DNA of 64,000 nt from Minisyncoccota bacterium (GTDB lineage Bacteria; Patescibacteriota; Minisyncoccia; Phycocordibacterales; GCA-2747955), in the NCBI GenBank assembly GCA_020628915.1, contig JAHDEI010000003.1, positions 1,859-65,858 of the forward strand. Reading direction: 5' to 3'. The notes below the pieces were generated by a model. That model had not been told where the DNA came from. It saw only the letters and a program-made list of their open reading frames with translations, and did no database searches. Shown piece after piece: positions 1 to 64,000 of this stretch (positions are counted from its first letter, which is position 1; every line of letters begins with the position of its first letter). The position numbers were made by a program, and so were the translations under genes.

Positions 1-451
1 GGTTGAAGACCTTACTGATGACCAAAAAGATTCGTTACGAAACGTTTTAGAACATCCAAAATTCTTTTTACCAGAAATTGTTACTTGTGAGACAGTTTCA
101 GGTGAAACAGTTGAAAAACATATTAGTGAGGTTTCTGATACCGATAAGATTTATGATATCTCGCCTAGTTCCTTTAATGATATTAGGAACAAGATTGTTG
201 AAGCAAAATCAATTCTGTGGAATGGACCACTTGGTTACTACGAAGGCGGTTACGACGCTGGAACAAAAGCACTAGCAAATCTCGTTGGGGATTCTGATGC
301 ATTTTCAATTGCAGGAGGTGGAGACACGATTGATGCAATTTATGATATTCATCAAGAATCAAATTTTAGTTTTCTTTCAAGTGCTGGAGGAGCAATGATA
401 GATTTTCTTTCAGACGGAGACGTTCATGGAGTAAATGTTTTGACTCAGTAG
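1..451 (+). CDS. pgk: Phosphoglycerate kinase, C-terminal part. The 5-prime end is cut by the window edge. The reading frame is 2..451.
   Basis: Frame 2 translation ends with the motif ...FSIAGGGDTIDAI...SAGGAMIDFLSDGDVHGVNVLTQ*, which is typical of the PGK C-terminus. It is absent from the ORF track because the partial frame has no start codon. Confidence 0.8.
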   Translation, partial: VEDLTDDQKDSLRNVLEHPKFFLPEIVTCETVSGETVEKHISEVSDTDKIYDISPSSFNDIRNKIVEAKSILWNGPLGYYEGGYDAGTKALANLVGDSDAFSIAGGGDTIDAIYDIHQESNFSFLSSAGGAMIDFLSDGDVHGVNVLTQ

Positions 452-483
452 GTTACACAAGAAACGTTTCGTGTGAAACAAAA

Positions 484-511
484 TCGTAACGAATGTCGTT
501 ACGATTTTTTG
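484..511 (+). terminator. Rho-independent terminator after pgk.
   Basis: Perfect 9-bp stem tcgtaacga-atg-tcgttacga followed by tttttt. Confidence 0.7.
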
Positions 512-535
512 TTACTTGTGAAACAGTGATATAAT
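509..535 (+). promoter_or_regulatory. Putative sigma-70-type promoter for the CCA-adding enzyme gene.
   Basis: Extended -10 element TGaTATAAT at 527-535 and a weak -35 element TTGTTA at 509-514. It sits 7 nt upstream of the start codon. Confidence 0.35.
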
Positions 536-541
536 GCCTGC

Positions 542-2116
542 ATGACAAAGATCGACCTCCCTATTCCAGAAGAAGTTTCATATGTAACAAAGACACTGAT
601 TGAATCAGGTTATCAAGCGTATTTTGTTGGCGGTTGTGTTAGAGACTTGTTACTAAACAAAGAACCTAGTGACTGGGATGTAACTACCAATGCAACGCCT
701 GAGCAGATCCAAGAACTGTTTGAGCACACTTTTTACGAAAATGACTTTGGAACAGTTGGTGTTGTGAATGATTCAGTAACCGAAATTATCAATAAACTAG
801 AAACTGAAATCGATTACGACCCAAGTTCATATGAGGAAGTTTCAGATGAAACACTTGATTTACTTAAACAAAAAGTTACATATGAAACACTGCAAGTAGT
901 TGAAGTTACCCCATACCGTACAGAGTCAGTGTATTCTGATGGTAGAAGGCCTGATTCAATTGAATTCTCCGATACTCTTGAAGAAGACCTAAAAAGACGT
1001 GATTTTACTATGAACGCTCTTGCTTTTGACCCTGTTTCACGTGAAATCACTGATTTGTATGGTGGAATTAAGGATATCCAAAACAAGGTAATAAATACGG
1101 TTGGTGACCCAAATGAACGTTTCACGGAAGATGCATTAAGGATACTTCGGGCTGTACGTTTTGCAGCACAATTGGGTTTCACGATAAACAAAGAGGTGCA
1201 AGATTCCATAGTTACACACAAATCTTCATTGAGTAAAATATCACGTGAAAGAGTAAGAGATGAGTTTACAAAGATGTTACTCACAAACGATCCTCTACAG
1301 GCCTTATTTTTAGCCAAGGACTTACACGTGCTAGATTTTGTTTCACCAGATCTGTCACGTGGTATAGGCGTTACACAAAATGGTGCACACGTATACGATG
1401 TTTTTGAGCATAATGTACGAACAATGCAGCATGGCGCTGACAAGGATTGGCCGCTTGTAATCAGATTGGCTGGATTGTTTCACGATGTTTCAAAGCCTGA
1501 AACGAGGCGATATTCTAAAGAAAAAGATGATTACACATTTTATGGGCACGAGGTTGTTGGAGCACGTGTTACCAAAAAGGCACTAGAAGACCTTAAATTT
1601 TCGAAAAAAGTCGTAGACAAAGTCACAACTCTTGTTCGGTGGCACATGTTCTTTTCGGACCCTGATCAGATTACTCTTTCTGCTGTTCGTAGGATTATTC
1701 GAAATGTTGGCCCAGATAACGTTTGGGATCTTATCAGGCTACGCATCTGTGATCGTATTGGAATGGGACGGCCAAAGGAAAAGTCTTATCGTCTCAGGAA
1801 GTACGTTTCAATGATGGATGAAGCAATGAGAAGCCCTATTTCTGTCAAAGACCTTAAACTTAACGGTGATGAGATTATGGAAATGTTCGGATTAAAACCT
1901 GGAAGACAAATCGGATACCTTTTGAAGGCACTGATGAATATCACCCTTGAAACTCCAGAAAATAATAATCGTGATTTTTTAGTACAAAAGGTCAAAGAGT
2001 ATCTGCAGTTATCGGAACAAGAATTGATCGCTCTGTCTGAGGCAGGGGTAGACGCAATTGAACGTGCAGAGGCAGAAGAAATTAGAAAAATAAGACGCAA
2101 GCATAAGGTACAATAA
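542..2116 (+). CDS. cca: CCA-adding tRNA nucleotidyltransferase (poly(A) polymerase head domain plus HD domain).
   Basis: N-terminal FVGGCVRDLLL...DWD nucleotidyltransferase motif, RDFTMNA, and the HD motif LFHDVSKPET...YGHE. The protein is 524 aa. Confidence 0.8.
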   Translation: MTKIDLPIPEEVSYVTKTLIESGYQAYFVGGCVRDLLLNKEPSDWDVTTNATPEQIQELFEHTFYENDFGTVGVVNDSVTEIINKLETEIDYDPSSYEEVSDETLDLLKQKVTYETLQVVEVTPYRTESVYSDGRRPDSIEFSDTLEEDLKRRDFTMNALAFDPVSREITDLYGGIKDIQNKVINTVGDPNERFTEDALRILRAVRFAAQLGFTINKEVQDSIVTHKSSLSKISRERVRDEFTKMLLTNDPLQALFLAKDLHVLDFVSPDLSRGIGVTQNGAHVYDVFEHNVRTMQHGADKDWPLVIRLAGLFHDVSKPETRRYSKEKDDYTFYGHEVVGARVTKKALEDLKFSKKVVDKVTTLVRWHMFFSDPDQITLSAVRRIIRNVGPDNVWDLIRLRICDRIGMGRPKEKSYRLRKYVSMMDEAMRSPISVKDLKLNGDEIMEMFGLKPGRQIGYLLKALMNITLETPENNNRDFLVQKVKEYLQLSEQELIALSEAGVDAIERAEAEEIRKIRRKHKVQ

Positions 2117-2124
2117 TCTCGTAC

Positions 2125-2721
2125 ATGACAAACAGTGTACCAGAACATTTAGAAATCACTTCTGAGACAACTGATGTGGATTTAGTAGACCTTTCATTGA
2201 AGGACCCGCATTACTTTGGTTTCATCATTGATCGTTACGAATCAAAACTTCATGGGTACATGAAGTCTATTTCGGGTGCTCCATTTGATGACAGAGAAGA
2301 CCTTTTACAAGAGGTGTTTGTTTCTGTCTATCAAAATCTGCATGGCTACAACAGTTCAATTAAATTTTCATCTTGGATTTATCGAATTGCACATAACAAA
2401 ACCGTTTCTTGGTGGCGAAAGAATAAGAAAGGAAAGGACACCATTTCGATTGAAGACAACACGTCTTTTGTAGAGACAGTTTTTAATGAAAACAACGTTG
2501 AGCAAGGCCATGAGGCTGAACATATCAGATTGGGGACCGAATATGCACTTGGTCGTATGAAGGATCAGTACAGGCAGATTTTGGTGTTGAGGTTCTGGGA
2601 GGGGAAGTCGTATGAAGACATTGCAGATATTACGAATTCTTCTGTCGGGACAGTTGGTACACGTGTTGGTCGTGCAAAGAAACAATTTATTAAATTATTT
2701 AGCGAGTATGAGCAAACTTAA
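2125..2721 (+). CDS. ECF-type RNA polymerase sigma-70 family factor (copy 1).
   Basis: Region 2 shows IIDRYESKLHGYMKSI...FSSWIYRIAHNKTVSWWRK. Region 4 shows a helix-turn-helix SYEDIADITNSSVGTVGTRVGRAKKQF. Confidence 0.8.
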   Translation: MTNSVPEHLEITSETTDVDLVDLSLKDPHYFGFIIDRYESKLHGYMKSISGAPFDDREDLLQEVFVSVYQNLHGYNSSIKFSSWIYRIAHNKTVSWWRKNKKGKDTISIEDNTSFVETVFNENNVEQGHEAEHIRLGTEYALGRMKDQYRQILVLRFWEGKSYEDIADITNSSVGTVGTRVGRAKKQFIKLFSEYEQT

Positions 2722-3370
2722 ACACAAAGTCCTCGAGGACATTAAAGAAAAGAACATTACTCCAACATCCAAGTTCTATTTCGTTTCCAAAACGTATTTT
2801 TTCTGGCTGTTGTTTGTTAGTTCAATAATTATTGGGGCGATTGCTTTTTCTACAATTTTGTTTCAGTTGGTTATTGAAACAAATGTTTGGAAAGACCTGG
2901 CCACTTTTCATCGCCCCAGTCTTTTTGTCGAAGCAGTACCTTTGTTTTGGCTTGCTCTTGTTTCTTTGTTTACTATTTCAGCTTGGTATAACTTTAAGAA
3001 TATTCCAGGCACTCATCGAACCGAAAATGCGATCATTGTTCTTGCTTCTATTTTATTTTCACTTTTGTTTGGTTTATTGTTGTTCAAGGTTGGTACCGCA
3101 GAAAAATTGGAATACATTATGAGAGAAAATTTTAGTACATACCGCCAAGCAGTTGAACGTAATATGGAGAGAAAAGCAGAGTTTCTTATGCAAAGAGACA
3201 TTTCTCCACGAGAAATTATGTTGAAACGAGAAGAGCTCAGGACTCTTTGTCTTAATCAAGGCAGAGACGATTGTTTTGTCTCGATCGATGATCTTACAGA
3301 TGAACAAGTTATATCTGCAACAACTACAAAAGAAGTGAAAGAAATTGGGGTAATCGAAGGTAATAACTAG
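2708..3370 (+). CDS. Membrane protein, a putative anti-sigma or sigma-partner protein (copy 1).
   Basis: The ATG at 2708 overlaps the sigma-factor stop by 14 nt. The track ORF 2612.. is an out-of-frame upstream extension. The protein has 3-4 predicted TM helices (FFWLLFVSSIIIGAIAF..., LFWLALVSLFTISAWYNF). It is paralogous to the product of 3969..4541. Confidence 0.5.
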   Translation: MSKLKHKVLEDIKEKNITPTSKFYFVSKTYFFWLLFVSSIIIGAIAFSTILFQLVIETNVWKDLATFHRPSLFVEAVPLFWLALVSLFTISAWYNFKNIPGTHRTENAIIVLASILFSLLFGLLLFKVGTAEKLEYIMRENFSTYRQAVERNMERKAEFLMQRDISPREIMLKREELRTLCLNQGRDDCFVSIDDLTDEQVISATTTKEVKEIGVIEGNN

Positions 3371-3372
3371 TA

Positions 3373-3966
3373 ATGGAGCAAAACGCCCCACAGTTATCTG
3401 ATGAACAAATCATGTCACGCATCACGGCGGAGCCTGATTTATATGGAATTATTATTGATCGATATACAGATAAATTATCTCGTTATATCAAAAGAGTCTC
3501 GGGGCTTGTTGGTGACGAACTAGACGACGTACTACAGGATGTATTCGTCCGCGCATATCAAAAACATACCTCGTTTGACCCAAGCCTTTCTTTTAATTCT
3601 TGGATTTATCGGATTTGTCACAATACAACCATAAATTATTGGAAGAAAAACCGTAGATACAAAGAAGGAGTTTCGTTTGATGAAGAAACCTACACTAAGT
3701 CTGGCTTTCTAGATCATGTGTTGGCGGACGATACAACGTTTGAGGGGATTATGAGAGACGCTGATATTGCGATAATCCGAGATGCGTTGGGGGGCATCAA
3801 AGAAAAGTATCGATCGATTCTGGTCCTTAGATTTTTTGAAGAATTAGACTATGGGCAGATATCAGATGTTCTCAAGATTCCACCTGGAACTGTCGCAACC
3901 AATATTCATCGCGCCAAGAAGGCATTAGCCAAGGAAGTAACATTACTAGAACAACCTAAAAAATAA
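3373..3966 (+). CDS. ECF-type RNA polymerase sigma-70 family factor (copy 2, paralog of 2125..2721).
   Basis: IIDRYTDKLSRYIKRVSG...FNSWIYRICHNTTINYWKKNRR...LDYGQISDVLKIPPGTVATNIHRAKKAL. Confidence 0.8.
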   Translation: MEQNAPQLSDEQIMSRITAEPDLYGIIIDRYTDKLSRYIKRVSGLVGDELDDVLQDVFVRAYQKHTSFDPSLSFNSWIYRICHNTTINYWKKNRRYKEGVSFDEETYTKSGFLDHVLADDTTFEGIMRDADIAIIRDALGGIKEKYRSILVLRFFEELDYGQISDVLKIPPGTVATNIHRAKKALAKEVTLLEQPKK

Positions 3967-3968
3967 CC

Positions 3969-4541
3969 ATGAAAGATTTTAAAGACAACATCATACAAGG
4001 AATCAAATCAGGAGAGATACGTCCAGAATCTCGTATGCGTTTTTTGGCACATGATTATTTCTTTTGGATTTTGACGGGGATTTCGGTTGTATTGGGTGGG
4101 GTCGCAACCGCATCAATTATTTACAAGGTTGTTGTGGAACAAGTTAGGCCACTTCGTGGAATAGGCGGCGCAGAAGCAGTCCCGGTGTTCTTTCAAACCG
4201 CACCGTACATTTGGATACTTGTACTGTTGGTTTTGGTATTGGCAGCTTGGTTTAATTATAAAAAGACATCAAAATCCTATAGACGACATAACGGATTAAT
4301 TATTGCTGGGGTAGTTATATTATCGCTTTTATTCGGGATTGGTTTATTTGCGGCAGGAGCAGGAGCAAAGGTGGATGACCAAATGAGAAAGCGAGTCCCA
4401 GTATTTAAAAAAGAAATGGAACGAAGAGAAAAAATCAGAGATCGATTTATCCAAGAAAGACGCGAGCGACTACAAAATCGTACTGACCAAAATCGACCAC
4501 CTAGGCCGTATCCATTTGCCCCACAAGAGAGGGTTAGGTAA
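3969..4541 (+). CDS. Membrane protein, a putative anti-sigma or sigma-partner protein (copy 2).
   Basis: It starts 3 nt after the sigma-factor stop. The TM helix YFFWILTGISVVLGGVATASIIYKVV resembles YFFWLLFVSSIIIGAIAFSTILFQLV in copy 1. The C-terminus is basic. Confidence 0.5.
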   Translation: MKDFKDNIIQGIKSGEIRPESRMRFLAHDYFFWILTGISVVLGGVATASIIYKVVVEQVRPLRGIGGAEAVPVFFQTAPYIWILVLLVLVLAAWFNYKKTSKSYRRHNGLIIAGVVILSLLFGIGLFAAGAGAKVDDQMRKRVPVFKKEMERREKIRDRFIQERRERLQNRTDQNRPPRPYPFAPQERVR

Positions 4542-4545
4542 ATAT

Positions 4546-4574
4546 TGACTTATACACATTGAAATGTTATAATT
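4546..4574 (+). promoter_or_regulatory. Sigma-70-like promoter upstream of the SPFH gene.
   Basis: TTGACT at 4546-4551, a 17-nt spacer, then TATAAT at 4569-4574. An AGAGGAG ribosome-binding site precedes the ATG at 4618. Confidence 0.45.
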
Positions 4575-4617
4575 AAAAATAGCATTGTGCTTTTATTTTG
4601 TTCAAGAGGAGAAAAAA

Positions 4618-5610
4618 ATGAACAGATATGGAAATCAATTTGGTTCACAGCCCGAGCCGTCAATATGGGACAGTTTACTATCAAGCGCACCGCTCGTGGT
4701 GGGACTCGTTATTCTTTTGCTGTGGTTGTCTACCACTATCGTTATCACTCGCGGAATGCGAGCAAAAATCGTTGAAATACTAGGCCAGCCTGAAAAGAAG
4801 GCTCGCCTATCAGGTCTCAGTTTCAAACTGCCGTTTCCGTTTGCACGAGTTGTTGGAAATGTGAATCTTCAGCTTTGTGAAATCGGATCAGACGTGAAGG
4901 CCAAAACCAAAGACAACGCCTTCTTGACGTTGCCGGTTAAGGTTCAATACCGAGCAACGCGAACAGCGGAAGGTGCCTTATTGGCCCACTACGAACTTGA
5001 TGATCCAGAATCACAGATTGTCAATTACGTTTTGAACAATGTTTCTTCTACGGTCCCCAAAATGGATATGGAAACGCTGTTTCAGCAACGCGAACAGATC
5101 GAAACGGAAGTCCTGGGCTCTCTACAAGAGAAATTTGGAAAATCCGGGTATTCAATCGAAAATGTTTTGGTTGATGAGCCAGATCCTTCGGAGGAAGTCA
5201 AAAAGTCATTCAATGACGTAATTGCGTCAAAACGCGCAAAAGAAGCCGCTCAGAACATTGCTGATGCTGAAAAGATCAGACTTGTTGGGATAGCGAAAGC
5301 TGAAAAGGAGTCAAAAAAGCTCCAAGGTGAAGGCCTCGCAGATATGCGCAAGGCGATCGCGACTGGCATGGACGTCTCCATGGAGACGCTTATGAAGTCG
5401 GGCATCTCCAAAACAGAAGCCTTGGTGCTTCTAATGCACACGAACCACTTGGACACACTTGGTTCAGCTGCTGCAGGAGGGAACATGATCATTACAGATA
5501 TGGGTGCCGGAGCACTCGGAACGGATGATATTTTCGCCGCCACAGCTGCTGCCATGAAGGCGACACGTCAGGACGGTGGAGCATCCTCTAGCTCTGATAC
5601 AGAAACCTAA
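4618..5610 (+). CDS. SPFH/band-7 (stomatin, prohibitin, HflC/K-like) membrane protein.
   Basis: One N-terminal TM helix, then an SPFH-like domain (IVITRGMRAKIVEILGQPEKKARLSGLSFKLPFPF...) and a coiled-coil A/E/K-rich tail. Start chosen at the RBS-preceded ATG at 4618 (MNRYGNQ). The track ORF 4585.. is an upstream extension. Confidence 0.7.
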   Translation: MNRYGNQFGSQPEPSIWDSLLSSAPLVVGLVILLLWLSTTIVITRGMRAKIVEILGQPEKKARLSGLSFKLPFPFARVVGNVNLQLCEIGSDVKAKTKDNAFLTLPVKVQYRATRTAEGALLAHYELDDPESQIVNYVLNNVSSTVPKMDMETLFQQREQIETEVLGSLQEKFGKSGYSIENVLVDEPDPSEEVKKSFNDVIASKRAKEAAQNIADAEKIRLVGIAKAEKESKKLQGEGLADMRKAIATGMDVSMETLMKSGISKTEALVLLMHTNHLDTLGSAAAGGNMIITDMGAGALGTDDIFAATAAAMKATRQDGGASSSSDTET

Positions 5611-5617
5611 AATTTTG

Positions 5618-5649
5618 ACCGCGCCTTATTTGGCGCGGTTTTTCTTTTT
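5618..5649 (+). terminator. Rho-independent terminator after the SPFH gene.
   Basis: Stem accgcgcc-ttattt-ggcgcggt followed by a T-tract. Confidence 0.7.
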
Positions 5650-5650
5650 C

Positions 5651-5680
5651 AAAAAAGCTGCCTATACGGCAGCTTTTACT
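5651..5680. terminator. Second hairpin with A-tract and T-tract flanks. It acts as a terminator for the convergent minus-strand TIR-like gene.
   Basis: aaaaaa-gctgcc-tata-cggcagc-tttt. The stop codon of the minus gene lies inside the stem. Confidence 0.6.
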
Positions 5681-6063
5681 TTTTTATTTTGTTGGTCTGT
5701 GTAAACGAAATACGGTTTCATCCAGTCTCGCAGACCAATTCCTGGGTTAAATCGCAGGCCGGGCTTTTGGTCAATTTCTTGTGCGAGATCCAACTCCTTT
5801 TTCATTCCTGCACTTTCGACGCTTCCGGCGATAAAGACAAATAAAATACGATCGCATTTTTTTTGCTTGTCCAGGCAGTAGGCATAAATCTCTTCGTTCG
5901 ACATCCGCTTGGAACGAAAAAATTCTTCGTCATCAAGAGAACAATAATATGACTGCCCTTGGTCTTTCAGTTCTCGGGTAACCCCGTCGATTACCTGCTT
6001 GCGCAGTCCAGGATGGATGCCACTGTATTGATATGAGATAAACACATCAAATTCTTTTTCCAT
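5662..6063 (-). CDS. Small stand-alone TIR-like domain protein (133 aa).
   Basis: N-terminal FDVFISYQYS, a central acidic loop (SLDDEEFF), and a later CDRILFVFIAGSVESAGMKKELDLAQEI segment. This matches the TIR / TIR-like (DUF1863-type) pattern DVFISY ... S.WC..EL. Confidence 0.5.
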   Translation of the reverse strand: MEKEFDVFISYQYSGIHPGLRKQVIDGVTRELKDQGQSYYCSLDDEEFFRSKRMSNEEIYAYCLDKQKKCDRILFVFIAGSVESAGMKKELDLAQEIDQKPGLRFNPGIGLRDWMKPYFVYTDQQNKKVKAAV

Positions 6064-6197
6064 AAAGAGCCTCCTTTTTCTTCTGAGCCTATCATACCAA
6101 AAGTGAAAGAAATTGCTCTTTCAGCTGTAGTAATACATGTGAAGCAAACCGGTTTGCTCACAATCAATGCAATTAACATTAATTTAAAAATTAAAAC

Positions 6198-6731
6198 ATG
6201 AAACAAACTACTAGAAATATGCTCGCAGGAGGATTGATTGGAGCAACCTTGATGGTTGGGGCTTCGGCATTCGCGGCGATCCCACAAGAGGCAAAAGACG
6301 CTGTAAAGGCTGGAGACTTTGAAGCATTCCAAGCTGCTGTTGAGGGAACAAGAGCAGAGAACTTACCAGAAGAAATTTTTGATTTGAAGGTTGATCTCTA
6401 CGAAGCAAAGCAAGCTGGAGATGAAGATCAAATTGAGTCAATCAAGACTGAATTGAAGGAATACCGATCTGAGAAAAAGGCGGAGCGACAAGCAACCAGA
6501 GAGGCTAGACGTGATGCGGTAGAGTCAGGAGACTATGATGCATTTACTGCACTTGTTCCAGAAGGACGAGATGCGCCTTCTGAAGAGGTATTTGGACTGC
6601 TTGGCGACCTCCACCAGGCACGAGAGGCAGGCGATGATGAAGCAAAAGCAGAAATCAAAGCTGAACTAAAGGAGCTTGGGTTTGAAAAACCACAGCGTAA
6701 GAAAAAGGGTCACAGAGGAGGAAATCAATAA
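6198..6731 (+). CDS. Secreted protein with an internal tandem repeat. Function unknown.
   Basis: Signal peptide MKQTTRNMLAGGLIGATLMVGASAFAA. There are two repeats of about 60 aa (AVKAGDFEAFQAAVEG...IKTELKE and AVESGDYDAFTALVPEG...IKAELKE). The protein is strongly acidic and coiled-coil-like. Confidence 0.55.
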   Translation: MKQTTRNMLAGGLIGATLMVGASAFAAIPQEAKDAVKAGDFEAFQAAVEGTRAENLPEEIFDLKVDLYEAKQAGDEDQIESIKTELKEYRSEKKAERQATREARRDAVESGDYDAFTALVPEGRDAPSEEVFGLLGDLHQAREAGDDEAKAEIKAELKELGFEKPQRKKKGHRGGNQ

Positions 6732-6862
6732 AGTGACATAAAACAAGATTTGCTGCGTATTAATATATGTAGGCGACTGTTATGCAGTCGTTTACACAAA
6801 TAACAAAGCAAAAACATTCGCAAATATATAACTACTTATATATTTACTACAAAACTACTACC

Positions 6863-6890
6863 AAAACCGCCATATCGGCGGTTTTTGGTT
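6863..6890. terminator. Bidirectional rho-independent terminator between the secreted-protein gene and xth.
   Basis: aaaa-ccgcc-atatc-ggcgg-ttttt. Confidence 0.7.
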
Positions 6891-6915
6891 TGTTTGTCAG
6901 ATTTGTTGAATGAAT

Positions 6916-7713
6916 TTAGATATTCACCTCAATTGATACAGGGCAATGATCTGATCCATGAATATCATCGTGTATTTGGGCGGTTTTGAGTTTGCCCTTG
7001 AGTGATTCTGAAATGAGAAAATAATCAATGCGCCAGCCGGAATTGTTTTTCCGAGCATTAAATCGGTAGGACCACCATGAATATTTTTCGATGGTGTCTG
7101 GGTGCAAGTACCTGAATGTATCTATGAAACCTTGTGAAACGTAATTTGTGAAACCCTCGCGCTCTTTATCCGTGAAACCTGGATTTCCTGGATTTTTCTC
7201 TGTTGTTCTGTTGTTTTGTGGGTTTTTGAGATCAATTTCTGTGTGGGCAACGTTGAGATCGCCACAGAGAATAACAGGTTTCTTTTTCTCGAGTTTTTTG
7301 AGGTATTTAAGGAACAGTACATCCCACTCTTTGTGCCTATAATCGACACGTGCCAGATCAGGCTTTGAATTCGGAGTGTAGACGTTTACTAGATAATACT
7401 TTTTATATTCAGCGGTAATAACCCGACCTTCGTCATTTGCGAGATCAAGCCCTTTGATTTCATTTGAAATAGAAATTGGTTCTTGTTTTAAAAAAACTGC
7501 AGTTGAAGAATAACCCTTTTTAATTGCAGAATTAAAGTATTGATATCCATGTTTGGGAAATAGTTCCGCAGCAAATCCATTAATTTGTTCTGGCTGCGCC
7601 TTGGTTTCCTGTAGACAGATGATATCTGGGTCTTCAGACAATAAAAAGTCGACGGCTCCGTCTTTATCTTTCCATGCTCTGAATCCGTTCACGTTCCATG
7701 AGATTGCTTTCAT
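6916..7713 (-). CDS. xth: Exodeoxyribonuclease III / AP endonuclease (EEP family).
   Basis: MKAISWNVNGFRA...ICLQETKA...C-terminal SDHCPV. The protein is 265 aa, typical of ExoIII. Confidence 0.85.
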   Translation of the reverse strand: MKAISWNVNGFRAWKDKDGAVDFLLSEDPDIICLQETKAQPEQINGFAAELFPKHGYQYFNSAIKKGYSSTAVFLKQEPISISNEIKGLDLANDEGRVITAEYKKYYLVNVYTPNSKPDLARVDYRHKEWDVLFLKYLKKLEKKKPVILCGDLNVAHTEIDLKNPQNNRTTEKNPGNPGFTDKEREGFTNYVSQGFIDTFRYLHPDTIEKYSWWSYRFNARKNNSGWRIDYFLISESLKGKLKTAQIHDDIHGSDHCPVSIEVNI

Positions 7714-7856
7714 ATAGGCATTATATCACCACAAAGAAAAAGCCTGAGGCACTTTGTTGTCTCGAGGAGGAGCAGTGCTCACAGGATCTTAATAAATCAG
7801 AATACTTGACTTTATTCGCATACAAAGTATAATAATTTCCAGAAAAGGAGGATCTA

Positions 7857-8258
7857 ATGGGTTCATTTTTACTTGGCGTCTTAGCATTCATCATAATTAT
7901 ATTCATTCTGTTTCTCGGGCTATCTCTTTCCGGATTTATGGTTGCCGGCCCCGTCGTCTTTGGTAAGCACGTTAAAAATGTGCCTGAAGAATACAGGTGG
8001 CAATTTCGTCGCAGATGGTATCTCACCACAGGAATTGTCTTTGGAGTTGGCATGTTTATACACAATAAGATCATGTATATGCCATTCGATTTTTATGATT
8101 TCATTTCGGTCGTATTATTTTGGCCTTTAGGCATTTTTATTGCTGTGATTACTGCTGACATCGGTGGCATGATCTTTATGCTCGTTGCAGCAGCTGCATC
8201 TTTTCTGATATCAGAATTCTATGCGGCAACGTATCCGAATAGAGCTGGCTCTCCATAG
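7857..8258 (+). CDS. Hypothetical polytopic membrane protein.
   Basis: An AAAGGAGG ribosome-binding site 6 nt upstream. Four hydrophobic helices. A terminator hairpin (gctggctct-ccat-agagccggc-tttttt) follows at 8243-8276. Confidence 0.5.
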   Translation: MGSFLLGVLAFIIIIFILFLGLSLSGFMVAGPVVFGKHVKNVPEEYRWQFRRRWYLTTGIVFGVGMFIHNKIMYMPFDFYDFISVVLFWPLGIFIAVITADIGGMIFMLVAAAASFLISEFYAATYPNRAGSP

Positions 8259-8321
8259 AGCCGGCTTTTTTGTTGAAAATTCTTGGTAGTTGCAATTATT
8301 TTGCGTGCTATAATCTTTATT

Positions 8322-9650
8322 ATGAATATGCCATCGAGAAAAACGATTACGGCTTCTATTTTTATTGGATTTGTTCTTTTGTTTTTGGGAGCATTGGGTT
8401 GGTACTTTGGGGCACCCTTTTTTGATAATAATTCTAGCTCTGAATTTTCTGAAGAAGGTGAATCCCGAGGGTTTACTTTTTTTCCATTTGGGCGTGGCAG
8501 TGGCGATGTGCAACCAACGTTTCCGGTAACGGACCCAAATGAAAGTACAAATACAGGAGGTGACGTTTTGCCTAGTGGAGAGCAACCACAAATTCCAGTT
8601 GATCGTTTTCGAAACATTTCTTCTGAACCAACCGCCGGTGCATTTATTTTTAGAAGACAGGTTGGAGGTAATTCGGTATTTGATACAGGACGAACTATCG
8701 AAACTGCTATCCGGTATGTATTAGTTGAGTCAGGCCACGTATATGAAGCCGAGGAAGATACACAGATCGTAAAACGTATTTCGAATACAACTATCCCTAG
8801 AATTTCAGAAGCACATTTTGCTGATTTTGACTCAATCATTGTCCGGTATCTTGATCCAACCACTGATGTCGTAAGAACATTCTCAGGGTCATTAGTCTCT
8901 CGAGAAGAAGTAGAGGGAGAAGACGAAGGAGAACTGCAAAAACTTTCAGGAGTATTTTTGCCTGAAGATATTCAAGACATTAGTATTAATAAGTCAGGGG
9001 AAGTTTTATACACCCAAAAAACAGGTGCAGGTTCTGTTGCAATTGTTACAGACTTGAGCGGGCAAGAGAAGAAACAAATTTTTTCTTCTCCTTTGTCCGA
9101 ATGGAAACCTGATTGGTCCAGGCGTGACAATACTATTTCTTTAACACAGTACCCTTCTTACGTTTCTCACGGAGCGACTCAGTTGCTTAACAGAAGCACT
9201 GAGGTTGTTACTCCATTTATTTCGGGTAGACGAGGACTTGAGACTCTATTGTCTCCAGACGGGACTCAAGCCCTTGTTTCATTTAGGTCTAATGATGGGT
9301 TGTCGCTATTTGTCCGCAATCAAGACGGGCGGTTTATTGATACAGGCCTTAACACGTATGCACAAAAATGTGTGTGGTCGTCTGATAATGTTTTGGCTTA
9401 TTGTGCGGTTCCAAACAATTCAATTTCTAGCGAAGCCCCAGACCTGTGGTATCAGGGAGTAGAAACATATTCAGATGATGTCTGGCGTGTTCAGGCAACC
9501 GATGGTTCTACCAGAGAAGTATTCTCGCCATTTTCTGAAGCAAACGTAACATTGGATATATTTGATATTAAATTATCTGCTGATGAACGATATCTTTATT
9601 TTAGAGACAAGCAAAATTTATACCTGTGGTCGTATCTCTTGGAACTGTAA
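8322..9650 (+). CDS. Membrane-anchored periplasmic protein with a beta-propeller-like region (TolB/PD40-like). Function unknown.
   Basis: N-terminal TM helix, then repeated motifs such as LLSPDGTQALVSFRSNDGLSLFVRNQDGR. Start taken at the ATG at 8322, just after a TATAAT at 8309-8314. The track start 8283 lies upstream of that -10 element. Confidence 0.45.
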   Translation: MNMPSRKTITASIFIGFVLLFLGALGWYFGAPFFDNNSSSEFSEEGESRGFTFFPFGRGSGDVQPTFPVTDPNESTNTGGDVLPSGEQPQIPVDRFRNISSEPTAGAFIFRRQVGGNSVFDTGRTIETAIRYVLVESGHVYEAEEDTQIVKRISNTTIPRISEAHFADFDSIIVRYLDPTTDVVRTFSGSLVSREEVEGEDEGELQKLSGVFLPEDIQDISINKSGEVLYTQKTGAGSVAIVTDLSGQEKKQIFSSPLSEWKPDWSRRDNTISLTQYPSYVSHGATQLLNRSTEVVTPFISGRRGLETLLSPDGTQALVSFRSNDGLSLFVRNQDGRFIDTGLNTYAQKCVWSSDNVLAYCAVPNNSISSEAPDLWYQGVETYSDDVWRVQATDGSTREVFSPFSEANVTLDIFDIKLSADERYLYFRDKQNLYLWSYLLEL

Positions 9651-9679
9651 TTCACAGGATACTCACAGATTTAGCAAAA

Positions 9680-9715
9680 CAGCGGGGATAACCATCGGTT
9701 ATCCCCGCTGTTTTT
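9680..9715 (+). terminator. Rho-independent terminator.
   Basis: 13-bp stem cagcggggataac-catcg-gttatccccgctg followed by ttttt. Confidence 0.8.
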
Positions 9716-9815
9716 CAATGTAGTATTTGGTTTTTCTGGACAATATGTGGATTCCACAAATTATGCACAGTTTATTAGATATTTTTACCCACAATATTCG
9801 TGCTAACCTAAGGTT

Positions 9816-10058
9816 ATGAATATAAAAAAGGTAGTTTATCTTGCCGCAACAATTGTTTTCTTGGGGGTTCTCACTTTGTTGTTTGCAGGCCTTGCAGAAA
9901 TGTTTGTTTCAAAAGAGCTAGCAGAGTGTCTCAAGTTTGTGACCCCAGTTGTGATTGGGGGAATTGGTCTAGGTTCGCTTTGGTGGAACTGGTTGTATGA
10001 CAAAGACGGCAACCTTACATGTGACGGACTTTTTAAGAAAATGAGGAAAGAAAAATAA
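9816..10058 (+). CDS. Small membrane protein (80 aa), hypothetical.
   Basis: Two TM helices. A bidirectional terminator (aaaactcc-ttgt-ggagtttttt) follows at 10059-10087. Confidence 0.4.
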   Translation: MNIKKVVYLAATIVFLGVLTLLFAGLAEMFVSKELAECLKFVTPVVIGGIGLGSLWWNWLYDKDGNLTCDGLFKKMRKEK

Positions 10059-10077
10059 AAACTCCTTGTGGAGTTTT

Positions 10078-10722
10078 TTATTTTAAAACAAGATCTCGGA
10101 ACTCTTCATGATTAGTTACGACATAATCAGGTTTGTGACTCAGCACTTCTTCAAAATCATGAGTCAATTCGTTTTGAGGAGGGGTAAATGCACATGTTGC
10201 GATACCGGCTGCCTTCCCACCCAGAATGTCCGCGCGAGAATCACCAATAATGATAGCGCTTTCTTTTTCGAATCCAGCCAAGTCAATGACTTTTAAGATT
10301 GGTTCTGGATGAGGCTTGTGGTGTGTGATGTCATCTCCGGTAACTATTGTATGAAAGTATTTTTTTAAACCTGTCGAATGCAAACCATTTTCTAGCGCGT
10401 GCCTCGAACTTGATGTTACCAGAGCAATCGAGACACCTTCATTCAAGAGGGATTCGATCATGTCAGCTGACCCTGGGTAAGGTTTGGTCTCTTTGCTGTG
10501 TTCTTCAACATACGAAAAGAGGTTCTTCACAATATCTTCGAAATCTATTTCCGGGTACTTTAATTTTGCCTTATGGTGCTCGTAGAAAAAATCTGCGACG
10601 ATCGTTTCGTCGTCTAGGTCGTATCCAATTTTTGAAAGCTCTTGACGCCAGCCACGCAACCAAATATCAATAGTCATGCTTAGTGTTCCATCCCAATCAA
10701 ATAGCACATGTTTGTATTTCAT
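10078..10722 (-). CDS. HAD-superfamily hydrolase (phosphoglycolate phosphatase / beta-phosphoglucomutase-like).
   Basis: HAD motif I MKYKHVLFDWDGTL, motif II LVTSS, and the C-terminal GDSRADILGGKAAG motif. Confidence 0.75.
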   Translation of the reverse strand: MKYKHVLFDWDGTLSMTIDIWLRGWRQELSKIGYDLDDETIVADFFYEHHKAKLKYPEIDFEDIVKNLFSYVEEHSKETKPYPGSADMIESLLNEGVSIALVTSSSRHALENGLHSTGLKKYFHTIVTGDDITHHKPHPEPILKVIDLAGFEKESAIIIGDSRADILGGKAAGIATCAFTPPQNELTHDFEEVLSHKPDYVVTNHEEFRDLVLK

Positions 10723-10741
10723 AGACGTGAATTATATCAAC

Positions 10742-10773
10742 AAACACAAAAGCCTCTAGGAGGCTTTTGTGTT
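10742..10773 (-). terminator. Terminator hairpin downstream of tRNA-Gly (minus strand).
   Basis: caaacacaaaagcctc-tagg-aggcttttgtgtt. The stem has A/T-rich flanks. Confidence 0.6.
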
Positions 10774-10778
10774 ATGTG

Positions 10779-10849
10779 TGCGGGTGGGGAGAATCGAACT
10801 CCCGTCCTCTGCTTGGAAGGCAGATATTCTACCACTAAACTACACCCGC
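10779..10849 (-). tRNA. tRNA-Gly (anticodon TCC). The 3-prime CCA is not encoded.
   Basis: Reverse complement reads GCGGGTGTAGTTTAGTGGTAGAATATCTGCCTTCCAAGCAGAGGACGGGAGTTCGATTCTCCCCACCCGCA. It folds as a cloverleaf with an anticodon loop CUUCCAA and a T-arm GTTCGATTC. Confidence 0.85.
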
Positions 10850-10974
10850 AAGTAGAATAGCTGAGAGTATAGCAAAAATATATAAAAAGCAAAACATACA
10901 ACTAAATACTTTACTTTTTGTTATTTATATGTATAATATTTTCTAGATTGTTTACATTTACAGAGGAAAGAAGA

Positions 10975-12099
10975 ATGAAGAATCTTACTATAGCTTCAAA
11001 ATCAGAAAGCAAGAGTATCATCAATAACGATGGAATTCTTGTTGGCGAGATTATTCTCGATTATCGAGCACAAACCAAAACAGTGCTTGTGTGCGGCCCT
11101 GCTTCGACCGAAGAGCGATTAGCAATCTTGCGATTAGCGACCTCACATGCTTGTCAGTATTTAGTGGATCGTCAAACCTTTGCGTTTGGGGGTCTTATTA
11201 CTGTTAATCATGCAGATCGGTCTTTAACCCGTGCAGATTCAGAGCGTCTGATGGACTTCGCAAGAATTCCACCTCAGATTGCTTCTGCAAGCGAGGAAGT
11301 GCTCATCCAGCAGCTTTCTGAATTTTCGATTAAGGTATTGGATTTAGTGCATGAGTCATTTGTTGACGCAATGAATGAGATTTTTATATCTCAGCCTGGT
11401 TGTCAATGGGAGCTTCTTAATAAAGGAACCTGGCGAAATGATTTAGTGCATGTGAAATTAACTGCTCCTAAATCTCAAAAGTTTACATTTTGGACCGCTG
11501 CTGATAAGCCACGACCCGAAGGAGCGTTTGACCTGCATCTTGTTCCAGATTATCATCCAGTGATGAAGGACAAAGAAAGTTCGCATATGATTAATGGAGC
11601 CACTAATGCTCTCATTAGGTCAGATGTGATCGACTCAGTCTATGCCCCTGATGATTCAAGAACATCAGATGAATCTTTTGGCACGACCTGGAATCATGTT
11701 GAACATCCTTTTTATGCAACTGGAAAAACTTTTGAACTAACGGTTGATACGAGCCATGCTCGGACACAGTCAGGGATAGAAGAGCTTCAAATATTTCTGG
11801 CTTCAGTGTTAGGCGGAGATTCCTATGTTTGTGTTTCTGGCGGTTTCCGTGCTCCTATGAAGTGTGCACATAATCGTTTGTTAGAGATAGGTCGCCTTAA
11901 TGATTCACCTTGGCCGCAGGCCTCTCGTGATCATCGCAAAGGGCATGTTGCACGCGGCTCTGAAGAAAAGTGTGTCTGGGAATACCGCACCTTACAAGAA
12001 GAAGGAGCCCTTGATAAAGCCTATGTTCCAGATTGGTTTTTAAAAGAGGACTGGCTTGGAATATACGAAACCGCAGAAGTTCAACCTGGACTTTTTTAG
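10975..12099 (+). CDS. Hypothetical protein (375 aa).
   Basis: A TATAAT -10 element at 10932-10937 and an AGGAAAGAAG ribosome-binding site before the ATG at 10975. The track start 10918 is upstream of the promoter. No motif I recognise. Confidence 0.5.
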   Translation: MKNLTIASKSESKSIINNDGILVGEIILDYRAQTKTVLVCGPASTEERLAILRLATSHACQYLVDRQTFAFGGLITVNHADRSLTRADSERLMDFARIPPQIASASEEVLIQQLSEFSIKVLDLVHESFVDAMNEIFISQPGCQWELLNKGTWRNDLVHVKLTAPKSQKFTFWTAADKPRPEGAFDLHLVPDYHPVMKDKESSHMINGATNALIRSDVIDSVYAPDDSRTSDESFGTTWNHVEHPFYATGKTFELTVDTSHARTQSGIEELQIFLASVLGGDSYVCVSGGFRAPMKCAHNRLLEIGRLNDSPWPQASRDHRKGHVARGSEEKCVWEYRTLQEEGALDKAYVPDWFLKEDWLGIYETAEVQPGLF

Positions 12100-12106
12100 C
12101 GTATTT

Positions 12107-12141
12107 AGCTCGACATGCAACTTGTGTGTCGAGCTTTTTTG
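12107..12141 (+). terminator. Rho-independent terminator.
   Basis: agctcgaca-tgcaacttgtg-tgtcgagct-ttttt. Confidence 0.6.
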
Positions 12142-12155
12142 TTACAATCACAATC

Positions 12156-12959
12156 ATGAAAAAGAAAGCAGCATTGGTTTTGTCTGGCGGAGTCTCACTC
12201 GGGCTAGCACATTTAGGGGTAGTAAAAGTTTTGCAAGATGCAGAATATGAATTTGATGCCATTTACGGTGTGTCCGCTGGGTCAATCGTTGGGGCGGGTA
12301 TCGCCGCTGGAATGAATACAGATGAGATCTATGATGCGTATATTAATGCAGACTTTGTCGGATTTGGAAAAGACGTCTCAAAGATGAACACCGGACTGTT
12401 GCGAGGCGAGAGAATCAGAAACTATTTTAATGAAGTCTTTGAAAATAAAACTATTGACCAGTTACAGGTACGCTTTGTTGCAGGGGCAACGGATTTTGAC
12501 CGAGGAGAATTTATCACAATTGAAAAAGGGTTGGTGGGGGATGCACTGCGATGTTCCAGTGGACTACCCATGATCTTTGAGCCTTTTTTTCATCCTGAAT
12601 ACAACAAATATCTTGCAGACGGCGGGCTTACACAAAATCTACCTCTCAAGCAGGCTGTAGTAGAATACAAAGGAGACACCATTATCGCCGTGAATGTACA
12701 TTCACTGGACCCTCTGCCAAAAGATTTTCATAAAAAGAAATTATGGGGACTCAAAAAAGACGTAGTGAAATATCTTCTTCATTCTTTTAACATCATGATG
12801 AATAGCCAGTGGATTGATATCACTGATCCACGCGTCCAATTAATTGAGCCAGATTTGTCTCAATTTAATTTTTTGGCAATCAGAGAAAAAACCATGAAAG
12901 AAATTATTGAAAAAGGAGAAAAGTCTGCACTTGAACACTTAGCTAAATTAGAAAATTAA
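12156..12959 (+). CDS. Patatin-like phospholipase.
   Basis: Oxyanion GGVSLGLAHLGVVKVL and the serine lipase motif GVSAGSIVGA (GxSxG), with a later DGG catalytic Asp motif (LADGGLTQN). The track ORF 12033.. is an upstream extension overlapping the terminator. Confidence 0.75.
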   Translation: MKKKAALVLSGGVSLGLAHLGVVKVLQDAEYEFDAIYGVSAGSIVGAGIAAGMNTDEIYDAYINADFVGFGKDVSKMNTGLLRGERIRNYFNEVFENKTIDQLQVRFVAGATDFDRGEFITIEKGLVGDALRCSSGLPMIFEPFFHPEYNKYLADGGLTQNLPLKQAVVEYKGDTIIAVNVHSLDPLPKDFHKKKLWGLKKDVVKYLLHSFNIMMNSQWIDITDPRVQLIEPDLSQFNFLAIREKTMKEIIEKGEKSALEHLAKLEN

Positions 12960-13019
12960 TTTGACTGTATATCAAATATATAGTATTTTAAAAGCACATC
13001 AATTTTAGGGAGAAACGAT

Positions 13020-13463
13020 ATGAAAAAATTGATCCTTGCTCTTTTTGCAGCCACAGCATTAGCGGGATGTGATACTTACATGCTGCAAGGAGATTATGAA
13101 TGTGATAATTCCGTCGTGACCGGTCAGGTTGTAAATACAATCAACCAAAACTTAAAGAAAATTAACCAAGAGAAAAAGGCATTTTATCTTGAGCGTTCAC
13201 CAGGTCAGGTTGTCTACATCGAAACAGAAGACAGCGAACTGACTGAGTTGAATGATTCATACTACTTTACTACAGTAAAAGTTTGTGAAGCAATTGGCGA
13301 TTGTGCACCTAACCAAAACCTGGACGCATGCGTCTTCATTGAATCAGAGCTGCAGGGTTACACGCCGCGCTTCTGGACAGATTACGACGATGGGGTTGTG
13401 TCTGCGATGAGACAATTTATGACGAAAGATATTCGGTATCTTGTGCCAAAGCACAATTATTGA
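13020..13463 (+). CDS. Lipoprotein, hypothetical.
   Basis: Signal peptide with a lipobox, MKKLILALFAATALAGC. A terminator-like hairpin follows at 13473-13500. Confidence 0.55.
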   Translation: MKKLILALFAATALAGCDTYMLQGDYECDNSVVTGQVVNTINQNLKKINQEKKAFYLERSPGQVVYIETEDSELTELNDSYYFTTVKVCEAIGDCAPNQNLDACVFIESELQGYTPRFWTDYDDGVVSAMRQFMTKDIRYLVPKHNY

Positions 13464-13513
13464 AAAACAATAAAGCATTCGAATTAGAGTGCTTTTTATT
13501 TATAAAATGAATT

Positions 13514-13541
13514 TGACTTATTAACAAATAAATTGTAAATT
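13514..13541 (+). promoter_or_regulatory. Promoter that carries a conserved spacer motif (TTGACTtATTAACAAATAAAT) also found at 15525.
   Basis: TTGACT at 13514-13519, a 16-nt spacer containing ATTAACAAATAAAT, then TAAATT as the -10 element. Confidence 0.45.
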
Positions 13542-13570
13542 TATCTTTAGAAATTTTAGAGGAGAAAAAC

Positions 13571-15460
13571 ATGATTATTCCTATTACACAGGAAGATCTT
13601 AGTGTGCATCTTGAAAAAGCACAAAAGCTTATCAGCGACACCCGGTTTAACGGAGTGACTCTGGAAGATGTACTTGGTTCTTTGACAGACAATCAACCTT
13701 TTAATTCAGTTCCTGATCAAAGACTAATCCAGTCGGTATTACGAGGAGCACAAATTGCCCTTGAGGTGGCGCGACGCTATCATGCCGAGTCAGGTCTAGA
13801 TGAATTACATACAAGACCGAAACGAACGAGCACAATAAGGCAAGAATATTCACAAAAACTCAAGACTTCATCATCGATTTCTGGATTTGTATTTTCAAGT
13901 TACATTTTGGCGACTCTAGCAGAGCATGTTGACCATACTACTGCTGGTGAGATCAAATTAGACATCAGTGATTTGCCTTCGGGGGGCCCTTTTGAGACTC
14001 TTGTTGGTCTCATGACAGTCCTTGGTCAGGCGGTAAAATCGCTCTCACACGACGATCGTAAACCAACAGAAATTGCATATGCCTATTTCCGTCAGGTGGC
14101 AGAGTTGATCAAAGACTCTCACGAGGATCTGAAATATACTCGACCATTTGTTGATCATACATTTCAGTATGAAGAATCAGATTTTACGATCAATGGTTTT
14201 ACTGTCGATACCGTGATGTTGCGACCAAAGGTTTCTTTCAGACGTTTCGACATGGACAAGATCGTCAGTAATCGTCGTGCAAAAAACCAAACGGTGCGAA
14301 CGATTGATCACATGCTTTGCTACGATTTTCAGACCGGGAAAAATCCAGTCTTGGAATTGGGCGGCTTTGCTAGTCTCAGTATCATGGAATCAGAGCCGGG
14401 TTCTGGCAAGACATTGCTAGAGCGAGCAGGCAACACCATGTTTGTAGACAAAGCATCAGCTGTAGGTGTTCCACATCAAGTGGTTGCATTTACTGCGGAA
14501 GAAATTCTGAGCTCATATCAAGCAAAGTCTGGCGAACAAATGCGGGCGAGATTTGATCTTATTAATAATGCGCAACTTTTGACCCGGGCAACGATGGACG
14601 ATGCTGATCAGTTAGTTCTGGATCGTGGTTCCAGCGAAAGTAGTGAGGCAACACAAGGGGCAGTCAGCGTAGCGCTGACTCAACTAGACGGTGTCTTTTC
14701 TCAAAGAAATGGGAACTGGACACTCACCCTTTTGACGAACTTATTGCACCGTATTGATCCAGCAATAGTGTCTCGTGCAGACAATATTGTTTCAATGCCG
14801 GGCCCTGAGACCAAAGAAGACATGATGGATTTGGCAAAAATCTTGATTGGTGACGATTTTGTTGATTCAGGCATTGCTGATCCTGAGGGGTACGAATACT
14901 TTGCTACGCAAAAAATTCAAAGCCTTTCGGGCGGCAAGGATACGTACGCCAAACCAAAACATCCAGTGATTCTCGAGGCCTTTGAGGAAGCTTTGAGGTT
15001 ATCCGGATTTGGTCCAGACGAACTCATTACATTTATTGGCAACTGGTTTGTTGCAATTAAAGAGAGGCATTCGTCATTTCAAGGCCGAAATATCCAAAAG
15101 ATATTTGGTTCTGCCAAACGTCGTACAATGGATTTTGATTTCCCATCCGATCTATTTTCTGACCGAAAGCATTTTATTGATTACGGTTATGACAAGCGTC
15201 TGGCAATGATCAAAGAGTGGCGGAAAGAAAACATGAAAGGACAAAGCTATACGGAAATTATCATTGAAGAAGCTTGTCATCATCTCGACACCATGATGAA
15301 CATTAGTGAAAATCAATTCAGTAAGGACGTCGAAGAGGCTACGTATCGTATGCGCGTTAATGAACAGGCTCAGAGAAATAGTTTTTCGGATGATGAATTG
15401 AAAGAAACGTACGAATTTCTTAAAGAAAAGTTCGAGAAAGATGAGCACGCTCCAGCGTGA
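13571..15460 (+). CDS. AAA+ family ATPase domain protein (629 aa), with unknown N- and C-terminal regions.
   Basis: Walker A ESEPGSGKT, Walker B-like DDADQLVLD, and a sensor region LTNLLHRIDPAIVSRAD that resembles the classical AAA motif TNRPD.LDPAL.RPGRFD. A GGAG ribosome-binding site is present. Confidence 0.55.
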   Translation: MIIPITQEDLSVHLEKAQKLISDTRFNGVTLEDVLGSLTDNQPFNSVPDQRLIQSVLRGAQIALEVARRYHAESGLDELHTRPKRTSTIRQEYSQKLKTSSSISGFVFSSYILATLAEHVDHTTAGEIKLDISDLPSGGPFETLVGLMTVLGQAVKSLSHDDRKPTEIAYAYFRQVAELIKDSHEDLKYTRPFVDHTFQYEESDFTINGFTVDTVMLRPKVSFRRFDMDKIVSNRRAKNQTVRTIDHMLCYDFQTGKNPVLELGGFASLSIMESEPGSGKTLLERAGNTMFVDKASAVGVPHQVVAFTAEEILSSYQAKSGEQMRARFDLINNAQLLTRATMDDADQLVLDRGSSESSEATQGAVSVALTQLDGVFSQRNGNWTLTLLTNLLHRIDPAIVSRADNIVSMPGPETKEDMMDLAKILIGDDFVDSGIADPEGYEYFATQKIQSLSGGKDTYAKPKHPVILEAFEEALRLSGFGPDELITFIGNWFVAIKERHSSFQGRNIQKIFGSAKRRTMDFDFPSDLFSDRKHFIDYGYDKRLAMIKEWRKENMKGQSYTEIIIEEACHHLDTMMNISENQFSKDVEEATYRMRVNEQAQRNSFSDDELKETYEFLKEKFEKDEHAPA

Positions 15461-15473
15461 AGATTGTTTGATT

Positions 15474-15502
15474 TAAACCCCCATTACATGGGGGTTTTTT
15501 CT
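15474..15502 (+). terminator. Rho-independent terminator.
   Basis: aaaccccca-ttaca-tgggggttttttc. Confidence 0.8.
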
Positions 15503-15524
15503 TTAAAATAATTATAAATTAATA

Positions 15525-15553
15525 TTGACTCATTAACAAATAAATGCTATTAT
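15525..15553 (+). promoter_or_regulatory. Promoter of the 9-gene operon. It carries the same spacer motif as the promoter at 13514.
   Basis: TTGACT at 15525-15530, a 17-nt spacer cATTAACAAATAAATgc, then TATTAT at 15548-15553. Confidence 0.5.
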
Positions 15554-15624
15554 TAATTCAATTCGCACGTTTTGTGTGAAGGAACGTTCTTTGACAACAA
15601 AATAGGAGAAGAAAGGAACAAAAA

Positions 15625-17397
15625 ATGAAAAACTCAATTTTCAAAACAGTGGGAGTTGCACTTGCAACACTCACGTGCTTTTTAGCTGTGTCTCCGGCTG
15701 CACACGCAGGTGTGCAAACAGAGACACCAAAACCCTTGTCTGAGCAATCGATGCCGACAACGGGAAACTACAATACCGATAACGTACAGCGCATGCCGGT
15801 TATTGCATGGGGTGCTGATTTGGCAACCATTCATGCTAACGGTGGTGCAACCACAGCGAGTGGATCGTATATGGATCGTGCAGGGCTTGATATAAAGCTC
15901 TATCGCCAAGACGACTTTGCTCAACAGGTTCGGGATTTTAAATCCGGCAAAACAAATTACCTGCGAGGAACCGCCGGTATGATTTTTGCAGCCTCAGATG
16001 TGTTATGTGATGACAACCGGACATGTCCGGAAGTCATTTATAATATGTCACGTTCAGCCGGCGGTGACGCTTTGGTTGTGCGAGGTGGAATAAATAACAT
16101 CTCAGATTTGCGTGGAAAGACTATTGGTCTCCAGCTATACGGTCCCCACCAGAGGCTTCTGACAGAAGTCCTGGCGTTGGGTAATCTCAAGCCAAGTGAT
16201 GTAAATGTTAAATGGTATCGGGATCTTGACGTAAATGGTCAACGCTCAGCAAGTCATGCTTTCGAAGCAGGCGAAGTTGACGCGGCATTCGTGATTATTC
16301 CGGATGCGTTACTGTTCACTGAGGGTGATGCAGCAATTCGTGGAGCAAAAACGGTCTTTTCGACCAAGTCTCTCGACTATATCATTTATGATTTGATTGC
16401 TGTTCGGCCTGATTATGCAAAAGCGCAACCTGAAAAGATCGCCGCGGTTACTTCAGCTCTGCTGAAAGCCAACGAAGATCTTCGAAGTGTCATCTCGAAC
16501 AAAAATAGTTCGGGTTATGACAAGATTGTGCGCGATGGAGCAGACCTGCTTTTAGGAGCCGGTAATGATCCAGAGATGCAGGCAATTGTAGCCGACATGT
16601 ATATGTTTGATGCCAAAATGCAGGGATGGACAGGGAATGTTCGATTCCTTACAGGTGAGTCAGATGGTAAACGCGAGTCAATTTCTCTGCAGTCAATTGC
16701 AGGACCAACTGGCCAAACATTTGCTCAACTGAATTTGGTTGAAAACGCATCTGCGCCTAAGCAGGTAACTGTATACAATCATAACTGGAAAGCATTGCAG
16801 TCGGGTCTTTCTGAGAAGTTTGGTGTTACCGCACCAACACTCAATAAGACTGTGGTTACTCGTGTTATTCAAAATCGTTCTAAGAGCGGCACATTGGATA
16901 ATGACAAAATCGTAGAATTTCCTATCTTTTTTGGAGCTAACCAAACAGAATTTTCGGCAAACCAGTATGCATCTGATTTTGACCGCGTGATGGAACTTGC
17001 CTCTCGAGGCAGTGGTATTGCGATTGTCATGGAGGGTCATTCTGATCCAGTCGAATACTTGCGTAAAAAACACAAAGACGGCGTTGCGCCATCTCAGTAT
17101 AAGCAAATTCAGCAAGCTGCTAAGAATCTTTCTCGGGAGCGTGCAGAATCTGTGAAGCAAGCAATTCTGGACTATGCAAAATCACAGGGTGTTCGGATTT
17201 CATTCGAAGACGCAGTGATTATTGGTCACGGCGTGGCAAAGCCTGTTAATGGCACATGCCAGTGGGACTATAATGGTCGTTCGGTTTCTGATCCGTGTAA
17301 GCCTGAAAACCAAACTATGTTTGAGCAAAATCGTCGAGTCGAGTTTTCACTCGTTGTAGTGGAAGCCGAATCTGACGTATTTATCGATGACTTTTAG
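15625..17397 (+). CDS. Exported protein. It fuses a periplasmic substrate-binding-like domain (NMT1/SsuA/TauA-like) to a C-terminal OmpA/MotB peptidoglycan-binding domain.
   Basis: Signal peptide ending AHA. The middle region resembles SsuA-type binding proteins. The C-terminus (FFGANQTEFSANQYASDFDRVMELASRGSGIAIVMEGHSDPVEY...NRRVEFSLV) matches the OmpA_C pattern. Confidence 0.6.
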   Translation: MKNSIFKTVGVALATLTCFLAVSPAAHAGVQTETPKPLSEQSMPTTGNYNTDNVQRMPVIAWGADLATIHANGGATTASGSYMDRAGLDIKLYRQDDFAQQVRDFKSGKTNYLRGTAGMIFAASDVLCDDNRTCPEVIYNMSRSAGGDALVVRGGINNISDLRGKTIGLQLYGPHQRLLTEVLALGNLKPSDVNVKWYRDLDVNGQRSASHAFEAGEVDAAFVIIPDALLFTEGDAAIRGAKTVFSTKSLDYIIYDLIAVRPDYAKAQPEKIAAVTSALLKANEDLRSVISNKNSSGYDKIVRDGADLLLGAGNDPEMQAIVADMYMFDAKMQGWTGNVRFLTGESDGKRESISLQSIAGPTGQTFAQLNLVENASAPKQVTVYNHNWKALQSGLSEKFGVTAPTLNKTVVTRVIQNRSKSGTLDNDKIVEFPIFFGANQTEFSANQYASDFDRVMELASRGSGIAIVMEGHSDPVEYLRKKHKDGVAPSQYKQIQQAAKNLSRERAESVKQAILDYAKSQGVRISFEDAVIIGHGVAKPVNGTCQWDYNGRSVSDPCKPENQTMFEQNRRVEFSLVVVEAESDVFIDDF

Positions 17398-17422
17398 GTT
17401 AATGGAATTACGGAGAAAAAAC

Positions 17423-18193
17423 ATGAAACGTTATACATCATTTGCAATTATTGCATCACTTGCTCTTGGAGCCTGTGAAGCAAAGCAAGTTGAAGGAACG
17501 CCACCCAGTCCGTCATACTCGGAAGCCCCAGTTATTGATACTGGTATTCCGATTTGGCCTTCGGTTATCGAAGATGCACAGCTTACATCAGGACCGGACT
17601 TTAGTTTATCTAAAGATCCATTCACGACAAATATCGTTGTTGCCGTTGATACAAGCGGCTCAATGGGTGGTGAGTGTTCTGGTTCCCGGAAGATTGATTC
17701 TGCAAAAACTGCTATTCGCACGTTTTTGCGATCACTTCCTGCTGATGCAGCAATCGGAGTCGTCGAGTTTGGTAACTCAACCGGTGTGGTTGAACCTTTA
17801 GCTTTTGACAACATCGAGCTCGTCTCGAGTTCTGTTAATGCCTTGAGTTCTGGTGGGGGAACCCCCATGACGAATGGCATTCAGATTTCATACAACGAAT
17901 TAGTTCGTCGTGGGGTCAAACAGCAAGGGTACGGGTATTATCATTTGATAGTGCTCGGTGATGGTGCTCCAGATAACACTCGGTCTACCGTTAAGGAATT
18001 AGATCGTATTGCAATGGAAACACCTATCAATGTCCACACGATTGGTTTTTGTGCTGATTTGGGTGTCCTCGACCGTGAGGGCGTCCAATACCGCGAAGCC
18101 AGCAATGCAAAAGACTTGGTTTCCGCATTTTCTGCGGTCCTTGCTGAATCAACGGTAACATTTACCGGCAGCGGAGGATTCCAAGACTTTTAA
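17423..18193 (+). CDS. von Willebrand factor type A (vWA) domain lipoprotein.
   Basis: Lipobox LALGAC. MIDAS motif VVAVDTSGSMGG...GGGTPMTNG...VLGDGAPDN. GGAG ribosome-binding site before the ATG at 17423. The track start 17387 overlaps the upstream gene. Confidence 0.7.
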   Translation: MKRYTSFAIIASLALGACEAKQVEGTPPSPSYSEAPVIDTGIPIWPSVIEDAQLTSGPDFSLSKDPFTTNIVVAVDTSGSMGGECSGSRKIDSAKTAIRTFLRSLPADAAIGVVEFGNSTGVVEPLAFDNIELVSSSVNALSSGGGTPMTNGIQISYNELVRRGVKQQGYGYYHLIVLGDGAPDNTRSTVKELDRIAMETPINVHTIGFCADLGVLDREGVQYREASNAKDLVSAFSAVLAESTVTFTGSGGFQDF

Positions 18194-18251
18194 TTCAGTG
18201 AATTGGATTCGGGCTGTGCCCGAATCCGCCACAGACATTAGGAGAAACAAA

Positions 18252-19832
18252 ATGAAACCTATCCATATTTTTGGTGTGGTTATATTTGCCCTCATTATTG
18301 TCTCTGGTGTGATATTTGGTGCTCGTCTCTTTTTAGAAGATGAACATCGAGGAGCAACCAGCGACAGAGGGAAAACTAAAACCGAATTTGTTGTCGGGAT
18401 GGACTCGTGGCCTGGTTACATGCCACTTTGTTCAGACAGATTGCAACACCAATTATATAAATCTGAGAAGATCGACATACGATGCGTCTCAGATGGCGGT
18501 AATTATGCAGAGCGCATGGAAAAATTGGCCTCAGGTGAATTAGATTTTGCGGTTACAACTGTAGACGCACATCTTTTGACTGGGCCCCAAGAAAAATTTC
18601 CAGGCGCAATTGTCATGGTTATCGATCAATCAAAAGGTGGTGACGCCATTGTGGCGTGGCCAGACAAAGTTAACGGTATTAACGATCTTGGAACAACTGA
18701 TGGTTGGAAAGTGGCGTTTACGCCTGATTCCCCATCACATCAACTACTGCGAAGCGTTGGAAACGATTTCGGTATTTCAACACTCTTATCTGACGGAAAC
18801 TGGAAAGTAGAAGCAGATGGAGCAGGTGATGCATTACAAAAATTTCTCAAGCGAGAAGTGGATGTAGCAGTTGTTTGGGAGCCACATGTCACAGCAGCAG
18901 TTGCCGCTGGAGCAAAGGTGATTCATTCATCTGATGCAACAGACAAGGTAATTGTGGACGTACTATTGGTCAATCGTGACTTAGTACGCCCGAGCACGAA
19001 AGAATACGCCCAAGTCCAATCGGTCTTGCGCGAATATTTTTCTGCTTTGCGCGATATTCGTGATGACAGCAACATTATGTTGAAAGAAGCGCGATCATTC
19101 GTTAAGACATATGGCGGTCAAAGACTCTCTGATTCAGAACTCCAATCGATGCTCGATGGTGTTCAATGGATTAATCTTCGTGATAACGGAGAGTCTTGGT
19201 TTGGTATCGGGGGTGAATCCCCATACTACGGGCTTCGTGAAGCACATGAGTTTGCTCTGACTATTATTCGGTCTGAAAAAGGTGAAGATTTTCTTTCCCT
19301 CTTCAGAGCTGAACAAGTCATCCTGAGTGATCTTATATCTACCCTCTATAAAGATGGTGGATATCTTGGTGAGGCAGGCACAACCGAAACTGATCCATTA
19401 CGGAAAGCTTTTGGTGGCCTGACGGAAACTGAGTGGAATCGTCTACGGACGGTTGCATCTCTAAAGTCACGCCCTGTTATCTTTAGATCAGGAACAACTG
19501 ATTTAGATGAGGGCTCGCGTCGTGCACTTGCTGAGGCCATGGAAGATTTTAAGCGTTATCCAAAATCTCGCTTAGAACTTCGTATTGGATATCGTACTGG
19601 GGCAACCCAAGACGAGACACAAGTCGCACAAGATCGTTCTCAAGAGCGAGCACTAGCGGTACAAAACTACATCATTGATACATTTGGGGTCGACCCAGAT
19701 CGTATTCGTGTGTATGTACCTGCACCACAAGACCTGCGTTCTATGATTCGGCAACGAAGTGGCGAAAGTCGCCGGGCCTATATGGCTCGTCTGAGGCAGG
19801 TGGAACTGGTGTTAAAAGCAACACCACTGTAA
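18252..19832 (+). CDS. Membrane-anchored paralog. It has a substrate-binding-like domain and a C-terminal OmpA-like domain.
   Basis: N-terminal TM helix, an SsuA-like segment (FVVGMDSWPGYMPL...DFAVTTVDAHLL), and an OmpA-like C-terminus (RPVIFRSGTTDLDEGSRRALAEA...RALAVQNYIIDTFGVDPDRIRV). Start at the AGGAGA-preceded ATG at 18252. Confidence 0.55.
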   Translation: MKPIHIFGVVIFALIIVSGVIFGARLFLEDEHRGATSDRGKTKTEFVVGMDSWPGYMPLCSDRLQHQLYKSEKIDIRCVSDGGNYAERMEKLASGELDFAVTTVDAHLLTGPQEKFPGAIVMVIDQSKGGDAIVAWPDKVNGINDLGTTDGWKVAFTPDSPSHQLLRSVGNDFGISTLLSDGNWKVEADGAGDALQKFLKREVDVAVVWEPHVTAAVAAGAKVIHSSDATDKVIVDVLLVNRDLVRPSTKEYAQVQSVLREYFSALRDIRDDSNIMLKEARSFVKTYGGQRLSDSELQSMLDGVQWINLRDNGESWFGIGGESPYYGLREAHEFALTIIRSEKGEDFLSLFRAEQVILSDLISTLYKDGGYLGEAGTTETDPLRKAFGGLTETEWNRLRTVASLKSRPVIFRSGTTDLDEGSRRALAEAMEDFKRYPKSRLELRIGYRTGATQDETQVAQDRSQERALAVQNYIIDTFGVDPDRIRVYVPAPQDLRSMIRQRSGESRRAYMARLRQVELVLKATPL

Positions 19833-19848
19833 AGAAAGGAGAGTGTGT

Positions 19849-20640
19849 ATGTCGAAAAATCTTTCGACAAACCCATTTTCACAACGTTCAATCAGTAAGC
19901 ATGTCAAAACAAAGGCAACAAATAATGTCGTTACCCTTGGTTCCGGAGCATTTGCTTTGGGAATTGTGGGGATAACGGCTGCTGCCACCGGAGGGTTACC
20001 TCTCTGGGCATTGCTTGCTGCTGGCGGTTGTGGATTGGTGAGTGTCGGTAGTCTAACTAACGACCTCACTGCCAGAAAGCATTCGATTGTCAGTCGGTAT
20101 TTGCAAGAGGCTAAACAGTTTCTTGCAGAGAAAGCTGATCGTCATGCACAATCTCTCTTGGTTCGCGCGGAAGACTCAGGTAATGAAAAAGCTATACAGC
20201 AGATTCAAGAACTAGAGACTTCCTTCCGTGATTTTCGAGAATTAGTAGACGGCAAGTTACAAGACTCAGGTTTTGCACATGCTCGTTTTATTGGTTCTGT
20301 TGAACAAGCTCGTGAAGAAGCACTTTCAATGATCGAAGAAATTCTCGATAGCCTTGATGCTATTGAGAGTATCCCCGATGACTTAGGTGATCGGGTTGAT
20401 TCGTCAAATGATCGTGTCTCTGAGCTACGACGAGAGAGGTTGGGACATAAAGACAGGGTATATGCTCGAATTGACGAGCTATATGCCGGGGTCGAACACT
20501 GCCTGACAAAAATTTCAGAGTTGTCTATCAAAATTCCCCGCATAGGGAAGGGTGATAATTCTGATGCTGTATATCAGCGCAGTTTAAGAGAGTTAGAGAG
20601 TCTAGGCTCTCTTGCACAAACAATCAACAGAGAAACATAG
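19849..20640 (+). CDS. Membrane protein with two N-terminal TM helices and a coiled-coil C-terminal domain. It may be the XpaC-like partner of TelA.
   Basis: TM region VVTLGSGAFALGIVGITAAATGGLPLWALLAAGGCGLVSV, then a helical acidic domain. AAGGAGAG ribosome-binding site. It lies immediately upstream of the TelA-like gene, as xpaC lies upstream of yaaN in Bacillus. The homology is only inferred. Confidence 0.35.
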   Translation: MSKNLSTNPFSQRSISKHVKTKATNNVVTLGSGAFALGIVGITAAATGGLPLWALLAAGGCGLVSVGSLTNDLTARKHSIVSRYLQEAKQFLAEKADRHAQSLLVRAEDSGNEKAIQQIQELETSFRDFRELVDGKLQDSGFAHARFIGSVEQAREEALSMIEEILDSLDAIESIPDDLGDRVDSSNDRVSELRRERLGHKDRVYARIDELYAGVEHCLTKISELSIKIPRIGKGDNSDAVYQRSLRELESLGSLAQTINRET

Positions 20641-20651
20641 AAAGGTATATT

Positions 20652-21875
20652 ATGGTTTCTACAGCAATGGCCGCCGATGTGGCGGCTCAGGAAATCCAAT
20701 CGGTTCAGCCCAAGAAATTTACACTTGATGTGAATAGAATTGAGTCTGAAACAAAGCCGGTTGTGGTTGCCGATCCGGAAATGCATGAACGTGCAAACGG
20801 TTTGATTGAGTCGCTTTTGGCGATGGATCTTGATGCAGATCAAGAGGCAATCAAAACCGAAGTCTCACGTGCTGGCTCTAATTTGTTGCGAGGTGGAGGA
20901 CGCAAAAGCGAACTTCTCAGTGCAAAAATGAAAGAGCTAATGCAAGACAAAACTGGTGGCGAAAACGTTGCCAACGATTTGATTGCACTTCGAGATGAGG
21001 TTTCAAAACTTGATCCGGGCCGTGTGAATTTTTCGCCGGGCGGGATCGGTCGATTTGTCGAAAAAATGCCAATTATTGGTGGGAGAGTGAAAAAATATCT
21101 CAACCAGTATGAACGCGGTGATGTGGTTATTAACCAAATCGCTGACGGCCTGCGGGCTGGCCAAGCCAGACTCGAAAATGACAATGTGATCTTGCGTGAT
21201 GACCAGGCTGAATGGCGGATGGCCTCTATTGCCTTGAAAAAGGAAGCAGAGTTCCTCAAGTTAGTCAGCGATCAGTTGCAGTCTCGTATTGCAACTATGG
21301 AAAATCAAGAACATAAAGGTTTTCTGCAACGTGAAGTGGTATTCCCACTGATGAAGACTCACAGTCGGCTTTTAACTGCAGCAGCAGTTGATCAGCAGGG
21401 TGTTTTGTCCGCAGAAGTCCTGGTTCGTGCAAACACGGCACTAATCGAAGGCATCGAAGATGCGCTCTACGTGACCATCCGTGCACTACGCATCGGTGTC
21501 ACTCTTGCCGTCGCTCTTGCTCACCAGAAAAAAGTTCTAGGTGGGCTTGAAAAGACGCAAGACATGACCAACAAAATGCTGGAACGTAACGCAGACATGC
21601 TTGGTACTCAAGCAGCTGACGTTTATAAACGTGCTAGTGGTGTTGGTGTCAATGTTGATACATTGCAAGCAGCAATGGACAAATCCATTGCGGCCATCAA
21701 GTCTTTGGATGATTTCCGTATGGAAGCCATTCGAACAATGTCAGGCCAGATCAAGCAACTTGAGCAGGTTACTGACAATGGTGAAAAAGCAATTCGTGAG
21801 ATGGAAGCAGGCAACAAGATTGCCGATGACGTCTCTACAGCAGGCTTCTTTGCATATGCGCAGAAGGCTGCCTAA
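20652..21875 (+). CDS. TelA/KlaA (toxic anion resistance) family protein.
   Basis: Length of 407 aa and motif series (LRDEVSKLDPGRVNF...GRVKKYLNQYERGDVVINQIADGLRAGQARLENDNVILRDDQAEWRMASIALKKEAEFLKLVSDQL) that follow the TelA family pattern LDP...KY...Y...Q..I..I...L......L..DN..L......LW. Confidence 0.6.
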   Translation: MVSTAMAADVAAQEIQSVQPKKFTLDVNRIESETKPVVVADPEMHERANGLIESLLAMDLDADQEAIKTEVSRAGSNLLRGGGRKSELLSAKMKELMQDKTGGENVANDLIALRDEVSKLDPGRVNFSPGGIGRFVEKMPIIGGRVKKYLNQYERGDVVINQIADGLRAGQARLENDNVILRDDQAEWRMASIALKKEAEFLKLVSDQLQSRIATMENQEHKGFLQREVVFPLMKTHSRLLTAAAVDQQGVLSAEVLVRANTALIEGIEDALYVTIRALRIGVTLAVALAHQKKVLGGLEKTQDMTNKMLERNADMLGTQAADVYKRASGVGVNVDTLQAAMDKSIAAIKSLDDFRMEAIRTMSGQIKQLEQVTDNGEKAIREMEAGNKIADDVSTAGFFAYAQKAA

Positions 21876-21941
21876 CACTCTATTCTGCAGCCTTCGTGGC
21901 TGCCGAAACCTCATTACGTAATTTTTGAGAAAGGAAAAAAA

Positions 21942-23066
21942 ATGAAACGTAATTTTCTGTTGACTACAACAATGGCGATCACTCTAGCACTTGGTGCTTG
22001 TGGTGATTCTTCGAAACCGGCAACTCAAACTCCGGCCCCTGCTGCGACATCGTCAAATGTTGTGATGGGTAGTGGAGATACTTGTCGTTTCGCTTGGTCG
22101 CATTACACCGGCTGGGAACCAGTCTACATGATGCAATCAGAAGGGATCGCAGAACGAATGGGCGCGAAATATAATGTAAATATTACGATTTCGCCGCCAA
22201 TGGACTATGTCGAATCGTTGACGCAGTTCGCTGCGGGAACATTTGATTTTGTGACTTCAACCGGCATGGACGCATTGACGATTCCTGCCGCCGGAGGCAC
22301 AGTCACTGACTATATCGTTGCAGGTGATTTTTCAAATGGCAACGACGCAATCGTGGTAATCGATCCAGCCGGCTCGATCCAATCTGTTGCTGACCTGAAA
22401 GGCAAGGAGGTTATCCTTGTTGAAGGATCAGTGTCAGACTTCATGCTTTCGAAAGCTTTGGATGATTATGGCTTATCTGGGTCAGATGTTGTTCGCAAGA
22501 ACACAAGTGATGCAGATATCGGTTCTATTCTGGCTACTGCTTCTGACGGAACAGTTGCTGTGACATGGAACCCGATCGTACTACAAACACTCGAAGCTCG
22601 GAAAAATGATGGCGCCCGAAGTGTCTTTGATTCATCACAGACACCTGGCCTTATCATGGATGGTATTCTGGCAAACGATGGTGCCACTGAAGCCTGTCGT
22701 TATGCAGTTACTGCAGCCTGGTATGAAGCCGTCTCTCTGATTCCGCAGTCGCGCTCAGCAAATGCTGATCCGGCGGCATATGAAAGAATGGCCCGCTTTG
22801 CCTCTGGTAATGCGGCAAACTCAGTTGAGCTCTTTGATGCCCAGCTGGGGACGACCCGGATGTTTTACACACCAATGGACGGTATTTCTGTAATGGAAAG
22901 CCAGCAGCTAAAAGACAACATGGAATTCATCCGTGAGTTCGCAGCTGGTTCTGGGTTGATTGACAGCGCAGACGTCGTCGGTGTTTCGTTCCCGGACGGT
23001 TCCGTTCAAGGGGGTTCAAACGTAAAATTACGTTTTACTTCCAAATATATGAACGGCGTTCGTTAA
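21942..23066 (+). CDS. ABC transporter substrate-binding lipoprotein, NitT/TauT (nitrate / sulfonate / bicarbonate, SsuA-like) family.
   Basis: Lipobox LALGAC followed by the SsuA/NMT1-like sequence GWEPVYMMQSEGIAERMG...FDFVTSTGMDAL. It is genetically linked to the permease and ATPase of the same family. Confidence 0.7.
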   Translation: MKRNFLLTTTMAITLALGACGDSSKPATQTPAPAATSSNVVMGSGDTCRFAWSHYTGWEPVYMMQSEGIAERMGAKYNVNITISPPMDYVESLTQFAAGTFDFVTSTGMDALTIPAAGGTVTDYIVAGDFSNGNDAIVVIDPAGSIQSVADLKGKEVILVEGSVSDFMLSKALDDYGLSGSDVVRKNTSDADIGSILATASDGTVAVTWNPIVLQTLEARKNDGARSVFDSSQTPGLIMDGILANDGATEACRYAVTAAWYEAVSLIPQSRSANADPAAYERMARFASGNAANSVELFDAQLGTTRMFYTPMDGISVMESQQLKDNMEFIREFAAGSGLIDSADVVGVSFPDGSVQGGSNVKLRFTSKYMNGVR

Positions 23067-23100
23067 TTTTTCTCCTATGAGGACTCCCTTTCTGGGGGTC

Positions 23101-23155
23101 CTCAGCGTCACAGGATGTGTGTCCTGTCTGATGAGTCCAAAAGGACGAAACGCAG
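23101..23155 (+). ncRNA. Type III hammerhead self-cleaving ribozyme (copy 1).
   Basis: Helix III 5-prime strand and GUC cleavage triplet at 23104-23109 (predicted cleavage after C23109). Helix I hairpin acagga-ugugug-uccugu (23110-23127). CUGAUGA (23128-23134). Stem II gucc-aaaa-ggac (23135-23146). GAAA (23147-23150). Helix III 3-prime strand cgcag (23151-23155). A 10-bp hairpin (gaggacuccc...gggggucctc) lies immediately upstream. Confidence 0.75.
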
Positions 23156-23197
23156 TTGTTCATTTACATACAATATACGACAATGTTTTTAATGTAT

Positions 23198-23252
23198 GTG
23201 AAACGATATTGTGTAGGGCAGATATGGTCTTCACAATATCGTTTCACATGAG
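23198..23252 (+). repeat. Perfect 17-bp inverted repeat with a 20-nt loop, downstream of the ribozyme in the 5-prime UTR of the permease gene.
   Basis: atgtgaaacgatattgtg ...(20 nt)... cacaatatcgtttcacat. Confidence 0.7.
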
Positions 23253-23292
23253 GCGATTTTAAAACTCGCCTTAACGATAGAGAGGAGTTAAT

Positions 23293-24123
23293 ATGAGAAA
23301 AAAATCTATCTTTGGTCTTTATGGCCACATTAAACAGCCGTGGAATTTCCTGTTAGGGGTAATTCCAATTGCATTTTTATTCATAGGATTTCAGGTTTTG
23401 AGCTGGAATTATCTTGCTGATAATCCTGACGGAAAACTATTCCGTGGGTGGGAAAACGTATTTGCAGCTTTGCATCGGATGGCAACAGTCAAAGATGTTA
23501 TGTCTGGTGAATATTTGTTATGGAGCGACATGTTCGTGACATTAAAGCGCCTACTCGTCGGGTTAGGGTTAGCAGTTTTCTCTGCTGCTTTGCTCGGGGT
23601 TCATATGGCGTTCTTCCCATGGATTCGGGCAATCTTTTTGCCGTTTATCCGTCTTGTTTCCAATCTGCCGGTCATCATTGTGATCTCAATTGTCTTGCTA
23701 CTAGCAGGTACAGGAGAGTTCTTTAAGGTGGCGATGGTATTTCTTGGAACTGTGTTTTTGTTGAGTCGTGACATCTTTCGATCAGCTGATGCTGTATCAA
23801 GACAACGGGTTACCAAAACATTGACACTTGGTGCATCGCCGCTTGGTGTTATTTACCGAGTGATGCTGCCTAGGTTGGCACCAGATATCATTGCCGCAAT
23901 CAGACTTGCTTTGCCAGGCGCATGGATTTATGCATTGGTGAGCGAGATGACGATTTCTACTGATGGTCTTGGCTATCGAGTCGCAGTCATGCGTCGGCAC
24001 ATGGAAATGGACGTCATTATTGGGTACGTATTGGTGGTTTCACTACTGGCGATACTTATCGATTTTGTCTTAAAGACAATTTCTGAGAAACGTTATCCAT
24101 GGCACAACCCGGAGGGTAAATAA
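23293..24123 (+). CDS. ABC transporter permease, NitT/TauT (SsuC-like) family.
   Basis: Six TM helices. EAA-like loop (GASPLGVIYRVMLPRLAPDIIAAIRLAL). AGAGGAG ribosome-binding site. Confidence 0.75.
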   Translation: MRKKSIFGLYGHIKQPWNFLLGVIPIAFLFIGFQVLSWNYLADNPDGKLFRGWENVFAALHRMATVKDVMSGEYLLWSDMFVTLKRLLVGLGLAVFSAALLGVHMAFFPWIRAIFLPFIRLVSNLPVIIVISIVLLLAGTGEFFKVAMVFLGTVFLLSRDIFRSADAVSRQRVTKTLTLGASPLGVIYRVMLPRLAPDIIAAIRLALPGAWIYALVSEMTISTDGLGYRVAVMRRHMEMDVIIGYVLVVSLLAILIDFVLKTISEKRYPWHNPEGK

Positions 24124-24125
24124 CA

Positions 24126-25079
24126 ATGACCACCACAGATAAACTTGAAAAATTGATCGATGATTTAGATCAAAAAACAGTTGGTTCACCTAGAGAATAT
24201 GTTTTACATCTATTAGATGTACACAAATCTTATGACGATGGTCGTGTCCAGGTTTTACATGATCTTGATCTCAAAATTACCGAAGGCGAATTTGTAACTC
24301 TTGTTGGTCCATCTGGATGCGGCAAGTCAACACTTTTGCGAGCGGTTTTGGGTGAAGAAGATGTTACCGAAGGCACTGCGACAATTCGTGGTTCTGCAAT
24401 TAAGACGCCGGATGTGACACGAGGAATTGTCTACCAAGACCATTCTTTGTTCCCGCATTTAACAGCATGGCAAAATGTCATGATGGGTCCGAAATTGCAG
24501 CAGTCGTGGTGGAAATTCAAAAAAGTTTCTGAGGCAGACAAGCAGTTGGCACGAGAATACCTCGAGCGAGCAGGTATGTCTGAACACCTCGACAAGAAAC
24601 CATATGAGCTTTCCGGCGGTCAAAAACAACGTATCGCGATCATTCAAGCATTGATGGCTAAACCAGAAATTTTATTGATGGACGAACCATTTTCTGCGCT
24701 AGATGAGACAACTCGTGAAGATATGCAGCTGCTGCTGCTTGAGCTATATGAACAGACTGGCATGACCATTTTGTTTATCACTCATGATCTGACTGAGGCG
24801 TTATATCTTGGAACCAGAAACATTGCTTTGTCCCAATACTATGTTGACGGACGAGGTGATGAAACAAAAGGGGCCAGGATAGTTTCTGATATTCGGCTGC
24901 GTGAAATTGGTACAGCGATTTCTCCAAGTGAGAAGTCGTCACCGAAATTACATGCATTGAAAGATAAAATCCGTGCTGAGGCATTTGATCCTGACCATAT
25001 TAGACATGCAAAGGACTTTACGTTGACTCATCCGGATTCATTTCAAACACTAACCGAGCGCGAAGCCGCTGTCGTATAG
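24126..25079 (+). CDS. ABC transporter ATP-binding protein, NitT/TauT (SsuB-like) family.
   Basis: Walker A GPSGCGKST, signature LSGGQKQRIAI, Walker B LLMDEPFSALD. It overlaps the permease stop by the sequence ATAACAATGA. Confidence 0.85.
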   Translation: MTTTDKLEKLIDDLDQKTVGSPREYVLHLLDVHKSYDDGRVQVLHDLDLKITEGEFVTLVGPSGCGKSTLLRAVLGEEDVTEGTATIRGSAIKTPDVTRGIVYQDHSLFPHLTAWQNVMMGPKLQQSWWKFKKVSEADKQLAREYLERAGMSEHLDKKPYELSGGQKQRIAIIQALMAKPEILLMDEPFSALDETTREDMQLLLLELYEQTGMTILFITHDLTEALYLGTRNIALSQYYVDGRGDETKGARIVSDIRLREIGTAISPSEKSSPKLHALKDKIRAEAFDPDHIRHAKDFTLTHPDSFQTLTEREAAVV

Positions 25080-25085
25080 AACCAT

Positions 25086-25110
25086 AAACCCCACCTTGGT
25101 GGGGTTTTTT
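25086..25110 (+). terminator. Rho-independent terminator of the 9-gene operon.
   Basis: aaacccca-ccttgg-tggggtttttt. Confidence 0.8.
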
Positions 25111-25120
25111 CTTTGGTAAA

Positions 25121-25150
25121 GCAAAAACGATGCGTTCACATCGTTTTTGC
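25121..25150 (-). terminator. 12-bp hairpin downstream of tRNA-Arg (minus strand).
   Basis: gcaaaaacgatg-cgttca-catcgtttttgc. Confidence 0.5.
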
Positions 25151-25153
25151 CTT

Positions 25154-25228
25154 TGGTGCACCCGCCAGGACTCGAACCTGGAATGACGGTTCCGAAGACC
25201 GTAGTGATATCCATTTCACCACAGGTGC
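25154..25228 (-). tRNA. tRNA-Arg (anticodon TCG). The 3-prime CCA is encoded.
   Basis: Reverse complement reads GCACCTGTGGTGAAATGGATATCACTACGGTCTTCGGAACCGTCATTCCAGGTTCGAGTCCTGGCGGGTGCACCA. Anticodon stem ACGGT/ACCGT, loop CUUCGGA, T-arm GGTTCGAGTCC. Confidence 0.8.
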
Positions 25229-25282
25229 ATGTTCGGTTGAAATAGCTTCCTAATAATGAGTGCAAATTTTTTAACGGTCTGT

Positions 25283-25384
25283 GACCGTAGTGACTATGGT
25301 TTTATTTGCATTTCACCACAGGTGCATATTTCGGTTTTTTGATCGCACCTGTTATTTACATTTTTCGTAGGTGCATATTCAGTT
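25283..25384 (-). repeat. Degenerate partial copies of the tRNA-Arg 5-prime half plus its upstream flank (pseudo-tRNA fragments).
   Basis: gaccgtagtgaCtatGG...catttcaccacaggtgcatatttcggtt (25283-25336) matches gaccgtagtgatatccatttcaccacaggtgcatgttcggtt (25198-25239). A third fragment, cgtaggtgcatattcagtt, lies at 25366-25384. Confidence 0.5.
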
Positions 25385-25443
25385 GTGCGCGCATTATACA
25401 TAGTTTTAAAAATAAAGAAAAGCTTGTATGATGAACTATACTC

Positions 25444-25821
25444 ATGGGAAAGAAATACACAAAGCATCTGCAAATTGGGCAGATGGGTGAAAATATTGCC
25501 TGCGAATTCTTAAAGAACAAAGGGTTTTTGATAGTTGAGACAAACGCGAGGCAAAAGTGGGGAGGACTCGACATTGTTAGTAAGAACAAAAAGACAGGGA
25601 TAACTCACATTGTTGAGGTCAAGACAGTGCGTGGCGCCAAAGGCGCCACGCTGGTATCCCCGTCAGAAAACCTTACTCGCGCAAAATTAGAAAAACTAGA
25701 GAGGGCAGCAATATTATATTGTCAGGAGAATTGTATACAGGATTGGCAACTAGATATGGTCCTTGTTTGGCTTGATGAAGATAACCGTAAAGCAGAAATT
25801 AGACACGAACAAATTTTTTGA
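25444..25821 (+). CDS. YraN/UPF0102 family endonuclease-like protein.
   Basis: GENIACEFLKNKGFLIVETNARQKWGGLDIVSKNK...HIVEVKTVRG matches the G.xGE..A...L...G..I...N.R...GE.D....FVEVK.R pattern of the YraN family. Confidence 0.55.
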   Translation: MGKKYTKHLQIGQMGENIACEFLKNKGFLIVETNARQKWGGLDIVSKNKKTGITHIVEVKTVRGAKGATLVSPSENLTRAKLEKLERAAILYCQENCIQDWQLDMVLVWLDEDNRKAEIRHEQIF

Positions 25822-25874
25822 CAAATACTAAATTTTTCCGTATTATTCTTTTTAGAAAAGAGTGGAGAATAAAC

Positions 25875-26498
25875 ATGTCTCAAAAAAATGATGACAGTCA
25901 GACAAATTTATTGATTGAGTTATTACAACATCGCCTCGATAACTATGGATGGGCACCACCCAAATATCGTAGGAATAAGATGGTTATTGCAAAGCATTTT
26001 AGATCAATGATTGAGAATCAAGATTTTGATCTCACGGCCCACGCTCGGGGATGTAGTGTCGCAACCCCATGTTACAAGTGCTCCTTTTTTGCTGAGGTGC
26101 GTTCAAGTCGGTTAGATGCGTTTGAAATTATTAGACTGTGTTCAAAAATTGCTGGAAGTGATTTGGCCAAAATCTTTTCAAGAACGAAGGGAGTTCGAAT
26201 TACGCACTATGATGTTCGTTATGCATATAATCTCGTGCGAGCAACATTAATTCACCGAGCTAATTTTTTAGAAGATTTTGCAGAAATGACAAAGGAAGAA
26301 TTCATGACTCCTAGCGGTCTGGCACTTTCTTCGTATTTAGATGTATCAAATTTGCTGGCTGCTCATGGACTGGTTTTCAAGGGAGAAGATCGTCCCTGGA
26401 TTATCGAGTCAGCTGATGCCTTGAAAGACGATGATATAGCTGCCCTTGCCTTTGTTTCAAAAAAGCTTGGGATCCAACCAAGACAAATCGCCCAGTAA
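25875..26498 (+). CDS. Hypothetical protein (207 aa).
   Basis: GAGTGGAGAA ribosome-binding site before the ATG at 25875. The track start 25818 overlaps the yraN stop (ATGA), so the two genes may be translationally coupled. A terminator (cgccc-agtaa-gggcg-atttttt) follows at 26489-26510. Confidence 0.45.
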   Translation: MSQKNDDSQTNLLIELLQHRLDNYGWAPPKYRRNKMVIAKHFRSMIENQDFDLTAHARGCSVATPCYKCSFFAEVRSSRLDAFEIIRLCSKIAGSDLAKIFSRTKGVRITHYDVRYAYNLVRATLIHRANFLEDFAEMTKEEFMTPSGLALSSYLDVSNLLAAHGLVFKGEDRPWIIESADALKDDDIAALAFVSKKLGIQPRQIAQ

Positions 26499-26508
26499 GG
26501 GCGATTTT

Positions 26509-26703
26509 TTAATGACATTGAATTGGTCCGACCAGAAAATCTGATCGCATGGTCCGGGCGATGTTTTCATCAATGGCTCGATTTTCTCTGATAGTTTTTT
26601 CAGACAATTCCCATCCGGGAATATTAGATTGTTCAATCATTTTTGCAGTAACGTGGACGACATTTGGAAAATCCGCAATTGACCCGTAACGCTGTTTTGA
26701 CAT
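26509..26703 (-). CDS. Small hypothetical protein (64 aa).
   Basis: Good AAAGGAG ribosome-binding site 5 nt upstream of the ATG at 26703. Nothing else supports it. Confidence 0.35.
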   Translation of the reverse strand: MSKQRYGSIADFPNVVHVTAKMIEQSNIPGWELSEKTIRENRAIDENIARTMRSDFLVGPIQCH

Positions 26704-26776
26704 AAGAGCTCCTTTTCTTTGCTTTTTGTATCATAACAAAAACGCGAGCCGGTCGGCTCGCGTTTTTATTTTGGTT

Positions 26777-27370
26777 TTAGATTTTTCCAACCAAATCAAT
26801 CCCCGGCTCAAGAGTATCTTTTCCTGGTTCCCACGATGCAGGACATACCATTCCGTCGTTTTCTGCTACAAATTTTGCAGCTTTAACTTTTCGTAATAAT
26901 TCTTGTGCTGATCGTCCGATTGAGTTGTCATTTACTTCTGATAGTTTCAGGACTCCTTCTGGGTCGATAACAAATGTTCCACGGAGAGACATCCCTTCGT
27001 CTTCGATGTATGTGTCAAAAGTCATACACATCTCACCTGTTGGGTCTGCTGCCATTGGGTAGGTAATTTTTTTGATCGCCTCCGAGTGATCATGCCATGC
27101 CTTGTGTGTGAATACTGTATCTGTTGAGACAGAGATGACTTCTGCTCCTTCGGCTTTGAATAGTTCATAGGCATTTGCCATTTCTTCTAATTCCGTGGGA
27201 CACACAAATGTAAAGTCTGCAGGGTAGAAAAATAGAATTAACCATTTTCCTTTGTAATCTGAGATTTTTGCTTTTTTAAATTCGTTATTGTGAAAATATT
27301 CGAATTCTAAATCTGGTACCGGGAACCCAACATGTGCGTGCATCGGTGCTGTTTTTTCTGAATGTTCCAT
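26777..27370 (-). CDS. Peroxiredoxin (typical 2-Cys, AhpC/TSA family).
   Basis: FYPADFTFVCPTEL peroxidatic Cys motif. A C-terminal resolving Cys lies in GMVCPASW. A bidirectional terminator (aaaacgcgagccg-gtcg-gctcgcgttttt) lies downstream at 26737-26768. Confidence 0.85.
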   Translation of the reverse strand: MEHSEKTAPMHAHVGFPVPDLEFEYFHNNEFKKAKISDYKGKWLILFFYPADFTFVCPTELEEMANAYELFKAEGAEVISVSTDTVFTHKAWHDHSEAIKKITYPMAADPTGEMCMTFDTYIEDEGMSLRGTFVIDPEGVLKLSEVNDNSIGRSAQELLRKVKAAKFVAENDGMVCPASWEPGKDTLEPGIDLVGKI

Positions 27371-27407
27371 AATAATGTTTCAGTTATTTTTCTTTTAATC
27401 TAACGTT

Positions 27408-28370
27408 TTGCATTATATCATTGGCATATATATGAAGCTACGAAATATCTTACCCACTTTATTCACAAAAAAGAAGAAGGCCCTGGTAATTGTGGGACCA
27501 ACTGCGTCAGGAAAATCTTCTTTGGCTATTGAGGTTGCAAAGAAATACAATGGTGAGATTATTTCATGTGACTCGAGGCAAATATACAAAGGGCTCGAAA
27601 TCTTTTCAGGTGCAGTTACTGATGAAACATCTGATGGTGTGAAACACCATATTGTTTCACTAGTAGAGCCAGGCGAAACATTTTCGGCTGATTGTTTCAC
27701 AAAAGAGGCGCTCAGATATATTGATCAAATAACAGAAAAAGAAAAATTACCAATAGTTGCTGGAGGTACAGGGTTTTGGGCGCAGTCATTGTTGTATGAA
27801 TCAGTGTTCCCTCAGGTTGAGCCAGATTATGCGTTTCGTGAAACACTAGAGAGTTACACAATAAAAGATTTGTTAGAAATGTTGAAACAACAAGACCCAG
27901 AACGTGCCAAGACTGTTGACCCTCAGAATAAAAAGCGGATCATTCGTTCATTAGAGATAGTGCGCGCGGTTGGTAAGGTGCCACGTGCCAAGCATGTTTC
28001 ACGCAAAGGTTACACATTTGTTTTGGTTTATCTTAGTCCAGAAAAAGAAATTTTAGACAAGAGGATAAGAAACAATGTTTCGGCAAGGATGGACCAAGGA
28101 TTGATCAAAGAATCAGAGCAAGCTTTGGCTAATTTGAACGAACAACAAATAATCGAATTGGGCCTTGGATTTAAACATGTTTTAGATTTGCAAAGTGGTA
28201 AAATCAGCCGAGCTGATTTTGCCGCCCTCATGGTTCAGCAAGAGATTGGTTATGCCAAGCGCCAGAAAACTTTTTTTAAAAAACTTTTTAAAAAATACCG
28301 GGGACCAAAAATTCACATAACAGATATGGATTCACATGTGCGCCTGAAAAAAACAGAGTCTCTGTTATAA
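27408..28370 (+). CDS. miaA: tRNA dimethylallyltransferase.
   Basis: P-loop VIVGPTASGKSSLAIEVAKK..EIISCDSRQIYKGLEI..AGGTGFW. The start may instead be the ATG at 27429 (MKLRN...). Confidence 0.8.
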   Translation: MHYIIGIYMKLRNILPTLFTKKKKALVIVGPTASGKSSLAIEVAKKYNGEIISCDSRQIYKGLEIFSGAVTDETSDGVKHHIVSLVEPGETFSADCFTKEALRYIDQITEKEKLPIVAGGTGFWAQSLLYESVFPQVEPDYAFRETLESYTIKDLLEMLKQQDPERAKTVDPQNKKRIIRSLEIVRAVGKVPRAKHVSRKGYTFVLVYLSPEKEILDKRIRNNVSARMDQGLIKESEQALANLNEQQIIELGLGFKHVLDLQSGKISRADFAALMVQQEIGYAKRQKTFFKKLFKKYRGPKIHITDMDSHVRLKKTESLL

Positions 28371-28443
28371 TTAGACCTTAGAGGACCTTTGCAGCAGCAC
28401 TGGTCTTTTCTCTTGCAAAAATGAAACAACAAGGAGACAAGAC

Positions 28444-28812
28444 ATGCAGCAAGATATACAAACAATGGAAGATGTTTACAATATTGAATTAGGAGAGTTT
28501 CACCCTTTTGCTTCTTTTGCAGAAAGTTCAGGGATGGTGAGATGTTACATCGAAGACGCTTCGGTAACCGAAGGCGGGACCGAACCTTGGAACAGTCCGC
28601 ACCTGTTTGAAACAGGGAGAAAGAATCATTTGCCCGATGGTGCGCGCGAGTATGTTGCTTTATTATTTTGGACAAATGGAGTTGTGCCAAAAGTAGGAGA
28701 GCTAGTAGGTGATTTTCTTGCAAGATTACAAATTCATAATCGTAGGCTCAGACAATTACCTGAGGGCTTGATAGAGAAATTCTCTCAGCTGGAGATATCT
28801 CACGGCGTTTAG
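28444..28812 (+). CDS. Hypothetical protein (122 aa).
   Basis: ACAAGGAGACAAGACATG ribosome-binding site. A terminator (caactggcacc-aataa-ggtgccagtttttt) follows at 28816-28846. Confidence 0.45.
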   Translation: MQQDIQTMEDVYNIELGEFHPFASFAESSGMVRCYIEDASVTEGGTEPWNSPHLFETGRKNHLPDGAREYVALLFWTNGVVPKVGELVGDFLARLQIHNRRLRQLPEGLIEKFSQLEISHGV

Positions 28813-28884
28813 GTACAACTGGCACCAATAAGGTGCCAGTTTTTTGTTGATTGCTGCGAACAGAAAGGGTGATATACTTTTTAT

Positions 28885-29919
28885 ATGAAAAGACTAGCAA
28901 TTGTTTTGTGTTTTGTTTTTGCGCCAGCATTTGTTTCAGCACAACTGGTGCAACAAGACGTTTCAGTTGATATCACTCCTTCATCTCCTGAGCCGGGGGA
29001 TCGTATTTCTATTGTTATTGAATCATTTGCCGTCAGCCTTGATCGATCTCAGATTTCGTGGGTTCTGGATGGGGCTGTTGCTCAAAAGGCAGTCGGAGAT
29101 AAAGACTTTGGTTTTACCGCTGGTGCAATAGGAACTACACATGATTTAAAAATCGTAATTGAGACACCTGCATCCGGAACTATCACCAAAGAGGTGACCA
29201 TCAGGCCAGCGAGTGTTGATCTATTGTGGGAAGCCATTGATTCATATGTCCCACCTTTATATAAAGGAAAAGCATTAAATGCGCACGACAGTGGAGTTCG
29301 TGTTGCAGCCCTGCCGTATTTTGTTGATGGCGCCGGGAGACAAATAAATCCAGAATCACTTATTTATACATGGACCGTGAACAAAAAAGTTCAACAAAGT
29401 GCATCCGGATTTGGGAAAAATACATTTTCATTCCCTGGGCCTTCATTGTACCGAGATTCACTTGTAACCGTTGACGTTGAATCACCAGATGGATCGTGGA
29501 CAGCCAGGAGGTCTCTTAATTTAGAAGCACAACCTCCAAAAATTTTGTTTTATCAAAAAAATCCACTGTTTGGAATTGCACTACTGCGACCTTTTGATTC
29601 AGGGATAACTACACTGACCGAAGACGAGATGGTGGTCCGTGCAGAACCATATTTTTTCTCAGACATAACCAACAGGCAAGATGTTGATTATGATTGGCGA
29701 ATTGATGGAAAAGAAATTTTAACTATTGGAAACAGAAACGAAATTAACGTTCGGCGGCCTGAGGTTGGATCAGGGCGGTCAAGCATCTCACTTGAAATCA
29801 AACACATCAGAAAAATTCTACAGTTTGCAAGAAATTCATTCACCATGTTCTTTGACGATAGAGAGCCATCAGAACAGCCATCTGAAAATCTCGGAGACGT
29901 AAACTTCTTTGGAAACTAA
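28885..29919 (+). CDS. Secreted hypothetical protein (344 aa).
   Basis: Signal peptide MKRLAIVLCFVFAPAFVSAQ. Beta-rich composition. Confidence 0.5.
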   Translation: MKRLAIVLCFVFAPAFVSAQLVQQDVSVDITPSSPEPGDRISIVIESFAVSLDRSQISWVLDGAVAQKAVGDKDFGFTAGAIGTTHDLKIVIETPASGTITKEVTIRPASVDLLWEAIDSYVPPLYKGKALNAHDSGVRVAALPYFVDGAGRQINPESLIYTWTVNKKVQQSASGFGKNTFSFPGPSLYRDSLVTVDVESPDGSWTARRSLNLEAQPPKILFYQKNPLFGIALLRPFDSGITTLTEDEMVVRAEPYFFSDITNRQDVDYDWRIDGKEILTIGNRNEINVRRPEVGSGRSSISLEIKHIRKILQFARNSFTMFFDDREPSEQPSENLGDVNFFGN

Positions 29920-29946
29920 AAAAGCGCGCCACGGGCGCGCTTTAAT
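29919..29946. terminator. Bidirectional terminator. A near-identical copy lies at 30595-30622.
   Basis: aaaaagcgcgcc-acgg-gcgcgcttta. It is embedded in a longer palindrome that includes the stop codons of both convergent genes (ttggaaactaaaaaa ... ttttttagtttccaa). Confidence 0.75.
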
Positions 29947-29949
29947 TTT

Positions 29950-30537
29950 TTAGTTTCCAACAAACATGAATTGGAACATTTGTTGCCAGCTTTCTTTTTT
30001 AAATATCCATTTAATACTCGCTATTGCAACAAACATGCTCAAGCTTATCAAGCCTACAACAGTAGCCGTCACAGTGTTTACGAAAATACATATCACTCCA
30101 CAGAGGATTGTTGTTAACAAAACAGCCTCACGAGAGTTTAGTCCACCGAATATGCTGAAGGCTAGTATGGGTATCGCTGCACAGAAGCCGCCAACATAAA
30201 TACCAAATATTGCCATCAGTCCAATTGGAATTCCAAAGCAGATAAAAAGAATCCTATCTTTTGGGTTTACTTCGTTGGTGATTAATCCAAATTGATACCC
30301 CAAGAGAAACAAGCAGACGAAGCTCATGACTAGGTCAGCTGCCCAATTGTACGGAACCGGAGATGTGAACCAAATTTCACCATCAGCCACAAATGGGCTG
30401 TGTGCGGCAATATCAAACCCGGCTCTTTTTCCGATAAGAATCAATGCGAGGATTATAATTGATCCAAAGATAGACCAACGAACACCAAGGGTGCTTTCGC
30501 TGTTTTTTAGTTTCAAAAAGGTCATCATTCTCTCCAT
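29950..30537 (-). CDS. Polytopic membrane protein, hypothetical (195 aa).
   Basis: Five to six hydrophobic helices. Flanked by the two near-identical GC-rich terminator hairpins. Confidence 0.5.
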   Translation of the reverse strand: MERMMTFLKLKNSESTLGVRWSIFGSIIILALILIGKRAGFDIAAHSPFVADGEIWFTSPVPYNWAADLVMSFVCLFLLGYQFGLITNEVNPKDRILFICFGIPIGLMAIFGIYVGGFCAAIPILAFSIFGGLNSREAVLLTTILCGVICIFVNTVTATVVGLISLSMFVAIASIKWIFKKESWQQMFQFMFVGN

Positions 30538-30594
30538 TTATGACTGATTTAATTATACCTTTAATAAGTATATTGTCAATAAATAAATCAATTA

Positions 30595-30622
30595 AAAAAG
30601 CGCGCCATGAGCGCGCTTTTAT
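30595..30622. terminator. Terminator hairpin, the second copy of the aaaaagcgcgccaNNNgcgcgctttt motif.
   Basis: aaaaagcgcgcc-atga-gcgcgctttta. Confidence 0.7.
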
Positions 30623-30925
30623 CTACAAAATCATACTACCGTTCCATCCAGCCGCAGCAAAGCACAGTGTAGTAAGAATCACCTCGGAGAGATTTTCTTC
30701 TAGATCCTTCCGTAATCTCTCTTTTGTTGTGGAAACCAAGAATACGAGACCGATTATTAATCCAAGACTCATCCCAATTATCTGAAACATTAGTTTATTG
30801 TCTGCTGTGATTTCAATCGAGTTTATATTATAAGCAGTAGAGAGCACCGCGCTAAAAAAGAATGTCATGATTGCAAACATTGCCATGTAATAGAGCGTAC
30901 CTTTTAGTATTCGAGCCATCTTCAT
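30623..30925 (-). CDS. Small membrane protein, hypothetical (100 aa).
   Basis: Three TM helices. GGAG ribosome-binding site upstream. Confidence 0.4.
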   Translation of the reverse strand: MKMARILKGTLYYMAMFAIMTFFFSAVLSTAYNINSIEITADNKLMFQIIGMSLGLIIGLVFLVSTTKERLRKDLEENLSEVILTTLCFAAAGWNGSMIL

Positions 30926-31015
30926 CTCCTTTCATCTGGTTGCTATCATATTGCTGTAAATACACTTTGTCAATCAATTGGTTTTGATGATCTTTTAATT
31001 TATACTTAATCTACT

Positions 31016-33829
31016 ATGCCTCCGGGAGCTCCAAAATTTAACAAAGCAGAACGAATCAATACACCAAAACAAGAATTAGAGGTGTTTAAACAATCTGTCC
31101 AAGATACGATGGATCAAGTGTACGGACGCTCTTTTGAGGAGACTCCGGCGTCTATTCAACACGATGTTGTTAAAAAGGCATTGGACGAACACTTTGATGC
31201 GTTTATAGATAACAAATTCTCTAATCCATTTGATAAGCAAAAGCAGGCTGAAAAAATTGTTCTTGAGCTAACTCCAGATGAAGATGATGACAAGATGGGA
31301 GAACTTTTGGGATTAATTCATGAGGTAGGAATTATCTCAACACTCAAGGTAATCGAAAAGACTGCGTCATTTCATGTCAAAGATGACCTGCACAGAATGC
31401 TAGTTCAATACATTAAAGAAGGGTATCCAGTCAAAGACCTTTCTGAAAAATCTCCTATCACACCAGGGCTCAACATGACGTTGTTCGAGATTTATCTTCC
31501 TGAAAAAGAACAAGATCCTGAAGAAAAAAAGAAGGACCTGAAAACCCTCCTTTCTTCGATGGAGCAGTTTTACGCTGGGATGCGTTCGGTTGCTGATGCG
31601 AAACATCCTGACAACTATCTCTCTGTAGAGGTTGCCTTGCCGCAGGGTCGTGACGAAATTGTTTTTTATTGTGCTGTGCCTGACTCAAAGGTGTCTATTT
31701 TGCGCAGTCAACTGATTGCTATTTTCCCAGGAATCAAAATCATCGAATCAACAGATGACTATAATATTTTTAATAAAAAAGAACACATTGCCGCATCCGT
31801 TGCTGAATTAAAAAAAGTGGACCTGCTGCCAATCAAATTGTACGAAGAATTTGATTATGATCCACTTAACATTATCTTAGAGTCGTTTTCTTCGTTGCAG
31901 CGTGAAGAAGGGGCATCGGTGCAGATCATGCTTTCCCCTGATGAAGAACAAATCTCAGATCGAATTTACAAAGCAATCGAACGGCTAGAAAAGGGTGAGC
32001 CTATCGAAGACGCACTGGTACTCAAAGATTCAATGTTCCGTGGTTTTTCAAAGGCGATGTCTGGTGCATTTGATAACAGATCAAAAGAACAAAAAGAAAA
32101 AGACGAAATCAAGAAAAAAGAACTAGCTGGCCGGACCGACAGGCGCGAATTAATTGACGCACTGCAGAAGAAAAATTCAGGATCACTATTTAGAACAAAC
32201 GTGCGGATTATCACAGCGGGTAATTCAGATGCCCACGCAGAAGCAATCCTTTCCGGGATCGAATCGTCATTTAATCAGTTCGAAAACACAACAGGAAACC
32301 GATTTGTATTTGATAGAAAGAAAAAAGGAGAGTTGCGTCGAGTGATCCAAAACTTTACGTTCCGTGTGTTTAATAAGCGTGATCTGATGCATCTCAACAC
32401 AAGAGAGCTGACTACTATGCTTCACTTCCATGCGAAACCAGAATCAGGGTCTGATCTTCTTAAGACCTCGAATTCATCTAGTTCAGGTGCTTCGGTTAAA
32501 ACCATTTCTCAATCAACTGATACTCATGGGCTGGTTACTCCTGGAAAAATTTTGTTGGGAATCAACAAGCACCAAGGATCCGAGAACAGAATTTTTATGA
32601 ACGCCAAGGATCGTGTCAGGCATATGTACATCATCGGACAAACTGGTACAGGTAAGTCTGGTCTTTTGCAGAACATGGTGATCCAAGACATTAAAAATGG
32701 AGACGGGTGTTGCTTCATCGACCCCCATGGATCTGATGTCCAAGATATTTTGGCAAATATTCCTCCTGAACGGTATGAAGACGTGATTTACTTTGATCCT
32801 GCAGATCTTGACCGACCAATGGGCATGAATATGCTCGAGTACGACCCAGCATACCCAGAACAAAAGACGTTTGTTGTAAACGAACTCCTTTCGATCTTCA
32901 GGAAACTGTATGGCTCAGTTCCAGAATCTATGGGTCCAGCATTTGAGCAATATTTCCGAAACGCAACAATGCTTGTGATGGAGGATCCAGCATCTGGAAA
33001 TACCATGTTCGAAATTTCTCGCGTACTGTCTGATCCTGCATTCCGTGCACTCAAATTGGCTCGATGTAACAACATGGTTGTGAAACAATTTTGGGAGAAA
33101 ATTGCGACTCAGGCAGGGGGGGACGCTGCTTTGGAAAATATTGTTCCGTACATCACTAACAAATTTGATGTATTTATGGCGAATGATTTTATGCGACCAA
33201 TTATCGCGCAAGAGCAATCGGCGTTTAATTTCCGCGATATTATGGACAATAAAAAGATCTTGTTGGTGAACCTTTCAAAGGGTCGATTAGGCGAGCTAAA
33301 CTCGAATATGATTGGTCTGATCATTGTTGGAAAGATTTTGATGGCAGCGCTGTCTCGGGTAACCTCGCTTGACCAAGACCTGCCACCGTTCTATTTATAT
33401 ATTGATGAGTTCCAAAACATTACAACCGATTCGATTTCTCAGATTCTGTCTGAAGCTCGGAAATACGGACTCTCGCTCAACGTTGCTCACCAGTTTATTA
33501 AACAGTTGGACGAAGGAATTCGGGATTCTGTATTTGGTAACGTTGGATCAATGGCGTCATTCCGTATCTCAGCCGAAGATGCAGAATTTATGGAAAAATA
33601 TTTTGCACCAGCATTCACAGCAAAAGATATTATGAATATCGAGAACTTTAACGCGTATGTAAAAATGCTTGTTAACGGGTCTCCTGAGAAACCATTTAAT
33701 ATCGCAACCATCGCACCACCACAAGGTAACCCAGCAATTCGTGACGAGATCAAGAAACTCTCAGCTCTCAAATATGGAAAACCACGCGCAGAAATTGAAG
33801 CACTGGTCCAAAAGAAATTTATGCTTTAA
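31016..33829 (+). CDS. Large ATPase of the TraD/TraG/VirD4 coupling-protein type (TrwB_AAD_bind / AAA_10-like), with a unique N-terminal domain of about 500 aa.
   Basis: Walker A MYIIGQTGTGKSGLLQNM...CCFIDPHGSD, Walker B LYIDEFQNI, and a TraG-D_C-like segment SEARKYGLSLNVAHQFIKQLDEGIRDSVFGNVGSMASFRIS. The protein is 937 aa. Confidence 0.55.
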   Translation: MPPGAPKFNKAERINTPKQELEVFKQSVQDTMDQVYGRSFEETPASIQHDVVKKALDEHFDAFIDNKFSNPFDKQKQAEKIVLELTPDEDDDKMGELLGLIHEVGIISTLKVIEKTASFHVKDDLHRMLVQYIKEGYPVKDLSEKSPITPGLNMTLFEIYLPEKEQDPEEKKKDLKTLLSSMEQFYAGMRSVADAKHPDNYLSVEVALPQGRDEIVFYCAVPDSKVSILRSQLIAIFPGIKIIESTDDYNIFNKKEHIAASVAELKKVDLLPIKLYEEFDYDPLNIILESFSSLQREEGASVQIMLSPDEEQISDRIYKAIERLEKGEPIEDALVLKDSMFRGFSKAMSGAFDNRSKEQKEKDEIKKKELAGRTDRRELIDALQKKNSGSLFRTNVRIITAGNSDAHAEAILSGIESSFNQFENTTGNRFVFDRKKKGELRRVIQNFTFRVFNKRDLMHLNTRELTTMLHFHAKPESGSDLLKTSNSSSSGASVKTISQSTDTHGLVTPGKILLGINKHQGSENRIFMNAKDRVRHMYIIGQTGTGKSGLLQNMVIQDIKNGDGCCFIDPHGSDVQDILANIPPERYEDVIYFDPADLDRPMGMNMLEYDPAYPEQKTFVVNELLSIFRKLYGSVPESMGPAFEQYFRNATMLVMEDPASGNTMFEISRVLSDPAFRALKLARCNNMVVKQFWEKIATQAGGDAALENIVPYITNKFDVFMANDFMRPIIAQEQSAFNFRDIMDNKKILLVNLSKGRLGELNSNMIGLIIVGKILMAALSRVTSLDQDLPPFYLYIDEFQNITTDSISQILSEARKYGLSLNVAHQFIKQLDEGIRDSVFGNVGSMASFRISAEDAEFMEKYFAPAFTAKDIMNIENFNAYVKMLVNGSPEKPFNIATIAPPQGNPAIRDEIKKLSALKYGKPRAEIEALVQKKFML

Positions 33830-33866
33830 GATAGTCTTCCAAAAGGGCTATTTTATTATATAAGTT

Positions 33867-33896
33867 TGACGATACGTCAATAAAATTATATTATGC
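33867..33896 (+). promoter_or_regulatory. Sigma-70-like promoter for the 565-aa orphan gene.
   Basis: TTGACG, a 17-nt spacer, then TATTAT. A CAAGGAGAATAGA ribosome-binding site precedes the ATG at 33928. Confidence 0.45.
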
Positions 33897-33927
33897 GTTA
33901 AGCTTAGATCATTACAAGGAGAATAGA

Positions 33928-35625
33928 ATGACACAAAGTATTCCAAGAGCGCTCGCATTTCATCACCAAGGTGGCGTAATGGAGCAGTTCAGGGTCGCCA
34001 AGAAATTTGGTGGACCAAACGGACGTGTAGCTACTGTTGAAGACATAGTTGATGCACGAATTGCTACTAAAGACCGGTGGGGTTTCCCATGGACAGGTAC
34101 ATTCGTTACTGGGTCACGCGTATATAGTGGGACTAGTAAAGCCGGTGTTCCTTTGTTGGTATTTGCCCATAAAAAGCAGCCAGAACTTGATTCGTACCAT
34201 GAACTTAATCGTTTAGATTGGGAAAATGATGACGTGGGGACTATTAAAGATTGGGCCATCTCACAAGATAAATTTGAGGACTTGATTAATGGTGTCTATG
34301 GTGATGTACATATTGTCGATCTCTCGACATACAAAAATAATTCTGTAGGTAATTCCGCATCAAATCGTTATAAATTTGCTGAAGCCATGGAAAACCCAAT
34401 TATTTTAGGTTTTCTCGGCAGCAAAGCAAAAGAATTTTTGATGACACTACATCAAATGCAACAATCTTGGCTATCGAGACAAAAGCAGGAAGTGCGGGAT
34501 AGTACCGTTATTATGTGCTCTCGCTTATATGATTTCTATATGCGTCATACTAATGCAGGTGAAAAGTATTTCGCATCTAGTGGATATGCAAAGGTGAGAC
34601 CTTTGACGTTTGAAGATGCAGTATTCTACATACCTGATAATAGACATGGTGAACGAATAAATCGGACGACATACGGTCCTGATTTCGGTTGCGCCACTAG
34701 TAGTGGCATTGATGATCTCATATTCAGTCCGTATTACGTCGTGGGAGTTAAAGGCTCTGATCCGATTACTTCAATCGAGCGGCCATTCATTCAGGTCGTT
34801 GGAAATGTGAAAGAGCAGTGGGAACACTTTGTGGAACCAGTTCCAGAAGGTATAGATATTATTGATACGTATACAGGAGTTCAACCCGATGGTTCCAGAG
34901 ATAGACCTTATTACCTGCCTTTTCGTTGGGGAGGTGGAGCACTTGCTTCGTCTCGGATAACAGAGAATGGTGCTGCATCAAACATTCCAGAGTTTCGCCT
35001 TCTCAAAAAAGAAAGAGTAAAATCTAAAGAGGTGGAGTATTCTTGTTCTAGTCGAGAGTATCAGTACCCTTATGTAGATATGTGGGATGCGTGTGTTAAG
35101 GCCATGCCGGAAGAAGCTAACGCAATGAGCTTTGGAGGATCACGAGGAGGAGGTAGTACTCATGGTGTGAATGCGACCAGTACTATCTTTTGGAATGTTG
35201 AGGTAGAAGAGAATCCCTTTAAATTTCTTATGAAATGTGGAGACCGTTTGTTTACTCAGTATTCAGATGAAGACAAGTTAACAAGTCAACCTTGTCAGCT
35301 TGTTGAAAAGAGTCGAGTGATTAAAAGACGCAAAAGATGGGAAATTCCTGAAGAAATTTATCGCTTGACTGATGGGTGCAGAGATATGTGGCCTGTGTAT
35401 GCATATCTTATGGATCAATCTCCAAAAGAAGCAAATTCAGTTTACATTGAAGATAAGTCGGTAGGTTGGGTTGAAAAAAAGAGCAGAAATGTAATGAAAG
35501 TTACAGTCGCTTATTATTATTCAATTTACGGTGACGTTTATTTTCGTCCATTCTCTGTTATTCGTGAAGATGCTGATTGGCAGCTCGAGAGACGCGCGCA
35601 AGCAGGGCTACTCGAAGCAGCTTAG
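33928..35625 (+). CDS. Hypothetical protein (565 aa) with no recognisable motif.
   Basis: Own promoter and ribosome-binding site. A strong terminator (aaaccgacact-cgtat-agtgtcggttttt) follows at 35635-35665. Confidence 0.5.
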   Translation: MTQSIPRALAFHHQGGVMEQFRVAKKFGGPNGRVATVEDIVDARIATKDRWGFPWTGTFVTGSRVYSGTSKAGVPLLVFAHKKQPELDSYHELNRLDWENDDVGTIKDWAISQDKFEDLINGVYGDVHIVDLSTYKNNSVGNSASNRYKFAEAMENPIILGFLGSKAKEFLMTLHQMQQSWLSRQKQEVRDSTVIMCSRLYDFYMRHTNAGEKYFASSGYAKVRPLTFEDAVFYIPDNRHGERINRTTYGPDFGCATSSGIDDLIFSPYYVVGVKGSDPITSIERPFIQVVGNVKEQWEHFVEPVPEGIDIIDTYTGVQPDGSRDRPYYLPFRWGGGALASSRITENGAASNIPEFRLLKKERVKSKEVEYSCSSREYQYPYVDMWDACVKAMPEEANAMSFGGSRGGGSTHGVNATSTIFWNVEVEENPFKFLMKCGDRLFTQYSDEDKLTSQPCQLVEKSRVIKRRKRWEIPEEIYRLTDGCRDMWPVYAYLMDQSPKEANSVYIEDKSVGWVEKKSRNVMKVTVAYYYSIYGDVYFRPFSVIREDADWQLERRAQAGLLEAA

Positions 35626-35733
35626 TTATCTATTAAACCGACACTCGTATAGTGTCGGTTTTTCTTTTATGGGAAAAGTTGGCAGCGTTAATTTTTTGCT
35701 GAATGCTATAATGCTCAAAATTAGAATCTACTT

Positions 35734-37710
35734 ATGAAACTTAATCCCAAGCAGCAAGAGGCAGCATCAATCCTATCCGGCCCCGTTTTGGTATTGGCTG
35801 GTGCCGGCGCAGGAAAAACAAAGACACTAACCGAGCGAATTATTCGCTTGATTGAGTCAGGGGTCATGCCACAACATATTTTGGCGATTACATTTACTAA
35901 TAAGGCGGCTATGGAAATGAAAGATCGGGTACACACTGCAATCAAAAACAATCCCAAACTACAGTTTCCAGTATTTGAAGAAGGCTTTGTCCCATTTGTT
36001 TCTACCTTTCATGCACTCGGGGTAACAATTCTTCGCGAGCAATACAAAGTTTTGGGTGTTTCAAAATATTTTTCAATTTATGACAGACAAGACTCACGTC
36101 GTGCCATCAAAGAGGCGGTGAAGAAAAACGATCTTGATCCAAAGGCGTGGGACACAAAAAAAATTCTTTCATTTATTTCAAAAAACAAAGGGAACGGAAA
36201 GAGGCTGGCAGATATAAACATGGAGGAAGATTCGTCATATCACCGGGATACCATGATTGCCATTTGGCGATCCTACGAAGCGATCAAGAGAGAGGATAAT
36301 GCGTATGATTTTGATGACCTCTTGCTTGAGACGGCGTATTTACTCAGAACAAACGAGCAAGTCAGAGAGCATTATCTGCGTCGGTGGAGCCATATCCACA
36401 TTGATGAATACCAGGATACAAACAAGGTTCAATATCAGATTGTTCGTGCTCTCACCAACAAGGAAACTAACGACATTTTTGCAGTAGGAGACCCAGACCA
36501 GCTGATTTATGGATGGCGAGGGGCAAAGATTTCAAATATTATGCGATTTGAAAAAGACTTTCCGGGAACCGTATCCGTAATCCTCGAGCAAAATTATCGT
36601 TCTACTAAATACATTATTGATGCATCAAACGCGGTTATTGAGAAAAATGAAAATAGGTTTCCTAAAAAGTTGTTTACTGAAAATGATCAAGGAGATTCGG
36701 TTGGAGTATATGCGGCATACGATGCAGCAGAAGAGGCAACATGGATTACTGAGAATATTCAAAATAAAATTAACGAGGGCGTAGATCCGGGTGAGATTGC
36801 GGTTTTGTATCGAGCAAATTTCCAGTCTCGAATTTTGGAAGAAGCATGTCTTAAAAATGATATTCCTTATCAAGTGTTAGGAACAAAATTTTATGATCGA
36901 GCAGAGGTAAAAGATGTTCTCGCCTATGTCCAGGCTGCATTGAGTCCAGATTCATTGATTCACGTAAAGCGTGTGATTAACATGCCAAAGAGGTCGCTTG
37001 GTAAGACTTCAGTTTTGAAAATTTTTGCTGGCAAAGAAGATGAATTAACACCACGAGCAAAAAAATCTCTTGAGCAGTTTAGAGAAATTCTCTCAAACAT
37101 TAAACAATTTATTGATAATGGCTATCCTCCTAGTGAGGTCATCTCACATGTAATTGCAGTTTCTGGGATGGAAAAAATGTTCCGCGACTCTAAAAAGGAG
37201 GAAGACCTCGAGAGGATCGCAAACATGTATGAGCTTTCTGAAGTTGCATCAAAATACGATACGTTTCCTCCAGAAGATGGCCTTATGAGATTTTTAGAGG
37301 AGGTTGCTCTTGCTTCAGACCAGGATTCAAAAGATGATTCCAAGCCAATGGTCAAACTGATGACCATTCATGCTGCCAAAGGACTTGAGTTTGATACTGT
37401 TTTTGTTTCAGGATGTGAAGAATCTTTATTCACGCCGCAACCTGGTTTGGATCAAAAAGCTAGCGATGAAAAAGCCGAAGAAGAAAGGAGGCTTTTCTAC
37501 GTAGCAATGACACGAGCAAAAAACAAATTATATTTGTCGTGGGCGTCAGTCCGTATGGTATATGGATCTCAAGAAGTCAATTTAATTTCATCATTTATTT
37601 TAGATATTCCAGAAGAATGTTTAAGTGAAGAAAACGTTGGATTCTCATTTACCAATAATCGACTGATGGGTGACGATGACGAAGAGGCGATCATCTATCT
37701 TGATTTTTAA
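35734..37710 (+). CDS. UvrD/PcrA/Rep-family ATP-dependent DNA helicase.
   Basis: Motif I LVLAGAGAGKTKTLTERI and the ILAITFTNKAAMEM box. DEYQDTN (Walker B / motif II), VGDPDQLIYGWRGA, YRS, and C-terminal TIHAAKGLEFDTVFVSG plus LFYVAMTRAK. Confidence 0.85.
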   Translation: MKLNPKQQEAASILSGPVLVLAGAGAGKTKTLTERIIRLIESGVMPQHILAITFTNKAAMEMKDRVHTAIKNNPKLQFPVFEEGFVPFVSTFHALGVTILREQYKVLGVSKYFSIYDRQDSRRAIKEAVKKNDLDPKAWDTKKILSFISKNKGNGKRLADINMEEDSSYHRDTMIAIWRSYEAIKREDNAYDFDDLLLETAYLLRTNEQVREHYLRRWSHIHIDEYQDTNKVQYQIVRALTNKETNDIFAVGDPDQLIYGWRGAKISNIMRFEKDFPGTVSVILEQNYRSTKYIIDASNAVIEKNENRFPKKLFTENDQGDSVGVYAAYDAAEEATWITENIQNKINEGVDPGEIAVLYRANFQSRILEEACLKNDIPYQVLGTKFYDRAEVKDVLAYVQAALSPDSLIHVKRVINMPKRSLGKTSVLKIFAGKEDELTPRAKKSLEQFREILSNIKQFIDNGYPPSEVISHVIAVSGMEKMFRDSKKEEDLERIANMYELSEVASKYDTFPPEDGLMRFLEEVALASDQDSKDDSKPMVKLMTIHAAKGLEFDTVFVSGCEESLFTPQPGLDQKASDEKAEEERRLFYVAMTRAKNKLYLSWASVRMVYGSQEVNLISSFILDIPEECLSEENVGFSFTNNRLMGDDDEEAIIYLDF

Positions 37711-37762
37711 AAAGAGCCAAGGTATCATTTCGCCTTTGGTTCTTTAAAAACAAGAGGAAAGT

Positions 37763-38194
37763 ATGCCTAAAATGAAAAGAAGTCCGTCTGTGCACGATTC
37801 ATATGCACGTGTACTACGTTACACTTCGAACCATCCTGAATTTGGTGACATGACCCAAATGCAACAGGATAGGCAATTCGTGCCCGGCGGCTATTATTTG
37901 TGTGAGACCTTCAAAGGAGAGCCAGATATGGTTGGCCTTCGTCTCAATCAACATGCGCGCGCACAAATTTTTGCCAGCGAAGACGTTTGTCTCTTCAAAT
38001 CTGGTGAGACTGTAGTATTGAACATCGAGGCAGGCACAGAGCAATCTTTTAGAAAAGGAGAGCAGTACGTGATCAGTGGTTTTAATTACCGTACGGGCCT
38101 TGTTGAGCTTAGAAATAGTGGAGGCGAACGAGGATGGTATCCGTTTACTGGTGTCGTTCTCCCTCAAAAAGAAGTTGCGCAAGAAGTAGCCTAG
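37763..38194 (+). CDS. Hypothetical protein (143 aa).
   Basis: GAGGAAAG ribosome-binding site. A terminator (agctcccc-gcga-gggagctttt) follows at 38197-38226. Confidence 0.45.
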   Translation: MPKMKRSPSVHDSYARVLRYTSNHPEFGDMTQMQQDRQFVPGGYYLCETFKGEPDMVGLRLNQHARAQIFASEDVCLFKSGETVVLNIEAGTEQSFRKGEQYVISGFNYRTGLVELRNSGGERGWYPFTGVVLPQKEVAQEVA

Positions 38195-38520
38195 TAAAAG
38201 CTCCCCGCGAGGGAGCTTTTTAAATTTAAATTTTTTTTTGTATAGTGAATAATAGAACGTTACGGGAGACACGAATGTTTCGTACTTTATTATCCAAAAT
38301 GCGTGCTGCCAATGACCAGGGTGAGTCAAGCGACTCTTATAAAAAAATGACGGTCATTAAAGAGCAACAGTTTGATTTTGAGTTGCCAGTGGGTAGTGTC
38401 GTATATGCGCGTAAAATTAAGGGTGGGTATGATGTTATGGGTTATCAAGAGCCATTCCCATCCTCTTCACTTAAACAATGCCCCTCTTAGGGGTATTTTT
38501 TGTTGGTATAATCGTGACTA

Positions 38521-39331
38521 TATGAAGTACGCAAAAAAGCATTTAGGGCAGAATTTTCTTAAATCAAAGCGAGCAGTTGACGCAATGATTGATGCGGTTG
38601 CTGTACTGCCAGGGGAAACAGTCTTAGAAATTGGTCCAGGTCGCGGAGCACTGACAGGTCCGATCTTAGAAACAGGCGCGCGTGTTGTAGCGATTGAGAA
38701 AGATCCAGAGATGATTCATTTGTTGGAAGAAAAATTTTCGACAGAAATTGCTGGCGGACAATTGGTCATAATAGAAGGAGATGTCCTGCAGGATTCATTA
38801 TCAGATCACGGACTCGTTCATCAGGAATATTCTGTGATCGCAAACATCCCGTATTACATTACGGGGGCAATCATTCGGATGCTTCTTGAGTCAGATAGTC
38901 ACCCTCGTGCAATATCACTTTTGGTCCAAAAAGAAGTTGCTGAACGTATTACGGGAAGAGAGACGAAAAAACAAAAAGAGAGCATTCTGTCACTTTCTGT
39001 TAAAGCGTACGGGACAGCACAATATGTTATGAGCGTTGGTGCCAAATCATTTTCTCCACCGCCGAAAGTTGATTCAGCTATTATTGCGATCAGAGATATC
39101 TCGAAAGAACAATTTGTTCAGTCGGGGGTATCTGAGAATCAATTTTTCTCGCTAGTAAAACAAGGATTCGCTCAAAAAAGAAAAACACTATTAAATAACC
39201 TGAAGCAAGCTGGGTATGACACAGAACCAATAAAGGCATTTTTGTCTGAGCAGAATCTGGATTCAAGAATCCGAGCTGAAGACCTCCAGATAGACCATTG
39301 GTTTTGGTTAGCAAAACATTTAGGAAAATAA
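38521..39331 (+). CDS. rsmA: 16S rRNA (adenine1518/1519-N6)-dimethyltransferase.
   Basis: KKHLGQNFL...SAM-binding motif VLEIGPGRGALT...NIPYYIT. Start at the ATG at 38521, after a TATAAT at 38506. The track ORF 38372.. is an upstream extension. Confidence 0.85.
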
Positions 39332-39333
39332 AA

Positions 39334-39370
39334 AGTCCGCCACCAAAGGGAGCGGACTTATTTTTATCGC
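39334..39370. terminator. Bidirectional terminator between rsmA and the convergent lipoprotein gene.
   Basis: aaaagtccgcc-accaaagggag-cggactt-atttttat. Confidence 0.7.
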
Positions 39371-39945
39371 CTGTGCATTGCCTGTGTTGCTCGGACCTTC
39401 GTTACACCATCTTTGATAAAGACGGTGACATAAACCGAGAATGCCGGATTGGTGACCCGATTGTTCTCGGGACAAATTGGCATCTGGTACGGTAGCACGA
39501 ACGGTTCAGATACGCCTGCAACAGTTGTTGCCTCTATACCTATCCGGTCGCCCGGATTTGCATATTGTATGGCTGCTTCGTTGCGGCCATCTCCGTACGG
39601 CGGCTGGTTATAGCCCGGACCAAAATTATCATCAAATCCACCCCGAACCGGACGTAGACCACGATTAATCTCATTGACGTGGAGATTTGCATCACCAGGA
39701 GTGGCGATGTTCACCTCACGTATAAAGTACGGACAGCGTCCGTTACGAACGTGGTCGTTCAGTCCCCGGTTGCTGTAGCGCTCAAAACCGTAAGGCTTGC
39801 CGCTGGGCGAGGGATCAAAATTCTTGGCGTCTTTGTATCCGAATCCTGCTGACTTTGTCCCATCCGAATTTGGATCAGGTGGGGTTGCGCATGCAGATAT
39901 TGTCAACGCAAGCGTTGCACAAATCAATAGTTTTTTAGATGTCAT
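39364..39945 (-). CDS. Lipoprotein, hypothetical (193 aa).
   Basis: GAAAGGAGG ribosome-binding site. Signal peptide with lipobox LTISAC. Confidence 0.55.
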   Translation of the reverse strand: MTSKKLLICATLALTISACATPPDPNSDGTKSAGFGYKDAKNFDPSPSGKPYGFERYSNRGLNDHVRNGRCPYFIREVNIATPGDANLHVNEINRGLRPVRGGFDDNFGPGYNQPPYGDGRNEAAIQYANPGDRIGIEATTVAGVSEPFVLPYQMPICPENNRVTNPAFSVYVTVFIKDGVTKVRATQAMHRR

Positions 39946-40039
39946 GAGACACCTCCTTTCAAATTATTGCCTTAATAAAAAAGACAGATTGCAAACTGTC
40001 TAAATTATATTTATTTTATACAGTATTGTCAAATTGTAC

Positions 40040-40597
40040 TTAAATAGCACTAGACCCGTGAAACAAAATCAATAGTCCAGATGGTACAGCAGGGTGAGGA
40101 CATGCCCCCGCTGGACAAGGAACCATACATGGGATTGGTGTTACAGCGGCTTTTCCAAGCATGCTTTGTCCTAGAGTACGAGGTGGTCCTGCGCTAAAAG
40201 AAATTGAACCTGGTCCATACAAGAACGCTCCGCCGCGTGGAGGTCCAATAATAAGAGGGTAGTGTCCGGAAACACAACCAGCCGGAGGAGGAGAAATAAA
40301 AGTGATTTTGCCACCAAAGTCATAGGTTGTTGGGTTAGGGGCACCACTGAGGATGAGGCTCCCAATTGCAATACCTGCTCCAATTCCAAGAACCACGTCT
40401 CCGGTATCGATCCCGCCACTAGAATTATTTTCTGTATTTTGGTTAGAGTTTGGTGTGGTTGTGGCCGTTGTTGTGTCGTTTTGTTCGTCTTCTGTGAGTA
40501 TCGGCTCTACAATAGATTGTGCAACTAGAGATAGTGGAAAAAAGACAAGCAAGAGAGATGCTATTAAAGAGAATAGAGGTGACGTCATCGACTTCAT
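40040..40597 (-). CDS. Secreted Gly/Pro-rich hypothetical protein.
   Basis: Signal peptide MKSMTSPLFSLIASLLLVFFPLSLVAQS. A T/N-rich linker. A Cys-containing Gly/Pro-rich C-terminus. Confidence 0.45.
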   Translation of the reverse strand: MKSMTSPLFSLIASLLLVFFPLSLVAQSIVEPILTEDEQNDTTTATTTPNSNQNTENNSSGGIDTGDVVLGIGAGIAIGSLILSGAPNPTTYDFGGKITFISPPPAGCVSGHYPLIIGPPRGGAFLYGPGSISFSAGPPRTLGQSMLGKAAVTPIPCMVPCPAGACPHPAVPSGLLILFHGSSAI

Positions 40598-40631
40598 ACG
40601 AAAATTCTAGCACACATGCTACAATTTTTTT

Positions 40632-41561
40632 ATGAAGTACTCCAAAGAAGAAGAAATTTACGACCGAGTAAAACGAAAGGAAAAGACAAGTGCCTTTCTT
40701 AGACCTCTAATGAAATTTTTATTGTGGGCAGCTTTTGTCTGTATTTGTCTTTGGGGGCTCTACTACTGGTTCTCTTCTTTTAAGAACACTAAAACATATA
40801 CCCCTAGTGAGGAAACTGTGTTGACTGTTGCTGAGCAAAGAGTGCTGGATTCAGATGGAGATGGACTCGAAGATTGGCAAGAAGATTTATATGGCACTAG
40901 TAATAAATTGCGTGACACTGATGGAGATGGTTTGTTGGACGGTCAAGAGGTTGCACTGGGTTATGACCCAAATTATTACGGAGAAGGTCTTCTTGATGGA
41001 GATGTTTTGCCGCAAAAAAAAGTTTTTGAGGACTATGTTTTTGAGTCTACAAATTCACAAAGTTCATTTAATTTTGATCCTGTGACTAATAGCTTTTTAC
41101 AAAATTCTGGAGACGATGAGGTAAAAAAAATCATCAAACAGTCAGTGAATGTGCTTGGTGCGATCATTGGAAAACACTCGTTTGCAGACATGCAGAATGT
41201 AGATTTATTTGGCTCTCTGTTTGTTAAAGATCTGACAACTTCACAAATCTCTGATTTACGTTCTGTGGTTGATGCATACCGTACTATTGCTGAGGAGATT
41301 GGGTCACTTAATTATCATGTCACAGTTGACATGGAGGCTCGGAGACTGCAACAAAGTTACGAAAATGTTGCGGGGTTACTCGAAAAGCTGATTGACGGAC
41401 AATCAATAAGTTCCCAGCAATACCAAGACCTTCTATTGGCATACACAACAGCGGTTACCGAGCAGCAAAATGCATTAGTTGCAGTCCATAGGATCGTGAC
41501 CGCACATGGCATTAAATATATTTCTACTGAACCAGGCTCTTTCTTTCTCTTTGAATTGTAG
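40632..41561 (+). CDS. Membrane-anchored protein with thrombospondin-type-3-like calcium-binding repeats (DxDxDG). Paralog A.
   Basis: N-terminal TM helix, then DSDGDGLEDWQED and DTDGDGLLDGQEVALGYDP motifs. Confidence 0.5.
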   Translation: MKYSKEEEIYDRVKRKEKTSAFLRPLMKFLLWAAFVCICLWGLYYWFSSFKNTKTYTPSEETVLTVAEQRVLDSDGDGLEDWQEDLYGTSNKLRDTDGDGLLDGQEVALGYDPNYYGEGLLDGDVLPQKKVFEDYVFESTNSQSSFNFDPVTNSFLQNSGDDEVKKIIKQSVNVLGAIIGKHSFADMQNVDLFGSLFVKDLTTSQISDLRSVVDAYRTIAEEIGSLNYHVTVDMEARRLQQSYENVAGLLEKLIDGQSISSQQYQDLLLAYTTAVTEQQNALVAVHRIVTAHGIKYISTEPGSFFLFEL

Positions 41562-41615
41562 TGTGCACAAATATGCTTTGTTTAGCTAGGTAGTTTTGGG
41601 TATGATAGATACATC

Positions 41616-42557
41616 ATGAATGATTTTTTGCCAAGCAGAAAGGTTATTGCTTTTGTGCTCATTCCTATCCTCACTATTTTTGCGGTGTGGAGTGTTATTG
41701 AATTCTACAAGACACCAATTACCGTTGTTCCTGATGAGAACCCGCTACAGGTAGCATTACTTGAAGGTCAAATTGAATTTCAAAACCAAGACACTGACGG
41801 CGACGGCCTTAAAGACTGGGAAGAATTTTTATACCAAACTGACGAGACCAATCCCGACACTGATGGGGATGGATCAACAGACGGGGCAGAAGTCCAAAAA
41901 GGGTTTGATCCACTTTTTGCGGGTAACGGAACGAGTACCGAAGGTGTAACGGCGAGCTCAGAGAGCGGGTTTGTGTTTTATAAAGACGACCCTACCTTGA
42001 ACAAAACAGATGTCTTGGCCCGAGATTTGTTTATTGGTGTTACTGAGTTATCAAAAGCAGAAGCAGTAGGAACAAATATCCAAGATGGTGTTATTCAGCG
42101 CATCATTGACGAGACCACAACAGCAGACAGTATTTTAAAATATGATCGAGAAGATTTGTCGATAGTTGCTGACTCTTTTTCTGCAAAAAACTTATACAGA
42201 CAACAATACCAAGCGGCAACCCAGACGCTTTCAGGGGTATCTTTTTATGAACTGGAATTGATGTCTCGTGCAGTTGAAGAGGGGGATGAGACAGCATTAG
42301 TTGAGCTGGGGAAGAATGGAGCGGCATATGTTGCATTTGCAGAAGCGCTTCGCGGAGTGAAGGTCCCAGAGTCAATTTCGCAAGTACACTTAGAGCTAAT
42401 AAACAACCTCTTAATCATGGCTGAATCCATCTCTCAGATGCAAGGTGTAGAAGAAGACCCTCTTAACGTAATTGTTTACTCAGACAAATTCTTGGAGGAC
42501 GAAGGATTAGTAGAAAAGAACTTGGATGCGATTTCATTGTATTTTAATCGCAATTAG
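41616..42557 (+). CDS. Membrane-anchored protein with TSP3-like repeats. Paralog B.
   Basis: N-terminal TM helix, then DTDGDGLKDWEEFLYQTDETNPDTDGDGSTDGAEVQKGFDP motifs. Same architecture as the product of 40632..41561. Confidence 0.5.
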   Translation: MNDFLPSRKVIAFVLIPILTIFAVWSVIEFYKTPITVVPDENPLQVALLEGQIEFQNQDTDGDGLKDWEEFLYQTDETNPDTDGDGSTDGAEVQKGFDPLFAGNGTSTEGVTASSESGFVFYKDDPTLNKTDVLARDLFIGVTELSKAEAVGTNIQDGVIQRIIDETTTADSILKYDREDLSIVADSFSAKNLYRQQYQAATQTLSGVSFYELELMSRAVEEGDETALVELGKNGAAYVAFAEALRGVKVPESISQVHLELINNLLIMAESISQMQGVEEDPLNVIVYSDKFLEDEGLVEKNLDAISLYFNRN

Positions 42558-42574
42558 CTATAATCGAATTATCT

Positions 42575-44284
42575 ATGGCCCTATCATTTAAACATGCAAT
42601 TATCGGATTAATTATTGCTGCGGTGGCAGGTGCTTCTATTTTTGTATTAAGACCAACTCCGGCAAGTGCTGGATTTTCAGAGTGTTTGACTGCAGCAGGT
42701 CTAGGTAAGGTTGTCTCAATTGCAGGGAAAGCAACAAAGGTGCAAACACAGGATGATGTCACCAACATCGCAACGACAGGTTCAGTCGCAAAAGAGTGTG
42801 TTTTAGACGGTATTGGGCTTGCTCTTCGTGAGGCGCTTATTCGAAAAATTACTTCTTCGACGATTGAGTGGATCAACTCTGGATTTGAAGGGTCTCCTGC
42901 CTTCGTCACTGATGTAGATGATTTTCTGGTTGATGCAGCCGATGAGGCATTTGGTGATTTCATTTATCAAGACGCAAACTTTGCACATCTTTGTTCGCCA
43001 TGGGAATTTGACATTAGATTTGCCTTAGCCCTTTCGTACTCACAGGTTGAGAGACCGCGTTGTACACTCTCTGACATTGTAGATAATGTCGAGACTGCTA
43101 TTGATGATCTGTCAGTTGAATGGGATTGGGAAGTATTCCAAGCAGTGACAACCGAATCAGGTGGAAACCCGATTACATCATTTATTCAGGTGTCTGAAGA
43201 TCTATCGAACGTAATCGAATCAACTACCGGACAAAAGGTTGATGACCTCAACCGGGGTGGAGGGTTCTTGTCGTTCCAACACTGTAAAGACGCAAATGAT
43301 CGATATAATCTTTATTCATCACAACAAGACTTGTCAGGTTTTTCACCCGAAGATTGTGAAATTGCCACACCAGGTTCAATTATTAGGCAGGGATTGTCTG
43401 ATAACTTGAACGCTGATCTAGAACGACTGACTATTGCAGATGAGTTTGACGAGATTATTGGTGCTTTGATGGGGCAATTGTTCCAACAGGCACTTGGTCG
43501 TGATGGTGTTCGTGGACTTTCCGCACGAAGTGGGGGTTCAACTTCTTTTATTGATCAATACCGACAAGATGCTGCAGGGGCTGGCCAACAAGGAGCTCAA
43601 GACCTTGGTTCAGCTGTTGGATCATTCTCAGAGAATGCTACTCAATACATAGGACTGCAAAATACAAAAATTCAAGAATTGCTTGCTGCAAAAATCGCGG
43701 TGTCTGAGGCATATAATTGTTATGACTCAAAATACAATACATGGGTAGACGCAACAGGAACAGTTATTGATCCACAAAACGTAGTAAATGTTCCAGAGGC
43801 AGATCGTGCACGGGCAACATTCTTGTCACAAGTTCCCCTACAATTTAGAGGATTTACATATAATGTTCTTACGCCTGAGACCTCACTGGCAAAATCACAA
43901 GAGTTTAAAGCAATTTTGGATCGAATTGACGCTGACCTTCTCACTACCGAGTCAGAATTGAATCAAGCACAACAGACTCTTGCTTTGACACAAAATTATG
44001 AAAATAGGCTTGCAGCAACGACAGATGTGGCGCAGACACAACTAATTTACCAAGAGTTCTCAAACGCAATTGGAAATCAAAACGTTGATCCAGTTCTTGC
44101 ACAAGTATCCCTTGAAAACATTCGAGCATACATCGACCAGGCCGTTAATGGCAGCATCACTTTTGTTGGCGGATCACAGGTTAGACAAGGAGGAGCAACC
44201 CAAGAACTAGCAACATGTCAGAGCTACAATCAAGTTTCGATTCCGAATTTAACAGCCACAACATCTACAACAACTAGTCCGTAA
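42575..44284 (+). CDS. Secreted hypothetical protein (569 aa).
   Basis: Signal peptide ending ASAG. Acidic and rich in Q/S/T. No recognisable catalytic motif. Confidence 0.5.
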   Translation: MALSFKHAIIGLIIAAVAGASIFVLRPTPASAGFSECLTAAGLGKVVSIAGKATKVQTQDDVTNIATTGSVAKECVLDGIGLALREALIRKITSSTIEWINSGFEGSPAFVTDVDDFLVDAADEAFGDFIYQDANFAHLCSPWEFDIRFALALSYSQVERPRCTLSDIVDNVETAIDDLSVEWDWEVFQAVTTESGGNPITSFIQVSEDLSNVIESTTGQKVDDLNRGGGFLSFQHCKDANDRYNLYSSQQDLSGFSPEDCEIATPGSIIRQGLSDNLNADLERLTIADEFDEIIGALMGQLFQQALGRDGVRGLSARSGGSTSFIDQYRQDAAGAGQQGAQDLGSAVGSFSENATQYIGLQNTKIQELLAAKIAVSEAYNCYDSKYNTWVDATGTVIDPQNVVNVPEADRARATFLSQVPLQFRGFTYNVLTPETSLAKSQEFKAILDRIDADLLTTESELNQAQQTLALTQNYENRLAATTDVAQTQLIYQEFSNAIGNQNVDPVLAQVSLENIRAYIDQAVNGSITFVGGSQVRQGGATQELATCQSYNQVSIPNLTATTSTTTSP

Positions 44285-44393
44285 TAATCAACAAAAGCCG
44301 GCCCTATGGGCCGGCTTTTATGCTACGATAAATCTATCGAATACAGGTGGTATATTTGACATATATCAAATTATTTATATAATATAATTAGCT

Positions 44394-44660
44394 ATGGATG
44401 AAAAACAATTGCAAGCATATGGACAAAGAATAGGTGCGGCACTCTCCGAGTGGGATGTTCCAGAAGATTTTAAATTAGCGTTTTTAGAACTATTGCCTTC
44501 ACTCACCATTGATCAAATTGATTCATTGCGTGAATCAATCGAAGAAAGAGTTGTTGAACAAACAGCAATTGAACAAACATCAGAGTACCAAGCGAGTATG
44601 GTTGAACTAAATAAAGCAGCAATCAAAGATATTGATAATTTATTAGCTGATATTAAATAA
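44394..44660 (+). CDS. Small acidic hypothetical protein (88 aa).
   Basis: Promoter with TTGACA (44357) and TATAtAAT. It ends 2 nt before the start of the 806-aa gene, so the two are probably co-translated. Confidence 0.4.
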   Translation: MDEKQLQAYGQRIGAALSEWDVPEDFKLAFLELLPSLTIDQIDSLRESIEERVVEQTAIEQTSEYQASMVELNKAAIKDIDNLLADIK

Positions 44661-44661
44661 T

Positions 44662-47082
44662 TTGTATATGAAACAAGGAACATTGAAAAACTGGCCACCT
44701 CAAAATACTTCTTCAGATGAATCTGAAGACAAGAAATCTCTTTTTGAGGGTGTAGTTGATGTGGTTAAGAACGCGCCAAGTATCCTCAAGACTGTTGGTA
44801 AAGAGTATGCAAAAACAGCAATTGGGTTAAATGCGTATCGTGGGTGGAAACAGTATGCAAAATCGCGTACTGCTTTTAACCGTAGTGAAGATGTTTTGGC
44901 GGAGCTACTTGAGAGCAGAAAGTCTTTTTTAGAAAAAACGGCTGACAATATCGATATGTCTGGTACAGAATCTTATCTTTCGAGTAAAGATGATTTTCGC
45001 TCAAAGCTTGCAGAGCTGCGCGAATTAAACAAATCTTTAGATAAAGAAAAATACGCAGATCAACGATCACGTATCGCATCTGTTTTGGCTGAATATAGAT
45101 CGCATAAAGAATCAGTACGAAATGATGTAGCTGAACGCCTATCTGACGAAAAAAGAAAAGACGCATTAGAAGCAGGGCGTCAGACTGCTTCGTTTGGCTT
45201 GTCTGCTGCTGTACTAACAGGATTTGGTGGTGCTGGAACAATAGCAGCGGGCCTCGGTTCACGTGCGGGATTTGATGGACTCATTAGACAAACAAAACTA
45301 GCGATGGAAAAAGGAGATACAGGCTGGAAAAATGTATTTATCGGGGGTGTGCAAGAGACGTTCAAGGCGGCTAAAGAGGGAGATACAACAGCAATCGCAA
45401 GAATCGCTGGGTATGGTATTTCCGGAACCATGCTTGCTGATGCGGCTGGGTTGGATGGTGCAATCAGAGAAAGTGTGGTCAAAGGCGTCTCAGGTGTTCT
45501 TGGTGGGGCTGCAGACGTCATCACTCCTTCTGCTCATGCAGCCAGCCCAGAAGATTTTATGCCAGGGCAGCACACAAAACAATTTGAAACAAGTACGAGC
45601 GGAGATCCAATTGCGTCAGTGCCTGACGCAGAGGTTGCACAAGCAACGAAGGGTCCAGCACCTGAGGTGGCACCAGATGCAGCTCCATCTGCTAGACCAG
45701 AAAATACTCCATTCTCTACTGATCTAGCCGGGTATCAAGACCCTCTTGAATCAAGACTAGATAACGGATATGTTCCTGAGTCGGAGACTCCAGAATCAGC
45801 TGACGCTGCTGCAGAAATCTCATCAGAAGACGCGGCTCAGATAGAGCAATTAGCAAAACTCGACGATATCTCAGTTGAGATTCCTAAGGGCGAGGGAGGT
45901 GTCATGCTTGTAAAGATGTTGCGAGCAGATTTAGCCGAAGCATATGGATTTGAACTAGGCGATGACATGCAGGTTCCAGACGACGCCCCAGATGTTGTTA
46001 AAGAACTATTTAAAGACGACCTTCTAAAAACAGCAGAAAAGCTTGGTTTTTATGATCCATCAGGCATGGGCAATGACGGAGCTGAGAGTTTTATGTTTAA
46101 TGAAAAAGCAACTCTTTCTTTCCAAGAAGGGCAATTAAAATTGGTAAACCCAGACGATGGAGACTATTTGCTAACAAGACCTGGCGAGGACGGAGAAGTT
46201 GTGTTTGAAAAAGACGACCTAAAGGCTCGAATGTTTGATTACGAGAGAAATCTTAAGGTACCAGATGTCGATCCCGTAATTAGTGAAGGGAGGGTGGTTT
46301 CGAGCGAAGGAGTTCTTGTGGACTCAGGATTGAGTACAAGAGACGTTTTTGAAGCTCCAGCCTATGGTTCTTCTAGGTATGCACCTGGCACGTATTATGT
46401 CGACGGAGACACGGGACAAGAATTTTTGTATGCAGACAAAGGAGGTCCATCTGGGAACCTGTATAGTCCGGAATTCCAATCTAGTCCAGCAAGTAATCCG
46501 TCTCCACTTGAGCAAACTAGCGGCAATACAAGTGCACAAGAATATATAAAACCAAACCCAACACAATCAGCTATCCCTGAGCAACCTCAGACCGTGAGAC
46601 AACAAGTTATCCAAGGTGCCATTGAGGGCTCACGCGACAATTTTAATGAAGGCATTAATACCATTCGAGATGCGGGAGAAAGGGTTATTGAAGAAGGTAA
46701 AACGTTGTTTGATAGGTATGACGTACCTGATCGCATGCGTGGCGCTGCAGAATACATTCAGAATCACACGACAGATAGGAACTTCGTGATGTTTGATGAG
46801 ACTCAGTTGCCAAAAGAGCATTTTGGAAACGTGGAGAAGGTTATCAATAATCAGACCCAATATTTGAAATTTACTACCTCCGACGGTTCTCGAATTGGGC
46901 TGACCTCGTTTGTTGACCCAACTGGTCGACCAGGGTTTGATGTATTTGAATTTCCTTCTACATACAGTCAGCAAGATATCGCTGAAAAAGGACCATTAAA
47001 ATTAGGTGAATTTTTTGATTCAGATCCAAAGATCGGACTCTATTCAGCACTTGATACAGTAGCCTTAAGACTAGGAAGATAA
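44662..47082 (+). CDS. Large hypothetical protein (806 aa) with a Gly-zipper-like hydrophobic segment.
   Basis: Long ORF. Segment GLSAAVLTGFGGAGTIAAGLGSRAGFDGL and later GYGISGTMLADAAGLDGAI. Acidic and Pro-rich middle region. Confidence 0.5.
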   Translation: MYMKQGTLKNWPPQNTSSDESEDKKSLFEGVVDVVKNAPSILKTVGKEYAKTAIGLNAYRGWKQYAKSRTAFNRSEDVLAELLESRKSFLEKTADNIDMSGTESYLSSKDDFRSKLAELRELNKSLDKEKYADQRSRIASVLAEYRSHKESVRNDVAERLSDEKRKDALEAGRQTASFGLSAAVLTGFGGAGTIAAGLGSRAGFDGLIRQTKLAMEKGDTGWKNVFIGGVQETFKAAKEGDTTAIARIAGYGISGTMLADAAGLDGAIRESVVKGVSGVLGGAADVITPSAHAASPEDFMPGQHTKQFETSTSGDPIASVPDAEVAQATKGPAPEVAPDAAPSARPENTPFSTDLAGYQDPLESRLDNGYVPESETPESADAAAEISSEDAAQIEQLAKLDDISVEIPKGEGGVMLVKMLRADLAEAYGFELGDDMQVPDDAPDVVKELFKDDLLKTAEKLGFYDPSGMGNDGAESFMFNEKATLSFQEGQLKLVNPDDGDYLLTRPGEDGEVVFEKDDLKARMFDYERNLKVPDVDPVISEGRVVSSEGVLVDSGLSTRDVFEAPAYGSSRYAPGTYYVDGDTGQEFLYADKGGPSGNLYSPEFQSSPASNPSPLEQTSGNTSAQEYIKPNPTQSAIPEQPQTVRQQVIQGAIEGSRDNFNEGINTIRDAGERVIEEGKTLFDRYDVPDRMRGAAEYIQNHTTDRNFVMFDETQLPKEHFGNVEKVINNQTQYLKFTTSDGSRIGLTSFVDPTGRPGFDVFEFPSTYSQQDIAEKGPLKLGEFFDSDPKIGLYSALDTVALRLGR

Positions 47083-47164
47083 ACAAATCCTTAGACTTGA
47101 CAAGTAGTCAAATTTAGTATAGAATACTCCCATAAGTTCTTTGAGAAATTTATGGTTAAGAGTA

Positions 47165-47216
47165 CGAAATGACTGTTTTGCATAGCATGATGCTAGACAA
47201 AACAGTCATTTCGTAT
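47165..47216. repeat. Near-perfect 52-nt palindrome in the leader of the lipoprotein gene.
   Basis: cgaaatgactgttttg-catagcat-g-atgctag-acaaaacagtcatttcg. The outer 16-bp arms match perfectly. A second inverted repeat, cacacgga...tccgtgtg, follows at 47221-47252. Confidence 0.7.
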
Positions 47217-47285
47217 AAATCACACGGATATGGCGTAAACGTGTCCGTGTGACACATCAATCTTGAAAAAACAGAGGAGTTCATC

Positions 47286-47699
47286 ATGAACATCAAGAAA
47301 ACTATTATGATATTGGCAGCTGTTGGCATGACAGTTTCAACAACAGCATGCAAAACGATGGAGGGAGGCACCTATCAGGTTGCTGCTCGCCAAGCTAAGG
47401 ACGGTGCAACGGTTGCCCAGCAAGGTAGTCAAACTGTTCAGGAAGCCGACAAGGCAGAATCATCTTCTCGGCAGAATTCTCGGCAGCGATGGTTGAAAGA
47501 TGGCAAGGCACCAGCTACCGCTTCTCGCGAAGCAGCATATCTGGATATGGCCGAAGACAACTTTGACCATGCTCGTGACGCTGGGTTTGCCGCAATCATT
47601 GCGGGTAAGGCTCTGGGAATGGATGCCTTGCGCGATCTGTGCGACAAGAAAGACGATCAAATGGCATGTGCAGCCTTGGCAACTATGCAGCCAGAATAA
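47286..47699 (+). CDS. Lipoprotein, hypothetical (137 aa). Locally higher GC.
   Basis: AGAGGAG ribosome-binding site. Signal peptide with lipobox VSTTAC. A terminator-like hairpin (ggaccc-agtcaaat-gggtcc) follows at 47714-47733. Confidence 0.55.
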   Translation: MNIKKTIMILAAVGMTVSTTACKTMEGGTYQVAARQAKDGATVAQQGSQTVQEADKAESSSRQNSRQRWLKDGKAPATASREAAYLDMAEDNFDHARDAGFAAIIAGKALGMDALRDLCDKKDDQMACAALATMQPE

Positions 47700-47735
47700 C
47701 TCTTAACCAGTTTCGGACCCAGTCAAATGGGTCCG

Positions 47736-47788
47736 TTCTGTCTGAAGATGTGTATCTTCACTGATGAGTCCAAAAGGACGAAACAGAA
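47736..47788 (+). ncRNA. Type III hammerhead self-cleaving ribozyme (copy 2).
   Basis: Helix III 5-prime strand uucug (47736-47740), then U47741 and the cleavage nucleotide C47742 (GUC). Perfect 7-bp helix I ugaagau-gugu-aucuuca (47743-47760). CUGAUGA (47761-47767). Stem II gucc-aaaa-ggac (47768-47779). GAAA (47780-47783). Helix III 3-prime strand cagaa (47784-47788), fully complementary. Confidence 0.8.
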
Positions 47789-47941
47789 TGTTCTTTGAAA
47801 TCATAAACAAGTATAGAGTTTATGAATCGGCCCCCATGTACATTGATGTGTATATAGGAGCCGATTCAATGTAGTCCGATCGGCATCGCCCAATCGGGCT
47901 ACTCAAAACTTATATTTAGCTTAGAAAAGAAGGAGACGCAC

Positions 47942-49135
47942 ATGCGTATTTCAAAATTTATCACAGCATCAGTTCTTGCAACGACACTGTCAGCACAAGC
48001 CTTTGCTAACACGGTTTGGTGTGATCCAACACCAAACGCTGTTCCTGATTTGGCCGGGAAGGTACTTCCTGGCGAAGTCGAGCTTGAAATCACAGGTGTT
48101 GATGCATGGGTTACCATGTCACCAACAACGGCTGCGAATCAACGTCAAAACGGTGGTTGCACACTTCGCGCAGGCGAACGTGTTGCAGCGATCGACGCGC
48201 CAAACATGCCTGGTTTCTGGAAAGTTACCCGGGTCTTAAAGTGCGGAAACACTGTTGTTACTGACCTGTATATTCCGAAACCTCAGGTTGAGCAAACATT
48301 CACATGTGCGCCTAACCAAACCCGGATTATCGTTGATGGCCGAAAAGAGTGTGCTCGTGTTGAAGACGTTGTGGCTACGCCGCAATATACTCAACAAACG
48401 TATGCTCCAGCTCCAGCTGCTCCAGTTTACGCTCCAGCTCCAGCTCCAGTCGCACAATCGTGTCAAGGCGGTCTGTTCTCAGACTGTTACGATTCGACTG
48501 GAGACCATGAAGCTATGAGAATGGAAGTCGGAACAACCGGAACCCTTGATGGTACTATCATCTCAGGATATCGTTACCAATTCTTGGGCCAAGTTGTTCA
48601 GACAATTGGTACGGTTGCTTCTGCGGTTGTTGTCGCTAGGAAACTCGGCGGAAATAATCACAGCCACCAACCTCGTCATCACGATCGACCCGTTGATGGT
48701 GAAGACGGCCCAACATTGGGCGGTACCTCAAACGGAACGATGCCTGGTAACAACGGCGGGACACTTGGTGGTACTTCAGGTACAACCGGTAGTCAAGTTG
48801 GCGGCGGCTCTCAAATCATTGGTGGTGGTCAAACATTGCCTCCGAGCGTAGGAACAGGAACCGAGCAACGATTCGTTCTCGGCCCTAATGGCGAATATAT
48901 CTACAATAACGCCGGTCAGATTAATGCTGGCCAAGTGATTGATCCCAATCACGGTAATATTGTCGGTACAATTGCTACTTATCCAAACGGCGTGAGCTAT
49001 GGCAACAACACCGTGTCTGGTAGCTTCACAAGTGGGTCTTATACCCACACTGTGACTGCACCAGCTGGCGCGAGCTACGGAACAGGGACCGCTAGTGGAG
49101 GCTCAACAGGGCCAACACTTGGTGGATCCGATTAA
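47942..49135 (+). CDS. Secreted Gly/Thr-rich hypothetical protein (397 aa). Higher GC.
   Basis: AGAAGGAG ribosome-binding site. Signal peptide MRISKFITASVLATTLSAQAFA. Cys-containing N-terminal domain, PAPAAP linker, and a C-terminal G/T/S-rich low-complexity region. Confidence 0.55.
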   Translation: MRISKFITASVLATTLSAQAFANTVWCDPTPNAVPDLAGKVLPGEVELEITGVDAWVTMSPTTAANQRQNGGCTLRAGERVAAIDAPNMPGFWKVTRVLKCGNTVVTDLYIPKPQVEQTFTCAPNQTRIIVDGRKECARVEDVVATPQYTQQTYAPAPAAPVYAPAPAPVAQSCQGGLFSDCYDSTGDHEAMRMEVGTTGTLDGTIISGYRYQFLGQVVQTIGTVASAVVVARKLGGNNHSHQPRHHDRPVDGEDGPTLGGTSNGTMPGNNGGTLGGTSGTTGSQVGGGSQIIGGGQTLPPSVGTGTEQRFVLGPNGEYIYNNAGQINAGQVIDPNHGNIVGTIATYPNGVSYGNNTVSGSFTSGSYTHTVTAPAGASYGTGTASGGSTGPTLGGSD

Positions 49136-49194
49136 TATGTGCTGGGTGGCGTCACTGACGTCACCCACACAATTCTTGTTTATGAAGTACTTAA

Positions 49195-49220
49195 GACACC
49201 CATGAGGGTGGCTTTTTTAT
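49195..49220 (+). terminator. Rho-independent terminator.
   Basis: acaccc-atga-gggtg-gcttttttat. A second imperfect GC-rich hairpin containing TGACGTCA lies at 49144-49170. Confidence 0.65.
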
Positions 49221-49400
49221 TTCAAAACTTTTTGAAAGCCTTTATTCCTAGCCATTTTTTGCCTTTTTTCTGTGGAAAACTTTGTTTATAACTAAATTAG
49301 GAATGTTCCTTGACTTTATGTCAAATTCAGTATAAAATAGTCAAGATTTTTGTGTAGATTTTGCCGCATACAGGCTTGTTTGACAAAACCGTAAAGGTAT

Positions 49401-49428
49401 TGACATATATTATATTTCTGGTATAATG
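49401..49428 (+). promoter_or_regulatory. Strong sigma-70-like promoter of the giant surface protein gene, with additional promoter-like elements upstream.
   Basis: TTGACA at 49401-49406, a 17-nt spacer, then TATAAT at 49424-49429. Upstream there is a TTGACT-N17-TATAAA element (49310-49338) containing the short palindrome ttgac-tttat-gtcaa. Confidence 0.45.
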
Positions 49429-49485
49429 ATCTCACAATTATTGTTAATTGTATTGATTATAAATAAATTTTTAAAACAAAATTTT

Positions 49486-52389
49486 ATGAAAAGCATTATT
49501 AAATCACTAATCGTTCTTGCAGCAGGAGCATCAATGGCGTTTGCGTCTATTGCTTCAGCAGCTGCATTTAACGGTTTCGCAAATGACCTTGATGTTTTGC
49601 ACGTAACAACTACTCGTGCTTCAAACTCATCTTGGGCAAAAACTGCAACAGTGAATGACGGGGACATCGTAAGTTTCAACATTTACTACCATGTTACTTC
49701 ACAAGATGCAGCAAACGATGTAAAGGCGCGAATTACGAATCTTACATCAGGAACTGTAAATGGTTCTAAAACAGTTACAGGTACTATGTCAGCTGCAAAC
49801 GCTGCATCAGTATCAGGATCTGTTTCGATCAACACTTCAGAAGAAATGGAATTCACTTTGTACAAAGTGATGTGGCAACCAAACAAATGTAACGTTGCTA
49901 GCTGTGCACAACAAGTGCTAAATAGTCCATCTTCTGTACTATCATCTGGTGCATCAATTGGAACAATCCAAGGTGTAGCAGGACTTGATTCATCAAACAA
50001 CTTTAAATACCAAGGTAACGTAGTTGTTGAATTCAAGGCAAACGCTGTCGAAGACACACCAGTATTCGTAGCACCAACAGTAGATACTCGAACTGAATCA
50101 AACGTTACTACTACATCAGGAGTAATGAACGGATCAGTTGACCTATCTACATCAGTAGATTCAGGAATTGTGTACTTTATCTGGGGAACTTCTTCAAGCA
50201 ACCTACAATACACAACTCCTTCACAATCAGTTTCATCTGACCAAAACTTCAATCAAGCAGTTTCAGGTCTACAAGATGACACTACTTACTACTACCGAGC
50301 AGTTCTACGAGGAGATGACGGACAAACTTATACAGGTGACCTAGAATCTTTCCGAACTGACGCTGATTCAGTATTCGTGGCTCCAACCGTGGACACACGA
50401 ACAGAATCAAACGTAGATACAGATTCAGCTACTCTTAATGGATCAGTTGACCTATCTACATCAGTAGATTCAGGAATTGTGTACTTTATCTGGGGAACTT
50501 CTTCAAGCAACCTACAATACACAACTCCTTCACAATCAGTTTCATCTGACCAAAACTTCAATCAAGCAGTTTCAGGTCTACAAGATGACACTACTTACTA
50601 CTACCGAGCAGTTCTACGAGGAGATGACGGACAAACTTATACAGGTGACCTAGAATCTTTCCGAACTGACGCTGATAACCCAACTTCAAACAACGTTGAT
50701 ATCGACACAAACGCTGCATCATCAATTGATGACGACTCAGCTCGACTAAACGGTGATGTTGAGGAGGGAGATAACCAAGATGTATGGTTCGCGTTCTCAC
50801 GAACAGACTCTACACCTTCATGTTCATCTTCATCACAACGAGTTGACGTATCAGGAGTATACGATTCAAACGAAGATTTCTCTGCAATTGTACGAAATCT
50901 AATTGCGAACGAAACGTACTACTTCCGAGCTTGTACTCTTGATGAAAACGGAGAGGTACTTTCAGCGCAAATTCGACAGTTTACAACTGACGAAGAAGAC
51001 AACGGGAATAATAATGATCCTGCAGCAGAAGTTGATACTAATGCAGCAACATCAGTGGATGAAGATTCAGCACGACTTAATGGTGATCTAGAAGAAGGAG
51101 ATAATGCAACTGTATGGTTCGCAATCTCATCTGTAGACACTACACCTTCATGTTCATCTTCACTACAACGAGTATCTGTTTCTGGAGTATACGACCAAGG
51201 AGATGATTTCTCACGAATCGTAACTGGACTTTCAGAAAACACTAAATACTACTTCCGATCATGTGCATTGGGAGAAGATGGGGACACAGTATCAGGTTCA
51301 ATCCGAACATTTGTTACTGACGAGGATGATAATCCTACAAACCCACCAACATCAGTTAACCCTGACACTATTACACGATTACCTTCAGGAATTACTTCTA
51401 GCACGGCTACACTTAATTCATATGTAATCGGTAACGGAACAGGAACATGTTACTTCCAATACGGTACTTCTGCTGGATTTGGATCAGTAACTCCGGCTCA
51501 AACGGTTAACCTTGATAACACTTCAACATGTTCATCAACCCGGTTTAATCTACAGCCGAATACAACATACTACTACCGATCAGTACTAGTAGATGGAGGT
51601 CAAACTTACTACGGTCTAACACGTTCATTCCGAACAAATGCGAACGCAGTAGTTACTACTCCTTCTACTCCTACAGTTGTCACTACTCCTACACGAGTAA
51701 TCACACGAACTGTAACAGCACCTGCTGCACCGGTTGTGGACGACACAGTAACAGTACGAGTTGTTGAAGAAACTACACGAGTAGCTGACCAACCACTTGA
51801 AATTACTAAATGGGTATCTGCGGAAACTGATCCAGAATTTGTACGAGTTACAGAAGCTGATCGAGACGAAGCAGTATTCTACAAAGTACGAGTAACTAAC
51901 AATACTGACGAAGACCTTGAAGATGTTGTAGTTATCGACCGAATTCCATTTGATCTAGAATTGGATGGACAAGAATCACTTGATGATGATTCATACAAGG
52001 AAGTTCGATGGAACATCCGATCTCTAGAGGCTGGAGAATCAAAAACATTCATTACTGAAATGCGAGTACGTGATGACGTTGACTTCGGAGACCGAATCGA
52101 CTCATACGCAACAGCATTCAATGATGAATACAATGTAGATTCAAACAATGTAGTGATCGAAATTGAAGAAGAACGAGTAGCATCTGCTTCTGACGAAGAA
52201 GTTGATGGATCTCAAGCAGCTTCAATCTTCGGTGCTGGGTTCTTCCCAACGACACTACTAGGATGGTTGATTCTACTAGCGATCGTATTGGCAATTGCAT
52301 ACCTAGTTTCTCGAATTTTCTTCTCTCGAAATGAGAATGAGCGAGTTCTAGCAGAACTACGAGCAATGCAACAAGTAAATCGAGGATAG
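49486..52389 (+). CDS. Large cell-surface protein (about 968 aa). It has a signal peptide, tandem Ig/Fn3-like repeats, a DUF11-like conserved repeat domain and a C-terminal TM anchor.
   Basis: Signal peptide MKSIIKSLIVLAAGASMAFASIASAAA (ATG at 49486, in frame within track ORF 49426). Repeated modules of about 100 aa (..NGSVDLSTSVDSGIVYFIWGTSSSNLQYTTPSQS..TTYYYRAVL..SFRTD). A C-terminal DUF11-like segment (EITKWVSAETDPEFVRVTEADRDEAVFYKVRVTNNTDEDL). Terminal hydrophobic anchor LLGWLILLAIVLAIAYLV. Confidence 0.65.
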   Translation: MKSIIKSLIVLAAGASMAFASIASAAAFNGFANDLDVLHVTTTRASNSSWAKTATVNDGDIVSFNIYYHVTSQDAANDVKARITNLTSGTVNGSKTVTGTMSAANAASVSGSVSINTSEEMEFTLYKVMWQPNKCNVASCAQQVLNSPSSVLSSGASIGTIQGVAGLDSSNNFKYQGNVVVEFKANAVEDTPVFVAPTVDTRTESNVTTTSGVMNGSVDLSTSVDSGIVYFIWGTSSSNLQYTTPSQSVSSDQNFNQAVSGLQDDTTYYYRAVLRGDDGQTYTGDLESFRTDADSVFVAPTVDTRTESNVDTDSATLNGSVDLSTSVDSGIVYFIWGTSSSNLQYTTPSQSVSSDQNFNQAVSGLQDDTTYYYRAVLRGDDGQTYTGDLESFRTDADNPTSNNVDIDTNAASSIDDDSARLNGDVEEGDNQDVWFAFSRTDSTPSCSSSSQRVDVSGVYDSNEDFSAIVRNLIANETYYFRACTLDENGEVLSAQIRQFTTDEEDNGNNNDPAAEVDTNAATSVDEDSARLNGDLEEGDNATVWFAISSVDTTPSCSSSLQRVSVSGVYDQGDDFSRIVTGLSENTKYYFRSCALGEDGDTVSGSIRTFVTDEDDNPTNPPTSVNPDTITRLPSGITSSTATLNSYVIGNGTGTCYFQYGTSAGFGSVTPAQTVNLDNTSTCSSTRFNLQPNTTYYYRSVLVDGGQTYYGLTRSFRTNANAVVTTPSTPTVVTTPTRVITRTVTAPAAPVVDDTVTVRVVEETTRVADQPLEITKWVSAETDPEFVRVTEADRDEAVFYKVRVTNNTDEDLEDVVVIDRIPFDLELDGQESLDDDSYKEVRWNIRSLEAGESKTFITEMRVRDDVDFGDRIDSYATAFNDEYNVDSNNVVIEIEEERVASASDEEVDGSQAASIFGAGFFPTTLLGWLILLAIVLAIAYLVSRIFFSRNENERVLAELRAMQQVNRG
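50061..50666 (+). repeat. Tandem direct duplication (2 x about 306 bp) inside the surface-protein gene. The 3-prime 225 bp of each unit is 100% identical.
   Basis: Sequence from ggatcagttgacctatctacatcagtagattcaggaattgtgtactttatctgg ... to ttccgaactgacgctgat occurs twice (about 50135-50365 and 50441-50666). This is mirrored by two antisense track ORFs with identical N-termini. Confidence 0.8.
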
Positions 52390-52429
52390 AAATATTTATC
52401 GAATCAATACAATTGCAAAACTAAACTAG

Positions 52430-52460
52430 AAAACCGCGACGGCATAGCCGTCGCGGTTTT
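52430..52460 (+). terminator. Rho-independent terminator.
   Basis: aaaaccgcgacgg-cata-gccgtcgcggttttcgtttt. Confidence 0.8.
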
Positions 52461-52498
52461 CGTTTTGTTATAATAGACAAACTAATAAATAAACGCCT

Positions 52499-53098
52499 AT
52501 GTTAATACCAACAGTTATCGAAAAAACACACGCAGGGGAACGCGCATATGATATCTATTCGCGGCTACTCAAAGATCGAATTATTTTTTTAGGTTCTGGG
52601 GTAAATGACGATGTAGCAAATTCAGTAATTGCACAACTATTGTTTCTAGAATCAGAAGACCCAAACAAAGATATTACAATGTACATTAATTCTCCAGGAG
52701 GATCAGTGTTTTCAGGATTAGCGATCATCGACACGATGAATCATGTAAAGCCTGATGTGTCTACCGTATGTATGGGGATGGCAGCCTCTATGGGGGCAAT
52801 GCTGCTCTCAGCAGGTGCAAAAGGAAAACGATACGCGCTACCAAATGCTGAGGTAATGATTCATCAACCATTGGGTGGAGCAGAAGGTCAAGCTTCTGAT
52901 ATCGAAATTACTGCACGACACATTATCCGCATTAAGGAACAACTAACAGACATGTTGGTTGCAGCAACAGGACAATCAAAGAAGAAAATTTCAGAAGACA
53001 TGGATCGAGATTATTGGATGACAGCAGATGAGGCAAAGAAATATGGTCTCGTTGACAAAGTTATTGTCAAAAAACCAACGCCAAAGAAAAAGAAATAA
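52499..53098 (+). CDS. clpP: ATP-dependent Clp protease proteolytic subunit.
   Basis: [42 protein letters not shown]...GMAASMGA (catalytic Ser)...MIHQP (catalytic His). Confidence 0.9.
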
Positions 53099-53146
53099 TG
53101 GAAGAGCTCCAGACTAATCTCTGGTTTTCTTTTTAAAAATAAACAT

Positions 53147-53845
53147 ATGAACAAAAGAATTTTAATTAAACTCTCGGGTGAGGCACTCTCTGACGGAGAA
53201 AATAAATATGCAGAAGCAGTCTTGGCTGACATTGCAGACAAGATTCAAAAATTATTAGATCAAGGCACACAAATTTGTTTGGTAGTTGGGGGAGGTAACC
53301 TGTTTCGGGGGGCTGAATTATCAGGTAACCTAGACATTAGACGTCCGACGGCTGACTATATTGGGATGCTTGCGACAGTGCAAAATGCACTAGTTGTTCG
53401 TGATTATTTTAGAGCACGTGGAGTTGATGCACGTGTGTTGTCGGCAATTTCAATGAACCAGGTATGTGAGCCATATGTTCCTGGACGAGCAATTAGACAT
53501 ATGGAAAAAGGACGCGTAGTGATCTTTGGCGGAGGGTTAGGGAATCCGTTTTTTACAACAGATTCTGCCTCAGCACAACGTGCTCTCGAAATGAGCTGTG
53601 ATTTGCTTGTTATGGCAAAGAACGGTGTAGACGGGGTTTATACTGCAGATCCGCGAACTGATGATTCAGCAGAAAAAATTGTACATATTAGTGGGTCAGA
53701 TGTTCTTGAGAAAAATCTTCGCGTCGTCGACGGCTCAGCGATCTCTGTCGCTCGAGATAATGGATTGCCAATCAGGATTATTGGTATGGATGACTTAGAG
53801 CACATTTCAGATGAGACATATGGAACAACAGTGACCCCTGAGTAA
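53147..53845 (+). CDS. pyrH: Uridylate (UMP) kinase.
   Basis: RILIKLSGEAL...VVGGGNLFRG...GNPFFTTDSAAALRA-like motifs. The protein is 232 aa. A terminator (aaaagcgtg-acccaaagggcc-acgcttttt) follows at 53856-53885. Confidence 0.9.
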   Translation: MNKRILIKLSGEALSDGENKYAEAVLADIADKIQKLLDQGTQICLVVGGGNLFRGAELSGNLDIRRPTADYIGMLATVQNALVVRDYFRARGVDARVLSAISMNQVCEPYVPGRAIRHMEKGRVVIFGGGLGNPFFTTDSASAQRALEMSCDLLVMAKNGVDGVYTADPRTDDSAEKIVHISGSDVLEKNLRVVDGSAISVARDNGLPIRIIGMDDLEHISDETYGTTVTPE

Positions 53846-54009
53846 GATAAATTAAAAAGCGTGACCCAAAGGGCCACGCTTTTTATTCTACTTTTTAATA
53901 ATTAATATGTGAGATGAGATACGAGGAAGAGAGGAATATTTTTTTGAGGTGTATGCTTTATACAGCGACAAAAAATATGACGAATCTGACAAAGTAGATC
54001 GCTTACATA

Positions 54010-54909
54010 TTAGTTATTATGAAATTTTTTGTGAATTTCTTTCAGGTGTTTGTCGGACAGATTGGTGTATACCTGGGTGGTATTAATAGATGCATGACCG
54101 AGCAGCATTTGCACGGATCTGATGTCTGCGCCATTTTGCAGCAAATCTGTTGCAAAATAATGTCTCATGGTATGAGGAGTCACATGTTTAGTGATTCCCG
54201 CTTGGACAGCTCGTTTTTTTAAAATGCGCTGAACCATACGAGGGTAGATGCGTTCACCGGAGGAAGAGACAAATAGTGCTTCAGAGAGGACTTTCTTTTT
54301 CCCTTCATGGCGCTTTTTTAGATATCGCGTAACTGTAGATTTTGCTGCTTCGGAGAGAAATACGATGCGTACTTTTTCACCTTTCCCCCTGATAGAGAAT
54401 TCATCTGAAGAAAGATCAAGATCTTCATTAAGTGAGCATAGCTCAGAGACACGCAAACCTGTTGAATACAGCATTTCTAATATTGCTTTGTCACGCAGGT
54501 CTTCGATTTCAGATCCAGATGGTGCAATCATGAGTCTTTGAAATTCAGTGCGCGAGATTAAGTCTAGTTCGCGTTGTGCAGTTTTTGCAAGCTCAATTTT
54601 TTCAGGAGCTAACGTTGAGATGTCATTTTTTGCCAAGAATTTAAGGAACGATCTGAGTGCAATCAAGTGATAATTTTGTGTACGTCGAGACATGGTATCA
54701 CCTCGTTTGTTTACTGTTTGCCTATTGAGCCACAGTCTATATTCACGTACCAAAGGCAGGGTGATGTCTCCGGGAGACGCAATTTCAGCATGAGAGAAAA
54801 ACTTGGATAAATAACGATCATAATTCTCAATTGTTTTTAAAGAACGACCTTTTTCAATCTCAAGATATTCTAGAAATTCTCGTTTATGGCCAGTAATATT
54901 GTGCGACAT
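54010..54909 (-). CDS. Tyrosine site-specific recombinase, XerC/XerD-like.
   Basis: N-terminal core-binding domain (FLEYLEIEKGRSLKTIENYDRYL). Catalytic RHRY tetrad with C-terminal HTMRHYFATDLLQNGADIRSVQMLLGHASINTTQVYTNL. Start taken at the ATG at 54909 (MSHNITGHK). The track ORF extends further into a hydrophobic out-of-context N-terminus. Confidence 0.8.
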   Translation of the reverse strand: MSHNITGHKREFLEYLEIEKGRSLKTIENYDRYLSKFFSHAEIASPGDITLPLVREYRLWLNRQTVNKRGDTMSRRTQNYHLIALRSFLKFLAKNDISTLAPEKIELAKTAQRELDLISRTEFQRLMIAPSGSEIEDLRDKAILEMLYSTGLRVSELCSLNEDLDLSSDEFSIRGKGEKVRIVFLSEAAKSTVTRYLKKRHEGKKKVLSEALFVSSSGERIYPRMVQRILKKRAVQAGITKHVTPHTMRHYFATDLLQNGADIRSVQMLLGHASINTTQVYTNLSDKHLKEIHKKFHNN

Positions 54910-54988
54910 TAACAGTAAGTATACCAGGCAAACATTTTGAAAAACAAATATTTTTACATATAGTAATACATAGATAGTTTTATGGAGC

Positions 54989-55450
54989 ATGGTTATGGCT
55001 AATGTCACTGATATAACAGACACCTTAAAAGAAAAGAAACGGAATAGAGATAGTGTTTTTTTTCATATGGCCATGGATATTAAGGCGGGCAGATCAGTTG
55101 ATCCAAAAAAAAGAAACAGGGTTGCTCTTGCTTTGAGCTGCTCTGTAGATATTGGGGATCAGCTGTCGGTTTCGCTTGATGTGTTTAACGATTTGAAAAG
55201 TGGAATTGTAGACATCATCAAAATGCCAGAGAGCTTGGTGGGAGGCAATTTTCGATATATTCCGTTCATGCAAGTAGAAACAGTTGTTTGCGAGGTCCTA
55301 AATTTTCCAAATGACAAAGAGAAAAGAGATGCTTTTGAGACACTTTTTCTGCAAGTAAAAGACAAGCATAAAGACAAGGTGAAGAATTTTTGGTTTTCGT
55401 TTGATCCACTCACTGATGATCAAATTAAAAGACCACAAACTGACACATAA
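54989..55450 (+). CDS. Hypothetical protein (about 150 aa), divergent from the recombinase gene.
   Basis: A terminator (actgacac-ataacg-tgtcagttttt) overlaps its stop codon at 55438-55466. Confidence 0.4.
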   Translation: MVMANVTDITDTLKEKKRNRDSVFFHMAMDIKAGRSVDPKKRNRVALALSCSVDIGDQLSVSLDVFNDLKSGIVDIIKMPESLVGGNFRYIPFMQVETVVCEVLNFPNDKEKRDAFETLFLQVKDKHKDKVKNFWFSFDPLTDDQIKRPQTDT

Positions 55451-55492
55451 CGTGTCAGTTTTTCTTTATTATCAGAATTGTTATACTAGTTC

Positions 55493-56533
55493 ATGGATAA
55501 AAAAATATACATAACTTTTGATGATGTTCTCATCAAGCCAGCGGCGAGTAATATTGAGCCGCGACAAAGCAATACTGGCATGTCTGTAATTCGAGGCGTG
55601 CCTTTTTTAGTTCCAGTATTATCAGCTGCAATGGATACGGTGACAGACGACAGAATGGCCATTGCGATGGCCAAGGTGGGCGGAATAGGCGTTATACATA
55701 GAAATTGTACAGTTGAGCAGCAGTGCGAAATGGTCGAGGGTGTTGTGTCTCAAGGGCTCATAGTTGGGGCGGCATGTGGTCCATTTGATCAAGAGCGAGC
55801 GCTCGCATTAGATAAAATTGGCGTGACTGCAATTTTTATTGATTGCGCACACGGCCATAATCAAAAAGTAATCGAGTCAGCCAAAAGAATTAAAAACAAG
55901 CTAACAAATGCCAAATTAGTTGTTGGGAATATTGTGACCAAAGACGGCGCACGAGATCTAGTTTCTTTTGTGGACGCAATTAAGGTTGGGGTAGGTCCTG
56001 GATCAATTTGCACAACAAGGGTAATTAGTGGAGTTGGAATGCCTCAGCTTTCAGCAATTATGGATGTTGCTCAGGTTGCACAAGAGCACGGTATTCCAGT
56101 TATCGCTGACGGGGGAATAAAAGAGTACGGAGATATCGTAAAGGCGCTTGCCGCAGGGGCTTCGGGAGTCATGCTTGGAGGAATGTTGGCAAGATGCGAA
56201 GAAAGTCCTGGCAAAAGAATAGAATGTACAGATGGGTCTATTCACAAGGTATATCGAGGTATGGGGTCAAGGCAGGTTCTCGAGCAAGGAAAGTCTTCAG
56301 ATAGGTATTTAAATAAAAATCTAGCAATTGTTCCTGAAGGGGTTTCTGGAATTGTTCCAGTTGAGGGGACTGTGAAAGAAATTATTTCTGAGGTGCAATC
56401 TGCTCTCCAGATTGGTATGGGGTATGTTGGAGCAAGAGATATTCAGGAGTTGTGGGGACGTGCCCAATTTATTCGCATCAGCAGCCTTAGCCAAAAGGAG
56501 AACAACCATCATAATATTCATGTGAATACTTGA
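55493..56533 (+). CDS. IMP dehydrogenase / GMP reductase family oxidoreductase (a short form of 346 aa that lacks the CBS subdomain).
   Basis: PVLSAAMDTVTDDRMAIAMAKVGGIGVIH...GVGPGSICTTRVISGVGMPQLSAIMDV...IADGGIKEYGDIVKALAAGASGVMLGGMLA (catalytic Cys loop and IMP-binding motifs). Confidence 0.8.
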   Translation: MDKKIYITFDDVLIKPAASNIEPRQSNTGMSVIRGVPFLVPVLSAAMDTVTDDRMAIAMAKVGGIGVIHRNCTVEQQCEMVEGVVSQGLIVGAACGPFDQERALALDKIGVTAIFIDCAHGHNQKVIESAKRIKNKLTNAKLVVGNIVTKDGARDLVSFVDAIKVGVGPGSICTTRVISGVGMPQLSAIMDVAQVAQEHGIPVIADGGIKEYGDIVKALAAGASGVMLGGMLARCEESPGKRIECTDGSIHKVYRGMGSRQVLEQGKSSDRYLNKNLAIVPEGVSGIVPVEGTVKEIISEVQSALQIGMGYVGARDIQELWGRAQFIRISSLSQKENNHHNIHVNT

Positions 56534-56587
56534 CTTTAATATTATATTAAGTATAATATAGTTAGGAAAAATTGAGAGGAAATTCAA

Positions 56588-56902
56588 ATGCAAAATCCAG
56601 TAGTGACGGTGATGTCATTAAACATAGAAAAAGCAACGACAGTTGCAACCGTTGTTGCATCTATTGTGGCAGGCGAGTGCGCCAAAGGTCTGTCTTATGA
56701 AGACGTCCTGCGCAATGTTGTTACGCAACAGCCCAACGTTGTTCAGATGACAAATCCGAGTGAGTCTATCTCAGTTACGATCGCCCTTAATGGGCACCGT
56801 CTCAGGTCTGTCTGGAGCAATGAAGATAAGATGGATCGACTGATCCGTCATGCTCAAAACTTTTTAAAAGCACTTAATGTGCACATAACAGTTGAGCAGT
56901 AA
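56588..56902 (+). CDS. Hypothetical protein (104 aa).
   Basis: GAGAGGAAAT ribosome-binding site. A terminator (aggtcagc-tttcga-gctggcctttatctttt) follows at 56911-56940. Confidence 0.4.
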   Translation: MQNPVVTVMSLNIEKATTVATVVASIVAGECAKGLSYEDVLRNVVTQQPNVVQMTNPSESISVTIALNGHRLRSVWSNEDKMDRLIRHAQNFLKALNVHITVEQ

Positions 56903-56975
56903 AAGAATTTAGGTCAGCTTTCGAGCTGGCCTTTATCTTTTGACACTTTTCAAAGAACCTGATAATATACCGCTC

Positions 56976-57239
56976 ATGTCAAAACAAGCACTAATTAAAA
57001 AAGCTTTAGATACAGCAGGAGCAGCAGGTAATCCTGGCTCTACTGCAGCGCAAATTGCTATCCTTTCTGAACGAATTGCATCTTTGCAGGCACATCTTGA
57101 TGTGAACAAAAAAGACAAGCATTCTAGACGAGGATTGCTGCAAATGGTTGCAGACCGAAGAAAGCTCATTAAATACATGAAAAGAAAAGATCCATCTGGT
57201 TGGGCAGATCTTGCACCAAAAGTTGGTCTTAAAGGTTAA
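56976..57239 (+). CDS. rpsO: 30S ribosomal protein S15.
   Basis: MSKQALIKK...AAQIAILSERIASLQAHLDVNKKDKHSRRGLLQMVADRRKLIKYMKRKD matches the S15 signature HKKDHHSRRGLL.MV..RRKLL.Y. The track start 56940 lies inside the upstream terminator. A terminator (aaaacgatatc-tccaa-gatatcgttttttt) follows at 57245-57273. Confidence 0.8.
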   Translation: MSKQALIKKALDTAGAAGNPGSTAAQIAILSERIASLQAHLDVNKKDKHSRRGLLQMVADRRKLIKYMKRKDPSGWADLAPKVGLKG

Positions 57240-57296
57240 TCAGAAAAACGATATCTCCAAGATATCGTTTTTTTGATTTGATATAATTGAATCAAT

Positions 57297-57890
57297 ATGA
57301 CAATCATTAAACATGAAAATCAGCGCGTTGGTGTCTTGATCGATGCGCAGAATCTCTATCACTCAGCCAGAAATTTATATGGCAAACGAGTGAACTTTAC
57401 AGCGGTACTACAAGAGGCTGTAGCAGGTCGATCACTTATTCGTGCAATTGCGTATGTAATTACCTCTGAGGCAGGAGATGAAAAAGGATTTTTTGAAGCT
57501 TTAGAAAAAGCAGGAATCGAGACAAAAACAAAAGACTTACAAGTATTCTTTGGCGGCGCAAAAAAAGCGGACTGGGATGTGGGTATTGCAGTAGACGCTA
57601 TTAAATTAGCACCAAAATTAGACGCACTTATTATTGCATCCGGAGACGGTGATTTTGTTCCAATGGTCGAATATGTACAACAAAACGCAGGATGTCAGGT
57701 TGAAGTAATTTCGTTTGGAAAATCTTCATCGTCAAAACTGATCGAAGCGGCAGATGACTTTATTGATATGTGTGAAGACACCAAAAGGTACTTAATGAGT
57801 TCTCGTGTAGCAACAGCAAATCGACGTAGACGAGCAACAGCAAAACGAAAAACAACAACTAGCAGAACACGAAAAACAACAAAGAAATAA
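57297..57890 (+). CDS. NYN-domain (LabA/DUF88-like) protein with a basic, Arg/Thr/Lys-rich C-terminal tail.
   Basis: VGVLIDAQNLYHSA...DWDVGIAVDAI...LIIASGDGDFVPMV is the NYN ribonuclease-like fold pattern. The tail RRRRATAKRKTTTSRTRKTTKK suggests nucleic-acid binding. Confidence 0.65.
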   Translation: MTIIKHENQRVGVLIDAQNLYHSARNLYGKRVNFTAVLQEAVAGRSLIRAIAYVITSEAGDEKGFFEALEKAGIETKTKDLQVFFGGAKKADWDVGIAVDAIKLAPKLDALIIASGDGDFVPMVEYVQQNAGCQVEVISFGKSSSSKLIEAADDFIDMCEDTKRYLMSSRVATANRRRRATAKRKTTTSRTRKTTKK

Positions 57891-57891
57891 T

Positions 57892-58896
57892 ATGGCTGGC
57901 GAACCAAACAATTTTAATAATGATCCCAACAAACCACACGTTGATGCGGATTCTTTTGGTAAACAATATGAACAACAAAAAGAAGCAGTCGCAGAAAAAA
58001 CAGGGGATGAACTATTAAGAGAAAAACAACAACAAAAGAAACAAAAAAAGGTTGGTATTAAAACCTATCGAGATTACGCGTCAGAAGAATTAAGAAAGGG
58101 GGGTGGTTCGTTAACCAAGATGATTATTAAAGAGCGAGAACGCGAGCGTGAGCAGAAAAGACATTCGGTCAAGAACTCAAAAAATTTACTGATGACCTTT
58201 TTAGCGATCCTTTTCATTGTTATTGGTATTGGAATCGTTGGGCTCTCGTTTGTTCTCGTGTCGCAGAAAAAGGCTGAGCTAGATGAAAAGTCTTCGATCG
58301 TGATTACACCTGATCCATTACTCATTAACGACTTTAGAAAAGAAATTTACATCCCTAAGCCAACTAAATCAAAATTGATTCGCGCAACAACCGATGAAGT
58401 TGAAGAAACCAGTATCCCTATTGGTGCGGTAAAACATATTTATTTTGTTGAAGATAATAGCGATGGGTTTAAGGAGTTAATTGATACAACAGAGTTTATG
58501 AGATTACTAGAGGCAAAGGTGCCTGGCTCTTTATATCGAACGCTCGATAGTAATTTTATGTATGGTGTGCATTCCAGGGCAGATGGAAATTCTCCGTTTA
58601 TGATTTTCAAAGTCTCTTCTTATTCGACAGCATATTCAGCGATTTTGACATGGGAGGCATCGTTAGCACGTGATTTTGAAGACATTTTCAATCGAGATTT
58701 CTCAGACACTTCTAGATTCTTTTTTGAGGACATTGTGTTGTACAACACGGATGTTCGAGCTCTTCTGAATGACCAAGGGGAGGTAATCTTCGGATATGCG
58801 TTCTTGCAAGACAAAAATACTCTTGTAATTTTTGAAAACAAGCTCTCTCTGCGTGAGATAATTACAAGAATGCAAAGGAATACTATTAAGCAATAG
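57892..58896 (+). CDS. Hypothetical membrane protein (334 aa) with a Lys/Glu-rich N-terminus and one TM helix.
   Basis: Starts 2 nt after the NYN gene stop. TM helix LLMTFLAILFIVIGIGIVGLSFVLV. Confidence 0.45.
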   Translation: MAGEPNNFNNDPNKPHVDADSFGKQYEQQKEAVAEKTGDELLREKQQQKKQKKVGIKTYRDYASEELRKGGGSLTKMIIKEREREREQKRHSVKNSKNLLMTFLAILFIVIGIGIVGLSFVLVSQKKAELDEKSSIVITPDPLLINDFRKEIYIPKPTKSKLIRATTDEVEETSIPIGAVKHIYFVEDNSDGFKELIDTTEFMRLLEAKVPGSLYRTLDSNFMYGVHSRADGNSPFMIFKVSSYSTAYSAILTWEASLARDFEDIFNRDFSDTSRFFFEDIVLYNTDVRALLNDQGEVIFGYAFLQDKNTLVIFENKLSLREIITRMQRNTIKQ

Positions 58897-58964
58897 ATAC
58901 AAAAAATTGCCAGTTTAGAAACTTTGTTGCAAAAATATTTTTGATGTGATAATCTTTCGGAATT

Positions 58965-59678
58965 ATGACAAGCAACAACGGACAAACTATCTACGAACTT
59001 GGGTTTTTGTTAGTTCCATCTCTAACCGAAAACGAAGTTGCGACAATGGTAGGAACACTTAAAGATACGATTTCAAAAGATGGATCAATCCTTTCTGAAG
59101 GATCGGTAGTTTTTATTGATTTAGCATACGAAATGGTTAAGAAAATTAAATCAAAGAACGAACGATTTGATCAGGCACATTTTGGATGGATTAAATTTAC
59201 TATGGACGGCTCTTCAGTTTCTGGACTTGATAAGGCGTTAAAAGCTCATGATGACTTGCTACGATTCTTGGTCATTAAAACAGTAGAAGATGATGCTGTG
59301 ACTGATTTGTTTGAGCTTGAGGATACAGAAGAATCAGCGCCAGTTGATCTTAATAAAGGTGTTGATATGGGAGATGACAAGGCAGATGACAAGACAGATA
59401 AGAAAGAAGAGGTATCTGAAGAAAAAGTAGAAGGAGACGACCTAACAAAAATCGAAGGAATCGGTCCAAAAATCGCAGAAACACTAACGGCAGCAGGAGT
59501 ATCTACATTTGCTGAACTATCAAAAACAGATTCAGATAAAATCCAAGAAATCATTGCAGATGTACGAGGAAACCACGTATCAGATACATGGCCAAAACAA
59601 GCATCTATGGCAGCAGAAGGTAAATGGGATGAACTGAAGGCTTGGCAAGATGAGATGGACGGGGGTCGTGAATCTTAG
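58965..59678 (+). CDS. rpsF: 30S ribosomal protein S6 with a C-terminal extension of about 130 aa. The extension is an acidic linker followed by a helix-hairpin-helix-like domain.
   Basis: N-terminus YELGFLLVPSLTENEVATMVGTLKDTI...RFDQAHFGWIKFTM...LRFLVIK follows the S6 pattern. The C-terminus LTKIEGIGPKIAETLTAAGVSTFAELS is HhH-like. Confidence 0.65.
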   Translation: MTSNNGQTIYELGFLLVPSLTENEVATMVGTLKDTISKDGSILSEGSVVFIDLAYEMVKKIKSKNERFDQAHFGWIKFTMDGSSVSGLDKALKAHDDLLRFLVIKTVEDDAVTDLFELEDTEESAPVDLNKGVDMGDDKADDKTDKKEEVSEEKVEGDDLTKIEGIGPKIAETLTAAGVSTFAELSKTDSDKIQEIIADVRGNHVSDTWPKQASMAAEGKWDELKAWQDEMDGGRES

Positions 59679-59759
59679 TTTGTAAACCAAACATAGATTC
59701 TGATGTCGATGTAAGGAAGTAAAAGGACTATAAAGAAAAAACACGACGCATGTCGTGTT

Positions 59760-60155
59760 TTATAGTTCTCCTCGCTTTTTGTGTTTAGGGCCTCGAAAGT
59801 ACCTTTTTACACCAAAAACAATGGTCATGTCTTTGTCGTAAAAGCATAAAAATTTAGATTCAACATTTGATTTAAAATCAGATGGATGTGCGAATCCTTC
59901 TACAAAGATGGCCTCTGGATTTTCCTCAACTAAAGTACGAATAATTACAGTGCGCTCCTTGTTGTTAACTTCAGTCACCGCTTTCTCAAGTATCTCTGCG
60001 GTTAAGTCTGTGCACTCACATGGTGTGGGGCACCGGACGTCTCTAGAAGTTTTTTTACCCATAGAGAAACTTGAAATAAGTTCTTTGTGGTTGGTTATTC
60101 CATGATACCCAAGAAGAAGTAACAGACAAATGATACATGTCTTAAATGATTGCAT
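59760..60155 (-). CDS. Secreted Cys-containing hypothetical protein (131 aa).
   Basis: Excellent TAGGAGG ribosome-binding site. Signal peptide MQSFKTCIICLLLLLGYHG. A bidirectional terminator (aaaaaacacgac-gcat-gtcgtgtttt) lies at 59737-59765. Confidence 0.5.
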   Translation of the reverse strand: MQSFKTCIICLLLLLGYHGITNHKELISSFSMGKKTSRDVRCPTPCECTDLTAEILEKAVTEVNNKERTVIIRTLVEENPEAIFVEGFAHPSDFKSNVESKFLCFYDKDMTIVFGVKRYFRGPKHKKRGEL

Positions 60156-60243
60156 AACGACCTCCTAATGTAACTATACATTAAATTTTGTAAAAGTATA
60201 TATTGTTGGAGAATAAAACTGATCAAGATATAATGTAGCAACT

Positions 60244-60687
60244 ATGAATGTAAACAAAGCAATTATTGTGGGTCGAATCACAAACGATTTGGAACTAAAA
60301 ACCACAACAACAGGGAGAGAAGTAGTCTCATTTGGGGTGGCTACAAACAGAACATGGAAAGACCAGTCTGGTCAAAAGCAAGAAAAGACTGAATACCACA
60401 ACATTGTTGCGTGGGGAGCACAGGCAAAGACAGTTGCACAATACTTTGTTAAAGGACAAGAAATTTATGTAGAAGGACGTCTTGAGACAAGAAACTGGGA
60501 CGATGAAGGATCTGGTAAAAAGATGTACAGAACTGAAATCGTTTTAGAACGATTCGAGTTCGGAGCAAAACCAGGAGGATATGGAGGAGGTGGATCAGCT
60601 GCAGCTGCACCAACGCCGAGTGAAAATAAGGTTCCTGAAATTCAGTACCCAACTGAAGAAATTAATCCCGACGACATCCCATTCTAA
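60244..60687 (+). CDS. ssb: Single-stranded DNA-binding protein.
   Basis: OB-fold NKAIIVGRITNDLELKTTTTGREVVSFGVATNRTWKD...TEYHNIVAWG. Gly-rich linker. Acidic C-terminal tip DDIPF. Confidence 0.85.
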   Translation: MNVNKAIIVGRITNDLELKTTTTGREVVSFGVATNRTWKDQSGQKQEKTEYHNIVAWGAQAKTVAQYFVKGQEIYVEGRLETRNWDDEGSGKKMYRTEIVLERFEFGAKPGGYGGGGSAAAAPTPSENKVPEIQYPTEEINPDDIPF

Positions 60688-60833
60688 ATATATTGGCAAA
60701 TTTCTTTGTTGATTTTGAAAAAATTCCACTCACTGTACAAGATGTATACCTTCGTGGAATTTTTTCTTATTCCTTGGAAATTAACTCAATGTATTGAGAA
60801 TGAAAAATAGGAATTTTGTTATACTTCGTTTCA

Positions 60834-61469
60834 ATGAAAGCAATTATTTTTGATGTAGACGGGGTTTTGCTCGATTCATTACCTGCTCATTTGGCTATCT
60901 GCAGAGACTTAGCACGAAAATACGAGTTAGATCTAGATATTCCTGATAAAGATGTGTTTGTTAAGGATATTGTAAGTAAAGGGGTCAAAATTAGCCCTAT
61001 GGAGGATTTTTTTAAGGCTGTTGGATTTCCAGACAAACAGGCTCAACAAGCAAATGAATATTACAGTCAGCACTTTTCTACCGAATATGAAGTGTTCCCT
61101 TTCGTTTTTGTACCTGAAGCAATTAAAAAATTACGGCAGGAGGGCTATGTGTTAGGAATTGTTACCTCAAACGTTTTAAAAAATATTAAAGTGCCACTGG
61201 AGGGTATATTTGATTTTTTTGACGAAAATCTTGTGTTTGCTAAAGACTCATTTTCAAACTACACAAAAGACAAAGCACTTCGCATGGCCGCTGTTAGGCT
61301 GGGATGCGCACCCAAAGATCTTTTATACATAGGGGATCAGCTTGCAGATTACAAAGCTGCACATCAAATAGGCACACTGTTTGTGGGAACTACTTATGGA
61401 TGGGGAATTACGAAAGATGATAGAAAATTTAAAATAATTGATTCACTAGACGAGTTGTTAGAAATATAA
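60834..61469 (+). CDS. HAD-superfamily hydrolase.
   Basis: MKAIIFDVDGVLLDS (motif I) and GDQLADYKAAHQIG (motif IV). The track start 60816 is a TTG codon upstream. I prefer the ATG at 60834. Confidence 0.65.
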   Translation: MKAIIFDVDGVLLDSLPAHLAICRDLARKYELDLDIPDKDVFVKDIVSKGVKISPMEDFFKAVGFPDKQAQQANEYYSQHFSTEYEVFPFVFVPEAIKKLRQEGYVLGIVTSNVLKNIKVPLEGIFDFFDENLVFAKDSFSNYTKDKALRMAAVRLGCAPKDLLYIGDQLADYKAAHQIGTLFVGTTYGWGITKDDRKFKIIDSLDELLEI

Positions 61470-61526
61470 TTTTGCAATATAGTTTGTAAACTGTAAAAAC
61501 TGTTGCGAGAGTAGAATCAATTTGTT

Positions 61527-61745
61527 ATGATACCGGGCATGAAAAACAAGACATGTCACTTTGAGGAAAACAATATCACTCACATTGATTACAAAGACGT
61601 AAAAACTTTAAAAAAGTTTACAAATGCGCACGGTCGAATGATTGCGGCACGACACACAGGGGTTAAGGCAAAATCACAACGGCAGTTGGCAAGAGCAATC
61701 AAAAATTCACGATTTCTTGGACTACTACCATTTGTTCAATCTTAA
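61527..61745 (+). CDS. rpsR: 30S ribosomal protein S18.
   Basis: C.FEENNITHIDYKDVKTLKKF...TGVKAKSQRQLARAIKNSRFLGLLPF. A terminator (aaaataacgac-taccct-gtcgttattttt) follows at 61754-61785. Confidence 0.85.
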   Translation: MIPGMKNKTCHFEENNITHIDYKDVKTLKKFTNAHGRMIAARHTGVKAKSQRQLARAIKNSRFLGLLPFVQS

Positions 61746-61957
61746 ATATAATAAAAATAACGACTACCCTGTCGTTATTTTTATTACGTCCCCACAGTTA
61801 TTCTTTGTGTAGTCCGCCCCCACTATCTAAATCTGTAAGAAGTAAATATTGTAGTCAGAAAATATAAAGAGGGTTATCCAGTAAGCTATCAAGGTAAAAA
61901 TGACACAAAAAGTTGTAGCTACCAAAATTGATTTTAGAAGATTTAGTAATTTCATTG

Positions 61958-62530
61958 CTATTCCTTAAATCTCTCTACATATTCGCCCTTTTCAGTATTA
62001 ACAACCAGCTTCTCTCCCTCTGTTATAAACAATGGGGTAGTGACTTCCAGTCCATTTTCTAGAACCACTTTCTTGGTGGCACCAGTTGCAGTGTTTCCTT
62101 TGACTGCAGGGGGAGCCTCAACCACAGTGAGAACTACTTTAATTGGAATTTTAATGCCAATCACCTCCTCATCGAAGTAAACTCCTTTGACTACATCGTT
62201 TTCTTTTAAATATTGGAGCTTGTCTTCCAAAACGTTTTGAGAAAGCATAAATCGATCTTTCGGATCTCCATCAACACAAAACCAAATTTCTGACCCTTTT
62301 TGGTATAGGTATTTAATGTCTTTGTTTTCAATCTCTGCTTCGGCAACTGAGTCAGATGCATGAAACGTTTTTTCGATAGTTTTACCTGAAATAAGAGATT
62401 TGATTTTAGTTTGGTTGTGAGGTTTCCCTCGGTTCTTTTTTGCGATATTAGATTCTTGTACTTCGTATGGCTCTCCGTCCAGCACAATGTATTTTCGCGG
62501 TTTAATTTCATTGTAATCTAGCATAATCAA
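61958..62530 (-). CDS. efp: Elongation factor P.
   Basis: Length of 190 aa, three-domain EF-P pattern, KPGKG-like loop NRGKPHNQTKIKSLISG. Confidence 0.8.
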   Translation of the reverse strand: MIMLDYNEIKPRKYIVLDGEPYEVQESNIAKKNRGKPHNQTKIKSLISGKTIEKTFHASDSVAEAEIENKDIKYLYQKGSEIWFCVDGDPKDRFMLSQNVLEDKLQYLKENDVVKGVYFDEEVIGIKIPIKVVLTVVEAPPAVKGNTATGATKKVVLENGLEVTTPLFITEGEKLVVNTEKGEYVERFKE

Positions 62531-62633
62531 AAGATTTTAACATAACAAAAATTATATTAGATCATAAAAATAGTATTTGACAAGTAAAACTAACGTACTA
62601 TATACTATATATGTAAAATAAGTATTTAATATT

Positions 62634-63239
62634 ATGTTTTCATCAAAAGAATCTGCTGCTCAAGAAAGGTATACAAAACAAGAATCAAACATGACTAATA
62701 AAGTGGCAAAGGCTCTTAATTTGTATCAACAGCAGCTTGATGAACAATACATTAAAACACAAGGGGTTGAAAATATTTTTGATGACTCTGATTTAATGGA
62801 AAAAACTACATATCACAAAGATGGAACTGAATCCCAAGAAATAAGAAAGGCAAGTGAAGTCCTGAAAAATGATATTGAACGAGAGTATGATGATAAATAC
62901 AATCGAGACATTTTGGCATTGTACGACACGATGTCATCAGAAGAGAAAGACCTGTTTGATAAAGCAGCACGACTTCAGGAACAGTATCAACCTGAATTGT
63001 CGGAAGAAGAAATAGAGAGAATCAAAGAGAATGGACTTCATGAGGCAGTTAGTATTGCAAGAGATATTGAAGATCAAGATGGTGGATTTTTAAGAAGTAT
63101 AAATAGGGTTAGAGAAAATCTTGCAAAAATTAGTAAAAGTTCTCGACAGGAATCAGCGAGCAAGAACTTTCAGGTAATAGCAGAGGATGAAAGATTTGAA
63201 ATTGACGCTAGAAGCACCGACATCGGGAGTAATTCATAG
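62634..63239 (+). CDS. Hypothetical acidic coiled-coil protein (201 aa).
   Basis: ORF with an A/T-rich promoter region. Followed by a bidirectional terminator (aaaagtccgcaattgcggactttt) at 63248-63272. Confidence 0.4.
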   Translation: MFSSKESAAQERYTKQESNMTNKVAKALNLYQQQLDEQYIKTQGVENIFDDSDLMEKTTYHKDGTESQEIRKASEVLKNDIEREYDDKYNRDILALYDTMSSEEKDLFDKAARLQEQYQPELSEEEIERIKENGLHEAVSIARDIEDQDGGFLRSINRVRENLAKISKSSRQESASKNFQVIAEDERFEIDARSTDIGSNS

Positions 63240-63272
63240 AAAATAATAAAAGTCCGCAATTGCGGACTTTTA

Positions 63273-64000
63273 TTATTTTTCTTCTCGCATGCCTTTCCTG
63301 ATTGCTTTAAGGATATCGTTTCGGTCTTTCTTGTTTTCTTTGAGCCACTGTCTGGTTTTATCGTACCCAACGGCCATTTTGGTTTCACCGTAGTAGTATG
63401 TTGCTTTTTGTTTTTCGATGATTCCAAATTTTTCTCCCAGTGCAATAATTTCTCCCTCTTGAGAGATACCCTCGTTATACATGAGATCAAATTCAGTCTT
63501 TTTAAACGGTGGGGCAACTTTGTTTTTTACAACCTTTACTCGTACTCTACCCCCAACTACTTCTTCACCTTTCTTAATCTGTGCGATTCGGCGAACGTCT
63601 AGACGAACTGACGAGTAGAATTTGAGTGCTTTTCCACCAGGTGTTGTTTCCGGTGACCCAAACATAACTCCAATTTTCATTCTCAGCTGGTTAATAAAAA
63701 TTACTGTTGTGTTTGATTTAGCCACAATCGCCGTCAGTTTTCGTAAAGCTTGAGACATCAATCGTGCTTGTTTCCCAACATGGTGTGCACCCATTTCTCC
63801 TTCGATCTCATCTTTCGGGGTTAGTGCAGCAACCGAGTCGATCACAACAATGTCTACTTTTCCAGATCGCACGAGAGATTCTGTGATCTCAAGTGCTTGT
63901 TCTCCAGTATCTGGTTGTGATACTAGTAGCTCATCGGTTTTAACACCTATGTTCTTTGCGTAGATCGGGTCCAACGCATGCTCTGCGTCAATAAATGCAC
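63273..64000 (-). CDS. recA: Recombinase RecA, C-terminal two thirds. The 5-prime end lies beyond the window end.
   Basis: [10 protein letters not shown]...[39 protein letters not shown]...[39 protein letters not shown]. The reverse frame continues to the window edge with ...IDAEHAL. Confidence 0.9.

Follow-up and report, generated by a model that had tools for sequence, protein, structure and literature searches.

The window analysed here, a stretch of DNA of 64 kb, carries three consecutive genes for proteins of 937 aa (31016–33829), 565 aa (33928–35625) and 658 aa (35734–37710). All three ORFs were verified on the plus strand, where an earlier note on this DNA had placed them. On balance we favour the view that each is a chromosomal transcription unit of its own, that local gene order has placed the three side by side by chance, and that the first encodes a translocase that acts independently of a T4SS. 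Each of the three proteins is a typical member of a known but poorly characterised family.

The ATPase core of the 937-aa protein

The ORF, its homologs and an AF2 model identify the product of 31016–33829 (plus strand) as a soluble protein in which a DUF8128 region precedes a P-loop ATPase of the VirD4/VirB4 clade. Residues 511–900 (32546–33715, plus strand) form a RecA-like core with an all-helical insertion, as delimited by Pfam and NCBIfam matches, the alignment with TrwB and Foldseek. Walker A, GQTGTGKS, occupies residues 541–548 (nt 32636–32659) and is followed by FIDPHG; Walker B, FYLYIDEF, lies at residues 792–799 (nt 33389–33412), and a TraG-D_C-type segment spans residues 791–834. 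The earlier note had read a P-loop of the TrwB/TraD type and a TraG-D_C-like C-terminal segment from the sequence, and both were borne out: PF10412 (TrwB_AAD_bind) scored 29.1 bits (cut-off 20.5), with a match limited to residues 529–577, and PF12696 scored 25.7 bits (cut-off 22) over the 791–834 segment. PF02534 (T4SS-DNA_transf), which the note had also named, gave no match to the protein in the Pfam search. The best NCBIfam models are those of T4CPs (SXT_TraD, E = 6e-12; the VirD4-like CD1115, E = 2e-8), the T4CP matches spanning stretches of only ∼ 50–60 aa. Curated T4CP models remained below cut-off (TIGR03743, 44.8 bits vs 366; NF045973, 33.3 vs 250; TIGR03754, 32.7 vs 647). The HerA and FtsK models were also below threshold (DUF87, 19.9 bits vs 23.2; FtsK_SpoIIIE, 16.4 vs 24; HerA_Thermprot, 15.9 vs 800).

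The AF2 model (pLDDT 78.7) consists of helical and α/β soluble domains. Foldseek matched it to the soluble domain of TrwB (TM 0.65), to TrwK/VirB4 (E = 1.6e-14) and to HerA (E = 6e-11), the HerA fold similarity being at superfamily level only (TM 0.52). TrwB aligns with the protein at both Walker regions. With T4CP models as the best matches and this similarity to TrwB, the ATPase falls in the VirD4/TrwB–VirB4 branch, as first proposed, and not with HerA, FtsK or an unrelated AAA protein. Across 49 diverse family members the core has a mean identity of 68%, and G541, G544, G546, K547, D797, E798, R815, H825 and Q826 are invariant in these sequences. Judged from this conservation, the RecA-like domain is predicted to be catalytically intact.

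The protein shares with T4CPs of the TrwB/VirD4 type the Walker motifs, the TraG-D_C segment of the RKxGxxxxxxxQxxxQL type and a RecA-like core whose helical insertion separates Walker A from Walker B. It differs from them in its extra conserved N-terminal module of ∼ 500 aa, in having no N-terminal TM domain, and in its core chromosomal housekeeping context, which is devoid of relaxase and T4SS neighbours. A Kyte-Doolittle scan found no N-terminal TM helix; the sole hydrophobic stretch, residues 761–785, lies inside the ATPase core.

VirB4/TrwK proteins follow the same plan, a large soluble N-terminal domain and then a TrwB-like ATPase domain in ∼ 800–900 aa, and gave the best Foldseek E-values against the PDB. 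Full-length alignments with VirB4 extend over ∼ 920 columns and hint at a VirB4-like N-terminal part, but the TM is only 0.23–0.30. Among VirB4 sequence models, PF03135 (CagE_TrbE_VirB) did not match the ATPase and NF045975 (VirB4_plasma) reached E = 0.023 and 12.4 bits. No virB3 gene adjoins the ATPase gene; the only hint of one, a weak TrbD-like match (E = 0.005), concerns a small TM protein at 29950–30537 that is not conserved.

The N-terminal module and its phage relatives

Residues 1–510 (31016–32545, plus strand) constitute the DUF8128 region N-terminal to the P-loop, as assigned from the precomputed PF26449 annotation and the AF2 model. In the model, a helical bundle (residues 17–134) is followed by α/β modules at 150–330 and 390–470; the charged linker between them (331–385) is poorly conserved. 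Mean identity in the family is 42% over the N-terminal region, where polar residues such as H120, D124 and R127 are conserved. The earlier note described this half as novel and without obvious similarity. That description does not hold, since PF26449 (DUF8128) is already precomputed on the identical database protein and on all 120 relatives listed, and phrog_5156 matches residues 167–930 with E = 8e-77, covering 764 of its 824 profile positions. A literature search on DUF8128 found no papers.

Relatives of the ATPase are encoded in 58 Bacillus and Geobacillus phage records. Gp156 of phage G aligns with the ATPase model in Foldseek with E = 7.5e-41 and a TM of 0.51/0.56 over 868 columns. The N-terminal module and the ATPase domain are alike in phrog_5156 and phage G gp156 and in the proteins of phages JL, CP-51, TP-84 and 0105phi7-2 ('DNA helicase or translocase'). 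These phage proteins are soluble, as is the patescibacterial ATPase, and neither group has an assigned function. They differ from the window protein in sequence (only 20–26% identity), in being phage-encoded in early or replication regions (seen in both phages examined, n = 2), and in having no counterpart that covers the first ∼ 165 residues.

Distribution and gene context of the ATPase

At least 410 homologs are ∼ 50% identical to the ATPase over its full length. In GTDB species genomes, 590 of 600 candidate stretches were confirmed as members of the family, so that the architecture, at ∼ 50% identity, occurs in at least 590 patescibacterial species. The ATPase gene is a core gene, and its family is near-universal in Paceibacteria-type Patescibacteria. 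For gene context we used 80 listed loci, one per species, all of them from Patescibacteria or unnamed MAGs. The recurrent order in relatives is secY-adk-map, then the ATPase gene, then ndk: Ndk is a neighbour in 27–28 of the 80 loci, Map in 22, Adk in 20 and SecY in 14, and the further neighbours look like housekeeping proteins by sequence. Genes for a T4SS or a relaxase are absent from the 64-kb window and from the 6 kb on either side of the ATPase gene in the 80 related loci. Partners of the VirB4/VirB6 kind, for which the earlier note had suggested a search, were likewise not found in the window, nor was VirB8.

Three further observations concern the surroundings. Some large, charged or TM-containing neighbours of the ATPase are linked to one another by weak similarities of ∼ 100 aa, none of which reaches the proteins of the window. 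The idea of a family-wide hypervariable slot for cargo or effectors beside the ATPase was rejected: unique genes make up 32% at position +1 vs 21–51% elsewhere (positions −4 to +4, 80 loci). A Pfam-less 806-aa protein encoded downstream of ksgA (44662–47082) was considered as a VirB4 and discarded, because it lacks Walker A and matches no NCBIfam model.

A survey of Patescibacteria provides the wider background (PMC12102498). It reported 5,713 T4CP homologs in 2,918 of 3,035 genomes, although the DUF8128 family may not be among them; only 148 of these homologs lie near virB4, and VirB4 itself was found in only 2,417 genomes. Its authors raise exaptation of the patescibacterial T4CP homologs as a possibility.

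Possible functions of the ATPase

The ATPase is a soluble two-part enzyme in which a ∼ 500-aa DUF8128 module is joined to a RecA-like motor of the VirD4/TrwB–VirB4 branch of the FtsK-HerA superfamily. Its structural relatives suggest that it may assemble into a ring and pump a polymer through the pore at the expense of ATP, the polymer most probably being DNA or another nucleic acid. Most likely the enzyme would act as a cytoplasmic, T4SS-independent nucleic-acid translocase, an exapted relative of the coupling proteins and not a conjugative coupling protein. We favour this assignment because the protein has no membrane anchor, its gene has no T4SS or relaxase neighbours and lies in housekeeping contexts, and it has full-length relatives in Bacillus phages, where a secretion system is lacking.

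A true T4CP, serving a patescibacterial T4SS encoded elsewhere, is the alternative that survives best, though we consider it unlikely. Such a protein would dock through the DUF8128 module or through a small membrane protein and exchange effectors or nucleic acids with the VirB4 channel. The T4CP-type signatures, which are the best sequence matches, and the TrwB-like fold (TM 0.65) are what would be seen in this case, and the hint of a VirB4-like N-terminal domain in the full-length Foldseek alignments points the same way. Most patescibacterial T4SS loci have no linked T4CP, yet T4CP homologs occur in 96% of the genomes (PMC12102498). A soluble T4CP has a precedent in TraJ/TraI of pIP501, where a separate small membrane protein is proposed to be the anchor (PMC12857230). 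A role together with a distant T4SS is thus possible, since T4CP genes often lie far from virB4 and soluble T4CPs can rely on a small membrane anchor. Finally, ksgA, which is often found near patescibacterial virB4 (PMC12102498), sits 0.7 kb downstream. Against a T4CP, the searches of the window and of the 80 related loci revealed no T4SS gene, Bacillus phages, devoid of a T4SS, encode full-length homologs, and the TM to VirB4 is low. The survey data also argue against it: VirB4 is less widespread than the T4CP homologs (2,417 vs 2,918 genomes), and Southlakia can do without its T4CP homolog but not without its T4SS (PMC12102498).

A broader and more doubtful proposal embraces both modes of action. 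The DUF8128 ATPase may be an uncharacterised, essentially universal nucleic-acid-handling motor of the nucleotide-auxotrophic Paceibacteria-type epibionts, of common origin with the Bacillus phage proteins, and might either be the missing soluble ATPase that couples to or feeds their essential T4SS or, as a translocase independent of that system, process host DNA or RNA after its import. The processing of imported nucleic acids would fit the frequent location of the ATPase gene between adk and ndk.

An accessory protein with an AvpA-type domain

The gene at 33928–35625 (plus strand) encodes a 565-aa cytoplasmic protein with an AvpA-type N-terminal domain, identified by a family profile, motifs and Foldseek; no TM helix was found in it. 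Upstream lie a promoter-like site, TTGACG-17-TATTAT (33866–33894, plus strand, 10 of 12 matches), and an AAGGAG ribosome-binding site (33916–33921, plus strand); an intrinsic terminator with an 11-bp stem and a T-run follows at 35635–35661 (plus strand). These elements agree with the earlier note, which had given the gene a promoter of its own.

The same note saw no recognisable motif in the protein. For single-sequence and narrow-profile searches this is correct, as they returned nothing from Pfam, NCBIfam, the PDB, PADLOC, PHROGs or plasmids, and close homologs form only three other 90%-identity clusters among 5.8e9. A profile of these four sequences had no PDB match. An exhaustive profile search extended the family to 238 representatives, mostly of ∼ 430 aa, and at this level the statement fails: the wider-family profile matched residues 23–162 of AvpA (PDB 5IOO) with E = 2e-7. 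AvpA is a DGR variable protein of Nanoarchaeota and the founder of its family, whose motifs are GxxVVVYAH, HPxxxPFxG and RFxGV (PMC5006420). The 565-aa protein has three corresponding motifs in the same order, GVPLLVFAH (residues 73–81), NPIILGFLG (156–164) and YVVGV (270–274). 5IOO was also the top Foldseek match of the AF2 model (probability 0.98); this model, derived from four sequences, is weak (pLDDT 46.7, compared with 78.7 for the ATPase) and uninterpretable beyond the AvpA match. Sequence comparison places the N-terminal domain in the AvpA-type C-type-lectin-fold family, by a transitive link that leads from the protein to the family profile and from there to AvpA. The predicted lectin fold takes up the N-terminal ∼ 280 aa and would bind a ligand. 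The remaining ∼ 285 aa form a β-rich domain with no assigned fold; AvpA has no such extension and is half as long.

AvpA is linked to a DGR, whereas the window gene is accompanied by neither a reverse transcriptase nor a template/variable repeat pair. Action of a DGR on the gene was rejected, as no part of it is repeated in the window and no RT domain occurs among the ORFs scanned. Repeats of the TR/VR type were also absent from four loci that carry relatives of the gene, and the four close homologs share a conserved VR-equivalent stretch, T[NS]SGIDDL, a further difference from AvpA. Homologs of AvpA outside DGRs have been noted before (PMC5006420).

Among the relatives compared, the gene is found only in this genome and is an accessory gene. 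Base composition gives no sign of a recent horizontal gain (GC 0.417, GC3 0.318, like the neighbouring genes). In relatives whose ATPases are 80%, 79% and 56% identical to that of the window, the proteins encoded at the equivalent position are unrelated to the 565-aa protein. One homolog resides on a 5.7-kb circular rolling-circle element together with Rep, a recombinase and Shedu (SduA), and another adjoins an R-M-like cluster (DEAD/ResIII helicase, N6_N4 methyltransferase and DUF5655). In sister genomes, unrelated genes fill the slot beside the ATPase, and close homologs of the gene travel with a small replicon and lie next to defence-type genes.

These neighbourhoods bear on a quite improbable reading in which the ATPase belongs to a defence or conflict system or stems from a phage gene that was domesticated; it might, for instance, be a motor for sensing or expelling foreign DNA, with the lectin-fold protein as its variable sensor or accessory. 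The proximity of relatives of the 565-aa protein to SduA and to an R-M-like cluster, the different genes found next to the ATPase among close relatives of the window and the phage homologs of the ATPase would all suit such a role. So would the PADLOC matches, in which mad8, a MADS defence component, aligns with residues 534–882 of the ATPase (E = 5e-14), while those of HerA and DndH are weak. However, the near-universal presence of the ATPase at a single locus, the 68% identical core and the contexts of the ribosomal-operon type are the opposite of what is seen with patchy defence genes; in the 80 loci position +1 varies no more than the others, and neither PADLOC nor PHROGs gave a match to the 565-aa family.

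The helicase and the three-gene grouping

The gene at 35734–37710 (plus strand) encodes a UvrD/PcrA-type SF1A helicase of 658 aa, as the earlier note recognised. UvrD-helicase (E = 3.6e-84) and UvrD_C (E = 5.5e-69) are both present at full length, in common with UvrD, PcrA and Rep. TIGR01073 (pcrA) is the best NCBIfam model with 642 bits over model positions 4–642 of 725, below its equivalog cut-off of 911; the PcrA, UvrD and Rep models score 488–642 bits, all below their equivalog cut-offs. Relative to the PcrA model, the protein is missing the C-terminal ∼ 80 residues, and its relatives are similarly long (663 and 680 aa). It is the ordinary housekeeping UvrD/PcrA helicase of this genome, acting in repair and replication. 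A TGnTATAAT-like −10 element lies upstream of uvrD.

The earlier note had taken the three genes in a row as a unit and suggested a DNA translocation, uptake or conjugation-like apparatus. The genes form three separate transcription units, and their synteny is confined to very close relatives; across the 80 species-representative loci, where the note had wanted synteny to be checked, the trio is not syntenic, an outcome that the note itself had named as refuting its reading. Of these loci, a single one has UvrD next to the ATPase, and not one has the 565-aa gene there. Three close relatives, L001, L003 and L009, resemble the window in that their ATPase and UvrD genes are co-oriented with a gene between them; the middle gene encodes a different, unrelated protein in each. 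The separate promoters and the terminator, the adjacency in one and none of the 80 loci and the unrelated middle proteins therefore speak against a functional trio. A joint apparatus, although the genes are adjacent and co-oriented in the window, the order recurs in the three close relatives and the enzymes on either side work on DNA or are kin of enzymes that do, is highly improbable given these data, the strong terminator between the 565-aa gene and uvrD, and the occurrence of the 565-aa family with neither partner, both elsewhere in chromosomes and on a small circle that resembles a plasmid.

Implications

Because the grouping is coincidental, the three-gene 'apparatus' carries no importance as such, and the interest lies in its members. 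The AvpA-type lectin fold outside a DGR is a data point on how this scaffold spreads as stand-alone cargo, for instance on the Shedu-carrying rolling-circle element. Few large proteins of this vast uncultured lineage are as conserved as the DUF8128 ATPase, with its core highly conserved across classes, and annotators know the family only as a DUF or as a 'T4SS DNA-binding domain protein'. The unlinked patescibacterial T4CP homologs have been flagged in the literature as possibly exapted, and none has been characterised. Through its full-length kinship with proteins of Bacillus phages (phrog_5156, gp156), the function of this architecture becomes accessible in a genetically tractable setting.

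The ATPase belongs to the DUF8128 family

The ORFs for the 937-aa ATPase (31016–33829), the 565-aa orphan protein (33928–35625) and the 658-aa helicase (35734–37710), all on the forward strand, match the earlier note exactly. The window is chromosomal (∼41% GC), with patescibacterial homologs and housekeeping genes that include cca, miaA, peroxiredoxin, ksgA, clpP, guaB-like and rpsF. The ATPase carries the Walker A motif GQTGTGKS (aa 541–548), then FIDPHG. TrwB_AAD_bind (29.1 bits, confined to aa 529–577) and TraG-D_C (25.7 bits, aa 791–834) both exceeded their Pfam gathering scores, which bears out the TrwB/TraD-type P-loop and TraG-D_C-like C-terminal segment proposed before; DUF87/HerA and FtsK_SpoIIIE were sub-threshold in the Pfam search. 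The best NCBIfam scores came from type IV coupling protein (T4CP) models (SXT_TraD, 6e-12; CD1115 VirD4-like, 2e-8), matched over short stretches only and far under the cut-offs.

Among 5.8 billion protein clusters, at least 410 homologs were found. The top 120 align over the full length at ∼ 50–80% identity, and all are assigned to Pfam PF26449 (DUF8128) in precomputed annotation. NCBI names relatives ‘type IV secretory system conjugative DNA transfer family protein’, ‘TraM recognition domain-containing protein’, ‘DUF87 domain-containing protein’ or ‘ATP-binding protein’, so the original call agrees with current automated annotation. In GTDB data (one genome per species) relatives were confirmed in at least 590 of 600 candidate stretches; the best 80 are all from patescibacterial or unnamed MAGs, mostly of Paceibacteria/Parcubacteria type. 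The ATPase is therefore a member of a large family that is already catalogued. Among 49 diverse members, mean identity to the window protein is 68% over aa 501–937 and 42% over the N-terminal half. Invariant positions comprise the residues of Walker A and B, R815, H825/Q826 and, towards the N-terminus, polar residues including H120, D124 and R127. Together with the conservation of the family, they speak, at sequence level, for an active enzyme that is strongly constrained from end to end. The MAG CALRBL01 holds two near-full-length copies on different contigs (loci L012 and L031; 55–85% protein identity), either true paralogs or mixed strains, which may be linked to the ∼ 2 T4CP homologs per genome reported for Patescibacteria (Quinonero-Coronel et al., 2025; PMC12102498).

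In the AF2 model (pLDDT 78.7) a helical bundle (aa 17–134) is followed by two alpha/beta modules (∼ aa 150–330 and 390–470) joined by a charged linker, and then by a RecA-like core with an all-helical insertion (aa 601–745) between Walker A and Walker B. No N-terminal membrane helix was found in a hydrophobic-segment check. The best PDB match of the model by E-value is full-length TrwK/VirB4 (1.6e-14 over ∼ 920 columns, TM only 0.23–0.30), followed by the TrwB soluble domain (3e-12, TM 0.65), HerA (6e-11) and Cagbeta; the family profile matched TrwB alone among PDB sequences, at the P-loop. The best full-length relatives are viral proteins. The PHROG family phrog_5156 (function unknown) covers aa 167–930 (E = 8e-77), and gp156 of Bacillus phage G aligned with the model over 868 columns (E = 7.5e-41, TM 0.51/0.56), with phage JL next. 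By tblastn, 58 records of Bacillus and Geobacillus phages encode relatives, with 20–26% identity. TP-84 and 0105phi7-2 carry the gene in their early or replication region, and one curator labelled the phage relative ‘DNA helicase or translocase’, noting an HHpred match to the C-terminal domain of TrwK. In PADLOC, the defence component mad8 matches the ATPase core (E = 5e-14). The DUF8128 hits and phage matches make the N-terminal domain, previously described as novel, a catalogued DUF common to Patescibacteria and Bacillus phages.

Gene neighbourhood of the ATPase

As proposed, the 658-aa protein is UvrD/PcrA-like: Pfam and NCBIfam identify a complete and ordinary helicase of this type. The suggestion that the three genes form an apparatus for DNA translocation, uptake or conjugation-like transfer is rejected on synteny, since uvrD adjoins the ATPase in one of 80 species-level loci and the 565-aa gene in none. 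The order miaA, secreted ∼ 345-aa protein, ATPase, gene X, uvrD, ksgA is kept in the closest relatives only (loci L001/L002, 80% ATPase identity; L009, 79%; L003, 56%). ndk lies downstream of the ATPase in 27–28 of the 80 loci, and map (22), adk (20) and secY (14) recur upstream. Other recurrent neighbours resemble RNase J, a DUF2238 protein, PBP2, RmuC, Tgt and GatB/YqeY, as read from representative sequences and Pfam annotations.

The VirB4/VirB6-like partners that such an apparatus might have were not seen: the window contains no VirB4, VirB6, VirB8, VirB3 or relaxase domains, and the 80 loci no recurrent cluster resembling a type IV secretion system (T4SS). This agrees with a survey whose T4CP count may not cover the DUF8128 family, in which 2,918 of the 3,035 Patescibacteria genomes together had 5,713 VirD4-type homologs; only 148 of these homologs had virB4 nearby, and 2,417 genomes contained VirB4 (PMC12102498). 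In Southlakia the T4CP homolog was dispensable and the T4SS essential, and the authors consider exaptation of T4CP homologs possible (PMC12102498).

Upstream of the ATPase lies a 344-aa secreted protein (28885–29919, forward strand) without Pfam or NCBIfam hit. It is kept directly before the ATPase in L001 (61% identity), L003 (39%) and L009, while more distant genomes were found to lack it at this position. Between the two are reverse-strand genes for small multi-TM proteins of 195 aa (29950–30537) and 100 aa (30623–30925), which have perfect or near-perfect sigma-70-like promoters (12/12 and 11/12 matches), coincide with a local reversal of GC skew and are missing at this position in L001 and L003. 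A TrbD/VirB3-like match of the 195-aa protein is weak (E = 0.005) and far below cut-off. In some genomes the ATPase is followed by a large protein of 740–1040 aa (loci L004, 10772–13000; L083, 8543–11665; L044, 8749–11142; L069; L077; L084). Such proteins begin with a charged coiled coil and have a hydrophobic segment rich in Gly/Ala; a segment of ∼ 100 aa is weakly shared among them (BLAST E 1e-5 to 8e-9). The 806-aa protein of the window (44662–47082) is similar in style, with no homology detected; this Pfam-less protein downstream of ksgA was also considered as a VirB4-like ATPase and rejected, as it has no P-loop.

The 565-aa protein resembles AvpA

The orphan gene has a promoter-like site (TTGACG-17-TATTAT, a sequence match), a ribosome-binding site (AAGGAG) and a textbook terminator (35635–35661), after which uvrD has a −10 element of its own; ATPase, orphan and uvrD are thus predicted to be three transcription units. 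GC and GC3 of the orphan are like those of the host genome. At its position L001, L003 and L009 encode proteins of 514, 644 and 379 aa, all unrelated to it; the first two are charged, helical and tail-anchored. Word-indexed searches found only three other clusters (39–43% identity). The homolog P0122 (43% identical) is encoded on a 5751 bp contig of 51% GC recovered in two rotations (L007/L008; ENA contigs NODE_2947 and NODE_3556) with a 55-bp terminal overlap, indicating a circle of ∼ 5.7 kb that also carries genes for a Rep of the rolling-circle type (REP_ORF2-G2P), a serine recombinase and the Shedu nuclease SduA (PADLOC E = 1e-30). The gene for P0125 adjoins those for a DEAD/ResIII helicase, an N6_N4 methyltransferase and DUF5655; that for P0124 has other chromosomal surroundings, patescibacteria-like in character. 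When 1.8 billion representatives were searched exhaustively with HMMER, 238 relatives emerged, ∼ 8 of them full length and the others ∼ 430 aa, sharing the first ∼ 190 residues and sometimes up to ∼ 420.

The earlier description of this protein as free of recognisable motifs holds for Pfam, NCBIfam and single-sequence PDB searches, and the family has no Pfam, PADLOC or PHROG match. It does not hold for the wider family profile (50 members), which matched PDB 5IOO (E = 2e-7; profile 30–178, residues 23–162). This is AvpA, a C-type-lectin-fold variable protein from a diversity-generating retroelement (DGR) of Nanoarchaeota (PMC5006420). The family motifs GxxVVVYAH, HPxxxPFxG and RFxGV (PMC5006420) have counterparts in the same order in the orphan: GVPLLVFAH (aa 73–81), NPIILGFLG (aa 156–164) and YVVGV (aa 270–274). 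The AF2 model is poor (pLDDT 46.7); its top Foldseek match among 350k chains is again 5IOO (probability 0.98, E = 0.018). Unlike AvpA, the orphan has no DGR in the window: no repeats of its gene were found there and no RT among the scanned window ORFs, and the segment equivalent to the variable repeat is conserved across the four close homologs. AvpA homologs outside DGRs are already on record (PMC5006420). The orphan also differs in having an additional C-terminal domain. We read it as a stand-alone accessory protein, a predicted lectin-fold ligand binder with this extra domain. The Obscuribacterales MAG locus L092 encodes tandem paralogous ∼ 435-aa hypothetical proteins (666–1979 and 2081–3388; 29–31% mutual identity). 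A 440-aa protein of the AvpA-like family lies a few kb away, and BLAST detected no relationship between this family and the pair.

Other features of the window

An intergenic match to the type III hammerhead ribozyme (47735–47789, forward strand) scored 51.6 bits, over the Rfam gathering score of 48.5. A second intergenic match (23102–23156, forward strand; 44.1 bits, E = 1.8e-8) falls just under it, and the two share ∼ 79% identity across 56 nt (repeat D5). A predicted surface protein of 987 aa (49426–52389, forward strand) has signal and anchor helices, Pur_ac_phosph_N/fn3/DUF11-like matches and internal 300-nt repeats, 93% identical, at 50060–50668 and 50704–51222. A tyrosine recombinase (54010–55023, reverse strand; Phage_integrase and SAM-like N-terminal domain, E = 3e-44) may represent XerC/D or the integrase of a mobile element.

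Role of the ATPase

The ATPase belongs to the VirD4/VirB4 clade and is soluble, catalytically intact by its invariant residues and equipped with a DUF8128 module that is conserved. The gene is a core gene of the Paceibacteria-type lineage and locally unlinked to T4SS genes, and phage proteins have the same architecture. Such an enzyme would assemble as a ring and translocate nucleic acid. We tentatively favour work in the cytoplasm, independent of a T4SS. A role as a genuine coupling ATPase encoded apart from its T4SS seems rather unlikely; the missing TM domain lowers this option but leaves it standing, because soluble T4CPs with separate membrane anchors exist, as in TraJ/TraI of pIP501 (PMC12857230). 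Other roles take up the remaining probability. What stands of the earlier reading is the class of the ATPase, not the novelty of its N-terminus or the apparatus; its residual value lies in a very conserved, uncharacterised DUF8128 ATPase family and the link of that family to phage proteins.

Follow-up and report, generated by a model that had tools for sequence, protein, structure and literature searches.

A type III hammerhead ribozyme with an abutting hairpin in the spacer of a predicted two-gene operon on a Patescibacteria chromosome

The stretch of DNA analyzed here, 64,000 nucleotides long and called the window throughout, carries genes for a CCA-adding enzyme, PcrA/UvrD, KsgA, ClpP, a UMP-kinase-type amino-acid kinase (PyrH), a XerC/D-type recombinase, an IMPDH/GMP-reductase family protein, ribosomal protein S6, and a VirD4-like coupling protein. 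Every PcrA homologue with a name comes from Patescibacteria/CPR (Patescibacteria group, Pacebacteria, Campbellbacteria, and Parcubacteria), and the window belongs to the chromosome of a Patescibacteria (CPR) bacterium rather than to a phage. The region of interest is housekeeping chromosome with synteny conserved in relatives; no phage genes were found around it, and a blastn search with its hairpin and ribozyme returned no match among GenBank phages. Two genes follow one another in this region. The upstream cistron (47286-47699, + strand) encodes a putative lipoprotein of 137 aa, with a signal peptide ending in ...STTAC and a TAA stop codon at 47697-47699. The downstream cistron (47942-49135, + strand) encodes a secreted protein of 397 aa that has a signal peptide and is Gly-rich in its C-terminal half. 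Neither protein matched a Pfam or NCBIfam family, and a search of 5.8 billion proteins or clusters left the 397-aa protein an orphan. A preliminary description of this DNA had made its reading depend on co-orientation of the flanking genes, and both open reading frames do lie on the + strand.

A sigma-70-type promoter (TTGACA, 17 nt, TAGAAT) lies upstream of the pair at 47097-47125 on the + strand. It came from our own scan, with 11 of 12 consensus matches, and its −35 region is palindromic (TTGACAagtaGTCAA); promoters were scored against the sigma-70 consensus only. This promoter is likely the start of a two-gene transcription unit. No promoter-like site was found on the + strand from 47100 to 48000, which takes in the spacer between the two cistrons, and downstream of the second gene stands a canonical intrinsic terminator with a U tract (49197-49210, + strand; CACCCatgaGGGTG followed by GCTTTTTTAT), beyond which new promoters occur at 49310 and 49400. 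The intergenic region of 246 nt is strongly structured (z-score −7.3), and the order of elements across the locus is promoter, lipoprotein gene, hairpin, ribozyme, structured leader, secreted-protein gene, and terminator. A two-gene operon with a ribozyme in its intercistronic spacer is the simplest reading of this arrangement, in which the two genes would be cotranscribed.

The ribozyme, one of two copies in the window and called copy 2 here, is a type III hammerhead at 47735-47789 on the + strand. Its match to Rfam family RF00008 (Hammerhead_3) scores 51.6 bits and so exceeds the family's gathering score, 48.5 (E = 1.8e-8), and a scan of the whole window at curated thresholds returned two tRNAs and this hammerhead with no other matches. 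The Infernal/Rfam search that the preliminary description had proposed thus supports its claim of a hammerhead ribozyme, to which the assignment to type III is added here; the letters of its reading of 47712-47790, including a 7-bp helix I and a 6-bp helix III, agree exactly with ours. Helix III (47736-47741 with 47783-47788, + strand) has 6 bp, and G47735-U47789 is a possible further pair, G47735 being also the last base of the upstream hairpin. Helix I (47743-47749 with 47754-47760, + strand) is a perfect 7-bp stem closed by the loop GUGU and is followed by the CUGAUGA core at 47761-47767, a helix II of 4 bp with the loop AAAA (47768-47771 with 47776-47779), and the GAA at 47780-47782, all on the + strand. 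All required core positions are present (C3, U4, G5, A6, N7, G8, and A9; G12, A13, and A14), as are the pairs A15.1-U16.1 (A47783-U47741) and G10.1-C11.1 (G47768-C47779). Cleavage triplets of hammerheads follow the rule N-U-H, and the triplet of copy 2, GUC at 47740-47742, satisfies it, position 17 not being G. C17 is 47742 on the + strand, and the cut is predicted between 47742 and 47743, in agreement with the 5′ end at 47743 that had been predicted earlier. Loops close helices I and II, helix III is open, and the order of the helices is that of type III; all the sequence-level defining features of a type III hammerhead are present in copy 2.

Our own covariance model, R1, scored copy 2 at 77.5 bits, its sequence being in the training set of the model. 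Thermodynamic folding predicted helices I and II and the upstream hairpin and did not predict helix III, which is commonly missed by such folding at hammerhead junctions, and folding was therefore left out of the evidence. The window held no further hammerheads or other ribozymes in an Rfam search to E 0.1 or in a search with our own model with filters off, and the Rfam scan gave no riboswitch match; no ligand-binding or sensor domain is evident.

Directly upstream of the ribozyme lies a hairpin at 47714-47735 on the + strand (CGGACCCA/gucaaa/UGGGUCCG; 8 pairs, 6 of them G-C), which starts 15 nt past the TAA and ends exactly where helix III starts. A hairpin between the upstream stop codon and the ribozyme had been described as common to the two copies in the window; it is present, with 8 bp, and proves to be family-wide rather than peculiar to these copies. 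Among 69 type III hammerheads from a broader viral scan, the mean folding energy of the 40 nt preceding helix III was −12.8 kcal/mol, compared with −5.4 kcal/mol in random windows from the same contigs (p = 3e-25), and the hairpin lies 0-1 nt from helix III in 45 of the 53 strong cases. In an independent set of 67 members the corresponding values were −11.8 and −6.4 kcal/mol (p = 1e-14), and in 32 of 50 cases the hairpin lay 0-1 nt from helix III. A near-identical hairpin, GGUGUCUUCAAAGACACC, recurs in many viral contigs. The hairpin abutting helix III is a regular, family-wide part of the module, which is a modestly new observation. Most hairpins of the subclass have no U tract, whereas the true terminators in the window have clear ones. 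The hairpin of copy 2 is a borderline case in that, together with the UUCUGUCU that follows it, it passes a loose terminator filter, so some transcripts may terminate ahead of the ribozyme.

On the other side of the ribozyme, the structured leader of the downstream gene occupies 47790-47941 (+ strand), in line with the leader of about 150 nt claimed in the preliminary description and with the z-score of the intergenic region. Its elements, all on the + strand, are the motif GUUCUUUGAAAU at 47790-47801, two hairpins, of which the first (47823-47868) is long and the second spans 47871-47902, and AAGGAG at 47930-47935 as the ribosome-binding site; their order recurs after the promoter at 47097 and after the other ribozyme in the window, copy 1. 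The sequence GUUCUUU(U/G)A followed by a long GAAAC...GUUUC hairpin stands directly after the ribozyme and also about 11 nt past the −10 box of neighboring promoters. Among 67 members of the ribozyme subclass, G[UA]UC[UAC]UU occurs 4-6 nt past the GAAAC in 13, compared with 0.6% of control windows, the motif having been defined post hoc. In copy 2, GUUCUUU is fully complementary to AAAGGAC, formed by loop II and the 3′ strand of helix II. The motif also follows plain promoters without a ribozyme, at 47136 in the window and in two related contigs (L142 and L140, described below), so its role seems independent of the ribozyme. Two other functions for these leader sequences were considered and set aside. 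A reading of GUUCUUUGA as a −35 box was ruled out, there being no −10 box at the right spacing, and the sequence is not significantly enriched across the window (42 found versus 29.7 expected). Long-range pairing of the motif with the ribosome-binding site was seen for copy 2 only and was inconsistent across leaders.

The preliminary description had proposed a search of relatives at the equivalent intergenic position, and this search found the ribozyme in two of three contigs with the orthologous locus. The synteny from PcrA to the gene pair around copy 2 is kept in L142, L138, and L140, whose PcrA proteins are 79%, 78%, and 77% identical to that of the window. L142 has the same promoter, small lipoprotein gene, ribozyme (45.7 bits in Rfam), and secreted-protein gene; L138 has a ribozyme at the orthologous site with an AUA cleavage site; and L140 has the promoter and both genes without a ribozyme, an operon from which it follows that the ribozyme is dispensable. 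The promoter seen at 47097 also stands upstream of the positional orthologue in all three. In the more distant relatives L145 and L146 the ribozyme is absent; we had considered describing these loci as cases of a promoter replaced by a ribozyme and toned this down, as the genes there are not recognizable orthologues.

The orthologous ribozymes differ in their stems and agree in their core. Helix I reads UGAAGAU/AUCUUCA in the window, GAAGGAU/AUCCUUC in L142, and GUAGGAU/AUCCUAC in L138, and helix III reads UUCUGU/ACAGAA, CUGCAU/AUGCAG, and UUGUAU/AUACAG, respectively. These amount to two-sided changes at three helix I pairs and at four of the six helix III pairs, and the 24-nt core is identical in all three ribozymes. 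The positional orthologues of the lipoprotein in L142, L138, and L140 likewise carry a signal peptide with Cys after it, but BLAST finds no similarity; for the flanking proteins in general, only signal-peptide or lipobox character is retained across the relatives, again with no BLAST similarity. From this pattern, copy 2 looks vertically inherited in its clade.

Copy 1 is also a type III hammerhead with a GUC site (23102-23156, + strand), with a predicted cut between 23109 and 23110. Its Rfam score of 44.1 bits falls below the gathering score because its helix III has only 4 contiguous pairs. A G+C-rich hairpin of 11 bp (23078-23104, + strand; −20.9 kcal/mol) abuts its helix III and starts 12 nt past the stop codon of the gene for the substrate-binding protein of a NitT/TauT-type ABC transporter (21942-23066), and the permease and ATPase genes of the transporter lie downstream (23293-25079). 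The shared architecture that had been noticed earlier is borne out: in both copies, a hairpin abutting helix III is followed by a hammerhead with the same 24-nt core. Copy 1 stands at the sixth junction of a long string of same-strand genes behind a promoter-like site at 15525. ABC-transporter operons normally need unequal stoichiometry, with more binding protein than membrane components. The sole related contig for copy 1 (L122, with TelA-binding protein synteny) runs only as far as the stop codon of the gene for the binding protein, and the long spacers at the binding-protein/permease junction of two distant homologues (L147 and L148, 47% identity) hold no ribozyme.

The window contains the identical 24-nt core (CTGATGAGTCCAAAAGGACGAAAC) in exactly two places, 23128 and 47761 on the + strand, and the core had no occurrence in 100 shuffles. 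The preliminary description took the identity of core and loop I as a sign of a possibly mobile or recruited module. This part of the description does not hold: both sequences are the consensus of a subclass found in Patescibacteria genomes and many phage contigs, so the identity of the copies is no evidence of recent duplication or mobility. Judged by sequence comparison, the identity of the cores reflects family-wide constraint, not recent mobility.

We delimited this subclass by scanning public collections with a pattern whose fixed positions were confined to the core, two bases of the helix I 3′ strand, and the 3′ part of loop I. Among species-representative genomes the pattern found 15 loci, 11 of them in genomes named Saccharibacteria, Saccharimonadia, Nanosynbacter, or Patescibacteria; metagenome contigs yielded a further 67 loci and viral contigs 5. 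The 5′ strand of helix I, which the pattern left free, pairs at 7 of 7 positions in 64 of 67 distinct scorable occurrences, and 65 of the 67 form 3 or more contiguous pairs in helix III. The cleavage triplets among the 67 (GUC in 43, GUU in 14, GUA in 9, and GUG in none) fit the N-U-H rule. A gapless alignment of 59 sequences gave a covariation score of 0.592 versus 0.170 in shuffles and at most 0.13 in slid registers; because the set was filtered beforehand for pairing, this score illustrates the covariation and does not prove it. Loop I (U-GUGU-R) and loop II (NAAA) are conserved in the subclass while the stems vary; a tertiary contact between these two loops would give activity at physiological Mg2+. 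Members lie a median of 38 nt past a same-strand stop codon and often 20-30 nt ahead of a same-strand start codon. At its gathering score, RF00008 recovered none of nine loci that each have a pattern match (mostly metagenome contigs without taxonomy; three are named Saccharibacteria MAGs). Loop II has a minimal 4 nt in the subclass, against about 8 nt in the Rfam consensus, so many members fall under the threshold. That the Rfam threshold misses much of this short-loop-II subclass is likewise modestly new.

The interpretation that follows builds on the identity of the ribozyme, its conservation and covariation, the hairpin that abuts it, and the promoter-to-terminator layout, all of which are observed directly. 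We consider it probable that 47735-47789 is a functional type III hammerhead in a bicistronic mRNA and that its self-cleavage splits the messages of the two cistrons. The earlier suggestion of a functional RNA-processing module rather than a chance match gains support from the Rfam score, the compensatory changes among orthologues, and the family-wide covariation. Transcription would run from the promoter at 47097 through the lipoprotein gene, hairpin, ribozyme, leader, and secreted-protein gene to the terminator at 49197. Once RNA synthesis has passed the 3′ strand of helix III, the ribozyme would fold cotranscriptionally and cut constitutively after C47742. The upstream product would end in the stable hairpin and 7 nt with a 2′,3′-cyclic phosphate, giving poor access to 3′ exonucleases. 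The downstream product would start with a 5′-OH at U47743 and carry the rest of the ribozyme and the structured leader. Because the topology is type III, nearly the whole ribozyme would remain on the downstream product, whose 5′ end would be sealed by the pairing of its first base in helix I; the 5′-end-dependent RNases of bacterial mRNA decay enter poorly at ends sealed in this way. The upstream product would keep just the 7-nt helix III strand, which may account for the hairpin found on that side of type III ribozymes. The cut would physically uncouple the cistrons, so that their stability and translation could differ, and copy 1 would bring about the same uncoupling between the binding-protein gene and the permease and ATPase genes. 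Cleavage in vivo, cotranscription of the two genes, and effects of the ribozyme on message stability are what we infer from the layout of the locus.

Cleavage might instead attenuate the downstream gene, if the 5′-OH downstream RNA were degraded by a 5′-to-3′ exonuclease such as RNase J and the polymerase perhaps dislodged; hairpin and ribozyme together would then serve as a ribozyme-assisted terminator, lowering downstream relative to upstream expression. A precedent by analogy would be the glmS ribozyme, whose 5′-OH product is degraded by RNase J1 in Bacillus subtilis; at copy 1, moreover, the binding protein, expected to be the more abundant product, is encoded upstream, and the hairpin of copy 2 with its UUCUGUCU passes the terminator-like filter. 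We regard attenuation as unlikely, because the downstream gene, although it lacks its own promoter-like site, retains a conserved long structured leader and a strong ribosome-binding site. The new 5′ end of a type III ribozyme would also be base-paired in helix I, which generally hinders 5′-end-dependent decay, and the lack of U tracts in most hairpins of the family, compared with the clear ones of the true terminators in this genome, speaks against attenuation as well. A further alternative is a conditional switch, in which cleavage would be modulated and the ratio of products would respond to conditions; the modulation might come from ribosomes that terminate 15 nt ahead of the hairpin, from Mg2+, or from an alternative pairing of GUUCUUU with AAAGGAC. 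The full complementarity of these two sequences in copy 2 and the fixed offset of the post hoc motif G[UA]UC[UAC]UU in the 13 of 67 members would suit such a switch, and regulated cleavage of phage hammerheads is raised as a possibility in an earlier study (PMC3088659). The complementarity is, however, imperfect in copy 1, L142, and L138, the same motif follows the promoters that lack a ribozyme (47136, L142, and L140), and neither a riboswitch match nor an evident ligand-binding or sensor domain accompanies the ribozyme, all of which makes a switch quite improbable.

The least probable reading, in our judgment, is that the ribozyme is a neutral or selfish relic, a hairpin-ribozyme cassette left by a phage or mobile element and without a role in the host. 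The cassette is abundant in viral (IMG/VR) contigs, the ribozyme is absent from the close relative L140 and the distant relatives L145 and L146, and the binding-protein/permease junction of distant homologues has none, as a relic might predict. Against this, the orthologous site has been kept in three lineages whose PcrA proteins have diverged by 21-22%, with the core 100% conserved and the helices changing in a compensatory manner, whereas over equal divergence the flanking proteins and the remaining spacer have altered beyond recognition. The conserved chromosomal synteny and the lack of phage genes argue in the same direction.

A broader extension of this reading, possible at this stage and offered tentatively, is that the hairpin and type III hammerhead form a vertically inherited, general operon punctuation in Patescibacteria that takes the place of an internal promoter or RNase site. 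Self-cleavage would create a 5′ end of the leader like that made by initiation at a promoter, and the occurrence of GUUCUUU(U/G)A and the GAAAC...GUUUC hairpin after both the ribozyme and promoters supports this possibility. If it were true, ribozymes would be part of routine mRNA maturation in the reduced genomes of Patescibacteria and the subclass would be a hallmark of the phylum. The copy 2 locus provides a clean test case as a minimal promoter-gene-ribozyme-gene-terminator unit that is chromosomal rather than part of a prophage, and natural orthologues with the ribozyme (L142 and L138) and without it (L140) are available for comparison. Copy 1 sits at a classic ABC-transporter junction where unequal expression is needed.

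Bacterial and phage hammerheads have been catalogued by the thousands, and the ribozyme class is already well known; what is modestly new is its vertically conserved site on a CPR chromosome outside any prophage. We found no paper linking hammerheads to Patescibacteria or Saccharibacteria in the literature searched. According to a 2019 review (PMC6765202), the purpose of hammerheads in bacteria is still undefined. In a 2011 study (Perreault et al. 2011, PMC3088659), intergenic hammerheads of prophages cut polycistronic transcripts of about 2 kb in vitro, and a role in operon mRNA processing was proposed, by which long transcripts would become mRNAs of gene length; three ribozymes flank ardA in Agrobacterium tumefaciens; and HHphage of the haloviruses HF1 and HF2 lies 13 nt before a start codon, with a mapped 5′ end no more than 3 nt from the cleavage site. 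The prophage and phage hammerheads described there and copy 2 are alike in lying between co-oriented genes. Copy 2 differs from these cases in its conserved, non-phage chromosomal site within a two-gene promoter-to-terminator unit and in being type III, where type II is reported as very common in the bacterial and phage set of that study, and the passages of PMC3088659 that were searched make no mention of a hairpin abutting the ribozyme.

Within its own family, copy 2 shares with RF00008 type III ribozymes the CUGAUGA...GAA core, the A15.1-U16.1 pair, the GUC triplet, and a three-helix arrangement in which helix III is the open one, and departs from the Rfam consensus in its loop II (4-nt AAAA versus about 8 nt). 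The classic type III hammerheads belong to plant viroids and satellite RNAs, where they process the intermediates of rolling-circle replication, and not to bacterial mRNAs; copy 2 lies in a predicted bacterial mRNA. A functional analogy is offered by the RNase III sites of phage T7 early mRNA, at which an intercistronic cut leaves a stabilizing stem-loop at the 3′ end of the upstream message. By this analogy, copy 2 would likewise separate cistrons by an intercistronic cut and leave an upstream 3′ stem-loop, except that the T7 cut is made by an enzyme and yields a 3′-OH and a 5′-phosphate, whereas copy 2 would cut itself independently of any host enzyme and yield a 2′,3′-cyclic phosphate and a 5′-OH. 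Synthetic insulators of the RiboJ type, in which a hammerhead and then a hairpin stand upstream of a ribosome-binding site, resemble copy 2 in removing the upstream RNA context, leaving the body of the ribozyme on the downstream 5′ end, and placing a hairpin before the ribosome-binding site. Unlike RiboJ, copy 2 is natural, has an extra hairpin on its 5′ side that would stay with the upstream product, and precedes a much longer leader of about 150 nt.

The leader immediately 3′ of the type III hammerhead at 47735-47789 is one instance of a recurring cassette that consists, in 5′-to-3′ order, of the motif GTTCTTT(T/G)A(C/G)A(T), a long hairpin, another hairpin and a ribosome-binding site. The cassette occupies 23157-23292, 47126-47285 and 47790-47941 of the window, as well as 14312-14449 and 20478-20632 of the related contigs L142 and L140, respectively. 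Its motif begins either directly 3′ of the ribozyme or about 11 nt past the -10 box of conserved promoters; a reading of the motif itself as a -35 box was rejected for want of a correctly spaced -10 box. At 18 to 26 bp, the 5′-leader hairpins are the longest inverted repeats in the window (473-515, 23196-23249, 47163-47215 and 47823-47868), and others lie at 14341-14390 in L142 and 20511-20558 in L140. Several share a GAAAC...GUUUC base (e.g., GTGAAACGATATTGTG...CACAATATCGTTTCAC), and they may represent a lineage-specific leader element or a site for a protein or RNase. A highly conserved promoter type carries a palindrome in its -35 region (cTTGACAnnnnGTCAAAtatagtaTAnAAT) and is present in the window at 33866-33894, 47097-47125 and 49310-49338, in L142 (14283), L140 (20449) and the related contig L138 (about 20590), and in the more distant relatives L145 (19991 and 21441) and L146 (20941). 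The -35 palindrome suggests an operator overlapping the promoter.

The close relative L140 has the same promoter and lipoprotein/secreted-protein operon without a hammerhead, and provides a natural ribozyme-minus comparator. Its spacer (20978-21265) contains unrelated hairpins in place of the ribozyme and retains the downstream TTGATCTTTTACAT motif. No BLAST similarity was found between the window gene pair (47286-47699 and 47942-49135) and its positional orthologues in L142, L138 and L140, despite 77-79% identity of PcrA between the window and the same three contigs, indicating very fast evolution of the pair. The lipoprotein and secreted protein look like rapidly diversifying surface proteins.

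Much of the short-loop-II hammerhead subclass is missed at the gathering score of Rfam RF00008. At that score, no hammerhead was reported in any of nine scanned loci, each containing a pattern match, that comprise three named Saccharibacteria MAGs and metagenome contigs without taxonomy (L126, L131, L135, L136, L155, L159, L175, L189 and L190). The window copy at 23102-23156 (44.1 bits) and the L142 copy at 14742-14796 (45.7 bits) also fall below it, and the L138 hammerhead at 21126-21180 was not reported by the RF00008 search even at E up to 0.1. A separate sub-threshold Rfam match, to n00280 at 37453-37550 on the forward strand (41.4 bits versus 65.2), lies within the PcrA coding sequence; n00280 is described as a Clostridioides difficile sRNA inside a helicase gene, and the match probably reflects conserved coding sequence.

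In the Saccharimonadia contigs L131, L126 and L135, a conserved hammerhead variant (GGAAAGUC...) is located 5′ of the gene for tmRNA and of a cluster of tRNAs, at a distance of about 170 nt in L131 (ribozyme 4980-5034, tmRNA 5201-5557) and 1.5-1.8 kb in the other two. This variant may have a role in ncRNA processing or mark an integration hotspot. In dozens of viral contigs from IMG/VR (e.g., L008, L012, L017, L044, L055, L061 and L091), a type III hammerhead is preceded at a distance of 3-8 nt by a near-identical hairpin, (G)GUGUCUUCAAAGACAC(C), and followed by a 20- to 30-nt A-rich leader and then a start codon, an arrangement suggestive of an intercistronic cassette widespread among phages. 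Several short metagenome contigs (L135, L151, L161, L171, L172 and L195) contain two copies of the subclass in the same orientation, 0.3-1.2 kb apart with single small genes between them, and these paired copies flanking small genes resemble the arrangement of prophage hammerheads (PMC3088659).
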